From assembly GCA_965219455.1 (NCBI GenBank), contig OZ244744.1, positions 1,856,001-1,920,000 of the forward strand: a stretch of DNA of 64,000 nt. The letters run 5' to 3'. A model generated the notes under the pieces. The model did no database searches, was not told the DNA's origin, and saw only the letters and a program-made list of their open reading frames with translations. Made by a program: the position numbers and the translations under genes. Shown here piece by piece: positions 1-64,000 of this stretch (its first letter is position 1; the number at the start of each line of letters is the position of its first letter). This stretch comes from Candidatus Latescibacterota bacterium (lineage in GTDB: Bacteria; Latescibacterota; UBA2968; GCA-2709665).

Positions 1-122
1 CAGACGATTTCAGCGCCCTCATCGACGGCCTTCCTCGTGAGGGCGTCGATCCGGGAAAGGTTGTAGCGTTTGTCGGCGTCCCGCGCTTCGAACTGGGCAG
101 CGCCGATTCTGATGTCGCGCAT
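1..122 (-). CDS. Carbon-nitrogen hydrolase (nitrilase family), N-terminal part; runs off window edge
   Basis: Manual translation from ATG at 122 gives MRDIRIGAAQFEARDADKRYNLSRIDALTRKAVDEGAEIV, a typical CN-hydrolase N-terminus; GGAGG RBS upstream. Confidence 0.7.
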   Translation of the reverse strand, partial: MRDIRIGAAQFEARDADKRYNLSRIDALTRKAVDEGAEIV

Positions 123-213
123 GGAATTTCGATCCTCCGGTCGGGTGCCCGTCTGAATTCGAAATGACGGACTCGGCCTCTCCGGCAACTACACGTGGAT
201 ACGGGAAAGGGCC

Positions 214-1155
214 TCAGGCCGTTCCGTCCAGCAGCCCCTTCATATAGCCGATGGCGTAGAGCCTGCCCATCAGGGTGTAGCCGGGCGGGTCGTTCGCTTC
301 GCCGGACAGGACCGGCACGTGGTCGGGACGAATGGGCCCGGTGAAACCGATGTCTTTGTACGCCCGGATGCACTCGGCCATGTCGGTATCGCCCTCGTCG
401 TGAAAGGTCTCCTCGAAGCTGGGCACCACGCCTCTCACGTCGCGGAAGTGGGAAAAATGGATCTTGTCCGCAAACCGGCGGATGGCGCCCGGCACGTCCG
501 CGCCCATCGCGGCGAAGTTGCCCTGGCAGAACGTAATCCCGTTATAGTCGCTGGGAACCATGTCGACCACGCGTTGGAACGCGTCTACGCTGGTGATGAT
601 GCGGCCGATTCCCCGCACGGGCGAAAGGGGCGGATCGTCAGGGTGCAGCGCCTGCTTGACGCCGGCCTCCTCGGCCACGGGGATGACCCGTTCGAGAAAG
701 TACTCCAGGGTCTCCCAGAGCAGCGTTTCGCTCACTTCCCCGCATTCCGTAAGGGGCGCGTCCTCCATCAGCGTGTGATCGTAGCTGCTCACAAATGCAT
801 TGCCCCGGCCGCGCGTGGTGAAGGAGGTGCGCATCCAGTTGAACACGGCCATCCAGTTCCAGCACATGATGCCGATACCGGCTGCGCCCAGGTTGCGGAT
901 GGTCTGGCAGTAGGCGTCGATGTCCTCGTCCCGGCCTTCCAGACCCAGTGTGATACGGTCTGAGATGGGTAAGGACTCCACGACGGACCACGTTAGACCC
1001 GCGTCGGCGATGCGTTCCTTGTGATGGACGATGGCATCGAAATCCCAGATCGGACCGCCGTTGGGCAGTGTCGTCACCAGGTCCGTCACGCCGATCTGAC
1101 GGGCGAGGGCCATCCGTTCTTCGTCAAGGGGATTCAGTACGAGTGCGAATTTCAT
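214..1155 (-). CDS. uxuA: Mannonate dehydratase
   Basis: Motifs VVESLP, CWNWM, ALHPDDPP, HFSHFRDV, IRPDHVP, GRLYAIGY typical of UxuA. Confidence 0.9.
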   Translation of the reverse strand: MKFALVLNPLDEERMALARQIGVTDLVTTLPNGGPIWDFDAIVHHKERIADAGLTWSVVESLPISDRITLGLEGRDEDIDAYCQTIRNLGAAGIGIMCWNWMAVFNWMRTSFTTRGRGNAFVSSYDHTLMEDAPLTECGEVSETLLWETLEYFLERVIPVAEEAGVKQALHPDDPPLSPVRGIGRIITSVDAFQRVVDMVPSDYNGITFCQGNFAAMGADVPGAIRRFADKIHFSHFRDVRGVVPSFEETFHDEGDTDMAECIRAYKDIGFTGPIRPDHVPVLSGEANDPPGYTLMGRLYAIGYMKGLLDGTA

Positions 1156-1748
1156 GGGATAATTCTCCGAAATCGGGTGTATGGAAGATATAATGCCCCG
1201 TCGATGTGGCGGGGGTTCAAAGGACCTTCAATTTATGCGATCACGGATTCGTGCGCAAATCGAAAGACGCCGTGAATAATGCACACCACGAATTCGTGCC
1301 AACTCAGCTTTACGACAATTCCACGAATAATTCGGCGTAGAAGAAGTAGCCTAGGTGGCGACGCTACCGGCAAGTTATCAGTTGCGCGAACGGCGAAAAC
1401 AAGCAATTTAGGGGCAACGACAGACATATACACGCCGTCTTCCCGGGAGATATTGCCTTTGTTTAATTCAACAAGACCGGTTTGGTCCCGGAATCGTCAA
1501 AGTTCGAATTCATTGCAATTGCCATTCTTGAACATCCGTGGATTTCTGCGCCACGTCGAACAATGGACTACATTACAACTTGGGTACAATTTTGGGTACG
1601 TACAGCGCAATGCGTTTGGTAAATACAAATGATGCCTCAACCTAAAATGGGATTCAAGGCGTGAGGCATCAGGTATGATAAATTGTACAACTATGCTTCT
1701 GTCGTAGAACGATTTGGTCTGCGAGCAAATAAACGGATAGGGCTCTTT

Positions 1749-2144
1749 TCAGTCTGGATCGATCACGAATCCTTCGCTCCACCGTGCGATACGCTGCAAA
1801 GTTATCCGGATCTTCGGCTGAATTCCGCAAATCGCACTGTGTGCGCGATTGTGTTCAGAGGGAACGTGACACACTTTGTGACGTTCTCTTCGTACATCTG
1901 CTACTTTGAATACAACAATACCGTTGTCATCGGGAATCTTCGCTCGTTTCTGCGACTGTTGGGGAGTTGAATATTTCGACCAATCTACAGACAGATAGCT
2001 ACCTACGAAGCTGAACAACCCGACGGGGAACTTGTGCGCTTTGTTTACCCTTTTTGATTTTCTAATCTCGTAGTATTTCTTCTTGTTTACGCGGTAAAAT
2101 AGCAAGTCAGAATTCGGTATGCATTCAATGTCCCACTTACGCAT
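1749..2144 (-). CDS. Hypothetical 131-aa basic protein, possible ADP-ribosyltransferase-like fold toxin
   Basis: Start reassigned to ATG 2144, which overlaps the stop of the upstream gene (ATGCGTAA); pattern LFYRV...LSVDW...HVP..NRAHS. Confidence 0.55.
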   Translation of the reverse strand: MRKWDIECIPNSDLLFYRVNKKKYYEIRKSKRVNKAHKFPVGLFSFVGSYLSVDWSKYSTPQQSQKRAKIPDDNGIVVFKVADVRRERHKVCHVPSEHNRAHSAICGIQPKIRITLQRIARWSEGFVIDPD

Positions 2145-2664
2145 CCAAACCCCCCATCCAGTGCGCGATCTCTTCTGGATCGGGTCTTTGTTCGCCCTGG
2201 ATAGATCTTTCTCCGTTACAGTTGTCTCCATAAAATGAAGATGAACCATCAGCATTAAAGACAATCAATAGTTCGAAATGAGGTGTTTGCCAATGAAGGT
2301 CAACACTTCCCCCGCTTGCTGGTAAAATCTCAACTTCCTTGGTGAGGCTTTCGCCATTGCCTTGAAAGGACAACTCATATACAAAATCGCTGGCGGCCTT
2401 AACGGTAATCTCATCGAAGACGGGAGAACCTTCACCATCCCAATCGGCTTCCAGATCAAATAGTCGTTGCATCGCATCCTCAACAATGGCAACGACATCG
2501 CCTGCATCGCCTGCTATGGACTCATCAACTCCCTCTTCGAATGCTGGATTATCTTGACTAATTTTCCATGGTTCGTCCACATGCAGAGAAAATGTAAAAC
2601 TCTCGTAAACGTCAGAGGTAGAGGCCACCAATGGACAACCTAAATCAGAGCGCGTCCTCACCAT
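2137..2664 (-). CDS. Hypothetical acidic protein (DWDGEG...ILPASGGSVDLHW type), possible antitoxin/immunity protein
   Basis: 175-aa ORF overlapping both neighbours; very acidic. Confidence 0.6.
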   Translation of the reverse strand: MVRTRSDLGCPLVASTSDVYESFTFSLHVDEPWKISQDNPAFEEGVDESIAGDAGDVVAIVEDAMQRLFDLEADWDGEGSPVFDEITVKAASDFVYELSFQGNGESLTKEVEILPASGGSVDLHWQTPHFELLIVFNADGSSSFYGDNCNGERSIQGEQRPDPEEIAHWMGGLDA

Positions 2665-2926
2665 TTTGGGAGTTTCCTTTTTTTAATCTATCTGGAGATC
2701 TAACAATTGCAATCACGGTTTGATGACTAACTGAATAAACCGGATTTCCTTTATCGTCCCATTGATCTAATATACGCAAAACCTCGACTGGAGAGGTCAT
2801 CAACTTAAACACTGTTCCGTCTTCAAGTCTTACCTGACTAAAACGTCCCGTTGTTTCAGCAATATCAACTACGACAGCCTTCGCGTCTTGTCCGCGATAT
2901 TTAACGTCTCTGTATTCCATTCGCAA
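2645..2926 (-). CDS. Small hypothetical beta-rich protein (LEDGT...DQWDDKGNPVY)
   Basis: 93-aa ORF, first gene of an overlapping three-gene unit. Confidence 0.6.
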   Translation of the reverse strand: MRMEYRDVKYRGQDAKAVVVDIAETTGRFSQVRLEDGTVFKLMTSPVEVLRILDQWDDKGNPVYSVSHQTVIAIVRSPDRLKKGNSQNGEDAL

Positions 2927-3476
2927 TACTCATCTATAGGAGGTAGATATCTTGCCAGAATTGCAGTGAGTCACCCACAATTATGCGGGCCTTCTTTCCG
3001 CAGATGTCTCCATTCAACGTTCGTTTTGGTGCCAACAAGGAAAATCGCTAAGGTGATGTCTTTAAAGCATTGCGAAATCCGTACGGACAGATCCTCCTGT
3101 CCCACCTGCACAAATTGGAACAGGTCGTACACATCTAAGATGCATCCGGGCCCTGTACATGACCGGAAAATTCGCAAGGCAAGCGTAAAAGGTACATCGG
3201 CTGGAGATTGCGCGTCAGAAAATGGTATTGGTAGGTTATGGCCTGATTAAAGAAGTCGAATTAGTGGGAACTGGATTTGAGAGACAGACCATATGAAGTG
3301 TATGGGGATTACACGCTCATATCTCCAGTATATCAGGCCTCGCTAGGGCAGGATAGACAAAACACTGGCTCGCAAATATAGCCGAATCTTGAAATTTGTC
3401 AACGATTTTAAATTTGCAACGACTTCAGCAACGTCGGTTTTGTTTGCTCTTGAATGCAACTCTCAAGATTTCCACT

Positions 3477-6400
3477 TCAGTTGGTTATGGTAGACCGCCC
3501 CCTCTGTCCGAGACCGGGACTGACGGCGCTCACCTCGCCGCCCTCCGTCCCCACCAGCAGACCGGACACCCCGTGCAGCGCCAGGGGGGTCAATACGGTC
3601 ACGCCCGCTTCCATGCGGTGGCTGCCGATAACCTCCCCCTCGAGGGAAACGAAAACGATCCATCCTTCCGAAGTTCCGGCGACGATCATCTCCTCGCCTG
3701 CGGCCTCAAGAAGGACGAGTCCGGTCACCCCTCCGTCGAGGTCCCGGCGCCAGCGTTTCTCTCCGCTGCCGCTCAACAGCGCCACGTGCCCGCTCACGCT
3801 CCCGGCCGCGAACCCGTTCCCACCCACCACCACGCCGTGCCGGACGTCGTCCCCCAGGTTGGCCGTCCAGAGGATCTCTCCGGAGATCGAATCCACCGCG
3901 TAGACATTCCCGTCCATGGCGCCGTAGAGTGATTCCTTCACCCCGTCACCGTTCAGATCCGCGAGCGCGAGCGCCGAAAAACATGGGCCTCCCTGAACCG
4001 TCCATCGGATCCTCCCATCGGCTTCCAGCAGATTGGAGGTGTAATATTCAGCGCCCACCAGGATCTCATGCTTTCCATCTCCCTCCACGTCTCCAACCAC
4101 CAGCGTCCGCGCCGCGTGGTGTTCGATCTGCCGCTGCCAGACCTCCTCTCCATCCGGACGCAACGCCCATACCAGCCACCCATCGGTAGCTGTAAGGATC
4201 AGCTTGTTTCCATCTCCGGTCAGGTCCGCCGTCGTCACGGCGTTCACATTCTGATCCACCCCGTGCGACTCCGAAAACGCCCGCCTCCAGCAAACGCCTC
4301 CGTTCGCATCGTACAGCGTCAGCGCACGGTCCCGTCCGCCGGCCAGAAGCCCTCCCTCCTCCAGATCCGTGAGATGCACGGCGCGCACTTCCGCGCCGGT
4401 CTCGCGACTCCACCGGGTCTGCCCATCACGGTCCAGCAGAAGTACCTGCCCCCCGTCCGTGCCGACAGCGGTCGATTCACCCCTCACGTCGGCGCATCGG
4501 ACCGGGCCCTCGACCTGCGCCTCCCAGAGTCGCCCGGGCGGCGTTGTATCCTTCGGCGCAAATCCATGAACTCGCGGCGCTCTCCGATGCACGTAGGGTG
4601 TGCCGTCCCGAAGCGCCTCGCGCAGAACATCTGAAAATCCGTTTTCCAGGGTGAATTGGTGCGTTCCAGCCGAAAGACTCTCCGGTGCGGGGTCTTCCTC
4701 CCCGCCAAAACAAACGCCCTCCGTCCGAACAGAGGTCTCCTCGCTTACCCGGACCTCCCCCCGTCCCTCACCCGGATACAGGACCAGATGTACCGGTGCA
4801 TCGCTCTCAAACACGGCTTCATTCGCGTACAGACCCGTCCCATTGAGCAACACGATTGACGATTCGGACAATGCGAAGGCCTCCGCTGCAATCCGGAACC
4901 GGCCAACGTGCGCCTCGCCGCGCGGGACACCGAAGACCCGCGGACCATCAGGGTGCTCCACCTTCACCGTGCCCTCGCCGATCCGTTCGATTCGCCACGC
5001 ATCGATCTCCGCCTGCGACCCCGCCACCATCAGGTTGAAATACCGCTCTACGTCTCCGGGCTGACCATGCAGCGCCTTGTGCTGATTGAAAATCCGGATC
5101 GGACCGTCTGCGTACGCATACGATTCGTACGGGTCGGTTCCCGCAACACGGGCTTCCTCCGTCACGAGGGACTTTTCCGAATCATCCGAATTCAGAATCC
5201 GGAAGTACACTCCCTCCTGTTCGACGGTCAGTTCGCGACCTTCCTGCCGAATCTCCCCCAGCGTCCGCCACAGGCACCTGAGATCGTAATCCGCGTCGTG
5301 CAGCAGCCTGAGCGAGTCCGCAACCAGAAAGAACCCGCCCTTCACCCAGAAAATATCCCGCGTCCAGTCCAACCCGTTGTATTCCGGCAACACCGTTCTT
5401 GTGAACGCGGTCCTTCCGAATTCTTCCGCCCATTTCAGCGCCACCAGCGGCGGCGATTCCACAGTTTCACCGCCGCAGATCGACACGACCGAACAATGGT
5501 GCCGGGGACGTTTCCAGATATAATCCAATTCCGCCAGCCACATCCGCCCCTTCCACGTCAGCCGTTCGATCGAGTTTCCGTCCTCGTGTCCGTGCGCGAA
5601 CGTCGATGTCCCGTCCAGCAGGAGATATTCGTCCTCTCCGTCGAACCCGCCCCGCAGGACCAATTTGTCGAACGCTTCTTCGATCGGCACGTTCGCTCCG
5701 CCCTGCGCGTGCCGCTCCACCCATTCGTAGAGCGACCGGTTGAACGGCGCGATCGCGATCCCGGCCAACCGGTCGGGCGCCCGCTTTGGTAGCGCCCGGT
5801 AATAACAGCCCGGATACGGCGCGCCGCCCATCCAGTCCAGCGCCCACAGATAGCCCCCGTCCTCATAGTACCAGGCCGCTGTACAAAGGGCCATAGCGAA
5901 CTCGAGCGAGATGGTTTTGTTCTTGAGCGCCACCGCGTACCGGCCGGGCTCGACGTAGGACCACGCATCCCCGAAGCTCACCGGCACACCCAGATTGTCC
6001 GTAACCAGAATCCCGTAATCCGCAAAGGCCCGGAGTTGGCCGTTCGCCAGGAAACGGAAATCGTCCCGCTTGAGATCGTAAATCACCTGGTGGTAGGGCG
6101 CCAGCCAGCAGTACCCCCACCACCCGCCGCCCGCATCGTCGTTCGGCTTGTAGCTCTCCGCCTGCCCGTCGAAGACCGCCTGGGAGAACCGGATCTGCTT
6201 TTCGAATCCCGTGATCCCGTAATACGCCTCGAAATACCGTGCGCAGAACGACCCGCTCAACCCCGCAAACGTCCAGTGGTTCTGCCGGATTTCCAGTGGC
6301 GGGGGCGCTTCGCCCTTGAAATAGTGTGTGCCCGCAACGTAATTTGCCAGTCCCCACAGGACGTTTGTGATCCGGAGGCGCTCCGCATCCGAAAACGCGT

Positions 6401-7154
6401 CGCTCTCCTCGATCAGGTCCCACACCATAAACAGCCGCCACGCCCAGGAATAAATGAACAGCATATGCTCAAACAGCCAGTTCCCGCCGTAGCGGTTCCT
6501 CACCAGGTCCTCGTAGTAAAAGAGGGCGTCACGGAACATCCGCGCGCAGCCGGGATCGTGCGTCAGGTGGTGGACCAGACCCAGGAAAGCCCCCTGCTCG
6601 ACCGGGTAGTAGCTGAGGTTGTCCCGATACATCTCCTCCACCCACTCCCGGAACGCCTCGGGCGTCATCTCCGGCAGCAGCGTTTCGTGAACCTCCGACC
6701 GGGAAAGATTCGTATACCCCAGACACCCTTCCGTCTCGCCCAGAACCCCTTCCAGCGCCTCAAGCGCCGCAGCCGCGCCCTCCACCCGGCTCGCGCCGAC
6801 CAGCAGCACGTTGCTGCCGCAATTCTCAGGATTGTGCACCGTCCGGATCACATACCCATCGCCGCCAGGATAAAACTCGTCCACATACGCGTATTGCCGC
6901 CGGTACAGCGCCATGATCGATTCGTTGATCATCGCATTGCCCAGCAGCACGCGGTGCCGGCCCGCCGGCAGTGGCGACAAGTCCGCCGGATCCACTACCG
7001 GCAGCACCACACCCGCATGCGCCCGGATCATCTCCCGATGCCGACGGCCAAAGGGCGCCCAGGCCGGGTCCGCCGGCGCCACGATCTCCGCCCCCTCCCT
7101 GAGATCCGTGGCCAGGTGCATCTTCTTCAACCTCTCAAACCGTTCCTCGGCCAT
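3477..7154 (-). CDS. Polysaccharide lyase/heparinase II-III-like protein with C-terminal PQQ/FG-GAP beta-propeller (paralog A1)
   Basis: RQNH and HGHED motifs; DLTGDG/DVEGDG/DLNGDG FG-GAP repeats; W-periodic propeller blades. Confidence 0.75.
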   Translation of the reverse strand: MAEERFERLKKMHLATDLREGAEIVAPADPAWAPFGRRHREMIRAHAGVVLPVVDPADLSPLPAGRHRVLLGNAMINESIMALYRRQYAYVDEFYPGGDGYVIRTVHNPENCGSNVLLVGASRVEGAAAALEALEGVLGETEGCLGYTNLSRSEVHETLLPEMTPEAFREWVEEMYRDNLSYYPVEQGAFLGLVHHLTHDPGCARMFRDALFYYEDLVRNRYGGNWLFEHMLFIYSWAWRLFMVWDLIEESDAFSDAERLRITNVLWGLANYVAGTHYFKGEAPPPLEIRQNHWTFAGLSGSFCARYFEAYYGITGFEKQIRFSQAVFDGQAESYKPNDDAGGGWWGYCWLAPYHQVIYDLKRDDFRFLANGQLRAFADYGILVTDNLGVPVSFGDAWSYVEPGRYAVALKNKTISLEFAMALCTAAWYYEDGGYLWALDWMGGAPYPGCYYRALPKRAPDRLAGIAIAPFNRSLYEWVERHAQGGANVPIEEAFDKLVLRGGFDGEDEYLLLDGTSTFAHGHEDGNSIERLTWKGRMWLAELDYIWKRPRHHCSVVSICGGETVESPPLVALKWAEEFGRTAFTRTVLPEYNGLDWTRDIFWVKGGFFLVADSLRLLHDADYDLRCLWRTLGEIRQEGRELTVEQEGVYFRILNSDDSEKSLVTEEARVAGTDPYESYAYADGPIRIFNQHKALHGQPGDVERYFNLMVAGSQAEIDAWRIERIGEGTVKVEHPDGPRVFGVPRGEAHVGRFRIAAEAFALSESSIVLLNGTGLYANEAVFESDAPVHLVLYPGEGRGEVRVSEETSVRTEGVCFGGEEDPAPESLSAGTHQFTLENGFSDVLREALRDGTPYVHRRAPRVHGFAPKDTTPPGRLWEAQVEGPVRCADVRGESTAVGTDGGQVLLLDRDGQTRWSRETGAEVRAVHLTDLEEGGLLAGGRDRALTLYDANGGVCWRRAFSESHGVDQNVNAVTTADLTGDGNKLILTATDGWLVWALRPDGEEVWQRQIEHHAARTLVVGDVEGDGKHEILVGAEYYTSNLLEADGRIRWTVQGGPCFSALALADLNGDGVKESLYGAMDGNVYAVDSISGEILWTANLGDDVRHGVVVGGNGFAAGSVSGHVALLSGSGEKRWRRDLDGGVTGLVLLEAAGEEMIVAGTSEGWIVFVSLEGEVIGSHRMEAGVTVLTPLALHGVSGLLVGTEGGEVSAVSPGLGQRGRSTITN

Positions 7155-7217
7155 CGCGTGTCCCTTCCGGAACCCCTCAGGTCCCGAGCCCGTTCAAAGC
7201 CCTGTTCTATCCATTGC

Positions 7218-9971
7218 TTATTCCACCGGCACCTTAACCCGGACGCTCACCGCATCGTCCGACGTGAAGAGGCGTCTCCCCTCCCACTCGACAAACGTCC
7301 CGCCGTGTATTACAACCGACCCGCCGCCGTCCTTTCCCCTCCGAACCAGACAGGCGTAGGCGTCAGTGGTCAAGCCACCCGCGGTTACCGATTCATCTCC
7401 TGTCCTGAAGACCGCCAGCGCGGTCTCCTCCCGGCCGCTCACTCGCATGCCGATCCCGCCCTGTCCAATCACCCGCTCCGCCGAAACCGGCTCACCGGAA
7501 TCCGCCCGCATCGGCTGAAGCAGGTGGAGGTAGTGTACCCGTTGCACCGGCCCAGGCGCCGGAAACCGTAGATAGGGCAGCCGGTCCGACTCCCGGGGCG
7601 CGGGCGTGGAGTCGATCCTCACCGTCGACGCCTCGGGCCAGAGGTGCGTTACGTGCACCATTGCCGAGCGTCCCTCGATCCGGAACGCGTCGCCTGCGCC
7701 TGTCACCTTCCCGCACGGGCTCAGCAGTCGCCACTCGACCTTTCGGGGCGCCCCGCCCGCGGTCTCGATCTCATCGAACAGCACCAGGTAGCGAAGGTCC
7801 GGATCGCCGAGCGGCTTCAAAAACATCAGATGGCGCCGGTAGGTCTCCAGCATGGGCCGGTACGCGCGCGCCGCCTCCCCTCGTACGTAATCGTAGTCCG
7901 CGGAGAAAAAGGTTTCCTCGATCCGGCCGCTCTTCGCCACCTCCTCTCCCCCCAGCCATTGCTGGTCGTACTCACGCGGAACCGGGCTTTCCTCGTGCAC
8001 CGTCGGCTGTCCCCGTCCATCCACCAGGATGGTGTTACGCCCCGGCGTGCCCTCGTACCAGGCCGTCAGATCGTACTGCGCCTGGGTCAGGACCGCCTCT
8101 CCCGTCTTCGGCGTCCGCAAAGGCGTCAACAACGCCTCCCCGAACGCCCTGAGCGTAAACGCATTCTTATCCCCCTGCTCCTTACTCACTTCCGGCCCGG
8201 ACGTGAACGTGACGTGCACACCCTCCGGGCGGAGCGTATCGTGTAACTTCACCAGCCCCAGGTCCCGGAAGTGGAACCCTGTCACATCCCTCTTCGGGGC
8301 CTCCGACGCCAGACTCTCGTCGTGGAACAGGAACTCCCAGGGCCCGTGGAAATAAAGCCCCTTCGCCGCGACAACGCCCAACGTATACGTTCCGTCCATC
8401 CCCTCAACCACCTTGGCGATCTCGTGCTCACCGGTAAACACAATGCCCCGCACGTGCCGCCCTCCGGACATCAGCATCATCGAGGCCCTTCCGGCGTCCG
8501 ATCGGTCCTTTCGCAGAGATGCCCGTACCTCACCGGCGCGCAGGCGGTCAAACCTGAGGGCCGTCTCCGCTCCCTCACCCGCCAGCGCCACCGGTCCGTC
8601 CAGGCGGTTCACGACTTGGCCAGCCCCGTCCAGGACCTCCAAAGAGGCGAGCTCAACCCGATCGCCCTCAACGTGGAACGAAACCCGGTCGATCCCCTCC
8701 ACGCCGTCAATCCCCTGCCGATCCCGCAGGGCACCGTTCACCCGGACCTCCATCCGGCCGGCCTCCGCATCCCACCGAAGGGATACGGTGTATAGGGTCT
8801 TTGACTTATAAAGCACCTTGTCCCGGTTGTACCAGTACGCCGGATATCCCGCCATATCGGGGTCCAGATCGTACTTTAGAGCCAGCCATTGAAGCGCCGG
8901 GTCCCGCAGCTTCCGGGCGTGCACCAGCAGACCCGCCCGTTCGCTGTAATGCCCGCGAGACCGGTACATTTCCATGCCGAAAATCAGAAAGTGCGACAGC
9001 CGGCGCAGCGGCGCCATATCGAACAGATCCGGACCTCCGCTTAGGGCCAGCGCCTCCATGAACCGCCCGCCGTCGCTCAGGCAGACCCCCAGCCATCCCC
9101 GTCCCTCCATCCGCTCCCCGTCCCGCCCGTAGGCCGCCGGCAGCAGGTATTCCCGCGTCAGCACCAGTCCCATATCCAGCCAGTCCCGCGCCTCTTCGAC
9201 CTCGTAGAGCAGCCCCAGCCCGGCCAGACCCTCCAGCGGTATGCTCCGCCACCGATGGTTATTCGCGAGCCCCCCGCGCCGCGCCACCGGGTCCTGTGTC
9301 AGCCAGTACGCGTCCTTCTCACACAGCTTCCGCCCCTTCTCGCGCAGGCCCGAAAGCAGCCGCTCCCGCTCCGCATCGGAGAATTGTTCCGGAATCCAAT
9401 CGTAGACAATCACCGCCCCCGACAGAATCATGGCCGCCTCCATATCCCATGGGTCGGCCGCCGGCCCCCAGTTCTCCCAGCCCGCAAACGCCAGCGCCCA
9501 CGCCTTTGCCCGCTCCGCAAAGACCTCCTCCTCCGTCAGCAGGTAGGCAAACGCATACAGCGGACCATAGTATTGCATCGCGTACGCGTAGGACAGAAAA
9601 TCGTAGGTCGCCTTCAGAAACGACCCATCGTAGCTGCCATCGGGCAACCGGCTCTCGGCCGCCCCTGCCAGGGGTTCCGCCGGGATCGGATTTTCCAGCG
9701 TCAGCCGGGCCGCGCGAACGATCCCCTCCGCGCACGACCGATACGGTTCCCGCCCGGCCATCTCGCGCAGACGGGGTACATCTTCGGCCGCAAAGAAAAG
9801 GTAGGGATGGGCGCGTTCGGCCTTCAACAGCGCCTCGCTGATCCCCCGGTCTCCCAGCAATTCCCGAATATTCACACGTTCACCCTCAGAATTCGATCCC
9901 CATGAAACCACCAATGCGGCGGCGAGGGCGCAGCCCCTCGACCATCCCGATTTCGAACCCGAACGCATCAT
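7218..9971 (-). CDS. Heparinase II/III-like (DUF4962-type alpha/alpha + beta-sandwich) polysaccharide lyase-like protein
   Basis: Start reassigned to ATG 9971 (ATGA overlap with upstream stop); HPYLFF, NNH, DGERMEG, NTILVDGRGQ, GEAARAY motifs; signal-like N-terminus. Confidence 0.75.
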   Translation of the reverse strand: MMRSGSKSGWSRGCALAAALVVSWGSNSEGERVNIRELLGDRGISEALLKAERAHPYLFFAAEDVPRLREMAGREPYRSCAEGIVRAARLTLENPIPAEPLAGAAESRLPDGSYDGSFLKATYDFLSYAYAMQYYGPLYAFAYLLTEEEVFAERAKAWALAFAGWENWGPAADPWDMEAAMILSGAVIVYDWIPEQFSDAERERLLSGLREKGRKLCEKDAYWLTQDPVARRGGLANNHRWRSIPLEGLAGLGLLYEVEEARDWLDMGLVLTREYLLPAAYGRDGERMEGRGWLGVCLSDGGRFMEALALSGGPDLFDMAPLRRLSHFLIFGMEMYRSRGHYSERAGLLVHARKLRDPALQWLALKYDLDPDMAGYPAYWYNRDKVLYKSKTLYTVSLRWDAEAGRMEVRVNGALRDRQGIDGVEGIDRVSFHVEGDRVELASLEVLDGAGQVVNRLDGPVALAGEGAETALRFDRLRAGEVRASLRKDRSDAGRASMMLMSGGRHVRGIVFTGEHEIAKVVEGMDGTYTLGVVAAKGLYFHGPWEFLFHDESLASEAPKRDVTGFHFRDLGLVKLHDTLRPEGVHVTFTSGPEVSKEQGDKNAFTLRAFGEALLTPLRTPKTGEAVLTQAQYDLTAWYEGTPGRNTILVDGRGQPTVHEESPVPREYDQQWLGGEEVAKSGRIEETFFSADYDYVRGEAARAYRPMLETYRRHLMFLKPLGDPDLRYLVLFDEIETAGGAPRKVEWRLLSPCGKVTGAGDAFRIEGRSAMVHVTHLWPEASTVRIDSTPAPRESDRLPYLRFPAPGPVQRVHYLHLLQPMRADSGEPVSAERVIGQGGIGMRVSGREETALAVFRTGDESVTAGGLTTDAYACLVRRGKDGGGSVVIHGGTFVEWEGRRLFTSDDAVSVRVKVPVE

Positions 9972-12900
9972 ACCCGACTCAGTGCCGTCACAGCGTTGGT
10001 ATCCGTGCCCACCAGAAGGCCTGGTCCATCGGCATGATCCAGGCCGGCCAGCGCCGTCACGCCCCCATCCACCAGGTGGCTCCCGAGGATTTCTCCCTTG
10101 AGTGACAGGAGCACAATCCATCCGTCGGAAGTCCCCGCAACGATCACCTCTTCTTCGCCGTCATCAAGAAGTACCAGACCCGTCACCGCAGCGTTCAGGT
10201 CCCGGCGCCAACGCTTCTCTCCCCCGCCGCTCAACAGCGCCACGTTCCCGCTCTCGCTCCCCGCCGCAAAGCCGGTTCGGCCGACCACCAGTCCGTGCCG
10301 GACATCATCTCCCAGGTTCGCCGTCCAAAGGGTTTTTCCGGAAATCGAGTCGACCACGTAGACATTCCCATCCATCGCCCCGTAGACCGATTCCTTCGCC
10401 CCGTCCCCGTTCAGGTCCGTAAGCGCCAACGCGGTAAAACAGGGTCCCCCACGCACCGTCCACCGGACGCTGCCGTCGGCCTCCAGCATATTGGACGTGT
10501 GGTACTCCGTACCCACCAGGATCTCCTGCTTTCCGTTCCCTTCCACGTCTCCAATCACCAGTGACTGCGCCGCGTGGTGTTCGATCTGCCGCTGCCAGAT
10601 CTCCTCGCCATCCAGACTCAGCGCCCACACCAGCCACCCGTCCGTGGCGATCACGACCTCCGTCTGCCCATCTCCCGTCAGATCCGCCGTCCTCACGGCG
10701 TTCACGATCTGGTCGCGCCCGTGCGACACGATGAACTCGCGCTTCCAGCAGACCGTGCCCGCACCGTCGAACAGGGTCAGCGCGCAGTCCCTGCCGCCCG
10801 CCAGCAGCTTCCCCGTCCCCAGGTCCGCCAGATGCACCGTGCGCACTTCGGCGCCCGTCTCGCGCGTCCACAGGGCCTGCCCGTCCGGGTCCAGCAGGAC
10901 AACCTTCCCGCCGGCGGTTCCCACCGCAATCGATTCACCCCTCACGTCCATGCACCGCACCTCACCACCCGCATCGGCCGCCCATACCGCCCTGAGAGCA
11001 TGCTCCTCCTTCGGGACGAAACGGTCCTCCACGGGCGCCCGCCGGTGTATGTAAGGAGACCCGGGCCCATCCGTTTCCAGAAACCTGATTTTGTCACGCC
11101 CCGCCCGCGCGTCAATCCGTAACCCGCCCACCTGCACCCCATCCTCCCCCACTCCGAAGACCATCGGGCCGTCCGGACCTTCTATCCGCACCATGCCGTC
11201 TCCAATCCGCTCCATTCGACTCGCGTTGACTTCCGCTTTCGTCCCTGCAACCAGAAGATTGAAATACCGTTCCACCTCTCCGGCCTTTCCGCGAAGCGTC
11301 TTGCGCTGTCTGGAGATCCGGATCGGACCGTCTGCGTACGGGTACCCTCCGTAGGGATCCTGCCCTGCAACCCGCGCTTCCTCCGTCTCCAGAGACCTAT
11401 CAGAGTCATCCGCGTTCTGAATCCGGAAGTACACCCCCTCCTGTTCCACGGTCACCCCGCTTCCATCCTGCCGCACCTCACCGAGCGTTCGCCACAGACA
11501 CCGCAGATCGTAATCCGCGTCCCTCAGGAGCTTGATCGAGTCCGCAACCAGCAGGTACTTGCCTTTCAGCCAGAAGATATCCCGCGTCCAGTCCACCCCG
11601 TTGTAATCCGGCACGACCGTCCGGGTAAACGCGGCATCCCCGAAATCTTCCGCCCACTTCAGCGCCACCAGCGACGGCATCTCCGAGCTTTCTCCGTCGC
11701 AGATCGACACGACCGACGAGTGGTGTCTCGGCCGCTTCCAGATATAATCCGTCTCCGCCAGCCACATCCGCCCCTTCCATGTCAGACGCTCGATCGAATT
11801 ACCGTCCTCGTGCCCGTGCGCAAACGTCGAGGTTCCGTCCAGCAGCAGGTAGAGATCCTCCTCCCCGAAACCGCCCCGCAACGTCAGCTTGTCAAACGCC
11901 TCCTGGATGGGCACGTTCGCCCCGCCCGGACCGTGCTGCTGCACCCACTCGTAGAGCGGACGGTTGAACGGCGCGATCGCAATCCCCGCCATGTGGTCGG
12001 CAACCCGCTTCGGGACTGCCTTGTAGAAACAGTCGTGCCGCGGCGCTCCGCCCATCCAGTCCAGCGCCCAGAGATAGCACCCGTCGTCGTAGTACCAGGC
12101 CGCCTTGCACAGCGTGGCAGTCACCCCCGGCGAAGCGCTCCGCCGCACGCCATAGGCCCCCACGTCTCCGAAACCCACCGGGGATCCGAGGTTGTCCGTA
12201 ATCAGAATCGCGTAGTCCGCGATCTCCCGCAGGTGCCCGCCCTTCAAGTAGCGAAAATCATCCCGTTTCAGATCGTAAGTCATCTGGTGGTTCGGCACCA
12301 GCCAGCAGTATCCCCCGCCTCCGCCGTCGTCGTTGGGTTTGTAACAATCGGCCTGGCCGTCGAAAATCGCCCGGCAGAAGCGGCGTTCTTTTTCGAAATC
12401 CTCGACCCCGTAGTAAGCCTTGAAATATCCCGCGCTGGACGACATGCTCAGCCCCGCGAACGTCGGATGGTTCTGCCGGATCTCCAGGGGCGGCGGCTCC
12501 TCCCCTGCGAAATAACCCAGCCCCGCCACGTAATGCGTCAACCCCCAGAGCAGATTGGTCATCCGGAGGCGCTCCGCATCCGTAAACGCGTCGCTCTCCT
12601 CAATAAGGTCCCAGACGCAAAAGAGCCGCCAGGTCCAGGCGTAGATGAACAGCATATGCTCGAAGCACCACTCCCCGCCATAGCGGTTCTCTACCAGGTC
12701 CTCGTAGTAGAAAAGGACGTCCCGGAACATCCGTGCGCAGTCCGGATCGTTCGTGAAGTGGTGGGCGAGGCCCAGCGTCACCCCCTGTTCGATCGGCCCG
12801 CGGCCTGCGTTTCCCTGAAAACCCGCCGCCGTCCGCTCCCGAAACGCCTCCGGAGTCATATCCGGCAACAGCGCCTCGTGCGTTTCCGACCGCGCCAGGT

Positions 12901-13345
12901 TCGTATACCCCAGACGCCCCCCGGTACTCGCCAGAACCTCCTCCAGCGCCGCCAGTGCCGCGGCCGCACCCGCCACCGTGCTGCCCCCCACCAGCAACGC
13001 GTTATCGCCGCAGTTCTCCGGATTGTGCACCGTCCGGATTACATACCCCTCTCCACCCGGATAGTACTCATCCATAAACGCATATTGCCGACGGTACAGC
13101 GCCATGATGGATTCGTTGACCATCGCATTGCCCAACAGCACGCGGTGCCGGCCCTCGGGCAGCGGCGACCGGCCGGCCGGATCCACAATCGGCAGGTCCA
13201 CACCCGCATGCTCCCGGATCATCTCCTGCAGCCGCTGGGTCAGGAGCGTCCAGGCCGGGTCCGCCGGCGCCACGATCTCCGCCCCGTCCCGGAGGTCCGT
13301 GATGAGGTGCATCCCCTTCAGCGTCTCAATCCTGGTCCCGGCCAA
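9968..13345 (-). CDS. Lyase-like/beta-propeller protein (paralog A2 of 3477..7154)
   Basis: Colinear and highly similar to 3477..7154; TTG start with GGAGG RBS. Confidence 0.75.
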   Translation of the reverse strand: MAGTRIETLKGMHLITDLRDGAEIVAPADPAWTLLTQRLQEMIREHAGVDLPIVDPAGRSPLPEGRHRVLLGNAMVNESIMALYRRQYAFMDEYYPGGEGYVIRTVHNPENCGDNALLVGGSTVAGAAAALAALEEVLASTGGRLGYTNLARSETHEALLPDMTPEAFRERTAAGFQGNAGRGPIEQGVTLGLAHHFTNDPDCARMFRDVLFYYEDLVENRYGGEWCFEHMLFIYAWTWRLFCVWDLIEESDAFTDAERLRMTNLLWGLTHYVAGLGYFAGEEPPPLEIRQNHPTFAGLSMSSSAGYFKAYYGVEDFEKERRFCRAIFDGQADCYKPNDDGGGGGYCWLVPNHQMTYDLKRDDFRYLKGGHLREIADYAILITDNLGSPVGFGDVGAYGVRRSASPGVTATLCKAAWYYDDGCYLWALDWMGGAPRHDCFYKAVPKRVADHMAGIAIAPFNRPLYEWVQQHGPGGANVPIQEAFDKLTLRGGFGEEDLYLLLDGTSTFAHGHEDGNSIERLTWKGRMWLAETDYIWKRPRHHSSVVSICDGESSEMPSLVALKWAEDFGDAAFTRTVVPDYNGVDWTRDIFWLKGKYLLVADSIKLLRDADYDLRCLWRTLGEVRQDGSGVTVEQEGVYFRIQNADDSDRSLETEEARVAGQDPYGGYPYADGPIRISRQRKTLRGKAGEVERYFNLLVAGTKAEVNASRMERIGDGMVRIEGPDGPMVFGVGEDGVQVGGLRIDARAGRDKIRFLETDGPGSPYIHRRAPVEDRFVPKEEHALRAVWAADAGGEVRCMDVRGESIAVGTAGGKVVLLDPDGQALWTRETGAEVRTVHLADLGTGKLLAGGRDCALTLFDGAGTVCWKREFIVSHGRDQIVNAVRTADLTGDGQTEVVIATDGWLVWALSLDGEEIWQRQIEHHAAQSLVIGDVEGNGKQEILVGTEYHTSNMLEADGSVRWTVRGGPCFTALALTDLNGDGAKESVYGAMDGNVYVVDSISGKTLWTANLGDDVRHGLVVGRTGFAAGSESGNVALLSGGGEKRWRRDLNAAVTGLVLLDDGEEEVIVAGTSDGWIVLLSLKGEILGSHLVDGGVTALAGLDHADGPGLLVGTDTNAVTALSRV

Positions 13346-13470
13346 TGGAAGACCCTCCTGTCAAATGTACGGTGCAAAAGCCCCGGAAGAATGTCGGGGA
13401 GCTTGTTATTCCGAATGGATATGCTTACTTTATCCAGTTCATCACATCTCACCGGGAGGCAAGGGGCAGG

Positions 13471-14586
13471 ATGGCAACCGTAACCCTGAAAAACGTCCGG
13501 AAGATCTACAACAGGAACACCGTAGCGGTAGAGGACTTCAGCCTCCACGTTGACGATGGGGAGTTCGTCGTGCTGGTCGGGCCTTCGGGATGCGGAAAAT
13601 CGACCACCCTCCGACTGGTTGCCGGTCTGGAGGACGTGACCGGGGGGGAAATCCACATTGACGGAAGCCTGGCGAACGACCTCCCGCCCAAAGACCGGAA
13701 CATCGCGATGGTCTTCCAGAACTACGCCCTGTACCCCCATATGGCCGTCTACGAAAACATGGCCTTCGGGCTGAAACTGAGAAGATATCCGAAGGCGGAA
13801 ATCGACGCCCGGGTGCGGGAGGTGGCGGACATCCTGGGAATTGCAGACCTGCTGGACCGAAAGCCGAAGGAACTGTCCGGCGGACAACGCCAGCGGGTGG
13901 CCGTAGGTCGCGCCATCGTTCGGAAACCGAAGGCCTTCCTTTTCGACGAGCCCCTGTCCAACCTGGACGCCAGGCTGAGGGTTCAGATGCGAACCGAACT
14001 CGCCAAGCTGCACACCCGGCTCGGCACCACCATGATCTACGTCACCCACGACCAGGTCGAGGCAATGACCATGGGCGACCGGCTCGTCGTGATGCAGGAT
14101 GGACGAATTCAGCAGATCGGCGCTCCGGTTCATCTCTACCGGCGCCCGGCGAACCGGTTCGTCGCCGGCTTTATCGGCAGCCCGTCGATGAATTTTCTGG
14201 AGGGCGAACTCATTCAGGACGGTGGCCTGGTATTCTCGGGAGATGGCCTCCGCCTCCCGATCCTGAACCGATACGACCACCGCTTGAAAGGCCACTTCGG
14301 CCGGCGGGTCACTCTCGGCATCCGGCCCGAGCACATCTTTTATGCGTCTTCAGCCCACGGGCTCCGGGAAGCTGAAGACGTCACCGCGAAAGTCGAAGTG
14401 GTCGAACCGATGGGACACGAAACCTATCTCTACCTGACCGCCGGGCGCGCTTCCTGTGTCGCCCGGATGTCCGCAGACCGGACGCCGTCGGTGGGAGAGG
14501 AGGTCCACCTGGCGTTCGACCTCTCAGCGGTACACCTCTTCGACCGGGAGACCGGGGGCGCGTTGCTGCGGGATGCGTCCGGATAG
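13471..14586 (+). CDS. Sugar ABC transporter ATP-binding protein (MalK/UgpC family)
   Basis: GPSGCGKST, LSGGQRQR, FLFDEPLSNLD, C-terminal TOBE region; start MATVTL at 13471. Confidence 0.93.
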   Translation: MATVTLKNVRKIYNRNTVAVEDFSLHVDDGEFVVLVGPSGCGKSTTLRLVAGLEDVTGGEIHIDGSLANDLPPKDRNIAMVFQNYALYPHMAVYENMAFGLKLRRYPKAEIDARVREVADILGIADLLDRKPKELSGGQRQRVAVGRAIVRKPKAFLFDEPLSNLDARLRVQMRTELAKLHTRLGTTMIYVTHDQVEAMTMGDRLVVMQDGRIQQIGAPVHLYRRPANRFVAGFIGSPSMNFLEGELIQDGGLVFSGDGLRLPILNRYDHRLKGHFGRRVTLGIRPEHIFYASSAHGLREAEDVTAKVEVVEPMGHETYLYLTAGRASCVARMSADRTPSVGEEVHLAFDLSAVHLFDRETGGALLRDASG

Positions 14587-14612
14587 CCGCCGGATATTCG
14601 GGCACAACGCGC

Positions 14613-15617
14613 TTACGACTTCACCGCGCCCGACATCAGTCCTGCCGTCAGCCGCTTCCGGACCAGCAGAAACAGCAGCACGGTGGGAATGGTCGCCACG
14701 ACAGCGGTTGCCATCAGATAGTTCCATTCCACCACATTGTTCTTCTCCCACGAATAGAGCGCCATTGTAATCGGCTGCATCTCCCGTCTGGAAACCAGCA
14801 CCAGGGCGAAGATGAATTCGTTCCAGGCGGTTATGAACGTAAAGATGGCGGTCGTTGCCAGTCCCGGCCCCGTCAGCGGGAGGGCGATCCTGAACAGCAT
14901 CCCCGTCCTGGAGAGGCCGTCGATCATCGCGGCATCTTCCAGTTCTTCGGGAATACGTTTGAAAAACCCGGCCAACAACCAGATCGAGAACGGCAGGGTG
15001 ACGGCGGTATTCACCAGAATCAGGCCACTGTATGTATCCAGAAGATTGAGCGCCTTCATCACCTTGAACAGGGGTATCAGGACGATCACGGGTGAAAACA
15101 TCTGCATCACAAGGATACCCAGGCCGAACACCCCGCGCCCCCGGAACCTGATGCGGGCCATGGCATAGGCCGCCGGCGCCGCGGTCGTGATGTTCAGAAC
15201 CGTCGTTCCCGTGGCAATAATCAAACTGTTCACCAGATGGCGCGCCATGGGAATCCGGACGAAAATGTCCAGGTAATTCTGCCACACGATAATTCGCGGC
15301 ACAAGCGTCGCCGGCGATTGAAACACCTCGCTCAGCGTTTTCAGGGAGGTCCCCACGACAACCAAAAACGGAAACAGCGCGAAAGAGGCTACGCCCACCA
15401 TCAGGAGCGCCTTTAAACCGTCGACAGGCCGCGCATGGATCGGTCCCACGGCTGGTGTTCTGTCCCGGAAATAAGTTGCCAGGATTCGGCCGCCGAGTCG
15501 CCCGGCTCGCAAGGCGCCGGAGCGCAGGCGACCTGCGCAAGGTCGGGGAGCGAGGGGAACGCGGCGAGACGGGATGAATCGGCGGAAGAATGGTGAGGTA
15601 TTTTTGGGACCGGACAC
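14613..15617 (-). CDS. Carbohydrate ABC transporter permease (MalG-like); start uncertain
   Basis: EELEDAAMIDG EAA motif, AWNEF, TM segments; GTG at 15617 overlaps the upstream stop. Confidence 0.85.
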   Translation of the reverse strand: MSGPKNTSPFFRRFIPSRRVPLAPRPCAGRLRSGALRAGRLGGRILATYFRDRTPAVGPIHARPVDGLKALLMVGVASFALFPFLVVVGTSLKTLSEVFQSPATLVPRIIVWQNYLDIFVRIPMARHLVNSLIIATGTTVLNITTAAPAAYAMARIRFRGRGVFGLGILVMQMFSPVIVLIPLFKVMKALNLLDTYSGLILVNTAVTLPFSIWLLAGFFKRIPEELEDAAMIDGLSRTGMLFRIALPLTGPGLATTAIFTFITAWNEFIFALVLVSRREMQPITMALYSWEKNNVVEWNYLMATAVVATIPTVLLFLLVRKRLTAGLMSGAVKS

Positions 15618-16483
15618 TAGATGTCCCTCCTGTATAGCACGCGCCACTGGAGAATACTGATCGCAAGCAGCAGAAAGAAGGTCAGAACGGTCAACGTGCT
15701 GGCCTGCCCGAAGTTGAAATAACCGAACGCCCGCCGGTAGATTTCGGTGACCATAATCTGGGTCTGGTTTGCCGGTCCTCCCGCCGTAATCACGTAGATA
15801 AACACAAAGCTGTTGAACGACCAGATAACGCTGACCAGCAGGACCGCCAGCGTGACAGGTCGCAGCAGCGGCAGCGTGATATGACGGAATCGCCTGAGTC
15901 CCGTGGCTCCGTCGATAATAGACGCTTCGTACAGATCCACAGGGATCGCCTGCAGCGCCGACAGGAACGCGAACGTCGTAAACGGCAGGGCCGTCCACAA
16001 GCGGGCTACCAGCGCCCCGGCAAAGGCCGTTGATGCATCCGTCAGCCATTGAACCGGCGTATCGATGACATGCAAGCCCAGCAAAAGCGCATTCAAATGT
16101 CCGTACTCGCCGTTGTACATCCATTTCCATGTGATAGCCGCCACGACCAGCGGCGTCGCCCAGGCGAGGATCAGCAGGCCCCGGACCCATTCGCTGAAAG
16201 CCGACCCCCGGCTCAACAGAAGCGCCACGCCGAGCCCCAGCCCCACATTCATCGTCACCGCCAGCGCCGTCCACAGCGCCGTATTCTTCAGCACCAGCCA
16301 AAACAGATCGTCCGCCACAAGCCCCAGGTAATTCCCCAACCCGACAAACGTCTCTCCTTTATAGGACGTGTGATAGAGACTCGTTCCCATCACATCCAGT
16401 ATGGGAAACCCCATAAACAGAAGCAGCCACAGGGCCGCCGGGGCAACATAGAAGTACGCCAGCCTGCGTTTCTCCCGCTCGAT
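15617..16483 (-). CDS. Carbohydrate ABC transporter permease (MalF-like), probable non-canonical ATC start
   Basis: FVGLGNY and LYEASIIDGA motifs; frame stays open upstream of the tracked ATG through IEREKRRLAYFYVAPAALWLL, with GAGGAG just before ATC at 16483. Confidence 0.85.
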   Translation of the reverse strand: MEREKRRLAYFYVAPAALWLLLFMGFPILDVMGTSLYHTSYKGETFVGLGNYLGLVADDLFWLVLKNTALWTALAVTMNVGLGLGVALLLSRGSAFSEWVRGLLILAWATPLVVAAITWKWMYNGEYGHLNALLLGLHVIDTPVQWLTDASTAFAGALVARLWTALPFTTFAFLSALQAIPVDLYEASIIDGATGLRRFRHITLPLLRPVTLAVLLVSVIWSFNSFVFIYVITAGGPANQTQIMVTEIYRRAFGYFNFGQASTLTVLTFFLLLAISILQWRVLYRRDI

Positions 16484-16492
16484 GCAGTCTCC

Positions 16493-17776
16493 TCACTCCC
16501 CGCGGGGAAGCGTCGGGTCTTCCAGCTCTCTCATCAGACGTGCATAAACCGTATCAAGCGCCTCCCGGGGAGACGCCGTACCCGCCAGTACCATCTGAAT
16601 CGCCTCCCCCCACCCGTCCTGGATCTTCGTCCATTCCGGGTGCTGCGGCGTGAGCTCGATCAGGTCCACCTGCGCCAGGTAGTTCCGGATCGGCACCGTC
16701 CTGTAATAGGCGTGCTCCGACACGGTCCCGGTCACCGGCACGCCCCCGTTCTCCACGTCCATCAGCGCCCGATTCGCCGGCCGCTGCGTAAAGCGGATGA
16801 ACTCATACGCCAGATCCTTTTGCTTCGACGTGGAAAACACGGAGAAGATATCCAGAATCAATAGCATCTTCCGGTCCCTGCCCGCGGGCATCGTCAGCGG
16901 CTCGCACGCAATCCCGGCATCCTGACACCGCTTGTACTGCCACGGCCCGCTGAACGTCAGCCCTGCCTTGCCTGCATCCATCACGGCATAACAGTCATCC
17001 GCGTTCAGATTCAGGATGCCCGGCGGCATGACCCTGTCCACCAGGTGCATATCCGTGAGAAACTTCACGTACGCCACCGCTTCGGGGCTGTTAATTGCCA
17101 GCTTTCCGTCCCGGCCGAAAAAATCGGCTCCGAAGCCCCACATCATTGCGATCTGTTCCTGCATCAGGTGTTTCGGCCGTCCCGCGCCAACGCAGATCCC
17201 GTAGCGATCGGGCGGCTTGTTCAACTTTATTGCCAGTTCCCGGACCGCCTCCCACGTATCCGGCTGGCCGGTCATCCCTTCCTCGTCCATCCAATCCCTG
17301 CGCACGTACAGAACCCGGTTTGCCCCCCACAACGGCACGCCGTAGGTCTTTCCCCTGTATTTGCCCGCGCTCAACGCCGCTGCAATCCACTCGTCCCGTT
17401 CGGCATCCGTCATATATCCGTCCAGCGGCTCCAGCACCCCCCGCTCCGCATACTCCGAAATCATCCCCATAAACAGGTATCCCAGATCCGGCAGGTTTTC
17501 CCCCTGTATCATGGTATTGTAGACGGTTGGACCCTGATCGTACGGGATAAACTGCTGCTCGATCTCCACATCGGGACGTTCCTCTTCAAATCCCTTTTTC
17601 CACGCCCGGAACGCTTCCCGTTCCGGCCCCATCCAGGCGATTCTCAGCTTCACCGTATCACCGGACGATCCGTCATCGGTTCCGTCACACGCGGTTAGAA
17701 CAGAGCCGAGAAACAAAGCCACGGAAATCCCCAGACCCATCTGTATTTTAAGCTTTCCCCGCCATTCAATATGCAT
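16493..17776 (-). CDS. Sugar ABC transporter substrate-binding lipoprotein
   Basis: Lipobox-like VLTAC, PDLGY, GKTYGVP, FSGPW typical of sugar-binding proteins. Confidence 0.88.
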   Translation of the reverse strand: MHIEWRGKLKIQMGLGISVALFLGSVLTACDGTDDGSSGDTVKLRIAWMGPEREAFRAWKKGFEEERPDVEIEQQFIPYDQGPTVYNTMIQGENLPDLGYLFMGMISEYAERGVLEPLDGYMTDAERDEWIAAALSAGKYRGKTYGVPLWGANRVLYVRRDWMDEEGMTGQPDTWEAVRELAIKLNKPPDRYGICVGAGRPKHLMQEQIAMMWGFGADFFGRDGKLAINSPEAVAYVKFLTDMHLVDRVMPPGILNLNADDCYAVMDAGKAGLTFSGPWQYKRCQDAGIACEPLTMPAGRDRKMLLILDIFSVFSTSKQKDLAYEFIRFTQRPANRALMDVENGGVPVTGTVSEHAYYRTVPIRNYLAQVDLIELTPQHPEWTKIQDGWGEAIQMVLAGTASPREALDTVYARLMRELEDPTLPRGE

Positions 17777-19736
17777 GTACTCCGTGCCCCTCTCCGCCGA
17801 AATAGGTGACGTCCAGCAGGAACGAAACCCCCACGTTCAACGCATAACCAATCATCAAGCCCAGGAAAAACGGTATCGAACGCCGGTAGAGAAAGACGCC
17901 GCCTGCCTTCAGCACAATCCCCTTGACCGCCCAGGCAAGAAACACCGAGAGCACGGAATGCACCGTCATTCCCGACCAGGTAACGGCCAGCCCGAGTGGA
18001 TGCAACGGCCACCACGGCACGCGGTTTCGCAGGAAGGTAAGCAGAAGCATCGCGGCAAAGCCAGCCCCGAAATATCCGAACACCTCGGATTTCACCGGGT
18101 CCGGGCTGGACATCATGCCCACAAATGAATTGAACGTGGGCGCCGTTCGCCGCAGCAGCGCGATACTCCCGAAATTATACGCGCCGATCGTATACCCCCA
18201 GTAGAGGGTCAGGCCGACAGACGTCGCCACCGCCCCGACCAGGCCCAGCGCCACGGCCAGGCCGAGCCGGCGCCGGTTCCCTCCGATCAGGTCACCGATT
18301 TTCACGACATGCGCCAATGAGGGCATAAAGAGCCCGCGGCCGTCGTTGCGCAGGGCGAACGAAAAGGCCAGGGCCGTCATCGCCCGCCCCGGGATCTCCG
18401 CTGGGCCGACGGCGTTCAGAATCGCGCTTTGCGGAAACATCGGGGAACTGACGTATAGCAGCCCCGACTGCGCAACCACCCGCGCCACGCCCACGTAGGT
18501 CGCGAAATAGAGGAGCACGAGCACTGCTGAAAGAGACAGGCCCATGCCCGAACTATGAAACCATGCAACGATAAAGATCAGGCTCAACACTACGCCGGCC
18601 GCGGCCGTGCGGTAGGACAGGATCTCCTCTGCATCCTGGCGGGAGGGATGCAGCGCCTCCCTGATGACCTGCCGGAGGTGCTTCCGGGCGGTCCACAGCC
18701 CCCAACCGACCAGGGCGCACAACGCGCCGAAGCTCTGCCACGATACGGCCGACCGTCCGGAGATCCCGCCAACGCCCAGCCTCCCGAAAATAAAGATCTC
18801 CCACATGGCCATAAAGTGAAAAAACCAGATACTGAAGAGCACGTCCAGATTCGCCAGATACGCGAACCCGATCGTGTAAAAATTGATGGTCGTATGGAGC
18901 GCGGGAAATCCCTTGTAAAACGTGGTCCAGCGTGACGGGATGCCGAGAGGTATCTCGGGAAACCCAGGCGCAAAATGCGACATCATATTCCAGGTCATCA
19001 CCAGCGTGGCCGCGCCAAAACCGAACTTGAACGCCCGTGTCCGCATGAACCCGGGAAACGAACCCCCGTCCCGCGCGTCCCCGGCCATATCCGCAACCAC
19101 CTGGGCGAGCGGGTACACCAGACGTTCGTACTCGACCCACTGGCGCCGAAGGATCACCATCAGGCACATCGAAGCGAAGGCAAGAGCGCCCACCAGGGCC
19201 ATCCACCAGCTCAACGGCCCCGCCCACGCGGCCCAGGGAATCGGCGCGTCCCTGGACGGGAGGCCTTCGAACAGCATCCGCATCGTGCCGCCGCGGTTCG
19301 ACGGCGCGATCCAGTCCGGCATGTGCAGATGAAAAAAGGCGCCCCACTGGTTTTCGGGCGTTGCAAGGTAGTACGGAACCGAGATCGTTCCAAGGAGGGT
19401 CGTCATCAGGCTGAAACCGGGTACTACGGCGCCCGTCAACCCCATAGCAGCCACGACCAGAATCTCGGACCGGGAAAGGCCCTCGCCTCGCCGGATTGCC
19501 CGGAGCGCGGGATTCACAAGCAGCGCGAGCAGCATCAGGGGCACGAACAGCCCCATGGGGAAATGGGTTACCTGCAGCCACGAAGCCCGGATCAGGTACA
19601 GCGAGTAGAGGATCCAGAAATTGACGAAAACCACGATCAACAGGCCGATGCCCACAGACCTCGGAGTGACCCCGTGTCGCGGCTTTTCGGGGTTTCGAAT
19701 CAGTGGTTCCGCAGCATTTACGAACTTGGATTCCAT
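17766..19736 (-). CDS. DUF6785/DUF6784-type multi-TM membrane protein (putative transporter)
   Basis: YYLATPENQW, LRRQWVEYERLVYPL, WWPLHPLG, PFFLGLMIG motifs. Confidence 0.75.
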   Translation of the reverse strand: MESKFVNAAEPLIRNPEKPRHGVTPRSVGIGLLIVVFVNFWILYSLYLIRASWLQVTHFPMGLFVPLMLLALLVNPALRAIRRGEGLSRSEILVVAAMGLTGAVVPGFSLMTTLLGTISVPYYLATPENQWGAFFHLHMPDWIAPSNRGGTMRMLFEGLPSRDAPIPWAAWAGPLSWWMALVGALAFASMCLMVILRRQWVEYERLVYPLAQVVADMAGDARDGGSFPGFMRTRAFKFGFGAATLVMTWNMMSHFAPGFPEIPLGIPSRWTTFYKGFPALHTTINFYTIGFAYLANLDVLFSIWFFHFMAMWEIFIFGRLGVGGISGRSAVSWQSFGALCALVGWGLWTARKHLRQVIREALHPSRQDAEEILSYRTAAAGVVLSLIFIVAWFHSSGMGLSLSAVLVLLYFATYVGVARVVAQSGLLYVSSPMFPQSAILNAVGPAEIPGRAMTALAFSFALRNDGRGLFMPSLAHVVKIGDLIGGNRRRLGLAVALGLVGAVATSVGLTLYWGYTIGAYNFGSIALLRRTAPTFNSFVGMMSSPDPVKSEVFGYFGAGFAAMLLLTFLRNRVPWWPLHPLGLAVTWSGMTVHSVLSVFLAWAVKGIVLKAGGVFLYRRSIPFFLGLMIGYALNVGVSFLLDVTYFGGEGHGVHAY

Positions 19737-19858
19737 AGATGTCGTATCGGATGCTGTCGTGGCAGGTTATTTCGAGGAAGGTTGGAGCCTGTGCCGGGGG
19801 ACGCATACATCCGGGTTTCGCCTGGCGGCATGAACCGGAACGGAAAGACGATTCGCGC

Positions 19859-21844
19859 TTACCACCAGTGCACCTGGTGTCCCTGTCCGGGAAACCACAC
19901 GGCGTCGACCGCAAATGCCAGCACCACGCCCGCCGTGTATCCGACGAGCAGACCCAGGAACAGCGGCTTGGACCGACGGTAGAGGGCAACCCCGCCCACC
20001 CGCATGACGACCGCCTTCGCGGCCCACGCCATAAAAACCGGCATTGCCAGGCTGTACACGTTGTCCGCGGCGGCAACCGCCAGTCCGATGGGATGGATCG
20101 GCCACCAGGAAAAACGATACCGCAGGAACGTGAGCGCCCCCATCAGGCCGGCGCCGATCCCGAAGAACAATACCCGGCTCAACTCGGGCGCTCCCGGCGT
20201 GCGCATCTGGCCCAGCGTGGTGGAGAAAACCGCCTTGGGATTCCCGTTGAAAAACAGGCGCGAGAAGTTGTAGGCGCCATGCGTATGGCCCAGGTGGAGG
20301 GTGAACCAGACCGACGTGACGAGCCCGGCGAACACCCCCACGGTCACGCAGAACAGCAGGAGGCGCCGGTTGCCCCGGATGCGATCCCCCAGACGCACCG
20401 CCTGCGCCAGGCCCGGCGTGAAGAGCCCGCGCATATAGTCTATCAGCGCGTAGGAAAGCGCGATGGAGGTGAGGCAGGCGCCGGAGAGTCCGTAGGTGCC
20501 CCGCAGGTCCATCACGAAGGCCTGCGGCGTCACCGTGCCCTGGGCATAGGCCACCCCTGCTTCCGAAACGACACGCGCCAGACCGATATAGATGACGCCA
20601 AGGGCAAACAGGAACATCGACGCCGAGATCACGTCCATACCGGATCGCTGGAGCCAGAATAGCGCGTATATCGCACTTAATAACAGGCCCAGGACCGACG
20701 TACGGTACGAAAGGACTTCCCGGCCGTCGTCCACCGGATGGTCCGGGCGAATGGCCTTGAGGAAAACGTCCCGAAGATGCGCGCGGGCCACCCACAGCCG
20801 CCACCCGACCAGGCACGCCATCGCGCCGAAACACTGCCACGCCTCGGTGGGGGGATCCGCACTGAAGGTATCGGTGGACCGTTCGATCTGATACCCCAGG
20901 CGGTTGAAGATTCCGCCCTCCACCACGTGCACAAGGAAAAAGAACCAGATGCTGAACAGCACCTGCAGGTTGGCGAAATACGCAAAGCCGATGGTGTAGA
21001 ACTGCAGGGGCTGGATATAGACGCCCGGGGAGTAGCGCGTGAAGCGGAAGTAACCTGCGTGTGGAAAGAAACGAATCCCCGGCATCCCGTGAAAAAACCA
21101 GGACGTCGCGTGCCAGGCGAACAGCCCGAACGCGAGGGCCGCTCCGAACCAGAAGAGCCGGCCTTTCATGAAATCCGGCAGCGCGCTTCGGGACGACGCG
21201 CCCTCCGCCATTTCGATCGGAACCGCCGCAAGGGGATAGACCAGCTTTTCGTTCTCGGCCCATTGCCTCCGCAGAATGACCATCGTGCACGCAGAGCCCA
21301 CGAGGAGGGCGGCCACCAGGCTGCCCCACCAGGCCAGCGGGGCCAGCCACGTCTTCCAGGGCTGTACGCCTGCCGCGCCACCCTCGAAGAAAGCCCGCAG
21401 GGCGCCGCTGTCCGTCGGCACCATCCACGATTTGAGATGCGGGTGATAGTACTCGGCCCACCCGTTTTCCGGGGTTGCGAAATAGATCGGGCTTCCGATC
21501 ACCCCCACCAGGAATCCGGTGATTCCCGACGTGGGCACGACCGAGCCAACCATCCCGATTGCCGCCACCGTCAACAACTCGGAAGGCGACAGGACGGCAT
21601 CACGACGGATCCGCCTGATCAGCGGGTTCACGCCGCCCACAAGTGCGATGAAGATGCTCAGCAGCGTCAGCTGAAAAAAACTCAGGTTGAGCCTGGACGA
21701 GCGTACGACCGTTTCCGCATAGGTCACCCACAGGTTGATGGCCACCACGGCCAGCACGCCGATGCACACCGACCTGAGGGTGATCCCCTCCCTCGATTTC
21801 GAGACTTGCTTCTTCGGAACGGATTTCACTCCGTGATGGACCAT
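19859..21844 (-). CDS. DUF6785/DUF6784-type membrane protein, paralog
   Basis: Same motifs (YFATPENGW, LRRQWAENEKLVYPL, WWPIHPIG). Confidence 0.75.
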   Translation of the reverse strand: MVHHGVKSVPKKQVSKSREGITLRSVCIGVLAVVAINLWVTYAETVVRSSRLNLSFFQLTLLSIFIALVGGVNPLIRRIRRDAVLSPSELLTVAAIGMVGSVVPTSGITGFLVGVIGSPIYFATPENGWAEYYHPHLKSWMVPTDSGALRAFFEGGAAGVQPWKTWLAPLAWWGSLVAALLVGSACTMVILRRQWAENEKLVYPLAAVPIEMAEGASSRSALPDFMKGRLFWFGAALAFGLFAWHATSWFFHGMPGIRFFPHAGYFRFTRYSPGVYIQPLQFYTIGFAYFANLQVLFSIWFFFLVHVVEGGIFNRLGYQIERSTDTFSADPPTEAWQCFGAMACLVGWRLWVARAHLRDVFLKAIRPDHPVDDGREVLSYRTSVLGLLLSAIYALFWLQRSGMDVISASMFLFALGVIYIGLARVVSEAGVAYAQGTVTPQAFVMDLRGTYGLSGACLTSIALSYALIDYMRGLFTPGLAQAVRLGDRIRGNRRLLLFCVTVGVFAGLVTSVWFTLHLGHTHGAYNFSRLFFNGNPKAVFSTTLGQMRTPGAPELSRVLFFGIGAGLMGALTFLRYRFSWWPIHPIGLAVAAADNVYSLAMPVFMAWAAKAVVMRVGGVALYRRSKPLFLGLLVGYTAGVVLAFAVDAVWFPGQGHQVHWW

Positions 21845-21876
21845 ATCCGTATTCTTCCGCGTTTTGCTGTGGGCAC

Positions 21877-24231
21877 TTATCCGTCAGCCGGCAATATTGC
21901 AAAATCGTCGAACCAGAAATGCTGTCCTTCTTTCGCATTCCCGTGGGTATAGAACCTGAACCGGCGCAAATAACGAACTTCCTTGAGGTGTTCGCGTATC
22001 GTCCGTGCGTCGAGTCTTGCATGGTGCCACTGGCCGTCGTCCAGCAACGCGCAGGTGTCCGTGTCCGGGAATGTTCCGCAATTGCGCGACGACGTACCCC
22101 CCACAATCACGATCCCCTCACCGTACGCTTCCGAGGGAAATGCCTGAAGCCACAGCCCCACCGGCACGCCCTCCGGGATCCGGTAGGCGAACCGGATGAA
22201 CGGGTACGTGTCGATATCCCATTCCCCGGGAGCGAGACTGCAGCCCAGGTCGGACCCGTCTTCCTCCGCGAAAAGCCGAACGCACCTGCCACCGCCGTAT
22301 CCACCGTTAACGAACCCGTGCCCTGTCAATCGGTTTCCGCGGTAGATCTTGAACAGGTACCCCCAATCCAGCGTCGTCTCTTCTTCAAAGTCGACCACCA
22401 GCATCGGCGCTCCGGGTTCCACCGGCAGCTCCACCTTCACAAATGCCACGTCCACGCCCTCATCCCCGTCCTCATACCGAACCCGGACCCGAGGCGTATA
22501 GTGGCCGCAATCCGAATAAACGTGTACCGCTTCGGGCGCCTCCATGGTTCTTCCATCGCCGAAGTCCCACTGGGCAGACGCGACGTCCGTGCCCGCGGGC
22601 TCGACACGAAACCTCACTTTCTCCCCGGGTTGGGCGTCGGCCGGCTCGGCCCTTGCGATCGCCCGCCTGGAACCCCGGAGCCCATGTTCGTATGCGCCGA
22701 TATCGGGCGCCTCCCCGGACCACGGCAGGCTCACCGGATCACCGGCCTCCCATTCCATCTCACGGTCCAGAACGAGCATGTCCGGCTGGTAGTAGTTGAG
22801 CAGGACCTTCTCGATACGGGCAATCCGATCTCCCGTCCCGATGGCTACGCGGTCTCCCGTTTCGCCGTCAATTCCAAACCCGTCGTAGAAGTATCTGCCG
22901 TCGTCAACCGGGAGTTCCCGGCCCCTTCCGCCCAGCCTCGTCCGCGTCAGCGCACGTCCGGCATCAATGCACGGACTGTTCGCATGCAGGCGAAAATCGT
23001 GGTTTTCGGAATTCACAAAGCCGGGGTCCACGTCTATGTTATCCTCGAATTCCAGCCAGTGTCCGCGGACCACCGCATTCTCGTTGGCCTCATCAACCGT
23101 CCAGAACCGATCTCCGTGCCGCACCACCCGCTGCCCGGCCTCCGTGCCCCGAAATACATTGTTCAAAAACAGGTTGTCGCCTGCAATTCCCGCTCCCCTC
23201 ACAATCTGGACATTGCCCCCGCACCTGTCGTTCCGATAGAAGATGTTGTTGACGAACACGTTAGAACTCACGTTGACCCCGGTCAGTTCCCACCCGTACC
23301 CGAGGTTGTCCGCAATCGTATTGTGGTACACCCTGGAATTGACGAAGCGGAAGGGATCGCGCACCTGGTAATTCACCGGCACGTAACTCGATGAGTTGAG
23401 CGGCGTATGCCGGTTGCGAAACACCCGGTTGAAGCGGATGATACTGTCAATCAGCAGATTCTTCGCCCGGCTGTCGGCCGAATGCGCGCTGTCGCGCGCC
23501 TCGGTAACGATATTGCCCTCGACCAGCGCCCTGCCCGAAGCCCAGAACTCGTAGTTGCGCCCCCACGGGTTGTGGAAGCAATTCGACCGTACCACGAAGT
23601 TATTTGTCATCGAAATCTGCAACGGGCAGTGCCCCACCCGCGCAAACGCGTTTCCCTCGATCACCACGTACGTGCACTCGACCACCTGGCACATATTGCC
23701 ACCAACGCGGTCCTTGCGGAACACGTTGTCGATGAGCCGGACGTGCTCGCACCCGTTCAGCACCAGCGGCGTCGAATGCCCAGACTTCTCCATATAACAT
23801 CCCTGGACGGCGAGGCGATCGCACCCATCGGCGCGCAGCCAGCGCCCGTCCCCGGGCGCAATCCGGAAGTCCTCGATTCGGATATTGTGCTTCTCCTGAA
23901 GATCCACCGCCAGCCGGTTTTCGCCCCCGCCAACGAGCACGGCCCCATGCCTGACTTCCGACCGGTAGCGGATGGGAGCATCCGGCTCTCCGACATGCTC
24001 CGGCGTGATCGTGCCCTCGTATACCCCCGGCTGAAAGACCAGGGTATCGCCCGGTCTCAAGGCGCCGTTTGCCCGGCCGATGCTTCTCCAGGGAGACGCG
24101 CGCCCGCCCGACCCCGAGTCGTCGCCGTCCGTCGCCAGGTAGAACACCGCGCCCAGGCAGGGCAGGACGAGGGGCAACGTCAGAATGACCATTTCCAGGA
24201 AACTGGCGTCCGAATCGATTAAATAGAGCAT
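21877..24231 (-). CDS. Right-handed parallel beta-helix protein with PKD domain and C-terminal CBM-like domain
   Basis: YLATDGDD..G...SPWRSI, PGDT, Asn-ladder repeats, SPCIDAG, APDIGAYE, WDFGDG...HVY..G.Y (PKD). Confidence 0.8.
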   Translation of the reverse strand: MLYLIDSDASFLEMVILTLPLVLPCLGAVFYLATDGDDSGSGGRASPWRSIGRANGALRPGDTLVFQPGVYEGTITPEHVGEPDAPIRYRSEVRHGAVLVGGGENRLAVDLQEKHNIRIEDFRIAPGDGRWLRADGCDRLAVQGCYMEKSGHSTPLVLNGCEHVRLIDNVFRKDRVGGNMCQVVECTYVVIEGNAFARVGHCPLQISMTNNFVVRSNCFHNPWGRNYEFWASGRALVEGNIVTEARDSAHSADSRAKNLLIDSIIRFNRVFRNRHTPLNSSSYVPVNYQVRDPFRFVNSRVYHNTIADNLGYGWELTGVNVSSNVFVNNIFYRNDRCGGNVQIVRGAGIAGDNLFLNNVFRGTEAGQRVVRHGDRFWTVDEANENAVVRGHWLEFEDNIDVDPGFVNSENHDFRLHANSPCIDAGRALTRTRLGGRGRELPVDDGRYFYDGFGIDGETGDRVAIGTGDRIARIEKVLLNYYQPDMLVLDREMEWEAGDPVSLPWSGEAPDIGAYEHGLRGSRRAIARAEPADAQPGEKVRFRVEPAGTDVASAQWDFGDGRTMEAPEAVHVYSDCGHYTPRVRVRYEDGDEGVDVAFVKVELPVEPGAPMLVVDFEEETTLDWGYLFKIYRGNRLTGHGFVNGGYGGGRCVRLFAEEDGSDLGCSLAPGEWDIDTYPFIRFAYRIPEGVPVGLWLQAFPSEAYGEGIVIVGGTSSRNCGTFPDTDTCALLDDGQWHHARLDARTIREHLKEVRYLRRFRFYTHGNAKEGQHFWFDDFAILPADG

Positions 24232-24286
24232 ACGGACCTCTCCGAATTATCGGATGGGCACCTCAGGCCTCTCCGGCGGGCGCGTC

Positions 24287-25147
24287 TTACCGGCGTTTTT
24301 CCTCTTCTTCCATTAGCGGCACGAGGCTGGGCCGCCGGCTGGCGTAGGGCGGCTCCATCACAGCGCGCTGCAAAGGCGTCAACTCGTCCTTGAACGATTC
24401 GTAGCCCGCCGGGTGGATGCTGGGCCCGGATCCGAAGACCATATCCCCCGCCCCGTATCGGTACAGCAACGTTCTGCGCTCGTGGGACGCCGTCCAGGGG
24501 AACGTGCCGTGGGTGAGCGACTCGGTGAAAATCAACGCCGAGCCGGCCTTCATCGGAAGATGTCTGAACCACTCCGGGTGGATATCCAGGCGGCGAACAT
24601 CCGCCGGACACGGGTAGTTCGCCCTGTGGCTGCCGGGAATGCACGCGAATCCACCGTCGCCGGGACCGATATCCGTCAACTGGTAACAGACCGCCATCAG
24701 ACCGTTCCACATCCGCCCGTCCTGAAATTCGAAATAATACGGACCCCTCGGTGTCCCGCCGCCGTGAAACAGAAAACCCTCGGCGCCGGCCGTCATGCTG
24801 ATCCCGTTCGCATTTCCGTACCGAAACCCGTCGCCGATCAGTTCCAGCATGTATCGCATCGTCCGGGGATGGGTCAACAGGTCACGGAAGGGCTGGCACC
24901 AGGGCTTGGGCCAGTTTAGAACGTCCATGATATCCCCGCGACCGTGTGTGCCCTTCAACAATGGCGCGGCCTTGCCCCCGTGCTGTTTGGCGGCGCCCGA
25001 CAGCAATGCCTCTCCCGCCCGGATATGGACGTGGTCCGGGTTGTGATCGATCGCCTCATTCAGCGCCGCCACTTCTCCGGGCGTCAGTATATCCTCCACC
25101 ACGATATAACCGTTTACGTCGAAATGATATCGCTCATAGGCGTCCAT
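24287..25147 (-). CDS. Phytanoyl-CoA dioxygenase (PhyH) family protein
   Basis: FDVNGYIV, IPGSH, LTHGT...RRTLLYRY. Confidence 0.85.
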   Translation of the reverse strand: MDAYERYHFDVNGYIVVEDILTPGEVAALNEAIDHNPDHVHIRAGEALLSGAAKQHGGKAAPLLKGTHGRGDIMDVLNWPKPWCQPFRDLLTHPRTMRYMLELIGDGFRYGNANGISMTAGAEGFLFHGGGTPRGPYYFEFQDGRMWNGLMAVCYQLTDIGPGDGGFACIPGSHRANYPCPADVRRLDIHPEWFRHLPMKAGSALIFTESLTHGTFPWTASHERRTLLYRYGAGDMVFGSGPSIHPAGYESFKDELTPLQRAVMEPPYASRRPSLVPLMEEEEKRR

Positions 25148-25274
25148 ACGTCCCTCCGTGAAAGTCCTGGAACTGTTCTGGTGAACGTCTCGGTAATCCC
25201 GGACCGAATTTTTCCGTGGCCGGGTCGGAGCGGTTCATCGACCGCCCCGACTCTGCGACTCGCTGAGAAGGGGG

Positions 25275-28200
25275 CTAGGGTTCGATTTGCCAAATTTCAT
25301 GCGCACAGACGAGGTGCGCGCCCGCGCCATGGGACTCCACAATAGAACAGGGCGCTGGCATCCTGCCCAGTGTTCGACCTTTACCGGACGCCAAGACCGT
25401 GCTGAGTTTCCCCTGATTGTCGATCACAAGTGTTTCGTTTCCAAACGGCGCCAGGTGACTGATGCCCCGCTCGAAAAGGCGGTGCCAGACCAAATTCCCT
25501 TCCAGATCGTAGCAGAGCAGGAATCCCTGACTCGTAGCGGCAATTACACGATGTTCGGACCCGGCAAACCGGATGCCCGTGACCCGCCCGCCCAGCCGCT
25601 TCACCCAGCGCCTCTCCCATTCCCCTCCCTCACCCCGTTCGAACACGTGCAGGTTCCGGCCGCGGTTTGCGCCGCAGCCGATGAAATGCCGCCCGTCGGT
25701 TTCGTCAAACGCCAGCGCCGTCAGGATGCTCGTCCACCCCTCCACGTCGAGGTGAGCCAGAAAATTCCCGTGCGGGTCCAGGACACGGCATTTCGACGTG
25801 TCGCTGAGCACCTCGCCTCCGACAATAATCTCCGGTTCGCCACACCCGTCCACGTCGGCCACCCGGATACGCCCGGGCACGCCCTCATTGTAACGCCTGC
25901 GCCACAGTTCCCCGCCGGCCCCGTCAAAGCAGCGGATCTGAATATCTCCGCAGCCCACGGCAAAAAAGGCCGATCCCTCGTTGACCCCACCCGCCACCTG
26001 AACGGGCGCGGGGGTCGGCAGTTCCCACCAGGGCCAGGGGCAGGGCTCCCGATCGATGTCCGTTTGCCAGACCCGCCTGCCCCGGGTATCCAACCCGGTC
26101 AGCCGGCTCGCGCCGTGCCCGACCGCCAGGACCGTCTCGTCTCCCTCCGCAGCGCCGATATCGTAAACCGGTCCATCGAGGTCTTCGGACCAGACCACCC
26201 TCGCTTCCGGATCCAGGAACGTCACAGCGCCGTTTGCGGCGCCCACCACCAGCGATCCATCCGCCAGCGGGCACATCGCGCGGATCCCATCTCCCGCATC
26301 AAACACCCGGAAGGCATCGGCCCGCTCCGAACCCCCTGCAACCGCCGATCGCTCCGCCGCGGGTGGCCGCACCGACAGGACATCCAGACACCACGACGTT
26401 TCACCCTGTAAGAGGCGGACCTCGTCTTCCGTCTCCAGCAGATGGACCGGGGCTTCTCCCGGACCGCACACCTGGGCGACGTGAGTCATACGCACGCCCT
26501 GCCCGGCTTCCAGGCGCGCGGCGCGGCGCGCCACAAACGTCGAAAGCGCGACATCGTCGGTATGGTACCGCTCCTTCCACAGTTCCTGGTCCTCCGCATT
26601 CTTGTACCGCAGATGGACGGCCTCTTCAACAACCGACAGAGAAGAAGCCTCGCAGAGGCTCTCTATGCGAAACGTCACCTCCCCGGCTGAGGGGCTCTGC
26701 CTCTCGCACCGCGCCTCGCGCCCATCCAGAACCAGCATGGCCGGTGCTCGGAAGCGGGCCTCCACCGCATAGTCGCCCGCCTCGCCGGCAATTACCGTAT
26801 CGTTGAAGACAACGCAGCTCCCCGGACGCAGGTGGACCTCACGCACCCAGTCGGCGCCCGCGTAATCCTTCAACCGGATACGCAGGTACACGTTCCCTTC
26901 CGCGTCGGTCTCGTTCGCCTCCAGAATCGCGAATCCCGGAATCTCGCCGGATTCGCCGTCCCGCACGACCGTCACGACCGACATGTGTTCGGGCGCGGAA
27001 TGCACAAAGCTGTCCTCCTGCACGATCAGCGAGAGACCCAGCCGGGCGTAGTCCAGAATGCCGCCTGCATCGTCGTAGGAATGGCTGCCTCCTCCCAGGC
27101 CGTCGATCAGAAGAAAATCCTTCTCCGGCTCCCAGCCCGTACGCACGGAGAGCTTGTCGAAACACCGGTCAATCGGTGCAGATGGGGACGTGGTCACCAC
27201 CCCTGGCGCGCCATGCGGATCCCGTTCCCACGCGTGATACAGAAGCGGGTCCACCGGAACGACGGTCACTCCCGTGCAATCTTCCGGTGCCTTCGGGGCC
27301 ACACCCGCGTCGAATGCCCGCGGCATCGACGTCAGGCTGACCAGCCGGCGGTCGGGCGGCGCGAGGTCGTGGACGAACCGGTATCGCCCGTCGTTGAACC
27401 AGGCCGCCGCCGCCCGTAGGCTGGGACCGGGAAACTGCCGGTTCAGGTCGCTGTCTCCAGCCGACGGAAGCCATCCCTCGTTGTTCACCACGGCCATCGC
27501 CGCGTCCGCGGCCTGTCTGGCGCCTCCCTGCTCGAAATATCCGTGGTCCGGGTCATTCAGCCCGTATTCCACCATCACCGGCTGCGACATCCACCATCCG
27601 TGGCAGAGTCCGTCGCACAGCGGTTTCCAGGACGGGCCGTAGGGAGCATATGCCCGCCGGGCGGCCTGCTCCCACTGCTCCGGACCGGGAAGTTCCGGGA
27701 AGTGCGTCCGGAAATACGCCGCCGCGTACGCCAGCGCCAGGGACGGGATAAGTTCGTGGTTCTGCCTGGGCACGTGCATACTCACCACGCGGGGACAGTG
27801 CGCAACGTGATGCCATCCCTCCCTGCTTTCCGCCCAGCCGTAGATGAAACGTGTAATGGCAAGACGTTCCGCCTCGCTGAACAGGTTCATGTGCTCAACC
27901 AGTCGCCAGGGCTGCAGCCGGCTCAGGCTGTAGAGGTGCGCCTGGACGATCTTTTCGGACTTCTCGTATCCACTCTCGACCACCGCCTCCCACGCACGGC
28001 GGTATTCCTCTCCGAGTTGCGGGTCTCCCGTCAGATAGTAGAGATATCCCTTCAGATCTCCCTGCATCGTATTCGCGATCTGCCACGCCGTCGGGAGAAG
28101 CGGCTCCGACCGGACCTGCCTGGTCTCCGTGGGCGAGAGCGGCAGCCGCGTCACCACGAGGGCCGCCAGGTGCGGAATCGGATCGTCCAGGTGCGAACAG

Positions 28201-28598
28201 AACGCATCTGACACCGCGTTTGCGCCCGCGGCGTCGCTGTATCCCGTCTGGATGATGTTATAGCCGGTTCCGAAGGGATCGCACAGCGTGCGCAATTCAT
28301 ATCCTCCGGGGCCCGGATACCACAGGTCCGTCGCGCACATGAATCGAAAGTAGAGTTCCCGTACGCATCGGCTGTCCGACAGGTTTCCGACGACGATCAC
28401 CGGGCCGTCCGCACCCGTCAGCACGTCGCCGGCCGGATCCTCCAGAAGTTCGACAGGGGCCTTCAGATCCTGAAGCGCCCGATGCATCCGTTCTGCCGCC
28501 GCCCTCCCATGCTCGGACCTCGGCGCGGCCACCAGAACCCGCTGTGCCGCATGCAGGGGTGTTTCCGGTTCCAGAGTGCGTGGACGTTCGATTGCCAT
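25275..28598 (-). CDS. Lyase-like/beta-propeller protein (divergent paralog B)
   Basis: WYPGPGGY, RQNHE, FDKL, SHSYDD, DVDGCG propeller repeats shared with the other paralogs. Confidence 0.72.
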   Translation of the reverse strand: MAIERPRTLEPETPLHAAQRVLVAAPRSEHGRAAAERMHRALQDLKAPVELLEDPAGDVLTGADGPVIVVGNLSDSRCVRELYFRFMCATDLWYPGPGGYELRTLCDPFGTGYNIIQTGYSDAAGANAVSDAFCSHLDDPIPHLAALVVTRLPLSPTETRQVRSEPLLPTAWQIANTMQGDLKGYLYYLTGDPQLGEEYRRAWEAVVESGYEKSEKIVQAHLYSLSRLQPWRLVEHMNLFSEAERLAITRFIYGWAESREGWHHVAHCPRVVSMHVPRQNHELIPSLALAYAAAYFRTHFPELPGPEQWEQAARRAYAPYGPSWKPLCDGLCHGWWMSQPVMVEYGLNDPDHGYFEQGGARQAADAAMAVVNNEGWLPSAGDSDLNRQFPGPSLRAAAAWFNDGRYRFVHDLAPPDRRLVSLTSMPRAFDAGVAPKAPEDCTGVTVVPVDPLLYHAWERDPHGAPGVVTTSPSAPIDRCFDKLSVRTGWEPEKDFLLIDGLGGGSHSYDDAGGILDYARLGLSLIVQEDSFVHSAPEHMSVVTVVRDGESGEIPGFAILEANETDAEGNVYLRIRLKDYAGADWVREVHLRPGSCVVFNDTVIAGEAGDYAVEARFRAPAMLVLDGREARCERQSPSAGEVTFRIESLCEASSLSVVEEAVHLRYKNAEDQELWKERYHTDDVALSTFVARRAARLEAGQGVRMTHVAQVCGPGEAPVHLLETEDEVRLLQGETSWCLDVLSVRPPAAERSAVAGGSERADAFRVFDAGDGIRAMCPLADGSLVVGAANGAVTFLDPEARVVWSEDLDGPVYDIGAAEGDETVLAVGHGASRLTGLDTRGRRVWQTDIDREPCPWPWWELPTPAPVQVAGGVNEGSAFFAVGCGDIQIRCFDGAGGELWRRRYNEGVPGRIRVADVDGCGEPEIIVGGEVLSDTSKCRVLDPHGNFLAHLDVEGWTSILTALAFDETDGRHFIGCGANRGRNLHVFERGEGGEWERRWVKRLGGRVTGIRFAGSEHRVIAATSQGFLLCYDLEGNLVWHRLFERGISHLAPFGNETLVIDNQGKLSTVLASGKGRTLGRMPAPCSIVESHGAGAHLVCAHEIWQIEP

Positions 28599-28733
28599 GC
28601 CAATCGCCCTCCTATGGCGCTTTGATTCGTTTCAGGCCCGCGGCGAGCCGCCTCTTGGGGCTGACGTGTTCCCCGGCGTTAATGGAAATTCGAGGTTAAG
28701 GCCAACCTGCGGAAAATGGGACGCAGGCGTATT

Positions 28734-28758
28734 AAGGGCAGGATGCCCTCACTCCCGG
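28734..28758 (+). repeat. Divergent REP-like hairpin (AAGGGC-AGGAT-GCCCTC-ACTCCCGG)
   Basis: Same stem/5-nt loop/CTCCC tail layout as the REPs at 48781, 56697 and 57375. Confidence 0.45.
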
Positions 28759-31700
28759 TTGCTCCTACCCGCAGAGCCGGAATTCCAGAAAAAGCACTCC
28801 ACCGTTCCGTCCCGCCGGCCCGCCACCAGCCCGCCGTCCGGCCACGCTGCCGCCGCCGTCACTTCCACTCCATCGCCCCCCGACGACCGGACCGCGCCCT
28901 CCGCGTCCAGGCCGACTGCCGCCCCGCCCCGAAGCGCCACCAGACACCCGCCATTGCCATCGGGAGCCAGCCCGATCACAGGCTCCACCAGAAAACGGCT
29001 CCACAACCGTATGCCATCGGCCTTGAAACACTGCACGTACCCGTTCGAAGCCCCCACGTAGACACACCCCCCGGCCGTCTCCACCGAAAGCGCCGCGCCT
29101 CCCAGATCCGCGTCCCACAACACATCGCCGTCCCGGTTATACACAATCAACTGCCGGTGATTCGTATCCACACCACTGAGTACTTCCTCCCAGCCGTCCC
29201 CGTCCACGTCCGCCGCGCGGAGACACCTGGACCACGACGGAATCGACCAACTCATGATATCCGGCCGAGATAGCGTCTGCACGCACGCTCCATCCGACTC
29301 GAACACCCGGACGCAGCCGTGAATCGACGGGTCCGCCATACCAGCGAGCACCTGCCGGCCGCGCCCGTCCCGCAGCCGCGCCACCGCCAGGCACGTGGGC
29401 GGACCCCACTGGCAGGCGGAACGCCACATCAAACCGCCGCCCTCGTCGAACGCGTAAACGTGGCGATCCGCGCATCCGGCCAGAATCTCCTGTCTGCCGT
29501 CGCCGTCGATATCTCCGGCCGCCAGGCTCAGTACCTTGCAGTTCAACCACGTCCAGTAGTCCCAGTTCATGGGCTGCCACTCGAGTTGATAGGACCACAC
29601 CTCCCTACCCGACCCGTCCAGCCGGTGCACCGCCTCGGCCTCCCCGCCGGCCACCACGCCTCCGTCCGACAGGGCCAGGACGGTTCGGACCCCTCCCGAA
29701 ACTGCATGCTTCCATCGTATCCCGCCGTTACGGTCGAATGCCGTGATGCCTCCGCTATCGTCGCCCGCGACGCAGCCTCCTTCCCATACATCCGTCGCCG
29801 TCACCGTTGCCCCGCACAATCCGCGCCACACAGGCTTCGCATCTCCCCCTGCGGCGACGAACGGTCCGGCATCCGATCCGTCCAGGGTGGTTCCCGCCGT
29901 GGGAAGGATCGCCGCGTCTTCCCTTACCTCGACCACGGCACATTCGGCAGAGAGGGAGACGGTTGCGGCAGACCCTTCGCCTTCGACGCGGTAGCCCGAC
30001 GCTTCCGGATTCAGGGCATACGTCCGGGGATGCGCCTTTTCGTCGCTCCAGAACAGCGTGGCGAATCTCACCCCTTCGCCAGACCGAAGTCCTCTCATCG
30101 AGCGCTGCACCCACCGCGTCCCTTCTTCCGCCAGGGCGGACGTCACCGGAATCAGTTCCTGACACCCGCTTCCCGTATGCCGCATCTGAAGCCGTGCATC
30201 ACCCTGGACCGCACGCAGCGCCCCATCCGCCATTTCCACGTCCCCGTAAACGTGCCAGCGGTCCTCCACCAGGTACTCGCCATCAGCCCTCGCCCAGACT
30301 TCGTCGATGACCAGAAACCATCCCGCTTTGGCATGCACGATATGGCGATACCAGTCCGCCTGGCCGGGAGACTTCATCGACGTGCCCGCCACGCACAGGC
30401 GTTCTCCTTCCTCAAGGTATCGCAGCGCCGCATACCGGGATTCGCAGCCAGGCCCCGCACCGTCAACCGCGATACTCACCCCATTGTGATCCCTTACCGA
30501 CGCCGGACCCACGCGCCCTCCGAACCAGTTCCGCCCGCGGCCGGTATACCGCACAATACAGTTGCCGTCCTGGTAGGAATGGGACCCGCCTGAAATTCCG
30601 CAAAGTAGCAGATAGTCGTCGTCATCCGCCCAGCCGGAACGGAAATACACCTTGTCGAACGTCTGTTCGAATGGCAGGTCACGCAGGTAAACACCCTCGG
30701 GGGCCAAACCGCCAAACTCCTCCAGCGAATCGTAGAACAGTCGCGAGAGCGGGGCCACGCCCACACGCCCCAATCTATCGGGCGTTGCCGCCTGTCGCCC
30801 CGTCACCCACGTGCGAAGCGGCTCTTCCCGTCCGCCTATCGCTCGCTCGGCCAACGCATCTTCGTCCGACACGCCGCAGAAATGCAGATACTCGTCGTTA
30901 CGCGTCACCGCCGAGGCCATCAACAGATACTGCTGAGGCCCACCTTCCAGGTTGCTGTGCGCAACCAGCGCCCGATCCACACCCTCCAGGTACGGCTTGC
31001 TCGAAAGATAGTCCGCCTTCCCCGAAGCCAGCGCATAGTCTGCCGTATTGAAGAGCGAGGCGGTCCACTGGTGACCCCACGAGTCACACACCGGCTTGTT
31101 CGACGTCATCTGAGGGTCAAAAAACACCTCCGCCAGCTTCATCCACCCAAGACCTTCGGCCAGCCCGTGCACCTGGTGAAAGTAGCGGCCCCCGTAAAAG
31201 AGGTCCAGTGCCGACCGGGTCTGGTGATTCTGCCGCACCCGATCCACACCCACATGGCTCAAAAAACCGGTATTTCCGGCCCCCTCCGAGGACCGGTAAA
31301 GCCCCAGGAAGGCCTCCAGCGTCTCCTCCCGCTGTTCTTTCGGAATGCACGGGTGGTTCTCCAGGATCGTAAACGGCAGCAGCAACGTCCTCAGAAACCC
31401 GTGGATCTGCGGCGGGTCCGGCAGGTCTCGCTCAAACCACCGCGTGCGGGCGAAATGGCAGACCTGTCTGCAGAACATCGCCATCAACGCCTCCATGCCG
31501 GTACGCACCGCCAGCATACCAATTGTAGCAATAGCGCCCATATAGTCCCAGTCACCCGCCCCGCTGGTATACTCTCGCTCCAGATCGGCATCGCCCGCCG
31601 CCAGCCGCTCCCGCGCCGGCGCCAGGTACAAGTCCGCCCACTTCCCTGGCTTCGCCCGATACTGAAAGGGCAACACAGGTCCATTTGCCTCGATCACCTC

Positions 31701-32081
31701 CGCCAGTGCGTCCGCCGCCTCAGACACATCCTCCGCCCGGCTCACTCCCATCACAATCACGTGCCCCACACCCTCCACGGAACAAGGCGCCGTCCGGATC
31801 GCCCACCCTCCGGGCCCCGGCCACACCCGGTCTGTCAGATCGTACGCCCGGAAATATAGCGTTCGCAAAAGCGCGCTGTCCATCATATTCCCCAGCGCAA
31901 TCACATGGCGTCCGCCGATCTCACCACCCTCGTCAGGCAGAACGTCAACTGTAGACGGGAGCACCCCCTCCAGGACCGTTCTCAGACGCTCGGCCGCCAT
32001 GCGATAAGGCTCGGTGGAAGGCGAGACAACACAGATGCCAGAAGACAAATCTGTTTCATGGATCGGATCGGTAAAGGCCAT
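28749..32081 (-). CDS. Lyase-like/beta-propeller protein (paralog C1)
   Basis: RQNHQ, SHSYQD, DIDGDG/DVDGDG repeats; tandem triplet member. Confidence 0.75.
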   Translation of the reverse strand: MAFTDPIHETDLSSGICVVSPSTEPYRMAAERLRTVLEGVLPSTVDVLPDEGGEIGGRHVIALGNMMDSALLRTLYFRAYDLTDRVWPGPGGWAIRTAPCSVEGVGHVIVMGVSRAEDVSEAADALAEVIEANGPVLPFQYRAKPGKWADLYLAPARERLAAGDADLEREYTSGAGDWDYMGAIATIGMLAVRTGMEALMAMFCRQVCHFARTRWFERDLPDPPQIHGFLRTLLLPFTILENHPCIPKEQREETLEAFLGLYRSSEGAGNTGFLSHVGVDRVRQNHQTRSALDLFYGGRYFHQVHGLAEGLGWMKLAEVFFDPQMTSNKPVCDSWGHQWTASLFNTADYALASGKADYLSSKPYLEGVDRALVAHSNLEGGPQQYLLMASAVTRNDEYLHFCGVSDEDALAERAIGGREEPLRTWVTGRQAATPDRLGRVGVAPLSRLFYDSLEEFGGLAPEGVYLRDLPFEQTFDKVYFRSGWADDDDYLLLCGISGGSHSYQDGNCIVRYTGRGRNWFGGRVGPASVRDHNGVSIAVDGAGPGCESRYAALRYLEEGERLCVAGTSMKSPGQADWYRHIVHAKAGWFLVIDEVWARADGEYLVEDRWHVYGDVEMADGALRAVQGDARLQMRHTGSGCQELIPVTSALAEEGTRWVQRSMRGLRSGEGVRFATLFWSDEKAHPRTYALNPEASGYRVEGEGSAATVSLSAECAVVEVREDAAILPTAGTTLDGSDAGPFVAAGGDAKPVWRGLCGATVTATDVWEGGCVAGDDSGGITAFDRNGGIRWKHAVSGGVRTVLALSDGGVVAGGEAEAVHRLDGSGREVWSYQLEWQPMNWDYWTWLNCKVLSLAAGDIDGDGRQEILAGCADRHVYAFDEGGGLMWRSACQWGPPTCLAVARLRDGRGRQVLAGMADPSIHGCVRVFESDGACVQTLSRPDIMSWSIPSWSRCLRAADVDGDGWEEVLSGVDTNHRQLIVYNRDGDVLWDADLGGAALSVETAGGCVYVGASNGYVQCFKADGIRLWSRFLVEPVIGLAPDGNGGCLVALRGGAAVGLDAEGAVRSSGGDGVEVTAAAAWPDGGLVAGRRDGTVECFFWNSGSAGRSNRE

Positions 32082-32118
32082 CTCTCAATCCTCCGATTAT
32101 CGGTCGGCTTTCAGTATG

Positions 32119-35100
32119 CTAAACAAAGCAAGCCACCGTTCCGTCCCGCTTGCCCACCACCAGCCCGCCGTCAGGCCACGCCGCCGCCGCGGTGGCTGCG
32201 GTTCCTCCACCCGACCAGCTTATCTCTCCGTTTTCATCCAGACCCACTACCCTCCCATCCCAAAGGGCGACAAGACATTTACCTTCGCGCCCCGGCGAAA
32301 GTCCCACCACCGGCGCCGCCAGAAACCGGTACCACAGCCGCCGCCCACCCGCCTCGAAACACTGCACGTACCCGTTCGAAGCGCCCGCGTACACCCTCCC
32401 ATCGGCAACCGCCACCGACAGCACCGCACCCCCCACGTCCGCATCCCACAACACCTTCCCATCCCCTCCATAGACAATCAACTGCCTGTGATTCGTGTCC
32501 ACGCCGCTGAACACCTCTTCGCAGCCATCCCCATTCACGTCCGCCGCACGAAGACACTTCGACCAGGACGGAATGGACCAACTCATGACATCCGGCCGCG
32601 ACAGCGTCTGCACGCACACCCCGTCGGACTCGAACACCCGGACGCAGCCGTGAATCGACGGGTCCGCCATACCGGCCAGCACCTGCCGTCCGCACCCGTC
32701 CCGCAGCCGCGCCACCGCCAGACACGTGGGCGGACCCCACTGGCAGGCGGAACGCCACATCAAACCGCCACCCTCGTCGAACGCATAAACGTGACGGTCC
32801 GCGCATCCGGCCAGAATCTCCTGCCTGCCGTCGCCGTCGATATCTCCGGCCGCCAGGCTCAGCACCTTGCAGTTCAACCACGTCCAGTAGTCCCAGTTCA
32901 TCGGCTGCCACTCGAGCTGATACGACCACACCTCCCTGCCTGACTCGTCCAGCCGATGCACCGCCTCGGCCTCCCCGCCGGCCACGACGCCTCCGTCCGG
33001 GAGGGCAAGGACCGTTCGGATGCTCCCCGGAACTGCGTGCTCCCATCGTATCCCGCCGTTACGGTCGAACGCCGTGATGCCTCCACTATCGTCGCCCGCG
33101 AAGCAGCCTCCTTCCCACGCATCCATCGCCGTAACGGCTGCGGCACACGTACCTCGCCAGGCCGGCTTCGCTTCTCCTCTTTCAGCAAGGAACGGCCCGG
33201 CGTCCAATCCGTCCAGGGCGCTCCCGGCGGTGGGAAGCAGGGCCGCGTCGGCCTCAATCTCGACGCTACCACGTTCGGGCGAAAGTGAAACGGTTGCCTC
33301 CGTCCCTTCGCCCACTATCCGATAGCCCGACGCTTCCGGATTCAGGGCATACGTCCGGGGATGGGCAATCTCGTCGCTCCAGAACAGGGTGGCGAATCTC
33401 ACCCCTTCGCCGGAACGAAGTCCTTTCAGCGAGCGCTGCACCCACCGCGTCCCCTCCTTCGCCAGGGCGGACGAGACCGGAATCAGTTCCTGACACCCGC
33501 TTCCCGTATGCCGCATCTCCAACCGCGCATCACTCTGGACCGCACGCAGCGTCCCATCCACCATTTCCACGTCCCCGTAAACGTGCCAGCGATCCTCAAC
33601 CAGGTACTCGCCATCCGCCTTCGCCCAGACTTCGTCGATGACCAGAAACCATCCCGCTTTGCCATGCACGATATGACGATACCAGTCCGCCAGGCCGGGA
33701 GACTTCATCGACGTGCCCGCCACGGACAGGCGTTCTCCTTCCTCGAGGTATCGCAGCGCCGCATACCGGGATTCACAGCCCGGTCCCGCACCGTCAACAG
33801 CGATACTCACCCCGTTGTGATCCCTCACCGACGCCGGACCCACGCGCCCTCCGAACCAGTTCTGCCCCCGGCCGGTATATCTCACAATACAGTTGCCGTC
33901 CTGATAGGAATGGGACCCGCCTGAAATTCCGCAAAGCAGCAGATAGTCGTCGTCATCCGTCCAGCCGGAACGGAAATACACCTTGTCGAACGTCTGTTCG
34001 AATGGCACGTCACGCAGGTAAACACCCTCGGGGGCGAATCCTCCGGGATCCTCAATAGAATCGTAGAACAGCTGCGAGAGCGGAGCCACCCCGACACGCC
34101 CCATCCGCTCCGGCTCTGCGGCGTCCCGTCCCGTCACCCAGGTACGGAACGGTTCCACGTTTTGCCGCACGGCCTTCTCCGCCAGGGTGTCGTCATCCCG
34201 GGTCCCGCAGTGCTGGAGGTATTCGTCGTTCCCCGTCACCGCCGCGGCCATCAACAGATACTGCCGCGGCCCGCCTTCGAGGTTGCTGTGCGCGATCAAC
34301 GCCCGGTCCACGCCTTCCAGATACGGTTTGCTGGAGAAATAGTCCATCTTTCCCGAAGCCAGCGCATAATCGGCGGTATTGAAGAGCGAAAACGCCCACT
34401 GGTGCCCCCACGAATCGCAGACCGGCTTGTTCGAGTTCATCTGAGGCTCGAAAAACACGTCGGCCAGCTTCATCCATGCCCGACCCTCTGCCAATCCATG
34501 CACCTGGTGGAAATACCGGCCCCCGTAAAACAGATCCAGCCCCGACATCGTCTGATGGTTCTGCCGCACGCGGTCCACCCCCACGTGGCTCAGGAATCCG
34601 CGATTTCCGGCGCCCTCCGTGGACCGGTATAGCCCCAGAAACGCCTCGAGCGTCTCCTCTCGCTGATCGCCGGGAAGGCCGGGATGGTTATCCAGAACGG
34701 TGAACGGAAGCAGCATGGTCCTCAGGAACCCATGGATCTGGGGCGGGTCCGGCAGGTGGCGCTCAAACCACCGCGTGCGCGCAAAGTTGCAGACCTGCCG
34801 GCAGAACATCTGTATCAGAGCCTCCATGCCGGTCTGCACGGCCAGCATCCCGATCTCCGATATGGCCCACATGTAGGTCCAGTCTCCCGGACCGCTCGTG
34901 AACTCCCGCTCCAGCGCTTCGTCGCCAACGTTCAGCCGCTCTTGCGCCGGTTTCATGTACAGGTCCGCCCATTTTCCCAGGTTCACCCGATGCTGATACG
35001 GAAGCGCGGATCCCTCCGCCTCAATTGTACGTGCGAGCGCATCCGCCGCCTGGGAAACGTCATCCGCCTCGCTCACCCCAACCACGATCACGTGCCCCAC

Positions 35101-35412
35101 GTCCTCCAGGGAGTGCGGTGCAGTACGGATCGCCCATCCGCCGGGACCCGGCCAGACCCGGTCTGTCAGATCGTACGCCCCGAAATAAAGCGTTCTCAAG
35201 AACGCGCTGTCCATCATATTGCCCAGCGCGATCACGTGTCTTCCGCCCGCGTCCAGCCGCGCGTCCGGCAGAATCTCCACACTACCCGGGACCGTCCCAT
35301 CCAGGACGGCCTTCAGTCTTTCCGCCGCAGCCCGATACGGCCCGGTTTCCGGCGCCGATATGCAGACGCCCAAAGTCAGATCCGTCTCGTGAATCGGTTT
35401 GCAAAACGTCAT
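32119..35412 (-). CDS. Lyase-like/beta-propeller protein (paralog C2)
   Basis: Start reassigned to MTFCKPIHETDL (ATG 35412, AAGGAG RBS) by alignment with C1/C3. Confidence 0.75.
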   Translation of the reverse strand: MTFCKPIHETDLTLGVCISAPETGPYRAAAERLKAVLDGTVPGSVEILPDARLDAGGRHVIALGNMMDSAFLRTLYFGAYDLTDRVWPGPGGWAIRTAPHSLEDVGHVIVVGVSEADDVSQAADALARTIEAEGSALPYQHRVNLGKWADLYMKPAQERLNVGDEALEREFTSGPGDWTYMWAISEIGMLAVQTGMEALIQMFCRQVCNFARTRWFERHLPDPPQIHGFLRTMLLPFTVLDNHPGLPGDQREETLEAFLGLYRSTEGAGNRGFLSHVGVDRVRQNHQTMSGLDLFYGGRYFHQVHGLAEGRAWMKLADVFFEPQMNSNKPVCDSWGHQWAFSLFNTADYALASGKMDYFSSKPYLEGVDRALIAHSNLEGGPRQYLLMAAAVTGNDEYLQHCGTRDDDTLAEKAVRQNVEPFRTWVTGRDAAEPERMGRVGVAPLSQLFYDSIEDPGGFAPEGVYLRDVPFEQTFDKVYFRSGWTDDDDYLLLCGISGGSHSYQDGNCIVRYTGRGQNWFGGRVGPASVRDHNGVSIAVDGAGPGCESRYAALRYLEEGERLSVAGTSMKSPGLADWYRHIVHGKAGWFLVIDEVWAKADGEYLVEDRWHVYGDVEMVDGTLRAVQSDARLEMRHTGSGCQELIPVSSALAKEGTRWVQRSLKGLRSGEGVRFATLFWSDEIAHPRTYALNPEASGYRIVGEGTEATVSLSPERGSVEIEADAALLPTAGSALDGLDAGPFLAERGEAKPAWRGTCAAAVTAMDAWEGGCFAGDDSGGITAFDRNGGIRWEHAVPGSIRTVLALPDGGVVAGGEAEAVHRLDESGREVWSYQLEWQPMNWDYWTWLNCKVLSLAAGDIDGDGRQEILAGCADRHVYAFDEGGGLMWRSACQWGPPTCLAVARLRDGCGRQVLAGMADPSIHGCVRVFESDGVCVQTLSRPDVMSWSIPSWSKCLRAADVNGDGCEEVFSGVDTNHRQLIVYGGDGKVLWDADVGGAVLSVAVADGRVYAGASNGYVQCFEAGGRRLWYRFLAAPVVGLSPGREGKCLVALWDGRVVGLDENGEISWSGGGTAATAAAAWPDGGLVVGKRDGTVACFV

Positions 35413-35559
35413 ATCGCACTCCTTTACGCACGCCCGGAGGGCTCCAATTTGAAAAGGGATTGGTAAGCCACAGCCGGGCCGAATCTCCTTGCTCGGGATC
35501 GGCAAGCCGTTTCAACAGTTTCCCGGTTGACTACGCCCCGCGAGGTACCCCCAATACGG

Positions 35560-38500
35560 CTACCGGTAGAGCTCTATCGCTCCATCCTTTCTGCCCACCA
35601 GCAGACCCTGGTCCGCCCACGGAGACGCCCACTCCGCCGCTGTCGTTTCCGACGTTCCCGTGTTCATCGACTGAATCGCGCCCGAACCGTCCAGGCGAAC
35701 CACCGTTCCGCCGCGCAGGACCGCCAGACACCCGCCATTCTCATTCGGCGCCAGGCCGGCCACCGGCTCGACCAGAAGCCGGCGCCACAACCGGCTTCCT
35801 CCGGCGCCGAAACACTGCACGAATCCGTTCGACGCGCCTGCAAACACGCGTCCGTCAAAGACCTCCGCCGCGAGCACGGCGCCTCCCAGGTCCGCGTCCC
35901 AGACCACCTCGCCGTCCCGCCCGTATACAATCAACTGCCGGTGGTTCGTATCCACCCCGCTGATCACCTCGTCCTGGCCGTCCCCGTCCACGTCCGCCAC
36001 CCGCAGGCAGCGGGACCACGAAGGAATCGACCAACTGACGATGTCCGGGCGCTGCAGGGTCCGCGCCAGCGTCCCGTCCTTCCCGAAAACCAGGGTGTGC
36101 GCGTGAATGGCCGGGTCCGCCAGGCCGGCCAGCGTCTGCTGCTCCGTACCCTCCGTCAGGCGCGCGGTTTCCAGACAAACCGGCGGACCCCATTGGCAGG
36201 GGGAACGCCACAACAGGTTGCCCCCGGCGTCGAAAGCGTAGACGTGCCGGTCCGCGCATCCCACCAGAATCTCCTCCCGTCCATCCCCGTCAATATCGCC
36301 GGTCGTCAGGCTCAGTACCACGCAGTTCTTCCTGGACCAGCTATCCCAGTTCATCGGCTGCCACCGGATCCGAGACGACCAGAGTGTGTCTCCGGAAGCA
36401 TCCAGCCGGTACACGGTCTCCCCGTCGCCGCCCGCTGCGGCACCGCCGTCATTCATGCCCGCGAGCGCCCGGACGCCGCCTTCGATCTCTCGTTTCCAGA
36501 GTACGTCTCCGTCGGGATTGAATGCGGTCACCCCGCCGCTGTCGCCGCCGAACCCTCTTTCCGTCCCGATGTCCAGCGCCGTCACGGCATCCGCACAGCG
36601 TGTACGCCATACGGGCCTCGCCTCGCCGCCGGCAATTTGGAAAGGCGTGGAATCGGACGCATCGACAATTCGGCCGGCTGTGGGCAGCGTCGCGCCGGAG
36701 GCCGTGACCTCCGGGGTCTCAATGGTCTCCGTGAGTACAACCGCGGCGGGCTCGCGGCCCCCCTCGATCCGATAGCCGGTTTCCTCCTCGACCAGACTGA
36801 AATCCCTGCCATTACCGACCGGGTCGGTCCAGAAAAGCGTCCCGAACCGGATCCCTGTGCCCGGCTGAAGCGTCGCCGCCGACCGCTGGATCCACCGTGA
36901 GTGGTCGTCCGCGCACCAATAGTCCGATGCCACCAATTCCTGGCGACCGCTTCCCGCGTGGCGCATGCTCAATTGCGCATCGCCCTGAACCGAACGCAAC
37001 AACCCATCGGAAAGTGTCGCATCACCCAGAAGGTGCCAACGGCACTCCACCAGAAACTCTCCCGACACAGCTGGCCAGACCTCGTCGACGACCAGAAACC
37101 ATCCGTCACGGCTGGACACGATATGTCGATACCAGTCCCCCTGCTCGGGATAGGTCATCGACGTGCCGGCCGCGGAAAGCGACTCGCCTTCTTCAAGATA
37201 CCGCAGCGCCGCGTACCTGGACTCGCACCCCGGCCCGGCGCCGTCTACAGCAAGACTCACCCCCGTGTAGTCCCGAACGGTTGCCGGCGCATTGCCACCG
37301 GAACTCTTGAACCATGACGCGCCCCGGCTGGTGTAACGCACGATACAGTTACCATCCTGGTACGAATGCGAGCCCCCCGAAATCCCGTCCAGGAGCAGGT
37401 AGTCGTCCTGATCCGTCCATCCGGACCGGAAGTACACTTTGTCAAACGTCCGTTCGTAAGGCAAATTCCTCAAATATACCCCGTTCTCCGGCGCAAACGT
37501 GGTATAGTCTTCAATCGAATCGTAGAACAACCGCGAAAGGGGAGCCACGCCGACCCGACCCAGCCGTTCGGGCGCCGCCGCACGCCTTCCCGTCACCCAT
37601 GTCCGCAGAGGCTCTTCGGCCCCTCGAATGGTCCGTTCCGCCACCGCGCCTTCATCGATGGATTCACAAAGCTGCAGGTACTCGTCGTTGCCCGTTACCG
37701 CCGCGGCCATGCGGCAGTATTGTTCGGGGCCGCGTTCCAGGTTACTGTGTGCGAGAAGCGCCCGATCCACGCCCTCCAGGTAGGGGCGGCTTGAAAAGTA
37801 GTCCGTCTTTCCCGCGGCCAGCGCATAGTCCGCCGTGTTGAACAGCGAAGCCCCCCACTGATGTCCCCAAGAGTCACAGACGGGCTTGTTCGAAGCCATC
37901 TGTGGCGCAAAGAAGACCTCGGCCAACTTCATCCACGCCAGGCCCTCGGCCAGTCCGTGCACCTGGTGAAAATACCGGCCACCGTAGAAAAGGTCCAGCG
38001 CGGAACGTGTCTGGTGATTCTGGCGTACCCGGTCCACTCCCACGCAGCTCAGAAGGCCTGTATTGCCGGCCCCTTCCGCGGATCTGAAGAGTCCCAGCAG
38101 CGCCTCCAGCGTCTCCTCCCTCTGAGCGGCGGGAAGCGACGGATGGTTTTCCAGAATCGTGAACGGCAGCAGCAGCACCCGGATGAACCCGTGGATCAGC
38201 GTGGGATCCTCGAGCTTCCGCTCGAACCAGCGGGTGCGGGCGAAGTGGCAGATCTGATGGCAGAACATCGACATCAACACTTCATTTCCCGTCTGTACGG
38301 CGAGCATCCCGATATCGGCCACAACCATCATATAGGTCCAGTCGCCCGATCCGCCGCCAATGGATTCCTGCTCGATGTCCCGGTTACTTTTGGCTAACAA
38401 CTCCTGCGCAGGTTTCACGTACAGGTCCGACCACCGCCCCGGATGCAACTCGTATTGGAACGGCAGTCTCGGACCACTTTCAGCTATTGCACCGGCCAGC

Positions 38501-38874
38501 GCTCCCGCCGCGTCACGTATGTCCTCCGCGCTGCTCACGCCCGCCACGACGACATGCCCCACGTCGTCCAATGAATGAGGCGCCGTGCGCACCACCCACC
38601 CTCCGGGACCGGGCCACACCCGGTCGGTCATATCGTAGGCCCGGAAGTAGAGCGTTCGCAGGAACGCGCTGTCCATCATATTCCCCAGGGCGATCACGTG
38701 CCGGCCGTCTGCATCCAGCTTCCCGTCCGGCAGCACGTCCACTCGGTCCGAGAGGGTGTCCTCCAGCGTCCCCTTCAGACGCCCGGCCGCTTCCTGGTAG
38801 GGACCCGCCGCCGGCGCTGAGATACATACCCCCTCCGCCAGATCCGTCTCCTGAATCACAGGTGAGAATGCCAT
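35560..38874 (-). CDS. Lyase-like/beta-propeller protein (paralog C3)
   Basis: Colinear with C1/C2; GGAGG RBS. Confidence 0.75.
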   Translation of the reverse strand: MAFSPVIQETDLAEGVCISAPAAGPYQEAAGRLKGTLEDTLSDRVDVLPDGKLDADGRHVIALGNMMDSAFLRTLYFRAYDMTDRVWPGPGGWVVRTAPHSLDDVGHVVVAGVSSAEDIRDAAGALAGAIAESGPRLPFQYELHPGRWSDLYVKPAQELLAKSNRDIEQESIGGGSGDWTYMMVVADIGMLAVQTGNEVLMSMFCHQICHFARTRWFERKLEDPTLIHGFIRVLLLPFTILENHPSLPAAQREETLEALLGLFRSAEGAGNTGLLSCVGVDRVRQNHQTRSALDLFYGGRYFHQVHGLAEGLAWMKLAEVFFAPQMASNKPVCDSWGHQWGASLFNTADYALAAGKTDYFSSRPYLEGVDRALLAHSNLERGPEQYCRMAAAVTGNDEYLQLCESIDEGAVAERTIRGAEEPLRTWVTGRRAAAPERLGRVGVAPLSRLFYDSIEDYTTFAPENGVYLRNLPYERTFDKVYFRSGWTDQDDYLLLDGISGGSHSYQDGNCIVRYTSRGASWFKSSGGNAPATVRDYTGVSLAVDGAGPGCESRYAALRYLEEGESLSAAGTSMTYPEQGDWYRHIVSSRDGWFLVVDEVWPAVSGEFLVECRWHLLGDATLSDGLLRSVQGDAQLSMRHAGSGRQELVASDYWCADDHSRWIQRSAATLQPGTGIRFGTLFWTDPVGNGRDFSLVEEETGYRIEGGREPAAVVLTETIETPEVTASGATLPTAGRIVDASDSTPFQIAGGEARPVWRTRCADAVTALDIGTERGFGGDSGGVTAFNPDGDVLWKREIEGGVRALAGMNDGGAAAGGDGETVYRLDASGDTLWSSRIRWQPMNWDSWSRKNCVVLSLTTGDIDGDGREEILVGCADRHVYAFDAGGNLLWRSPCQWGPPVCLETARLTEGTEQQTLAGLADPAIHAHTLVFGKDGTLARTLQRPDIVSWSIPSWSRCLRVADVDGDGQDEVISGVDTNHRQLIVYGRDGEVVWDADLGGAVLAAEVFDGRVFAGASNGFVQCFGAGGSRLWRRLLVEPVAGLAPNENGGCLAVLRGGTVVRLDGSGAIQSMNTGTSETTAAEWASPWADQGLLVGRKDGAIELYR

Positions 38875-39215
38875 GGTTCAACCTCCTCCGTTCGGCTCGA
38901 ATACCTCCTCGAGCGCAACAATGAGACGCCCGGGTCCGCGCACGCCAGGCGTCATCGAAATTTCAACATCGGCCGTTCCGCGCGAACCGCTGAGTTGTCA
39001 TCACGGACGGACTTGTGGCCGCTGCCGTTCGTAAGTATCGACGTTTCCGACTCGCCACCAGCACGATATTATCGGGGAACACGATTCTAAATCTCCTGTT
39101 TCCTGGTGGACCTTCGTCAAATCATCCTCATATTCTGGCGGTGAATCGCCACAAACCAGAAACCGGCTGTTTCCAACCCTCCCACTTACGAGAAACTCTG
39201 GATCATCCGAATGAA

Positions 39216-39587
39216 TTACGGAAGAGGTTCAATTGTCACGCCACCCCCGTTTACAATCGTCAATGTTACGCGGTTCCCATAGAGCAACGACATACCGATC
39301 AGTGGTCCGCCTTCTGCTTGCAAGACAAGAACTTCGCGTTCCCGGCCATGCCATATCACCTTCGCGAGAAATACTTCCAACACGACCGTAGTTCCGTCAC
39401 CGAGGGTGGCACGCCGATTGCCAGCCGGTTGAAGTTCGAGGTGGTTGACCAAATCGATCGGTAGGATCAGATAGCCGTTGAAGCCTGTGTCAATTACCGC
39501 TTCGACGTTTTCGTTTTCATGACTTGAGCTAACGACTTCCAACTCGACGATCACTTCACGGTTAACCGTAATCCGTCCGATAATCAT
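39216..39587 (-). CDS. Clan AA (retropepsin-like) aspartic protease
   Basis: VIDTGF active-site motif, LGDG flap, LIGMSLL. Confidence 0.85.
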   Translation of the reverse strand: MIIGRITVNREVIVELEVVSSSHENENVEAVIDTGFNGYLILPIDLVNHLELQPAGNRRATLGDGTTVVLEVFLAKVIWHGREREVLVLQAEGGPLIGMSLLYGNRVTLTIVNGGGVTIEPLP

Positions 39588-39853
39588 CGTGTGTACACCG
39601 AAGAACCGCTACCGATGCGATATGCCGTCGGATACCCGATTCGCAAACCGTAAATGACCGCATTGGGATGGCAGGCAAGTAACTGTTTCGTAGCCGACAA
39701 ATCGTCATCGTTGATTGCATATTCGCCGGTTTCAATGTCAATGACCAAGTACTTGCCTTTGTGTTTGGGATTCACCTTGTCCTGGATCTGGTGCACGTAA
39801 ATGGACTCACCGCGCGTTGCGGCTTCATGGGACGTATAATTGATATCGGACAT
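39584..39853 (-). CDS. Small partner protein of aspartic protease (DUF5678-like)
   Basis: GKYLVIDIETGEY...RIG pattern; ATGA-coupled to the protease. Confidence 0.65.
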   Translation of the reverse strand: MSDINYTSHEAATRGESIYVHQIQDKVNPKHKGKYLVIDIETGEYAINDDDLSATKQLLACHPNAVIYGLRIGYPTAYRIGSGSSVYTR

Positions 39854-39904
39854 GCAATCTTCTCCTAAAGGTTTTGCACCTATCCTGATAGCAACTTGAC
39901 AGCG

Positions 39905-40138
39905 TCACACCGGACGTGGGATCCCTGGGACCGAGGGCATCTTCAAGCCCGCGCGAGCCCAGTCCTGCAACGCATAGTCCGTAGGTCCAAGTGCCACGTT
40001 CTGGCTTGTTATTAGTCCAACGACCAGATCGGGTCGCGAAGCGTGATAAGCCAAAGAGGAAATGACCGCAGTCGGCCGGCGTTTAACGCCCGTCACCCCG
40101 GGAAAGTCAAGCACCGCCACGTCACCCGGATTAAACAA
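39905..40138 (-). pseudogene. PemK/MazF-family toxin, C-terminally truncated
   Basis: PGDVAVLDFP...KRRPTAVIS...LITSQ...DWARAGLKMPS, then ends early at 77 aa. Confidence 0.65.
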
Positions 40139-40280
40139 GATCCTCGTCCTCCGGGTATAGTGTCTCCGCGTAATGTAAGGAAGCCGACGTTAGATCTTCC
40201 TGGTCTTGCTCACTCCAGGCATCACTACGGTCCACAACTGAATCGTCGGACTCCGTCTTCGCTTGCAGAATCGTCTTCAT
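40131..40280 (-). CDS. Small acidic putative antitoxin
   Basis: 49 aa (MKTILQ...WSEQDQEDL...), overlaps the PemK start. Confidence 0.5.
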   Translation of the reverse strand: MKTILQAKTESDDSVVDRSDAWSEQDQEDLTSASLHYAETLYPEDEDLV

Positions 40281-40513
40281 ATCCGACCAGTGGGTTTGCA
40301 CAGATCCAATGCTTGTCAACCGCGCCTTTAAGAGACGGATCCGACACAAGGCATACGCTTTGGCCCGGGACGAACTCCACGTGCGTTCACTCTCCAATAC
40401 GAAATTATGGGGGTCCTGCCGCAATCCCCCCTACCACACGGGCGCCCCCCGCCCGAATTGCCCTTGGCTTTTTCTACTCCTTGAACACCGCCGGCTCGCC
40501 GAACGGCGGACAT

Positions 40514-40816
40514 TCAACCCGGGCCGCCCGCACTTTTTGTATCATCTGATGGCTTCCACCGGGCTGCGTCCAGTATCGACCAGAGGTGAATCACGCACCC
40601 GAACAGGAAAATCAACGGTACGCCCCAGAAAACACCTTGGTCGGCGGAGGCAACAGACAGAATCACCCACCCCAAAAGGACAAACCACAGTAAGGCCGCC
40701 AGGATAAATTGGATGAGGGCCATTAGCAAACGTGCTTGAAGCAACTGGCCCAGACCGGGTACAAGAAGACTACACAAAGCTGCAAGGACATTGCCTGCCG
40801 AACCTTGCCCAGACAT
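40514..40816 (-). CDS. Small membrane protein (PGLGQ family)
   Basis: GSAGNVLAALCSLLVPGLGQLLQ, hydrophobic; GGAGGG RBS. Confidence 0.65.
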   Translation of the reverse strand: MSGQGSAGNVLAALCSLLVPGLGQLLQARLLMALIQFILAALLWFVLLGWVILSVASADQGVFWGVPLIFLFGCVIHLWSILDAARWKPSDDTKSAGGPG

Positions 40817-40920
40817 AAAATTCCCTCCCGATAGCGCTGCATTGATGCGACCCTGCCCGGCGGGAACCGACCGGGCCCGGTGTCGTTGCGCGATCGCGCC
40901 GGATCCATCACTAATCTCCC

Positions 40921-43900
40921 CTACGATTCCTCGAACCCGTGGGTCTCAAACTTGAGTGTCTGGCTGTTCTCCGTGACCGTCCGCACCACGTTCTCCGGAG
41001 CACCATGCGGTATTTCTGCGTGGATCTCCAGCGTAACCTTCACATCCGCGCCCACGATTCCGGAAAGATGCGCGATTACCTCGTCGGCGATCTGGCTGGC
41101 GTCCCGACCCACTCGCTGGGCGTCCAGCGTCGCCGCGCCGTGGTACCGCCTGGCTTTCGGCTTTGGTGGCTCCGGCAGCGGAGGTGTTGTGTCTTCACGA
41201 CGGATTCCTTCCTTGGGATCGCCAGGTATCTCTTCTCCCGGTTCTCGAGGCTTCTCTCGTTCTATCTGTACGCCAGCGACATTCGGTTTCACGACCAGCG
41301 CCCTGCTCTCGGGCGAAACAGTGACGGAACCGGGCGCTCGCAGCCCAATATAACGATTATCGCCTTCATTATAGCTCTCGGCAAAGGCGAAGCTATCCAG
41401 TTTCCAGCTAAGTAATCCCACGCCTTCCTGAATCGCGCGTGTGAGAACATCCGGTCCCGCGAGCCGCGGTAGGTACAGGAACTGCCCGAAATCCTGGACG
41501 AGTTGTCGCACTTCCACGTGATTGCCGCGCCATAGCGGCACGTCATCGAGATGTTTCCTTAGGATTGTGGCGCCGAGCGAGGAAATCAGCATCTCGTCGC
41601 TTCGCAGCCGCCTCGAAGCCCGTTCGGCGAGCCCGCCGGAGGCCGTCAGTCGGATCGCGTTCCATGACAACGCCGACTGTGGGTTAGACTGCTCCGGCGC
41701 CAGCAGCCACTGATACGCCTCTGGAAGGCGCGCCGTTACCGTGTCGTTGGCCACGTTCATCTGGTTTTCGGCCTGGCGGGCCTGGTGTGGATCCAGATTG
41801 AGTTCGACTCTGTCCTCAAGGATCGACTCCCACGCCAGGTACCTGCGCAGGGCTTCGTCCAGGTCCTGCCATCGGACCCTGTCCACCGCGAGGAATACCA
41901 ACGTGTTCCGGTAGAGCCTCGGCGTGTTCCCGCGCATTTCGAGGATTTCCTTTGCGGCCACCTGAGCCGCGTTGTCCGGCTCTTTCCAATAGGGTTGCTC
42001 CGCCGAAAGCACGACGAGCCGCGCATCCAGATCGTCGGGCACGTCCGCCCCTGAACGGGGCAGTGGATGGATTCGCTCGAAGTCTCCCGCCGCGCGCAAG
42101 TCCGTTTTGAGCCGCTTTTCCAGTTCCGCCGCCACCTCGTCGGGCTGCCCCCTCAACTGCTCGGCGCGGTCTTCGGCCAGCTTGGTGACGGTGGGCTGCG
42201 TCGCATACCACACCCGGGCGCCGTCCTGGTAGAGATAGGTCGCCGCCGCCGCCAACCGGCGCAGCGCGTCGCCGAAAATGGCTGGCGTCTCACCCGGCAT
42301 CACGCAGCCGAGCTTGACACGGGCATCATCGATACCCCGGTGGGCCGCAGCGGAGGTCGGCGCGGAACCGAGATAAACGGTGCGCGCCACCCGCCGTGCC
42401 GCAGAGAGTTTGCCGAGGTTCGGCGCCTCGGCGTCGATCCTGAGGGGTAAGGCGCCGGGACCGTCAACGTCCTTTTCGATGACGGGCGTCCAGTTTTCAG
42501 GCAAATACCGTGTCAACTCATTCTGCACCCGCTGATCGTCAATGGGGATCGTGGACGGCAGAATCATCGGATTGCGGTCTCCACGCTCCCACAGGCTGTG
42601 GATCACCGAAGCCATCAGTCGCAACACGCCGCGGGTGCGCTGGAACCTGGCAAGCGAGGACCAGTCCGTGTAGAGCCGGTCAAAGATCTCCGGATGGATC
42701 GGGTACGCAGCCTGAACACGTCGTTGGTAATCCATGGTGCGGCATTCGGCGGGAAACTCCACCTGTTGAGAGCGGTATAGTTCCGCAAAAGCCTGTACGG
42801 TTAAATCGCGTTGTTTGAAGGCATCCGTCCCCCCGAGCGGTTCGAACAACCGGCGCCTCACGATCTCGAAGCTCTCCTCAGCGCTTGCCGGCCGCCAGGG
42901 CGAATCGACCCGCCCGAGAACATTACTCAAGCGTTCCAGGGCGCTGCGGCCCCGAATACCGCCCACTTCCGCATCGTCAGCCTCAGTGTGCGACGAACTC
43001 GATCCGGACGTGTCCGAAGCAGGAAGCGAAATCACCAGCAGGCAGTTGCCCGTAAGTTTCGCCGATTCGGTTAGCGCCTGCGCAAAGGTAAACTGCGTCT
43101 CAAAACTGCCGCCGGGCAGATCACCCTCATCGTGGAGCTGTCGCGCGTACGACACCCACTCATCGATGAGCACCACGCAAGGTCCGTACTCGTTGAATAG
43201 TTCACGCAACGCGTCACCGGGATTCGTCGCCTGTTCATCGTCGGCGCGGACCCGCTCGAACGCATCCCTCCCGCCAAGCTGGTAGGCTAGTTCGCCCCAT
43301 AAAGTGCGCACCACGGTCCCGTCCGGTTTTTCCACCGGATTGCCGGGAGAAATGCGGTTGCCAACAAGCACCACGCGCCGTACGGCCGAGGGCGTATCGA
43401 CTGCCGCTCCCGCCAGCACCTCGTCCATACCCTCGAGCTTTCCCGGCGCAATGCCGGAAAACAGGTGGTAAAGCGCCAGCATGGAGTGCGTCTTGCCCCC
43501 GCCGAAGTTGGTCTGCAACTGCACCACCGGGTCGCTTCCCTTACCCGCCAGCCTCCTCGCCGCGCCCTCCAGCAGACGTCTCAGACTTTCGGTGAGGTAC
43601 GTCCGACGGAAGAACTCCCGCGGGTCACGGTACTCGTCCGAGCCCTCTCCGAGATGAACCTGCCACAAATCCGCGGCGAACTCCGCCTGTTGGTACCCGC
43701 CGGTGGCCACGTCGGCGTGCGGCATCACCACCTCTCGCCACGGTTTCAGAGCGCCTGCACTGGCGGATTCAATCAGCGCGCCCACCACCCGGCGTTTTTC
43801 TCCCCGCACCTGTTCGTCCATCACCAGGCGGCGAAGCTCCATCTTCATGCGATTGACCTCGTCCGCCTGCGACGCCGAGACTGCCGTGAGCAACCGCTCT

Positions 43901-44247
43901 GCCGAGTCGAGGGCTCTATCCGTATCGTCGCTGGAAAAGTGGTGTTGGTGCGCCCACTTGTTGCGCCAATCGCGCAGTTCAGAGACAAGGCTACGCTCGG
44001 TGTGCCCGAGCGTGTACTTGAAGACATCGTTCCAAATGGCCCACATCAACTTTAGCAGCGCGGCAGCGTCCCACCCGTCGACAGGTTTGCCCTTGAGCAT
44101 CGGGTCATCGGGGAAATTGTGGAAGCCGTATTCATCCAATCGCTTTGCTTTAATTGCATTCTTGACTTCGCGATCGACGAATGGACCCAGCCCCGCCTTC
44201 AGTAGATCGAGCGCCTTTTCGACGCGTTCACGGTTGGTTACGGCCAT
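40921..44247 (-). CDS. Swt1-like HEPN + DUF499 AAA+ ATPase
   Basis: RNKWAH (RxxxxH), EFAADL, QTNFGGGKTH (Walker A), VLIDE, YPIHPE, FQRTRGVLR. Confidence 0.9.
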   Translation of the reverse strand: MAVTNRERVEKALDLLKAGLGPFVDREVKNAIKAKRLDEYGFHNFPDDPMLKGKPVDGWDAAALLKLMWAIWNDVFKYTLGHTERSLVSELRDWRNKWAHQHHFSSDDTDRALDSAERLLTAVSASQADEVNRMKMELRRLVMDEQVRGEKRRVVGALIESASAGALKPWREVVMPHADVATGGYQQAEFAADLWQVHLGEGSDEYRDPREFFRRTYLTESLRRLLEGAARRLAGKGSDPVVQLQTNFGGGKTHSMLALYHLFSGIAPGKLEGMDEVLAGAAVDTPSAVRRVVLVGNRISPGNPVEKPDGTVVRTLWGELAYQLGGRDAFERVRADDEQATNPGDALRELFNEYGPCVVLIDEWVSYARQLHDEGDLPGGSFETQFTFAQALTESAKLTGNCLLVISLPASDTSGSSSSHTEADDAEVGGIRGRSALERLSNVLGRVDSPWRPASAEESFEIVRRRLFEPLGGTDAFKQRDLTVQAFAELYRSQQVEFPAECRTMDYQRRVQAAYPIHPEIFDRLYTDWSSLARFQRTRGVLRLMASVIHSLWERGDRNPMILPSTIPIDDQRVQNELTRYLPENWTPVIEKDVDGPGALPLRIDAEAPNLGKLSAARRVARTVYLGSAPTSAAAHRGIDDARVKLGCVMPGETPAIFGDALRRLAAAATYLYQDGARVWYATQPTVTKLAEDRAEQLRGQPDEVAAELEKRLKTDLRAAGDFERIHPLPRSGADVPDDLDARLVVLSAEQPYWKEPDNAAQVAAKEILEMRGNTPRLYRNTLVFLAVDRVRWQDLDEALRRYLAWESILEDRVELNLDPHQARQAENQMNVANDTVTARLPEAYQWLLAPEQSNPQSALSWNAIRLTASGGLAERASRRLRSDEMLISSLGATILRKHLDDVPLWRGNHVEVRQLVQDFGQFLYLPRLAGPDVLTRAIQEGVGLLSWKLDSFAFAESYNEGDNRYIGLRAPGSVTVSPESRALVVKPNVAGVQIEREKPREPGEEIPGDPKEGIRREDTTPPLPEPPKPKARRYHGAATLDAQRVGRDASQIADEVIAHLSGIVGADVKVTLEIHAEIPHGAPENVVRTVTENSQTLKFETHGFEES

Positions 44248-44259
44248 TATCGTTTTCCC

Positions 44260-44697
44260 TCATCCAAGATGTTCGATTTCCACGTTGCCCCAATGCTGTT
44301 TCAGATACTCGGCTACGAGCCGCCGATGGCATCGGTGCGGCTTGTCCTCGCTGCACAGCAGGCATCCGTCGGCGACAATCTCTTTCGGAACCGTCGCCTC
44401 AATTCGCCGCTCGCGCATAAGCGCAATGAAGCGATCCTCGTAGGCTGCCCATTTACAACGCCGTTTCCTGTAGTCGTCCAGCAACTCCTTCGTCGGGGCC
44501 AGCGCGGGCAGGTGAATGTACTCCATCCCGCAGAGCTCGCCCAAGAAAAACGCGAGGTCGTCCTTCTTCGCAAAACCGGCAAGTTGAGAGCCATTGTTGA
44601 GCCGCACGTCGACGACACGCTTGACGCCCGACTCACGAAGCAGATCAAAAAAACGGTGGGCAGGCTTTTTTGTGAATCCGATGGTAGAGATTTTCAT
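44260..44697 (-). CDS. DUF488 family protein (copy 1)
   Basis: TIGF, VDVRL, SQLAGFAK, CLLCSE...CHRRL; start MKISTIGF at 44697. Confidence 0.85.
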   Translation of the reverse strand: MKISTIGFTKKPAHRFFDLLRESGVKRVVDVRLNNGSQLAGFAKKDDLAFFLGELCGMEYIHLPALAPTKELLDDYRKRRCKWAAYEDRFIALMRERRIEATVPKEIVADGCLLCSEDKPHRCHRRLVAEYLKQHWGNVEIEHLG

Positions 44698-44740
44698 GGG
44701 GGTCAATTGTTGGCGTCTCAAACAAACTATCGGCGAGAAT

Positions 44741-45973
44741 CTATTCCGCCGCCCAGATAACGAGCTGTAATTCGCTGTCGTCGATCAAACTGTATTTGGG
44801 TAATCGTCCCGAGAGTCCATCGCTCTCGTTGAGAATGATCGGGACTCCATCGCCGCGCCGGTCTATAAAGTGGCTCCTTCCCAGGCCCGTTGGCGCACGA
44901 CAACGCATCAACAGGTAAACAATGAGTTTGTTCCTGCTGGCTTGCCGAAGGTGCAGGCTGTCGGAAGACAGCGTACCCACCAGACCGCCTGGCACATAGA
45001 GCTCAAGGCGATCGCGAAACAGGCGCAGGCGAATCCGGGAACCAGCGATAGAGTAATCGCGGTGTGCAACAGCATTGACGAGTGCCTCGAACATGGCCCG
45101 CTCACTAAACTGCGGACGGTCGGCCCGGGCCGTCGTCTTGCTCGCTCCTACGAGCATATTCCGTCGGATGAAATGCATTGCTTCCTCTACCTGCTCGTCG
45201 AGTGGCCCACCGATGTCGCGGGCCTCGCTTTGAGAGTTGACATCAGCGCGTTCACCCGCGTAACTGACGGCTTGTATGTACGCGTGGGGAAGCCATTGCT
45301 GCGGATTGCGCGTACATAGCAGCACGGCGGCGAGCGTTAGACGTGGAACTTCGTAATCGTCGTCGGCCACAAGGCCAAGCTTGCTTGCGAAGATTTCATT
45401 GACGCCTTCCTCAGCTGAGTCTTCTTGCAGAAAGCGGCGCGTCAACGAATAATCCAAATTACCGGTATTGGTTCGCGGTACAAGGGACTCGTCAAAGCGG
45501 ATCACGGGAGTCTGGCTGCGGTCCTGGAAGAGCCGGGCGAGTGCTTCCGGCGTCATTTCGCGCTTCGAACCGCCAATTCTGCGTTCGTATCCGCCGGCAC
45601 TCCGGTGGACAAACAAGCTGCGGTCAACGTCGATTCGGACCACCGGAACAAGCGTGCCCGTGGCATTTGGTAACTCGATCTTGCGGGTCGCCATGTCGAG
45701 CGGGGGAGTCACCGTGTCGTTGCAAATCTCGCACACCCAGCGCTCGACCGCATCAAGGTGTTCCAGAGGGATACCCACGACATCCCGGGTCGTGTCGTCG
45801 ACCCCCAGTACAAGAGTTCCGCCGCGATTGTTGGCAAAGGCCGCGAGTTCGTCACAGAGTTCGTTGCGATGCGGGTTGGAAACGCGGCCGCCCGACAGCA
45901 CGACCCGCTTGAATTCCATGGTCGAGTCCTCTCCGAGGCTGATACGGCGTGCCAGATTCGTGTCCGTCATCAC
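44741..45973 (-). CDS. AlbA_2 (Schlafen-like) domain + RecG-C/HATPase-like ATP-binding protein
   Basis: GEDSTMEFKR, AAFANNRGG, LGVDD, EALVNAVAHRDY. Confidence 0.85.
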   Translation of the reverse strand: MMTDTNLARRISLGEDSTMEFKRVVLSGGRVSNPHRNELCDELAAFANNRGGTLVLGVDDTTRDVVGIPLEHLDAVERWVCEICNDTVTPPLDMATRKIELPNATGTLVPVVRIDVDRSLFVHRSAGGYERRIGGSKREMTPEALARLFQDRSQTPVIRFDESLVPRTNTGNLDYSLTRRFLQEDSAEEGVNEIFASKLGLVADDDYEVPRLTLAAVLLCTRNPQQWLPHAYIQAVSYAGERADVNSQSEARDIGGPLDEQVEEAMHFIRRNMLVGASKTTARADRPQFSERAMFEALVNAVAHRDYSIAGSRIRLRLFRDRLELYVPGGLVGTLSSDSLHLRQASRNKLIVYLLMRCRAPTGLGRSHFIDRRGDGVPIILNESDGLSGRLPKYSLIDDSELQLVIWAAE

Positions 45974-46845
45974 GTCTTCTCCTTGACCAGAATGAGGTGA
46001 CGAGGCAGATCCCCGCCCGGCACAATTTCCACAGGGGCCCGTGTCAGCGTCGACTCGTCTGCGCCCTGTGACGACATGCCCGCCCGAATTCTCGCCAAAT
46101 CTTCAGACGTTATCGTTCCGTTGTCTCGGATCCAGAGCCAATCCGGCCAGCCACCGTCAACCGGTTCGAAACGTACCCAGTCGTAACTTTCCAACTCGTC
46201 CAAAGGTGGGCCTGTGTGCGCTTGATCTATGATATCTCGAATTGACCCTCGAATCAGCGATATCAGGTGCGTGCGTCCCTCAGGGCAGTCAAATAGGCAA
46301 CGCCATGGCAATGCGGCGCACGATGCATGAATCGAATTGAAGTCTCTGTGTCCACGGTTCGAGATCGCTTCGCGAATGATCCAGCTTGGCACCAGCGTGC
46401 AACCCAGTTGACCTTTGTCGGCGCACTGACAGCAGTGCCAATAGGGAAATGTATCGTCAAGGTCCGCATGGTTATACAGAAGATACAGCGGGATGGCGCC
46501 TACACTTCCAGAGAACTCTTCAAGGATGTCTATCTGAAAGGGGCCCGACGATTTCACCCTGGCGTTTAGGTGTTCATACCTGTTTGATGGATACAGCTTT
46601 TTGGCTTGCACTGCAAACGCTAACGCTCGATTGCTGCCAGCGTAAATCAGGATCCACAGATCGGTACCTACTACCGATTCCTGTGCCTTAGTGCATTGAA
46701 ACAGCCTCGCATTATCCTTCATCGAACGTGTGAAATCCAGAGCGAGTAGATCGGTCAGCGTCTCCTCGCCAAGCCGGACTTTCAGGTCACGTGACAGTTT
46801 TAGCCTTTCCCAAGTGTCGGCGGCAATTTTTTCAGAAGGAGTCAT
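45970..46845 (-). CDS. DUF6615-like putative PD-(D/E)XK nuclease
   Basis: GEETLTD, ESVVGTD, AVQAKKL, YLLYN; start MTPSEK at 46845. Confidence 0.65.
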   Translation of the reverse strand: MTPSEKIAADTWERLKLSRDLKVRLGEETLTDLLALDFTRSMKDNARLFQCTKAQESVVGTDLWILIYAGSNRALAFAVQAKKLYPSNRYEHLNARVKSSGPFQIDILEEFSGSVGAIPLYLLYNHADLDDTFPYWHCCQCADKGQLGCTLVPSWIIREAISNRGHRDFNSIHASCAALPWRCLFDCPEGRTHLISLIRGSIRDIIDQAHTGPPLDELESYDWVRFEPVDGGWPDWLWIRDNGTITSEDLARIRAGMSSQGADESTLTRAPVEIVPGGDLPRHLILVKEKT

Positions 46846-46864
46846 TACGTAGTCCGTCCGATTA

Positions 46865-47467
46865 TTAAAACAGCCGCCGCAGCCATTTGATGAATTTTGT
46901 GCTGAGTGCTCCATCCACGTGCAAGTCACGTGCGCCGATAGCGGCGCCCATCAGCCTGGGGTTCTCCCTTGCTGCCAGCCAAGCGTGGATCCTGGCTCGC
47001 TGTATCTTTTTCTCAGTAAACTTACGATCCGCCTCTGGAATGCAGTCAATGTAACGCCGGGCTCGTGGCCAAATTGGATCATCGTCTGGAACCATTTCCG
47101 CAACGAAGTCTTCAAGTTCGCCTGATGATGAATTGTCGGGCATCAACCAGATGCCAACTCGAGGGGATCCATTAATGATGGTACCTTCTGCGCCGGGGTA
47201 GTCAGGCACCTCGATGTCTTCCTCTCGAAGCCGGTTGGCCACAGAGCTCCAGCGAGCATTTACGTCTTCGTTCGCGTCTGCGACAATGCCGAGAGCCCTG
47301 CGACCGGGAACCCGCAATTCCAGGCCGATTTCCCCGAGAAGGACATCAATTCCTTCCTTATCGGAAATGTAGAACTTCGGCATCTTTTCTAAGCGGTCAG
47401 CCAGATGCCGGACGACACGCTTGTCATCCAGCCCTTCCACGAGTAGAACACGATCATCACCCGACAT
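46865..47467 (-). CDS. DUF3226 (TOPRIM-like) protein
   Basis: LLVEGLDD, IVADAN, IWLMPDN..GELEDF. Confidence 0.8.
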   Translation of the reverse strand: MSGDDRVLLVEGLDDKRVVRHLADRLEKMPKFYISDKEGIDVLLGEIGLELRVPGRRALGIVADANEDVNARWSSVANRLREEDIEVPDYPGAEGTIINGSPRVGIWLMPDNSSSGELEDFVAEMVPDDDPIWPRARRYIDCIPEADRKFTEKKIQRARIHAWLAARENPRLMGAAIGARDLHVDGALSTKFIKWLRRLF

Positions 47468-47471
47468 TTAG

Positions 47472-48650
47472 CTACCTCACCTCTACACCAACAGGTTGCT
47501 TCGCTAGTTCCCTGATATTACGCTCCGAATATTCGACGGCTCGGAGACCTCCATCTTCGCGTTCGAGACGCACGAGCGCCCCTTCGATACCGTCACAGTC
47601 ATCAATGGCTTGCGCAAAGCCACGAACGCAATCGTAGCTGTGCGTCGTGGCCAATACCTGCACGTTATTCTCGTGCGCCGTCATAAGAACCATCCGCCAG
47701 AACTCCCTTTGGACGGAATGATGAATACCGTTTTCGGCTTCATCGATGAGCAGAAAACCGTCGCGGCTGTTTGCCAGCGCCACGGCAGTGGCGGCCAGGT
47801 GCAGTGCCCCATCGCCCAGACTTTGCAAGGGGACTGGACGAGCCTGGCCCCGGAGCTTTGCGACCACTCGCTCAACATGTTCCTTGTCAAATGGTTCGTC
47901 GTTGCGAATCACGGCCACGCGCTCCAGGTCGCTCCCGAAAATCAGTCTCAGGGCCCGTATCGCTCGGTCCTCATCATCAGTCAGCGCAATGGCATTCCAG
48001 AAACGTACCATTTCTTCGTTGCTCAACACACCCGGTCCCAATGGTTGACATCCTATTGGGGACGACCACTTAGCTCCGACCAATAGGTCCCATGAGAAAA
48101 GGAACGCGCCAGCGCTATGGCGTTCTACGGTTCTGGCCGCCGCCGATCCCTGGATGGGGAGAAACCATGGCAGCAATTGTCCAGCGCCTTGAAATACGAC
48201 TTTGAATGCCTGACGATAGCCGTGTGCAAAATGGCCAGAGAGTGATTGCTTGAGTTGAGAAACCTGTTGGTCGTCCAGAGGCTCCTCCTCAATCCTGAGT
48301 TGATCCTCGCAGATATTGGGCCCGATCGAGATGCAGGCATTCCTCGACACATTCCGTCCATGGAACAGGGCCGCAAAGTCAGGTAGAAATCTTCTCTGCC
48401 GATTGGGATCATCGCAGATAGCGAGAGCCCGCTCTTGGCGGCTCTCCAGCAAGCCGGACAACACGCCATAGTTCCCGCGGGCTGCGTAGACCCGGACGGC
48501 ATCCAGAACGGTCGTCTTACCGACACCATTCTTTCCCGCCAGCAGCGTCACGCGACCCAACTTCCCTATCGTAAGTGACGCGATACCTCGAAATCCGGTT
48601 ATCGACAGATCCGGAAGATGAAGCCGGTTTTCATGGCGTTCTTCAGACAT
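47472..48650 (-). CDS. ABC/AAA_21-type ATPase
   Basis: GKNGVGKTT, LGDG signature, LLIDEAENGIH, ATTHS. Confidence 0.88.
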   Translation of the reverse strand: MSEERHENRLHLPDLSITGFRGIASLTIGKLGRVTLLAGKNGVGKTTVLDAVRVYAARGNYGVLSGLLESRQERALAICDDPNRQRRFLPDFAALFHGRNVSRNACISIGPNICEDQLRIEEEPLDDQQVSQLKQSLSGHFAHGYRQAFKVVFQGAGQLLPWFLPIQGSAAARTVERHSAGAFLFSWDLLVGAKWSSPIGCQPLGPGVLSNEEMVRFWNAIALTDDEDRAIRALRLIFGSDLERVAVIRNDEPFDKEHVERVVAKLRGQARPVPLQSLGDGALHLAATAVALANSRDGFLLIDEAENGIHHSVQREFWRMVLMTAHENNVQVLATTHSYDCVRGFAQAIDDCDGIEGALVRLEREDGGLRAVEYSERNIRELAKQPVGVEVR

Positions 48651-48773
48651 GGCGTCAGTCCCTTCGTCGATGGCGAGAGTATCAAGTTAACGAAATGGAT
48701 ATACAGTAATTTTCGTGATGACTTTCAAAACTTTAGAATGCGTTTGCAATAGTGCCATAATTTCGCCGATGTA

Positions 48774-48808
48774 GAGGCATGCGGGCGAGACGCCCGCGCT
48801 CCCAGGAT
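48774..48808 (+). repeat. REP element (GAGGCAT-GCGGGC-GAGAC-GCCCGC-GCTCCCAGGAT), intergenic
   Basis: Matches the minus strand of 56694..56728 over 35 nt apart from one loop change and a compensatory stem pair. Confidence 0.8.
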
Positions 48809-48924
48809 ACTCTACGCAACACGTCGCACGATTTCAGGCCAGCTTTGGACGAGGCCGTTGATGGAGAGAAATCAGGGAGAGAGGCACCTACTTCGTTTTC
48901 TTGTATAGCTCATCTTCGACAAAC

Positions 48925-49335
48925 CTATGCAGCGTTTATGCGCCGCTTAAACTCGACCGCTATCGAGTTGCAAACGCCTCGTGCCTGGGACACCGCCCGA
49001 TCAGCATCCGCCTCCGTGGCCTCTTGCCAATCGCCTGGATACCGTGCCTCAAGAGCCCATTGGGTCAATTGGGCAAGATCCGTGTGCGTACGCCGCACCG
49101 ACCAGGTGTCCGGGAGGAGGTTACGCAATGCATCCAGGTCGTGTCGTAACGGAAAGTCTGTTTCTTCGAGTACGAGTGCTGCCTTTAAAGCCTTTTCGGC
49201 AGCTTGCTGGGCGAGGAAACAGGCGTGGCGAGGTCGTGAGCCATCCGTCGCCAGCAACCGTTGCGCAACATCGAGATCCTCCATGGCGAATCGAAGCCAT
49301 CGGCGAGCCTGGTCAACGAGTTCAGGATCGCTCAT
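48925..49335 (-). CDS. HEPN domain protein (MNT-HEPN toxin-antitoxin pair)
   Basis: WLRFAMEDL, FLAQQAAEKALKA, HDL, ARYPG. Confidence 0.85.
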   Translation of the reverse strand: MSDPELVDQARRWLRFAMEDLDVAQRLLATDGSRPRHACFLAQQAAEKALKAALVLEETDFPLRHDLDALRNLLPDTWSVRRTHTDLAQLTQWALEARYPGDWQEATEADADRAVSQARGVCNSIAVEFKRRINAA

Positions 49336-49648
49336 ACAGGACCTTCCCTTCGCGGAGTGCTGAACGCAACACGGTCCCAACAAGATGACCGCGACGAGTG
49401 ACTTCCTCGGGAGTCGCTATCACTATGTCCTTGCAAACCGGGAGATCTCCCAGGGCCCGTCGGATTTCGATAGCCGTATCCCGCTTGTCGGACACATTGG
49501 GCAGAATTACGAGCAAGTCCACGTCGCTTGAGTCGGTGGCCGTGCCCCGTGCATGGGACCCGAAGAGAACGAGCCGAGAAGGCTTCCAGCCTTCTACAAT
49601 GCGGTCTACCATGGTCGATATGAACGTCTCCGAGGCCGGTATTTTCAT
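49322..49648 (-). CDS. Minimal nucleotidyltransferase (MNT)
   Basis: LFGSHARG..SDVDLLV; overlaps HEPN. Confidence 0.87.
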   Translation of the reverse strand: MKIPASETFISTMVDRIVEGWKPSRLVLFGSHARGTATDSSDVDLLVILPNVSDKRDTAIEIRRALGDLPVCKDIVIATPEEVTRRGHLVGTVLRSALREGKVLYERS

Positions 49649-49658
49649 GCGATGCGTC

Positions 49659-50093
49659 CTATCGGAGATGGACAATTTCAACGTCACCCCAATGTTGTTT
49701 CAGGTACTCTGCAAGCCTGCGGTGGCAGCGGTGCGGTTTATCCTCGCTGCAAAGCAGACAGCCGCCCGAGACGATCTCTTTCGAAACGGTCCTTTCGATC
49801 TGCCGCTCACGCATCAGCGCGATGAATCGGTCCTCGTAGGCTGCCCAAACGCAACGCCGATTCCTGTAGTCGCCCTGCAACTCCTTCGTCGGCGCCAGTT
49901 CGGGTACGTGAACGTATCCCATCTCACAGAGTTCGCTCAGAAAATACGCGAGGTCGTCCTTCTTCGCAAAACCGGCGAATTGCGACTCATTGTTAAGCCG
50001 AACGTCGACGATTCGCCGGGCGCCGGACTGTCGAAGAAGGTCGAAGAAGCGACGGGCGGGTTTCTCTGTGAAGCCGATGGTGGAGATTTCCAC
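49659..50093 (-). CDS. DUF488 family protein (copy 2)
   Basis: Colinear paralog of 44260..44697. Confidence 0.85.
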   Translation of the reverse strand: MEISTIGFTEKPARRFFDLLRQSGARRIVDVRLNNESQFAGFAKKDDLAYFLSELCEMGYVHVPELAPTKELQGDYRNRRCVWAAYEDRFIALMRERQIERTVSKEIVSGGCLLCSEDKPHRCHRRLAEYLKQHWGDVEIVHLR

Positions 50094-50184
50094 GTCTCCG
50101 TGCGCGGCAGTTGGCAGATCATCCAGTCGGGAGTTTCCAGTACGAAAATCCGCAACCGCTGGACAATACTATATAAAAAGATCG

Positions 50185-51270
50185 CTAACGGTGATTTTCA
50201 ACAGATTCCGTGATTGGCGGCTCGAGCATGGACCGATTCAATTCGCCGACCGAGACCTGCAGCAGTTCAGCGGCCCTAGCCACGGGGATAGCTCCCTCAG
50301 CCATGGCGCGGTAACACAGCCGCTCGAAACGCTGCGGTACCTCTATGGGCATCGCATAAGGCTCTTCATACGGAGGCCGCCGCCAGCCCTGACGAGAGAA
50401 CTCCCCGAACAACACCTTGAAAAGAGACAAGCTGATAATGCCGAGATCCTTAAATCGATAGGTTAGAGCTTGAACACTTACCCCGAATAGTTGCTTTAGT
50501 GCAAAGAGTTCCCTCCATCCGATGGACGTTCGGCGCTTCCCAACGGCGGCCCACAGCGCTTCGGCGGGCATCAGGAACGCCCCGCCAAAACGGTAGGCGG
50601 CTTTCTCATCGTCTATATTTGCTGCGACGTCAAGGACTAGATGGCCGAGTTCATGCGCCATTGTCAAGCGTTGCCGCTCTCCCCATTCCTTATCGTTTAC
50701 GACAAGGACCGGAACCTGACGCTTTCCGGGGCGACGAACCCGCGCCATAAGGCCGTCGATATTTCCAAGATCAATTGCAAGGACCTTAATTCCATGTTCT
50801 TCGACCAACTCTACAAGATCAGGGATCGGGTCAAACCCCAAGCCCCAATACAACCTAAGATTGTTTGCGGCACGTTCCGCTTCAGAGGGATCGCTGACGA
50901 CAGGATACGGCGCGGCGCGGGGTTTGTCCCAGTTTACGCTCGTCAGATGGAGAAACTCCTCTACTTCAAGGTAGCGTTCCAGCAAGTGAATTACTTTCGC
51001 TTCGACCTGCGCCTCCTCGCGTCGACCCGTAATCTTCTTCTTCCGAAATTCGACGGACTCTAATGCGATTTCCTGGTCTCCGTTCAAGTAGTCCACGGGC
51101 ACTGATAGGGCGTTGGCCAGCGCTGTGAGGACGTCTGGGCTTGGCGTCGAGGCGCCACGCTCGTACTTGCCGATCGCCTGTGCCGTCACCCGACTTACAA
51201 TGCGTGCCTCAAGACCACGGAGAGAGAGGCCTGCAGCGGTCCGTGCAATCTTCAGTTTTCGCCCTACCAT
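50185..51270 (-). CDS. XRE-family HTH fused to ImmA/IrrE zinc metallopeptidase, divergent from CBASS
   Basis: N-terminal HTH (AIGKYERG), HELGH, E..A..FGGAFLMP. Confidence 0.9.
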   Translation of the reverse strand: MVGRKLKIARTAAGLSLRGLEARIVSRVTAQAIGKYERGASTPSPDVLTALANALSVPVDYLNGDQEIALESVEFRKKKITGRREEAQVEAKVIHLLERYLEVEEFLHLTSVNWDKPRAAPYPVVSDPSEAERAANNLRLYWGLGFDPIPDLVELVEEHGIKVLAIDLGNIDGLMARVRRPGKRQVPVLVVNDKEWGERQRLTMAHELGHLVLDVAANIDDEKAAYRFGGAFLMPAEALWAAVGKRRTSIGWRELFALKQLFGVSVQALTYRFKDLGIISLSLFKVLFGEFSRQGWRRPPYEEPYAMPIEVPQRFERLCYRAMAEGAIPVARAAELLQVSVGELNRSMLEPPITESVENHR

Positions 51271-51285
51271 AATTTCCCCCTTGAC

Positions 51286-51497
51286 GGTTTACAATCTTTC
51301 ATATATATTGGAATTTTGTAAACCACTATTCGAACTCCTCATGCAGCAGTCGGTTTTGAGAATCGTAGCGGCACGATCCACAATATATTAGGTAGGACTG
51401 AAACTGAGTAACGAAATATTGGCTTCCGGTGCTCTCGGCGACTGCCGTTTCTGAAATTTACAATTTGATTGATTTTTCCACAATATATAAATCAAAT
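51286..51497. promoter_or_regulatory. AT-rich divergent promoter with operator-like repeats
   Basis: Inverted GGTTTACAA (51286-51294)/TTGTAAACC (51316-51324); direct TCCACAATATAT at 51377 and 51477; inverted ATTTGATT (51463)/AATCAAAT (51490). Confidence 0.55.
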
Positions 51498-51551
51498 GAC
51501 CAGAAAGTCCACTGTCTTGGAAACTGACCACATAAATGAAAGGATTTTACA

Positions 51552-52799
51552 ATGAACCCCAAGGCAAATTCAATCCATCTCACCGAGCCATTGGATATCC
51601 TATTGGCCGATGTGGCAATTCGCGTCCAACTCAGCCGGTCCGACTACGATAGGGCCGTTGGCAGATACAATACCATAAACGAATGGATTGAGCGCGAGGA
51701 CAGTGCGCTCAAGGATAAAGTTCATTTGTTCTATCCGCAAGGATCAATGGCCGTCGGCGCAACAATCGCATCGAAACTCCAGACCGATGAATTCGACATT
51801 GACATTGTGGCACAACTCAATTTGCCCTCGCAAATATCGCCCAATATCCCGTTAGATCTCCTGTTCGAAGCGATAAAAGGAAAATCGGGCTCCCGTTACT
51901 ACGAGATGACAAAGAGAAGAACTCGATGCGTTACCGTTGATTACAGCGACGACATGCACATCGATGTTACACCATTAATTCGCAGACCGGGAACCCCTGA
52001 GCGTGAGAGCTGGCTCTTCCACGATCGGCCGGAAGAACCGGCAGTGCCGAGCAGGAAGCTTATCGCCAATCCGTATGGCTTTGCAGAGTGGTTTAACACC
52101 TATACACCTGCAGACCAGGATTTCGCCGATGTGTTCGAAAGACGTGCGGCCGATTTTGAGCAGTCGATACTGGCGGAAAGGGCAGATAGCGAACCTGTCC
52201 AGCCACAAGAACCGCCATTCAGAAAGTCGAAGGCGGTGATCGTTCTTCAACTCTTAAAGCGTTGGCGCAACGTACAATACGATGCGCGCCCGGGGCGACG
52301 ACCGCCTTCGATACTGATTGCGAAGTTGGTAGCCGATGCGGCTAATCATACCAAAAGCCTGTCGGAGGAGCTGCTCTTTCAGGCGAAGCACATACTTTAT
52401 GAGTTCCAACGTTGGCAAGACGGTGGGCAAAGTATCCGCATCGTAAACCCCGTGTGCGATAAGGATGTCTTGACTGATCGGTGGCCGGAAACTTTGAAAG
52501 ACCAAAACGTCTTCATTCGCGATCTCGAACATCTGGTTAAACAGATTGAGGTATTGGTCAAGGGAGTTGACCTTGGCAAAATGAGGGAGGTTATGGTGGG
52601 ACTGTTCGGCGAAACGCCAACGATGGATGCATTCCGGGCATTCAGTGAGCGGGTGGGCGATCGGATTCGAACGGGTGAGAGCCGACACCTGCCTGGGACC
52701 GGCCGGTTAGTCGTTCCAGTAAGCCTTTCGGATGCGACACACCGATACTCCCGAAAAACCCAAAGGCATACCTTTTATGGCGAAGAGGAGCCCATTTAA
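51552..52799 (+). CDS. CBASS cGAS/DncV-like nucleotidyltransferase (CD-NTase)
   Basis: QGS..GATI, DEFDIDIV, HIDVTP, NPYGFAEWF, QLLKRWRN, C-terminal HTFYG tail. Confidence 0.9.
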   Translation: MNPKANSIHLTEPLDILLADVAIRVQLSRSDYDRAVGRYNTINEWIEREDSALKDKVHLFYPQGSMAVGATIASKLQTDEFDIDIVAQLNLPSQISPNIPLDLLFEAIKGKSGSRYYEMTKRRTRCVTVDYSDDMHIDVTPLIRRPGTPERESWLFHDRPEEPAVPSRKLIANPYGFAEWFNTYTPADQDFADVFERRAADFEQSILAERADSEPVQPQEPPFRKSKAVIVLQLLKRWRNVQYDARPGRRPPSILIAKLVADAANHTKSLSEELLFQAKHILYEFQRWQDGGQSIRIVNPVCDKDVLTDRWPETLKDQNVFIRDLEHLVKQIEVLVKGVDLGKMREVMVGLFGETPTMDAFRAFSERVGDRIRTGESRHLPGTGRLVVPVSLSDATHRYSRKTQRHTFYGEEEPI

Positions 52800-53252
52800 A
52801 TGGCGCTGTCGATTTGGCAACAAGCCCAAGACATGCGGCGATCATGGCCGGATTTTCGGGTACTCAAACGAGGCCATTGGAAAATATGCTGGGAAGGACG
52901 CCTCACACCATTCGAACAAGCTTATATTGTTCAGGTCTGCCTCCGTCGTCAACGAAAAAGTAAGGATGGACCTCTCAAAACGCCGGGAATTCCGTGCGTG
53001 ACCGTAGTTGAGCCGCTATTGCGCCGGCGTGACGATAATCCCCGCGAAAACATCCCGCACAAATTTCACAATCAAGAATGCCCTGAGATGCCCTTCCTCT
53101 GCCTTTATTATCCAGATGGTCGTGAATGGACCCCTCGACAATCAGTCGCCCATACAATCGTTCCCTGGACGATAGATTGGCTGGCCTGTTACGAGGGCTG
53201 GCTTGCAACCGGCAAATGGATGGGTGGTGGTCGCCATCCCGAAGGTAATTAG
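52800..53252 (+). CDS. CBASS-associated stand-alone E2-like protein
   Basis: WEGRLTP, IPH, LCLYYP, IVPW..DWL..YEGWLATGKW.GGG.H; abuts the CD-NTase stop. Confidence 0.8.
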   Translation: MALSIWQQAQDMRRSWPDFRVLKRGHWKICWEGRLTPFEQAYIVQVCLRRQRKSKDGPLKTPGIPCVTVVEPLLRRRDDNPRENIPHKFHNQECPEMPFLCLYYPDGREWTPRQSVAHTIVPWTIDWLACYEGWLATGKWMGGGRHPEGN

Positions 53253-53260
53253 ATCCAATA

Positions 53261-54322
53261 ATGTCAAATATCAACGCGGAATCACCCGAAAAAAGATCAT
53301 CTGGCACGCTTGAGCACCGTCGGCTCCGACTTTCATGGCCGAAAGACAGGGAGTTTCGCATTCTTGCCATTGACGGGGGCGGTATTCGTGGAATCTTCCC
53401 CGCTACATTCCTGGCAGGACTTGAGGAACGCTATCTCGGCGGGGACTCAATCGCCGGATATTTCGACCTGGTCGCAGGAACCTCGACTGGTGGTATTATT
53501 GCCCTCGGGCTCGCCGCTGGACTTACAGCGGCCGACCTTCGAGACCTGTATGTTGAACGCGGATGTGAAATATTCCCTCCAATTCCAAACAACCCTGCTG
53601 GCTGGTTAGAACGCGCCCGTAGATACGTGGGCTGTCTCTTCAAATACCGCTACGACCGCGAAGCACTCATGCGAATTCTGAGCGACACTTTCGGAAGCCG
53701 AAAATTCGGTGAGGCGCAAACACGCCTTTGTATACCATCCTTCGACGGCCGATACGGTGAAGTCTACATATTCAAAACACCCCATCACCCCGATTTTAAA
53801 AATGACTCTGCTGAGTTAATGACGAAAGTTGCCGCAGCGACATCGGCCGCGCCTACATTCTTTCGACCATTAGAAGACCGCGGCTATGCGTTTGTTGACG
53901 GAGGGGTCTGGGCAAACAACCCGATTATGGTAGCGTTGGTTGACGCTTTATCGTGCTTTTCTGTGAGACGTGAGCAAATTCGCATTTTGAGTTTGGGCTG
54001 CGGGGATGACCAATATTTGGTCGGAAAATCGAAGATTAAAGGTGGGCTATGGGCTTGGCATGATATCATATATGCCGCCATGCGTCTCCAGTCTCTCAAC
54101 GCTCTTGGTCAGGCTGGACTTCTGATTGGCAGAGATAAGATTATCAGAGTTGATACGCCTATGCCTGCCAAGAAAATCCGTCTCGACGATTGGAGTGGTG
54201 CGGTGACCGTGCTGCCAGATGCTGCAAGAGCAGCCCTCGGCAAGTTTGGAGAGACAGTGGCATCGTCATTTCTGATGGAGCCCGCGGTCCCGTATCGACC
54301 AGTTGCACACGTGATCTCTTAA
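53261..54322 (+). CDS. CBASS patatin-like phospholipase effector
   Basis: DGGGIRG, GTSTG, SAAPTFF, DGGVWANNP all intact. Confidence 0.9.
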   Translation: MSNINAESPEKRSSGTLEHRRLRLSWPKDREFRILAIDGGGIRGIFPATFLAGLEERYLGGDSIAGYFDLVAGTSTGGIIALGLAAGLTAADLRDLYVERGCEIFPPIPNNPAGWLERARRYVGCLFKYRYDREALMRILSDTFGSRKFGEAQTRLCIPSFDGRYGEVYIFKTPHHPDFKNDSAELMTKVAAATSAAPTFFRPLEDRGYAFVDGGVWANNPIMVALVDALSCFSVRREQIRILSLGCGDDQYLVGKSKIKGGLWAWHDIIYAAMRLQSLNALGQAGLLIGRDKIIRVDTPMPAKKIRLDDWSGAVTVLPDAARAALGKFGETVASSFLMEPAVPYRPVAHVIS

Positions 54323-54351
54323 TGGGCCAGTTCAGTCTCCATGTTGATACA

Positions 54352-57300
54352 TCAAGAAGCATTTCTTGATGCTTGATCTCCAAAAATCCTCAACTGTTGA
54401 CCTTGCGTGAGTTCCCTTGACAATCGCGCAATTTCCGGCCAGCTTTGTACGAGGCCATTGTAGGAGCGGGCTTCATCGGCGCGGTTCTTGCGCTCGCAGA
54501 CAGTGTAGAGCCGATATGCTAATTCACGGGCTGTCTCCGCGAGACCTCCGAGTTGCCGAACCAGCGTTGCGGCGGCGGATTCGCCGCCAGATTCAAGAGC
54601 GTGGACCAGGTAGTGGACCGCCTCCCACACGGTTAACCGTGCGTCGCTGGTTGGATCCCAATCGCCAGCCATCTCATTAGGACGTAGCAGCCGTACCTTG
54701 CCCCCACTGGAGGCGAGAATACCGGCTTCAACGATGCCGTCAATGCTGGTATTTTTCGCCTTGGAAAGGGTCTCCGCCACGCCGTACTCGCCCTCGCCAA
54801 AGCCCTGCTGCTCGAACCACGCCAGTGCCCACCGCGTGTCGGCGTCGAATTCGCCCTCCTGCTCGGCAAGGACCTCGTCGAGTGTCTGATTAATTAACGC
54901 CAAGGCGTCGCCTACGGATACGGGATTGCCCTGTGCGTCGAGTACTCTTGCGTATCGGGTGAACACAGCCATACCGGGTCCGATAGCGGCCTGCGCGAGA
55001 TCGACCGGCGCAATGTTGCCGGATTGGAGTGCGGCTAGAGCACCGGGAAGTTCATTTCTCAAAGCGGCGACGAACTCGCGTCGGGTGGCTAGCGACGCGC
55101 TCTCGGGACGCTTACGGCAGACCAAGACGATGCTGGACGCGAGCGCATTCGTGCCCATTCCGACCATCCGCCGACCCAACTCGGTACGCATCGGCCAGGT
55201 GCCGGTTACGGAGAAGCCTGACTTAATTACCGCGTCCAGGAAAGTCTCCCAGCCGGTGCTGGAAGTCCCGGCTTCACCTTTGGTCTCGGACTGCTTGAAA
55301 GCGTAGTAGATGGTGACTGGAAAGGCCGGACGCGACCGCTCGGCAATGCGGCGCATTGCTTCCGTCATCCCGGCGAGATAAAATTTCTCTGCCTCTTCCT
55401 TGTTCCCATGCCGGTATGGGGTAGCGACCAATTCTTCGGCTTTCGGTACAGCGAGCGTGGCGAACAGGTCGGGATAGATTGAGCGTACCGCGCGGCGCAA
55501 CCAGACGTAAAAGAAGTCGGAGAGATCGGCGTAACCAACATTGTCGTAATAGGGTGGGTCAGTGGAAAAAACTCTTGCAAGCGCAACGCCATGCGATTGG
55601 GCGTCGATTTGTGCCGCGCTACCGGGAACTGTTGGCGCGACTGAAGACAGACCGGAAGTGATCGACACAATGCCACCGTCAAAGTTGCCACTTGAATCTG
55701 AGAGTGGATTGCTTTCCCCGAAATCCCACACCATCGGGATGGCTTGTCTACCGAATGTATTGCGGGCATGCTCACGGAGTGTTGCCCAAGCGCACACCGT
55801 TGAGTTCCGATCTGAAACTTTATCCACGGCGAATGCCAAATACACACCCACCGCCTCCGCGTAAGCCGTTGCGCGGTCACCCCCGTCACGCAGGGGAATA
55901 TCATTATCCGGGGCTGCGGGTGTCATCACCCTTCTAGAATTTTCAGGGAGCGACGCGTCCCCGTAATCGCGTTTAACGCGCTCCATTGCCCTCGCGACGA
56001 GGTCGGAGAAGGTGGTCAGAGCTACGAGTTGGCGGGGGGTAAATAGATCGCGCCATTTTTTCATACCGTACTGCTGAACGCGAAAACCCAGTGCCCGTTC
56101 AGGAAGGTCAGTTTCAGGGGTGTTCTCCGGCGCAGCGCTCAAGGCTATTGCTTCGTGATCTTCAGTCGGTGCGATGTAAACCCGGCCGCGGTCGCCCTCC
56201 GCGACTATCGCCATCAGTTTTTCACCCATTCGACCTTGCTTGGCTTCGGTCCTCAGATAATCGAATGGCATTGGAGTCCCTGACATCAGACAAAGAAAAG
56301 AGCTACCGCTTCCTCCTGATTTGGTGCCCCGCTTTGTCGATTCCGCATCGTTTGGAATCCCCACATTAACCGTAAATCGATATCCCTGTCCTTCGATTGC
56401 CGGTTCGACATACGCCTCCTTCCCCATCTTCGTCGACAACATGAAGGTCGTAGCTAGCGGAACATCCACATCGGCGAATGCCGGGTTTGGACTCTTCACG
56501 GTGCGCGCCCACAGCCACGCGATCACTGTCAACTTCCGGCCCTCATACTGTTTGAGGTCAGGCCGTTCCCGGACCATCTCCGCAGTGACTTCGATCTTGG
56601 GATAGAGATGCCCGATGCGCTTCTCAGCCTCCTCGCGCATCCACCGGCCGTAATAGCGTACGTCCTCTGCGAGGCCCTGAGCGCCAGACCACAATCCTGG
56701 GAGCGCGGACGTCCCGTCCGCATGCCTCTTTCTTACTCCGTCAAGCTCCGTCCCGTCCGCATGATCCTCTGGAACTCCCGCAAGTTCCGCTCCTTCCACA
56801 TTCCTTGCCGCGCTGCTCCAGGGCCATTCGTTTGCCTTCTCGGCAAGTCCCGCTTTCACGGGATTCTGCTCAATGTAGTCTACCACAGTTGATAGATGAT
56901 TTTCATCGCGGATATAACGGTCGAAGTAGTCCTCTTCCCAGACCTGGCCGCTCCGGCCAAGTATTTTGTTAACTTGCTTGGCTGTAAACGATTTCCACGA
57001 ATGAACGACGGCCTCAAGTGGAAAGCCGGGAGTCGTTTCGATCAGCGCATGCACGTGATTGGGCATGATGACCCACGACAGCAAGCGGTAGCGTACGCCG
57101 TCAAAGTGAAGTAGGGCGTCTTCGACTTGAACCGCTATCCGCTCATCTCTTAGCCAGCAGGCTCCATGTCCCTGTCCAGCGTATCGTTCAATTCTCTCAC
57201 GCAACTCCGCGCATCTGGGATCGCTCGTGGCCTCCCTGCCTTTGAGCGCCAATTCGCTCTTCCATGCGGCAATGACATCTGCCGGGACTGAATCAGCAAG

Positions 57301-58014
57301 GCGAAACGTGATGGACTGAATGATGTCAGGTTGATCCAGATGGGGAAGATATCCGCGGCTGTGCCAGGCCTTGTGCGGGCGGGACGCCCGCGCTCCCAGC
57401 AAGGGCTTTTTCGAATGGGATGTACCTGTGCCGAGATACTTGGCCCGGGCTTCCGGGTTGACGGGTGGCCTGCCGGCGAATCTGGGCGGTATTTCGATCA
57501 TGGCCTTATTGATGAGCACAGCCACAGGGTTGAGGTCGCTGGCATGGGCTTCGAGCCCCAGCCGCTGGGCTTCCAGCGGCAGTGCGCCGCCCCCGGCGAA
57601 GGGGTCGTGAAAAGCCGGAAGCTTGTCCGGGTTGAACAGCTCGGTGGCGCGCGGATGTTCCGTATTTTCGGCGCAGGTACGACGCCAGGACTTGCGGATT
57701 TCCGCTCGCGCCTTTTCAAGCACCTGCTCGTTTGTTGTGTTCTTCCAAATCACCAAATCCTTGATGATGTCGAATAGGCGCTCACGTTCCTCTTTCTGAT
57801 CTGCTTGAGTGGGAAACTCCTCAGGCCACGCTGACGGATCGTCCACCATCTGAGCGAATATAACAGCCCGCGCTGCCGCCAGCGGGCGCCGCGCCCACCA
57901 GAGGTGGAGGGTACTGGGGTGCCCATGGCGGATCGACTTTTCACGAGCCGACGCGGCATTAATCGCGTCAAGGGGAAGGGCGACTTCGATGAGTTTTTTT
58001 CGGTGGGTATTCAT
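54352..58014 (-). CDS. DUF1156 adenine-specific DNA methyltransferase with in-frame RAYT insertion
   Basis: [17 protein letters not shown] (motif I), TDPPYYDN (motif IV), WPMRTE; internal Y1 transposase domain. Confidence 0.9.
56697..56721 (-). repeat. REP hairpin GCGGAC-GGGAC-GTCCGC-GCTCCCAG
   Basis: Perfect 6-bp stem, tail pointing out of the RAYT cassette. Confidence 0.85.
57375..57399 (+). repeat. REP hairpin GCGGGC-GGGAC-GCCCGC-GCTCCCAG
   Basis: Perfect 6-bp stem, inverted relative to the 56697 copy. Confidence 0.85.
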
Positions 58015-58496
58015 TTAGCGCTCGAACTCCGCAGAAGAGAAATATTCAAAGGGGTTCCGCATCGGATGAGTTTGATTTCGTATTCTTTCCTCCGAAACGA
58101 GATTCGAGACTTTCTGAGCTTATCCCTTTGCGTAATATGCAAACGGCCTCCATAGGCCCCAACCGGAAGGAAATGCGTCTTGTGTTCGTCCGGAATCCGA
58201 GCTTCGGCGACGCCGGATCCAGCCTGTAGCTGGGTTGCCATTTCTGTTGCATCCGGGCTGCCACGTTTTAATTCCAGCGGTACAACCCAGTTGCCCCCAC
58301 CATTGCAGTCGCAACTGATGAACAGAAAATCGCAATGTGTCTTATCCTTCAGGTCGAAATAAGGGTGATCCAAATCCATAACCAGATGCGGCGACGGGGC
58401 GTTTTTCAACGGAACCTTGCAACCCTCTTTCGAGCATCTCTTAACGATGGTCCCTTCAGGAAGTCCATTTTTCAGCTGTTCGACTAAGCCACACAT
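58011..58496 (-). CDS. Small putative PD-(D/E)XK nuclease, partner of upstream ATPase
   Basis: CDFLF...VPLELKRG pattern; coupled to both neighbours. Confidence 0.6.
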
Positions 58497-60037
58497 TACT
58501 CGGTACTACCTGCAATACGGTTACCGATCGTCGCCCAATCATTGTAGAGTTGTCGGCCAACTTCGCTGAAATCACTCTCAAGCCCACCTGCATCAGGATC
58601 GAATCGAATTTCTTCGACGACCGATCCCTTCGGGCGGCGCTTCTGCTTGAACAACCATGCCCCCACCTGCTCGGGACGAAGGGCAAATTCGCCGTGGGGC
58701 ATCTCCTTTCGACGGGACTCGGGAAGTTCGGAGCGTCGCACGATGTTGGCGAGTTCCTCCAAAACCCACTCGCTGTGCGTCGTGACGATTACATTGACGC
58801 CCGCCTTAACAAGCGCGGCGATCTGACGGGTAAATTCGACCTGCATGGCAGGGTGCAGGTGTGACTCGGGTTCTTCGATAATGAGCGTGCAGCCGGGGCT
58901 GACCAGATGGCGAAGAAACATCACTACCGGTGCGATTTCCGATACCATGGAAGAGGCATTCATCAACGGCATCGGATGTTTCCATCCCGATGGCTGGTAG
59001 GTGAAGTGCGGGTAGCTGATCAACTCCGATCTTTCGACCTGAATCGATCCGCCGAGAATCAGATCTTCAATTCGCGCACCCAGATGTTTCCTGGACGTGC
59101 TTTGACGAATTGCCGCGCTGGGCAATACGAGCAAGTTTTGCAGAAAATCACCCAAAACACCCGACAGCATTGGAGTTTCTTCATTGGGACGCAGACCGGC
59201 AGTTGTAGCGTTCTGGATCAACGCACTCACCACCACCTGATGGCTATTCATCACGCCGGTTCGATCGGCGGGGAGATAGAATGCCGCGCGATAAAGGGAA
59301 CCTACAAGGTGCGGAAGAGCGAGTCCAAGCAAATGATTGATTGGCCCCAAGGCTTGTCGATACGAATCCTGGCCCATTTGATCAGCTCTCAAGAACGTAT
59401 TCTTCAGGCGGTCGTAGTACTCAACGAACTCTTTCCTATCGTCGAGTTTAACCCTCAGTTGTTCCACATTAGGCATCGCCGTCACGAATTCTGGTGCATT
59501 GGACTTCAGAATCAGTTCGTGTTCAAACGATGCCGAATCCCTTGAAGTAGATTTCCGTAATACAATCCGCGCACATCGCCTGTTCCCTTTCCGGATAAGT
59601 GCGCTGGCACTGTCGATCCCAAAGCACCTTTCGATTTCACTGTGGAGTTGATCGTTCTGTAACTCAAACATTGAGCAAATTGCCTTGACAATAGGGATGG
59701 GAAGAACAGCTTCTTTTTCGCTCCGGATATCTCCTATCCCGTTCGTCACTTGCTTCAGAAATTCGTTAAGCGCGTTGAGAGTTTCCCTGTCTACAAAGCT
59801 TGGACCGAGATTAAGAAGCCTCTCATAGTTCAAGAAGAACCGCGAAGTGGTCGATCTACCCGTAAAATACACATGCAGCGCATAGATCAACGTTGCCAGA
59901 TAAGATTTCCCAGTATTGCTCGGTCCAATGAATACCGTCAACGGGCGCAGATCGATTTTGGCATTGACGATCGGTCCGAAATCAGCGACTTCGAGTTCAA
60001 GCGAGTCTCGTATGGTTGAATCTTCCATAACTTCCAT
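58496..60037 (-). CDS. ABC/AAA_15/21-type ATPase
   Basis: GPSNTGKS, YLPADR, ASSMV signature, IIEEPESHLHP, TTHS. Confidence 0.88.
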   Translation of the reverse strand: MEVMEDSTIRDSLELEVADFGPIVNAKIDLRPLTVFIGPSNTGKSYLATLIYALHVYFTGRSTTSRFFLNYERLLNLGPSFVDRETLNALNEFLKQVTNGIGDIRSEKEAVLPIPIVKAICSMFELQNDQLHSEIERCFGIDSASALIRKGNRRCARIVLRKSTSRDSASFEHELILKSNAPEFVTAMPNVEQLRVKLDDRKEFVEYYDRLKNTFLRADQMGQDSYRQALGPINHLLGLALPHLVGSLYRAAFYLPADRTGVMNSHQVVVSALIQNATTAGLRPNEETPMLSGVLGDFLQNLLVLPSAAIRQSTSRKHLGARIEDLILGGSIQVERSELISYPHFTYQPSGWKHPMPLMNASSMVSEIAPVVMFLRHLVSPGCTLIIEEPESHLHPAMQVEFTRQIAALVKAGVNVIVTTHSEWVLEELANIVRRSELPESRRKEMPHGEFALRPEQVGAWLFKQKRRPKGSVVEEIRFDPDAGGLESDFSEVGRQLYNDWATIGNRIAGSTE

Positions 60038-60088
60038 CTCCGGTCTGACGACTCACGAGGGCGCTTCTTACGGCCGTTACATTGGGAA

Positions 60089-60537
60089 TCAATTCTCAAC
60101 CCACTCCAATCGCACTTTCAGGTTGTTCAGCCGATTCCAGGGGAGGTGCCATACATGCAGGAGGCTTCCGACGACGATGCCGGGCGCTATGCTCTGCTTA
60201 TTGGCAATGCAGCGTACCTCCGCCATCGCGAATGCGCCTTCGGCGCCGCTACCGGCTACGCTTCCCTGGCCCCGGCTTGTCGGATCTGGTGCAACTGATA
60301 GTCCTTCTCAATATCCAACCAGATATCCGCATCGACCCCCAGCACCCTTTCGAACTGAAGCGCCGTCTTCGGCTCTATGGGGGCTTTCCCCGAGATTATC
60401 TCGCCGATGAGTTTCGCCGAGCGATCGCATCGTCTTGCGAACTCCGCGCGCGAAATATCCTGGGCCGAAAGTCTTTCCGCCAGGACCCAACCAGGGGGAA
60501 CCGCATAGTCGGGGCGGTACTGGTTCGTCGCCATCAC
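60089..60537 (-). pseudogene. HigA-type HTH/ImmA antitoxin with internal deletion
   Basis: 93-aa N-terminal HTH (PDYAVPPG) stops at 60256; the family's typical C-terminus (IAPGIVVG.L.H...LPWNRLNNLKVRLEW) follows in another frame to a stop at 60089; peptidase core absent. Confidence 0.7.
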
Positions 60538-60552
60538 TTCGTCTCCGCCTGC

Positions 60553-60587
60553 GAGGATAGCAAGCCTGTGTCAGGCAGGCTATCCTC
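60553..60587. other. Strong imperfect hairpin upstream of the HigA remnant
   Basis: GAGGATAGC/GCTATCCTC outer stem plus GCCTG/CAGGC inner stem. Confidence 0.5.
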
Positions 60588-60792
60588 ATCGTCAATTCAG
60601 ATCTTGCTTCGATCTCTCCTCAGGATATATCAGATGAACTAAGACGGAAAAAATCTTCGACTCGGACGCGTAGATCGCGAAACCCGTGACTCAGTTCGTC
60701 AGACGCATGGAGACCAACGCGTTCGTTGATGGGTTTGCCTCGGCGCGGGTACTAAGAGATCGGTGAGCTCGATGCGCGCATTGTGAATGCCG

Positions 60793-61347
60793 TCATTGGC
60801 ACGCTGCCAGAAGTCTCGAATTTGCGGTTAACACTTCTATGCCTCCCGTCCTGAAGTCGCCGTCGTTCGTAATCAGTTTCCAGCCATTGTGACGACAGGT
60901 TTCAGCCAGCAATCCGTCATTGAAATCAGTCACTCCCGCTGTAAAATCTGCCAGCACCTGCTTGATATTGGCCGTGGCAAACGGATGATCGTGGCGCACA
61001 CAGAGCTTGAGCATGGACGTTGCAAAGGATGCCGCACCTTTGCCGACCCCGCTGAAGGCCGCCGATTTGCGAAATGTCTTGAAATCGGGATACCGGGTCA
61101 GGTGTAGAACCTTCCATTCAATGCGACAATAGGTATTCAAGTACTCACTTAAGACCAAAGCGTCCATGATCAACCGCGAACCTACGGATCGAATGGACTT
61201 TAATCCGTTACTATATTTCTGGGTGAACGTGCTCCTGTACCCCGATGGCGGTGGATACAAATAGAGCCAAACGTTCGCATCAAGCAAGAACGTCTCGCCT
61301 CTGCTAAACGGATATGCAGCCAAGTCATACGCCTTATTCTTCTTCAT
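60793..61347 (-). CDS. PIN-domain (VapC-like) ribonuclease
   Basis: LLDANVW, LSEYLN, DFND, LITNDGDF acidic tetrad. Confidence 0.85.
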   Translation of the reverse strand: MKKNKAYDLAAYPFSRGETFLLDANVWLYLYPPPSGYRSTFTQKYSNGLKSIRSVGSRLIMDALVLSEYLNTYCRIEWKVLHLTRYPDFKTFRKSAAFSGVGKGAASFATSMLKLCVRHDHPFATANIKQVLADFTAGVTDFNDGLLAETCRHNGWKLITNDGDFRTGGIEVLTANSRLLAACQ

Positions 61348-61693
61348 CGCCTAGTTCCTCACGCCACACGCGATCGAAATCATCGGGGGTTTTAAAGTAC
61401 ACTTTTGCATTTTCAATTACACGTTCCAGCATCTCCCGGTCGTCATCTGCCAAATCGCGAAACGAGAGCAACGCACGGATGCTTTCCTCGGGTAACTCGC
61501 CGTAAAGCTGACCCACTGCCGCGTTGAGAAAAGCCGAGATGAGAATCTCTATCCGTTCGAAGGATAGAACCACCGGCGACTCCGCCTTCAAGAGTGGAGC
61601 AATCTTGTCGTACAGACGTTGGCCGTCGCTGGTAGATACGCACAGGGGACCACCAATGATGTCAAATACTCGAACTGTAATTTCTCGCGTCAT
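61334..61693 (-). CDS. STAS-like (DUF4325) protein
   Basis: G..LYDKI...VVLSFERIEILISAFLNAAVGQLY; start MTREIT at 61693. Confidence 0.85.
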   Translation of the reverse strand: MTREITVRVFDIIGGPLCVSTSDGQRLYDKIAPLLKAESPVVLSFERIEILISAFLNAAVGQLYGELPEESIRALLSFRDLADDDREMLERVIENAKVYFKTPDDFDRVWREELGDEEE

Positions 61694-61712
61694 GCTTGTC
61701 CTCTTTCCAAAT

Positions 61713-62585
61713 TCAATACGGACTGTCGGCTTTTTTTTCACTCTCCAGGAAATATATACTCTCATCAGCAGTGTTGATTTCAATGGTTACGGCAGTCCCG
61801 GGAAAGTCAACCGCCATATTCGCGAAAGTTTCCGTGCCACGGCTTAGTTCATAAAATGCGAAACGGGAGGCAATCTGAATCTTACCGTCATTCAGACGAG
61901 CGAATTTCTGTAGAAACTCAAGGCCTAACCCACCGGGATACGGCCCACTTTTCGTGGTGTGATATGGCTCAAGTGCCCATTTGAGGGCTGGAAGCGAGTT
62001 GATACGAGGAGTATTGAAATACCGACGAACATTCTCTCGAATTCCGATACCGGCATCTGCAACCGTAAAATCAAGCCGATTCTCTTGCGGGAAAAACTGG
62101 CCACAGACGAAGACACCAAGATTTGATTCGGAATGGAATACGGCATTCTGATACACTTCAAAAACCTTCTTCTTGAAGATCCTGCTTGCGCCATCGGACA
62201 TTCTGGGGATGCCTCTTCCGGTAAGTTGCCAATGGATATACTCTTCGAACTCACCCTCATCACTCAGGCGCAGCCGGCGAAACGGCATGGTTGTATTATT
62301 GTTGTCATCCAGTGATTTGTACCAATAATGAGTTAGGAACAGATTCTTACGAAGTATAGTCTCGACCGGACCCGGGATATCGACGATGCGAATGGTATTG
62401 AAACCGTCAGCGACCTTAGAAAGAATCGCGCCAAGTGGCGCCGCCATGTTGGCGTCGAAAAAATCCAACCTTGACATGTTGAGTTGCAGTTGATCCGAAT
62501 AGAGACCCTGAGCAGCTTTGGCGAGTTTGGCGAGCGTTTCCCACCCCTCACGTGTACTGTGCACGGTCGGAAGATAGTAGATCAT
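61713..62585 (-). CDS. STAS-like N-domain + GHKL (anti-sigma kinase-like) ATPase
   Basis: EVYQNAVFH (N box), DAGIGI (G1), TTK, GGLGL (G2), PGT. Confidence 0.85.
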   Translation of the reverse strand: MIYYLPTVHSTREGWETLAKLAKAAQGLYSDQLQLNMSRLDFFDANMAAPLGAILSKVADGFNTIRIVDIPGPVETILRKNLFLTHYWYKSLDDNNNTTMPFRRLRLSDEGEFEEYIHWQLTGRGIPRMSDGASRIFKKKVFEVYQNAVFHSESNLGVFVCGQFFPQENRLDFTVADAGIGIRENVRRYFNTPRINSLPALKWALEPYHTTKSGPYPGGLGLEFLQKFARLNDGKIQIASRFAFYELSRGTETFANMAVDFPGTAVTIEINTADESIYFLESEKKADSPY

Positions 62586-62604
62586 CGCAATCCCTGTGAT
62601 TGAC

Positions 62605-62800
62605 GGGACTTATACTCAGATGCTGCGGATAAAAAAACACAGGAGCGTATCCTGAAGTGTTACCATTACCCCTGGACACGCCGGACGAAGCAGAAGGGAT
62701 AGCAAGAAGTGAAGAGAAACCGAACTCGGAAGATCTGCTCTCTGCTGGCGCAAGGCAAATGCTGCATGCCGCCTTGGAGATTGAAGTGAAAGCTGCATCG
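62605..62800 (+). mobile_element. IS256-family transposase 5' remnant
   Basis: EDLLSAGARQMLHAALEIEV resembles the IS256 N-terminus; similarity stops soon after; GGGA-starting end-like sequence at 62605. Confidence 0.5.
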
Positions 62801-62973
62801 AGAACATTGAGGGCAAGATCGAAGATCTGGTACACGGACAAGCGGTCAGAAATGGTAACGATTTATCCGAAGTCCGTCAAGGATGACCTCTCTACCAAAG
62901 AAGAATTCGGGCCGGACATTCCAGACAATATAGACACGTCACAATCTACTTTTGTGAGGCGATTTCCCTTCCG

Positions 62974-64000
62974 TCAGGTCGGCTTCCCAGCCCGTTCGAT
63001 CAAGTCATTCAGCTTGTAATTCACGCTTGTCACTGAGAAATCCGGTTCCCTTTGAAAAGGCCTACGCAGGTAGTGCACGCGATGCTCACCGCCATCCAGG
63101 AACTCGACGATGGCGAGGATGAAATCGTCCGGTTTGTTCAGCGCCGTAAGGATCTCATTCTTCGTCACCGTAATCGTATCTCCACCGGACTGGCGGCCCT
63201 TCACTTCGATGAAACGCAACTTTCCCGTACCGGGAACACGGCTCTCAATGTCATAACCGAGATGTTCGGTCTCCCGGTCGACGGGCTCGAATCCGAGGCC
63301 GCGTTCCACTTCCATGATGATGGCGCGAGCCTTTGCCGCCGACTTCTGGGTGTCCACGATGTGCCGTGGCGTGGAGGCTCCGGTCATGGCTGCCAGGAGT
63401 CCCATGGGTACGACGACAAGGCCGCCGACGATGGCGGGCGGCAGCGCTGAGATCCGCTCCTCCCGGTCGAGTTGGTTCGTGCGCTGATGGAGCCGCTCCT
63501 GCAGATCGTCTGCGCGCCGTTGGGCCTCGCGGGAGTTGAGCTTTGCCCCGGCCTTTCCTGCTTCCTCCTGGAGCTTGAGTTCCTCGGCGCGGTGGTCCCA
63601 ATACGCCATTTCCTTGGTCAGGCGCTCCTTAACCGCGGCACGGGTTTTCGCAACCAGAGCGAGGCGCCGGTCGCGAACCTCTCCAAGGTGTTCCGGCACG
63701 ATGTTGGCGATGGCCTCCTCCCGCGCCTGCTGCTCCAGCTTTCGGGTGATCCATCCGCACTCCGGGCGGTCAAGGATGTCGACCACTTTGGGTTCGTAAT
63801 CCGCCAGCGGCCGGTAGTCAAGGTACGGCGCGTAGTCGAGACGGCGTTTCACGCCGGCTGCATCGATCTCGACATAGAGCGTCCGGCGTGAGATGACACG
63901 ACCCTCGCCACTGGCCAAAACACTTCCGTCCTTTATCGCATGCTCCAGCGAGAAGATCACACGCGTTTCCAGGCCCGGGTCCCGCTCGTCCACGAGCACG
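62974..64000 (-). CDS. SNF2-family helicase with C-terminal DUF3883 (NOV-C) nuclease domain, C-terminal part
   Basis: APYLDYRP, RLTKEMAYWD, GYDIES...RFIEVKGR, VTKNE, EPDF typical of DUF499-system helicases. Confidence 0.88.
   Translation of the reverse strand, partial: VLVDERDPGLETRVIFSLEHAIKDGSVLASGEGRVISRRTLYVEIDAAGVKRRLDYAPYLDYRPLADYEPKVVDILDRPECGWITRKLEQQAREEAIANIVPEHLGEVRDRRLALVAKTRAAVKERLTKEMAYWDHRAEELKLQEEAGKAGAKLNSREAQRRADDLQERLHQRTNQLDREERISALPPAIVGGLVVVPMGLLAAMTGASTPRHIVDTQKSAAKARAIIMEVERGLGFEPVDRETEHLGYDIESRVPGTGKLRFIEVKGRQSGGDTITVTKNEILTALNKPDDFILAIVEFLDGGEHRVHYLRRPFQREPDFSVTSVNYKLNDLIERAGKPT

What the first reader, a model, noticed from the sequence alone, without database searches (positions are those of the whole stretch)
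54352..58014. Intact RAYT transposase with its REP ends translated in frame inside a defence DNA methyltransferase
Seen: between PVNPE (57451) and [11 protein letters not shown] (56691) the methylase carries about 250 codons with no stop. They include a full Y1/HUH domain with NHVH and the Tyr of YIEQNP. The domain is bracketed by two inverted REP hairpins that are read as protein ([19 protein letters not shown]). Methylase motifs I (DPFAGGG) and IV (DPPY) are intact on either side. There are no intein signatures. Established: RAYTs are HUH enzymes acting on REP hairpins in ssDNA, and RAYT fusions to other proteins are known in general. Inference: either a REP-RAYT unit that inserts harmlessly in frame into a variable loop of RM genes, or a domesticated ssDNA-hairpin nuclease added to the DUF1156/DUF499 machine.
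Basis: partly seen in the sequence, partly recalled or inferred. Interest (0 to 1): 0.85.

Follow-up and report, generated by a model that had tools for sequence, protein, structure and literature searches.

The report
Hairpin transposase nested in-frame in defence methylase
A small mobile unit, a DNA-hairpin-cutting transposase gene together with its two hairpin repeats, sits inside a bacterial anti-phage methylase gene without breaking its reading frame, and the same arrangement recurs in many bacteria, which suggests a little-known way for selfish DNA to live inside working genes.

Summary
The 1220-codon ORF 54352-58014 (-) is HmaB, the DUF1156 methylase of an Hma (DUF499, BREX-related) defence locus. 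Codons 189-441 hold a complete REP-RAYT-REP unit, read in frame. It is not a one-off. Among 139 full-length HmaB relatives, 62 carry a RAYT at this site (A), 53 at a second site (B), and others keep only decaying REP doublets, as this gene does at site B. The catalytic HUH and Tyr residues are kept in 114 of 115 inserts. RAYT dN/dS is 0.09-0.21. The REP hairpins are conserved as DNA, with compensatory stem changes, and are read in different frames. The cassette has a different history from its host gene: its core is 98.6% identical to that of a congener, while the hmaB flanks are 58-84% identical. In that congener two tandem hmaB copies share an identical cassette plus about 100 nt of each flank, which indicates gene conversion. 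Close RAYT relatives sit in frame in unrelated genes (PriA, MmeI-type enzymes, creatininase and others). My best reading is a selfish cassette adapted to live as a translated internal domain. Domestication is not excluded. This scan has noted the same phenomenon on other DNA. My literature searches found no paper describing it.

The parts
54352..58014 (-). hmaB: DUF1156 N6-adenine methylase ORF (1220 aa) carrying the cassette
   Evidence: PADLOC HmaB PDLC00660 scores 1521.8 bits in two stretches (the second covers aa 440-1207 = profile 210-962 of 967).
57451..58014 (-). Host N-terminal part (aa 1-188): DUF1156 domain, motif I DPFAGGG (57586-57606), up to PVNPE
   Evidence: Pfam DUF1156 114.9 bits at aa 12-83; coordinates.
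57403..57438 (-). Outer, decayed REP-like unit ([12 protein letters not shown], aa 193-204)
   Evidence: Relatives have tandem 12-aa units grading from intact to decayed REP, for example P0008. This unit resembles the LGGSS..KSL loops of empty alleles. Inference.
57371..57400 (-). Left REP (prefix CTGGGAGCG + hairpin GCGGGCG-TCC-CGCCCGC), read as LGARASRPH
56812..57366 (-). RAYT core (aa 217-401, WHSRGYLPH to WPWSS); HUH codons 57049-57057; Tyr380 within 56860-56880
   Evidence: NCBIfam and Pfam; 4er8_A is the only PDB sequence hit and the top Foldseek hit; pLDDT 70-87.
56737..56763 (-). Extra right half-REP (HADGTELDG)
   Evidence: Direct repeat D1 and inverted repeat I6.
56696..56725 (+). 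Right REP (same unit on the + strand; hairpin GCGGACG-TCC-CGTCCGC), read on the - strand as [10 protein letters not shown]
54355..56691 (-). Host C-terminal part (aa 442-1220), including motif IV DPPY (55549-55560)
55879..55980 (-). Site B of the same gene: 12-residue-longer, decayed REP-doublet footprint ([34 protein letters not shown])
   Evidence: Compared with empty (31-aa segment), REP-doublet and RAYT-filled forms of the same segment in relatives.
48777..48806 (-). Solo REP of the same family in an intergenic gap of the island; the third and last copy in the 5.84-Mb genome
62974..64000 (-). hmaA 3' part (SNF2 helicase with NOV_C nuclease); the gene runs off the window
   Evidence: PADLOC HmaA 316.6 bits and Pfam NOV_C; the full gene is 1190 aa.
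40921..44247 (-). hmaC (DUF499 ATPase with an N-terminal HEPN_Swt1 domain)
   Evidence: PADLOC HmaC 1116 bits; Pfam.

Best explanation
A REP-RAYT-REP unit (a 'REPtron') lodges in frame in a permissive loop of HmaB, just after the helix that follows methylase strand 2. That is where a published analysis places the TRD insert of these methylases. The unit has no evident start or stop codon of its own. Its REP ends contain no stop codon in any of the six frames. It is therefore translated as an internal domain of HmaB, joined by REP-encoded linkers that are predicted to be disordered.

Shown here: the anatomy; recurrence at two sites of HmaB in many phyla; retention of the catalytic residues under purifying selection; conservation of the REPs as DNA hairpins; purifying selection on the host halves; a cassette history that is decoupled from the host gene; gene conversion of the cassette plus flanks between two hmaB copies in one genome; decay to REP-only footprints; and the same RAYT lineage with REP ends in frame in unrelated host genes.

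Inferred: the embedded RAYT is enzymatically active on its REPs. Arrival in non-homologous genes happens by RAYT-dependent transposition, and only in-frame copies in tolerant loops survive. Once in hmaB, the cassette persists and reaches other alleles by recombination. Imprecise loss is penalised because it would break the host gene.
For: - **Identity.** establish what the ORF and the insert are.
- **Recurrence.** Of 139 full-length HmaB relatives, 62 have a RAYT at site A, 53 at site B (3 of these at both sites), and 27 at neither. This sample is biased towards RAYT carriers because the queries held a RAYT.
- **Patchiness.** There are at least 23 changes of state at site A and 21 at site B on the host tree, against shuffle means of 45.8 and 42.5 (minimum 34 for both). 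Sister pairs with 96-100 support differ in state.
- **Footprints.** In-frame REP doublets without a RAYT occur at both sites.
- **Catalytic residues.** HUH is kept in 62 of 62 site-A and 52 of 53 site-B inserts; Tyr in 62 of 62 and 52 of 53.
- **Selection.** RAYT dN/dS is 0.19-0.21 against G057 and 0.089 against G053 and G040. Host segments give 0.05-0.19.
- **REP kept as DNA.** Of 51 distinct exact-prefix hits (58 in all), 28 have a perfect 7-bp stem, in 8 different stem sequences. The same REP is read as [33 protein letters not shown] or GQDARAPR in different proteins.
- **Decoupled history.** Between the window and G057, codons 205-380 are 98.5-98.7% identical (dS 0.117), like neighbouring island genes (dS 0.10-0.37). 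The hmaB host parts are 58-84% identical (dS 0.7-1.9). Codons 381-441 are closest to G053 (88.5%), so the cassette is a mosaic.
- **Gene conversion.** G057a and G057b are near-identical over codons 154-474 only (6 differing codons).
- **Always in sense and in frame.** All 8 cassettes at site A lie on the host strand (L012 holds a further one at site B, same strand and frame); only L017 carries a 1-nt frameshift. All 10 hmaB cassettes lie in open frames of 1203-1441 aa. Gap lengths are multiples of 3 in 6 of 7 filled genes.
- **Other hosts.** Creatininase, metallophosphoesterase, MmeI-type enzymes, PriA, HAD, WYL-WCX, HsdM, FBA aldolase and MTTB carry the RAYT in frame with REP peptides at the RAYT borders.
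- **Linkers.** The REP-encoded linkers have pLDDT below 50 while the RAYT has 70-87.
Against: - No activity of either the methylase or the RAYT was measured.
- No excision or empty allele was seen in the laid runs. These were contigs only, which cannot show rare variants.
- No filled and empty allele pair with near-identical flanks was found. The exact target and the direction of change (gain or loss) therefore remain unresolved.
- The own genome has only 3 REP copies, so this RAYT is not visibly spreading REPs here.
- Strong long-term purifying selection, and retention of the cassette while hmaB alleles were swapped around it, would fit a host-beneficial module equally well.
- The host tree comes from FastTree on a recombining gene, so the counts of changes are approximate.
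- The AF2 model is poor overall (pLDDT 66, pTM 0.36) and says nothing reliable about the methylase core.
Confidence: 0.6

Rival explanations
1. Mutualistic or domesticated module. The cassette is kept because it serves the Hma locus. It could act as a portable stretch of homology, or as a nicking site, that promotes exchange of hmaB alleles or target-recognition parts. Alternatively its REP hairpins and RAYT could regulate hmaB.
For: The cassette core has island-level divergence (dS 0.117), while hmaB host parts on both sides are replaced or hyper-diverged (dS 0.7-1.9). Recombination breakpoints lie at or in the cassette. Catalytic residues are kept in 114 of 115 inserts. A second RAYT (type 2) sits at the same place upstream of hmaA in 5 genomes of the genus. 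Many hosts are defence methylases.
Against: 27 of 139 relatives lack any RAYT, and close sisters differ in state. The same lineage lives in creatininase, HAD, PriA and aldolase genes, where allele shuffling has no obvious use. Footprints decay. hmaB is mosaic also away from the cassette.
Confidence: 0.22
2. Added effector. The RAYT domain works as a single-strand DNA hairpin nuclease of the Hma machine against phage DNA.
For: The HUH/Tyr site is intact and under purifying selection, and the domain is physically fused to a DNA-binding methylase.
Against: The locus already has NOV_C and HEPN nuclease domains. The REP ends are conserved as DNA with compensatory changes, which an effector domain would not need. 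Presence is patchy and at two sites. Relatives stand alone or sit in non-defence genes.
Confidence: 0.08
3. Neutral accident, dead gene or assembly artefact. One chance in-frame insertion in a gene that no longer works.
For: A random insertion lands in sense and in frame 1 time in 6. HmaB's role in Hma defence is unproven (PMC11232893, passages read). The genome carries only 3 REPs.
Against: The ORF is intact, as it is in 6 of 7 distinct filled genes. Host dN/dS is 0.05-0.19 between cassette-bearing alleles. The arrangement recurs in many phyla. Exact contigs cover both junction sides. RAYT dN/dS is 0.09-0.21.
Confidence: 0.03

Closest known systems
REPtron: a RAYT / TnpA-REP gene flanked by inverted REPs (E. 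coli TnpA-REP, PDB 4ER8; PMC3479197, passages read)
   Same: HUH/Tyr Y1 enzyme. 4er8_A is the only PDB sequence hit (E 2e-8) and the best fold hit. The gene is flanked by two inverted hairpin repeats with a conserved 5' prefix. The E. coli enzyme is monomeric, which would suit life as an inserted domain.
   Different: This unit is intragenic and translated in frame, with no evident start or stop of its own. The REP prefix is CCTGGGAnCG, not GTAG. The genome holds only 3 REPs rather than tens to hundreds. The unit has spread among alleles and host genes.
TIRYT / TIRtron (RAYT-like genes flanked by longer terminal inverted repeats; Di Nocera 2013, PMC3733652, section 16 read)
   Same: 26-30-nt inverted arms. 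The paper notes TIRs that overlap the ORF ends ('5'ov', '3'ov'), low repeat copy numbers, and occurrence in Acidobacteria and similar taxa.
   Different: The paper describes stand-alone genes. Its shared TIR motif GGGGWSAS does not fit this prefix by my reading; the figures were not available to me. Nesting of the transposase itself in a host ORF does not appear in the passages I read.
REP-like repeats inserted in frame in ORFs (Rickettsia RPEs; REPs inside recB and other genes: PMC3733652 and PMC3184786, passages read)
   Same: Short palindromic repeats are tolerated as extra peptide segments in working proteins. The REP-only footprints seen here belong to this kind.
   Different: Here the whole autonomous unit, transposase included, is the in-frame insert.
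Inteins and homing endonuclease genes
   Same: In-frame selfish inserts at defined sites of host genes whose loss is costly. Presence is patchy, and flanks are co-converted on copying to another allele (G057).
   Different: No Hint or splicing domain is present, so the insert stays in the mature protein. The nuclease is HUH/Tyr and acts on hairpins of the element itself, not on the empty allele. Homing is not shown.
IS200/IS605 insertion sequences
   Same: A Y1 HUH transposase fold with hairpin ends on single-stranded DNA.
   Different: NCBIfam transpos_IS200 scores 26.1 bits, below its cut-off of 55. There is no tnpB. The arms are inverted rather than on the same strand.
Hma system, also described as a DUF499-centred BREX-related system (PMC11232893; PMC12839542; passages read)
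   Same: hmaA, hmaB and hmaC are present, with other defence genes nested between them, as reported for 66.5% of hma loci.
   Different: Neither paper mentions a transposase in HmaB in what I saw. PMC12839542 holds the word 'transposase' 0 times.

Membership tests
RAYT (REP-associated tyrosine transposase) | HUH motif and catalytic Tyr in the Y1 fold | tested here: met
   H320-V-H322 and Y380; conserved across relatives; 4er8_A is the top sequence and fold hit.
RAYT (REP-associated tyrosine transposase) | Curated family profile above its cut-off | tested here: met
   NF047646 REP_Tyr_transpos scores 88.5 bits against a cut-off of 80, but only profile positions 46-146 of 146 are matched.
RAYT (REP-associated tyrosine transposase) | Gene flanked by inverted REP hairpins | tested here: met
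   26-nt arms, 92% complementary, each with a 7-bp stem.
RAYT (REP-associated tyrosine transposase) | Cognate REP/REPIN population of many copies in the genome | tested here: not met
   3 copies in 5.84 Mb, 2 of them the arms themselves.
RAYT (REP-associated tyrosine transposase) | 5' GTAG tetranucleotide at the hairpin foot (E. coli / Pseudomonas class) | tested here: not met
   The prefix is CCTGGGAnCG. The GTAG requirement is taken from PMC3479197.
RAYT (REP-associated tyrosine transposase) | Binding and cleavage of single-stranded REP DNA | not testable with these tools
   Needs biochemistry.
Bertels RAYT groups 1-5 | Clustering with reference members of a group | not tested
   No reference sequences were at hand. 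The Group 4 taxon range was read in PMC5581495.
HmaB / DUF1156 methylase of Hma | Full-length match to HmaB profiles and a DUF1156 N-terminus | tested here: met
   PDLC00660 1521.8 bits, PDLC00661 1434.6 bits; PF06634 114.9 bits.
HmaB / DUF1156 methylase of Hma | Methylase motifs I and IV | tested here: met
   DPFAGGG at 137-143 and DPPY at 819-822, invariant in alignments A1 and A2.
HmaB / DUF1156 methylase of Hma | Locus partners HmaA (SNF2 + NOV_C) and HmaC (DUF499) | tested here: met
HmaB / DUF1156 methylase of Hma | NCBIfam equivalog DUF1156_antiphage above its cut-off | tested here: not met
   114.3 bits against a cut-off of 1000. This is a different subfamily from that equivalog.
HmaB / DUF1156 methylase of Hma | DNA methylation activity | not testable with these tools
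   Needs a methylome or an enzyme assay.
Intein | Hint/splicing domain with its motifs | tested here: not met
   No Pfam hit other than DUF1156, Y1_Tnp and MethyltransfD12.
IS200/IS605 | Curated IS200 transposase profile above its cut-off | tested here: not met
   NF033573 scores 26.1 bits against a cut-off of 55.

The most novel reading that the evidence does not exclude
This RAYT lineage is a DNA-level counterpart of inteins. Its cassettes have ends that are stop-free in all six frames and lack a start or stop codon of their own, and they are adapted to be translated as internal domains of host proteins. They settle mainly in genes whose breakage is punished, such as defence methylases, PriA and aldolase. 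They reach newly arriving alleles by a homing-like gene conversion that RAYT nicking at the REP hairpins initiates. In Hma loci they also serve as portable homology that drives shuffling of methylase alleles.
Probability: 0.3. Interest if true: 0.9.

Novelty: new variant of a known kind. Interest (0 to 1): 0.76.

Why it matters
- RAYTs are described as single-copy, extragenic and largely vertically inherited genes that serve REP populations. A lineage that lives in frame inside working genes, together with its hairpin ends, would be a further lifestyle for bacterial mobile DNA. It would also be a natural route by which whole enzymatic domains enter proteins.
- It affects annotation. These proteins are variously named 'transposase' or 'DUF1156 protein' in the sources listed.
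- It marks two permissive insertion sites in a defence methylase.
- It offers natural HUH-domain fusions for study.
- It gives a testable link between mobile hairpin elements and the rapid allele turnover of defence genes.

Tried and rejected
- **Reads.** Only Logan contigs were available. No joint skips exactly 56697-57399. One low-depth joint (56531 to 57553, depth 2, middle unknown) most likely comes from another allele. Contigs cannot show rare excision, so nothing follows from this.
- **RNA run X18.** It holds a 597-nt contig that is 94% like 56799-57387. This is a relative in an RNA library, not proof of transcription, and it does not reach the host flanks.
- **AF2 of residues 1-1195 with 60 sequences.** pLDDT 66, pTM 0.36. 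The methylase core around motifs I and IV scores below 50. I used the model only for the RAYT domain and the linkers.
- **Search for a filled and empty allele pair with near-identical flanks, to read the exact target.** None was found; the best flank identity was about 85%.
- **First reading of the dS contrast.** I first took it to mean that the cassette is younger than its host gene. Neighbouring island genes show the same low dS, so I rephrased this as 'history decoupled from host'.
- **Formal per-pair count of REP stem covariation.** I used the stems listed instead.
- **Literature searches.** None found a paper on an in-frame RAYT. Subscription journals and supplements were not searched.
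Full report
**What is there**

The ORF 54352-58014 (-) is real and uninterrupted, at 1220 aa.
- PADLOC identifies it as HmaB at 1521.8 bits, in two stretches. The second stretch covers aa 440-1207, which is profile positions 210-962 of 967.
- Pfam finds DUF1156 at aa 12-83 and Y1_Tnp at aa 309-384.
- NCBIfam places aa 308-400 in REP_Tyr_transpos at 88.5 bits, above its cut-off of 80.
- HmaA (SNF2 + NOV_C, from 62974 to beyond the window end) and HmaC (DUF499 with an N-terminal HEPN domain, 40921-44247) are on the same strand.
- CBASS, PDC-M38, a PD-T4-4-like ATPase and other defence genes are nested between them. This nesting is reported for Hma loci (PMC11232893, passages read).

**Anatomy of the insert**

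| Feature | Position |
|---|---|
| Host sequence ends | PVNPE, aa 184-188 |
| Decayed REP-like unit | aa 193-204 |
| Left REP | 57371-57400 |
| RAYT core | aa 217-401 (H320-V-H322, Y380) |
| Half REP | 56737-56763 |
| Right REP | 56696-56725 |
| Host sequence resumes | W442 |

- The arms are a 26-nt inverted repeat, 92% complementary.
- Each arm carries a 7-bp stem. The two arms differ by a compensatory G:C to A:T change.
- The REP unit has no stop codon in any of its six frames. This can be read directly from the sequence.
- The genome (5.84 Mb, one contig) has only three copies of this REP: the two arms and a solo copy at 48777-48806.

**It is not unique**

A search with the whole protein returned mostly HmaB relatives that also carry Y1_Tnp, at 57-83% identity and from many phyla (best 120 of 8000 scored).
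- Alignment shows two in-frame sites. Site A is the one used here. Site B lies between RV.RD and PLRDGG.
- Among 139 full-length relatives, 62 have a RAYT at site A, 53 at site B, 3 of these at both, and 27 at neither. The sample is biased towards carriers because the queries contained a RAYT.
- Filled forms begin with a translated left REP (LG(A/T)RASRP...) and end with a translated right REP (AG(G/E)TPALPG...).
- Other alleles keep only REP doublets, or decayed 42-aa remnants. This gene does so at its own site B.
- In the 168 species genomes of the window's phylum, 63 have an HmaB-like match, and 9 hmaB genes in 8 genomes carry 10 cassettes.
- Of 36 RAYT-family matches in that phylum, 11 lie in open frames of 1203-1441 aa, 10 of them in hmaB. 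The other 25 lie in frames of 96-353 aa.

**The REPs are kept as DNA, not as peptide**

I selected sites by the exact 9-nt prefix alone, over 187.5 kb of window and loci.
- This gave 51 distinct hits, of which 28 have a perfect 7-bp stem at a fixed distance and 2 have one mismatch. Several further hits in L010 are perfect hairpins with a 4-nt loop.
- The 28 perfect stems come in 8 sequences: GCGGGCG, GCGGACG, GAGGGCA, GCGGGCA, GCGGGCT, GCGGCCA, GCCGGCT and GCAGGCG. Changes on one side are therefore matched on the other.
- In different proteins the same REP is translated in different frames.

**Both partners are under selection** (Nei-Gojobori, my own script)

- RAYT core dN/dS is 0.19-0.21 against the two G057 copies, and 0.089 against G053 and G040.
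- Host segments give 0.05-0.19 between cassette-bearing alleles.
- HUH is kept in 62 of 62 site-A and 52 of 53 site-B inserts. Tyr is kept in 62 of 62 and 52 of 53.
- So neither half looks dead.

**The cassette and the host gene have different histories**

- On a tree of the host core with the insert columns removed, RAYT presence changes at least 23 times at site A and 21 times at site B. Shuffles give means of 45.8 and 42.5, with a minimum of 34 for both. Sisters with 96-100 support differ in state.
- On the RAYT tree (261 rows), the HmaB inserts are interleaved with stand-alone RAYTs and with RAYTs in other hosts. One site-B clade is nested among site-A inserts. Many branches of that tree are weak.
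- At the DNA level, codons 205-380 of the window are 98.5-98.7% identical to both hmaB copies of congener G057 (7-8 differences in 528 nt). The host parts on either side are 58-84% identical, and codons 381-441 are closest to G053 at 88.5%.
- I first read this as a young cassette. Neighbouring genes of the syntenic island have equally low dS (hmaA 0.209, AAA 0.097, HATPase 0.146). It is therefore the hmaB host parts that are unusually diverged (dS 0.7-1.9). The cassette core has stayed, or has been re-copied, while alleles were exchanged around it.
- In G057, two tandem hmaB paralogues are near-identical only over codons 154-474, that is, the cassette plus about 33 codons of each flank (6 differing codons). 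Outside this tract they are 89.5% identical towards the N-terminus and 84% falling to 58% towards the C-terminus. This is a gene-conversion tract centred on the cassette.

**Other hosts**

- A search with the insert alone for longer proteins gave 921 hits.
- An all-library search gave 20,725 representatives at E of 0.001 or lower. Of the 145 of the best 150 representatives that I could use, at least 32 are embedded in larger proteins.
- Pfam identifies the hosts as creatininase, metallophosphoesterase, MmeI-type enzymes, a ferredoxin-type protein, HAD hydrolase, PriA, a DinG-like helicase and WYL-WCX. The precomputed domain lists add HsdM, MTTB, radical SAM and class II aldolase.
- REP-coded peptides flank the RAYT in these proteins as well.
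- Homologous recombination cannot place a unit in unrelated genes. Transposition of the whole unit is therefore the likely origin. This is an inference.

**Structure**

- AF2 of residues 1-1195 was poor overall (pLDDT 66, pTM 0.36). The RAYT part (aa 227-406) folds at pLDDT 70-87, and the REP-coded linkers (192-226 and 407-448) score below 50.
- Foldseek ranks 4er8_A first (E 1e-5, TMt 0.63), followed by IS200/IS605 transposases.
- By sequence, 4er8_A is the only PDB hit.
- The E. coli enzyme is monomeric (PMC3479197, passages read).
- PMC12839542 (passage read) places the TRD insert of these methylases after core strand 2, which is where site A lies.

**Reading**

The best-supported account is a selfish REPtron lineage adapted to in-frame residence. 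Its ends are stop-free, it has no start or stop of its own, its linkers are flexible and its enzyme folds independently. In this account only in-frame copies in tolerant loops survive. The RAYT stays active for the unit's own sake. Recombination carries the cassette between alleles, and loss leaves REP footprints.

A host benefit, such as allele shuffling or regulation, is a serious rival because the cassette is so well kept while hmaB alleles turn over. An effector role or a dead insertion is unlikely.

**Prior notes and literature**

This scan's earlier notes report the same phenomenon in other genomes. I had already reached the recurrence before reading them, and I tested the claims about other hosts myself.

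Seven literature searches found no description of an in-frame RAYT. In-frame REP-like repeats in genes are known (PMC3733652 and PMC3184786, passages read).

Noticed in passing
window 40921-64000: The Hma locus is split by nested defence modules. These are CBASS (cyclase 51552-52799, E2 52800-53252, patatin effector 53261-54322), a fused HTH + M78 CapH/CapP- or RmrA-like regulator (50185-51270), PDC-M38 A/B (46865-48650), DUF6615 (45970-46929), Schlafen-AlbA_2 + HATPase_c_4 (44741-45973), a PD-T4-4-like AAA_15/21 ATPase with a 161-aa partner (58011-60037), PIN (60793-61347), and DUF4325 + HATPase_c (61334-62585).
   Followed up: partly
outside the window: G000:C1:1922864-1923598 (L005 1477-2211, - strand): A second, stand-alone RAYT of another type (YHRTHLPHFE, 244 aa) lies directly upstream of hmaA. 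It sits among REPs of a second kind (GAGGGCA-stem), which have about 17-20 copies genome-wide. It is 80% identical to site-B inserts of HmaB in relatives and groups with them at 95 support. A RAYT of this type lies 9-16 kb upstream of hmaB in 5 genomes of the genus.
   Followed up: partly
window 40921-44247: HmaC carries an N-terminal Swt1-like HEPN domain (118.9 bits) ahead of the DUF499 ATPase.
   Followed up: no
L008 3579-6390 and 9269-9298 (Gemmatimonadales MAG): This hmaB (open frame 1343 aa) carries about nine further REPs of the same family. They are singles and doublets, all translated in frame, at places other than sites A and B.
   Followed up: no
L050 3570-3988, L057 3606-4009, protein P0027: Site A can also hold a different, non-RAYT insert of about 140 residues, rich in Gly, Asp and Ser. 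The loop therefore tolerates more than one kind of insert.
   Followed up: no
L015 4338-5964; L068 4704-5595: Here hmaB is broken out of frame by unrelated insertions. In L015 the insertion holds a long transposase-like ORF in another frame (my reading of the translation; no family search was run). This contrasts with the in-frame RAYT cassettes.
   Followed up: partly
L116 11396-14977 and 17130-19901 (G057): Two hmaB paralogues lie 2.2 kb apart in an island that is syntenic with the window's. Their target-recognition regions differ strongly (58-60% nt identity), but their cassettes are identical.
   Followed up: yes
window 57306-57453: Words of the left REP and the start of the RAYT reach summed contig depths of 2x10^4 to 1x10^5 in three metagenome runs of different studies, and 4-8x10^3 in an RNA library. 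Many different flanks continue from them. This REP family is therefore abundant in those communities.
   Followed up: no
proteins P0193 and P0222: P0193 (280 aa) reads from an HmaA-like N-terminus straight into a REP + RAYT. P0222 ends with a RAYT followed by an HmaB-like TGWET... segment. These hint at in-frame cassettes in hmaA and at a third HmaB site.
   Followed up: no
L087 5128-5157 (G057): A solo REP of the same family lies about 10 nt after the stop codon of hmaB copy a, like the solo copy at window 48777-48806.
   Followed up: no
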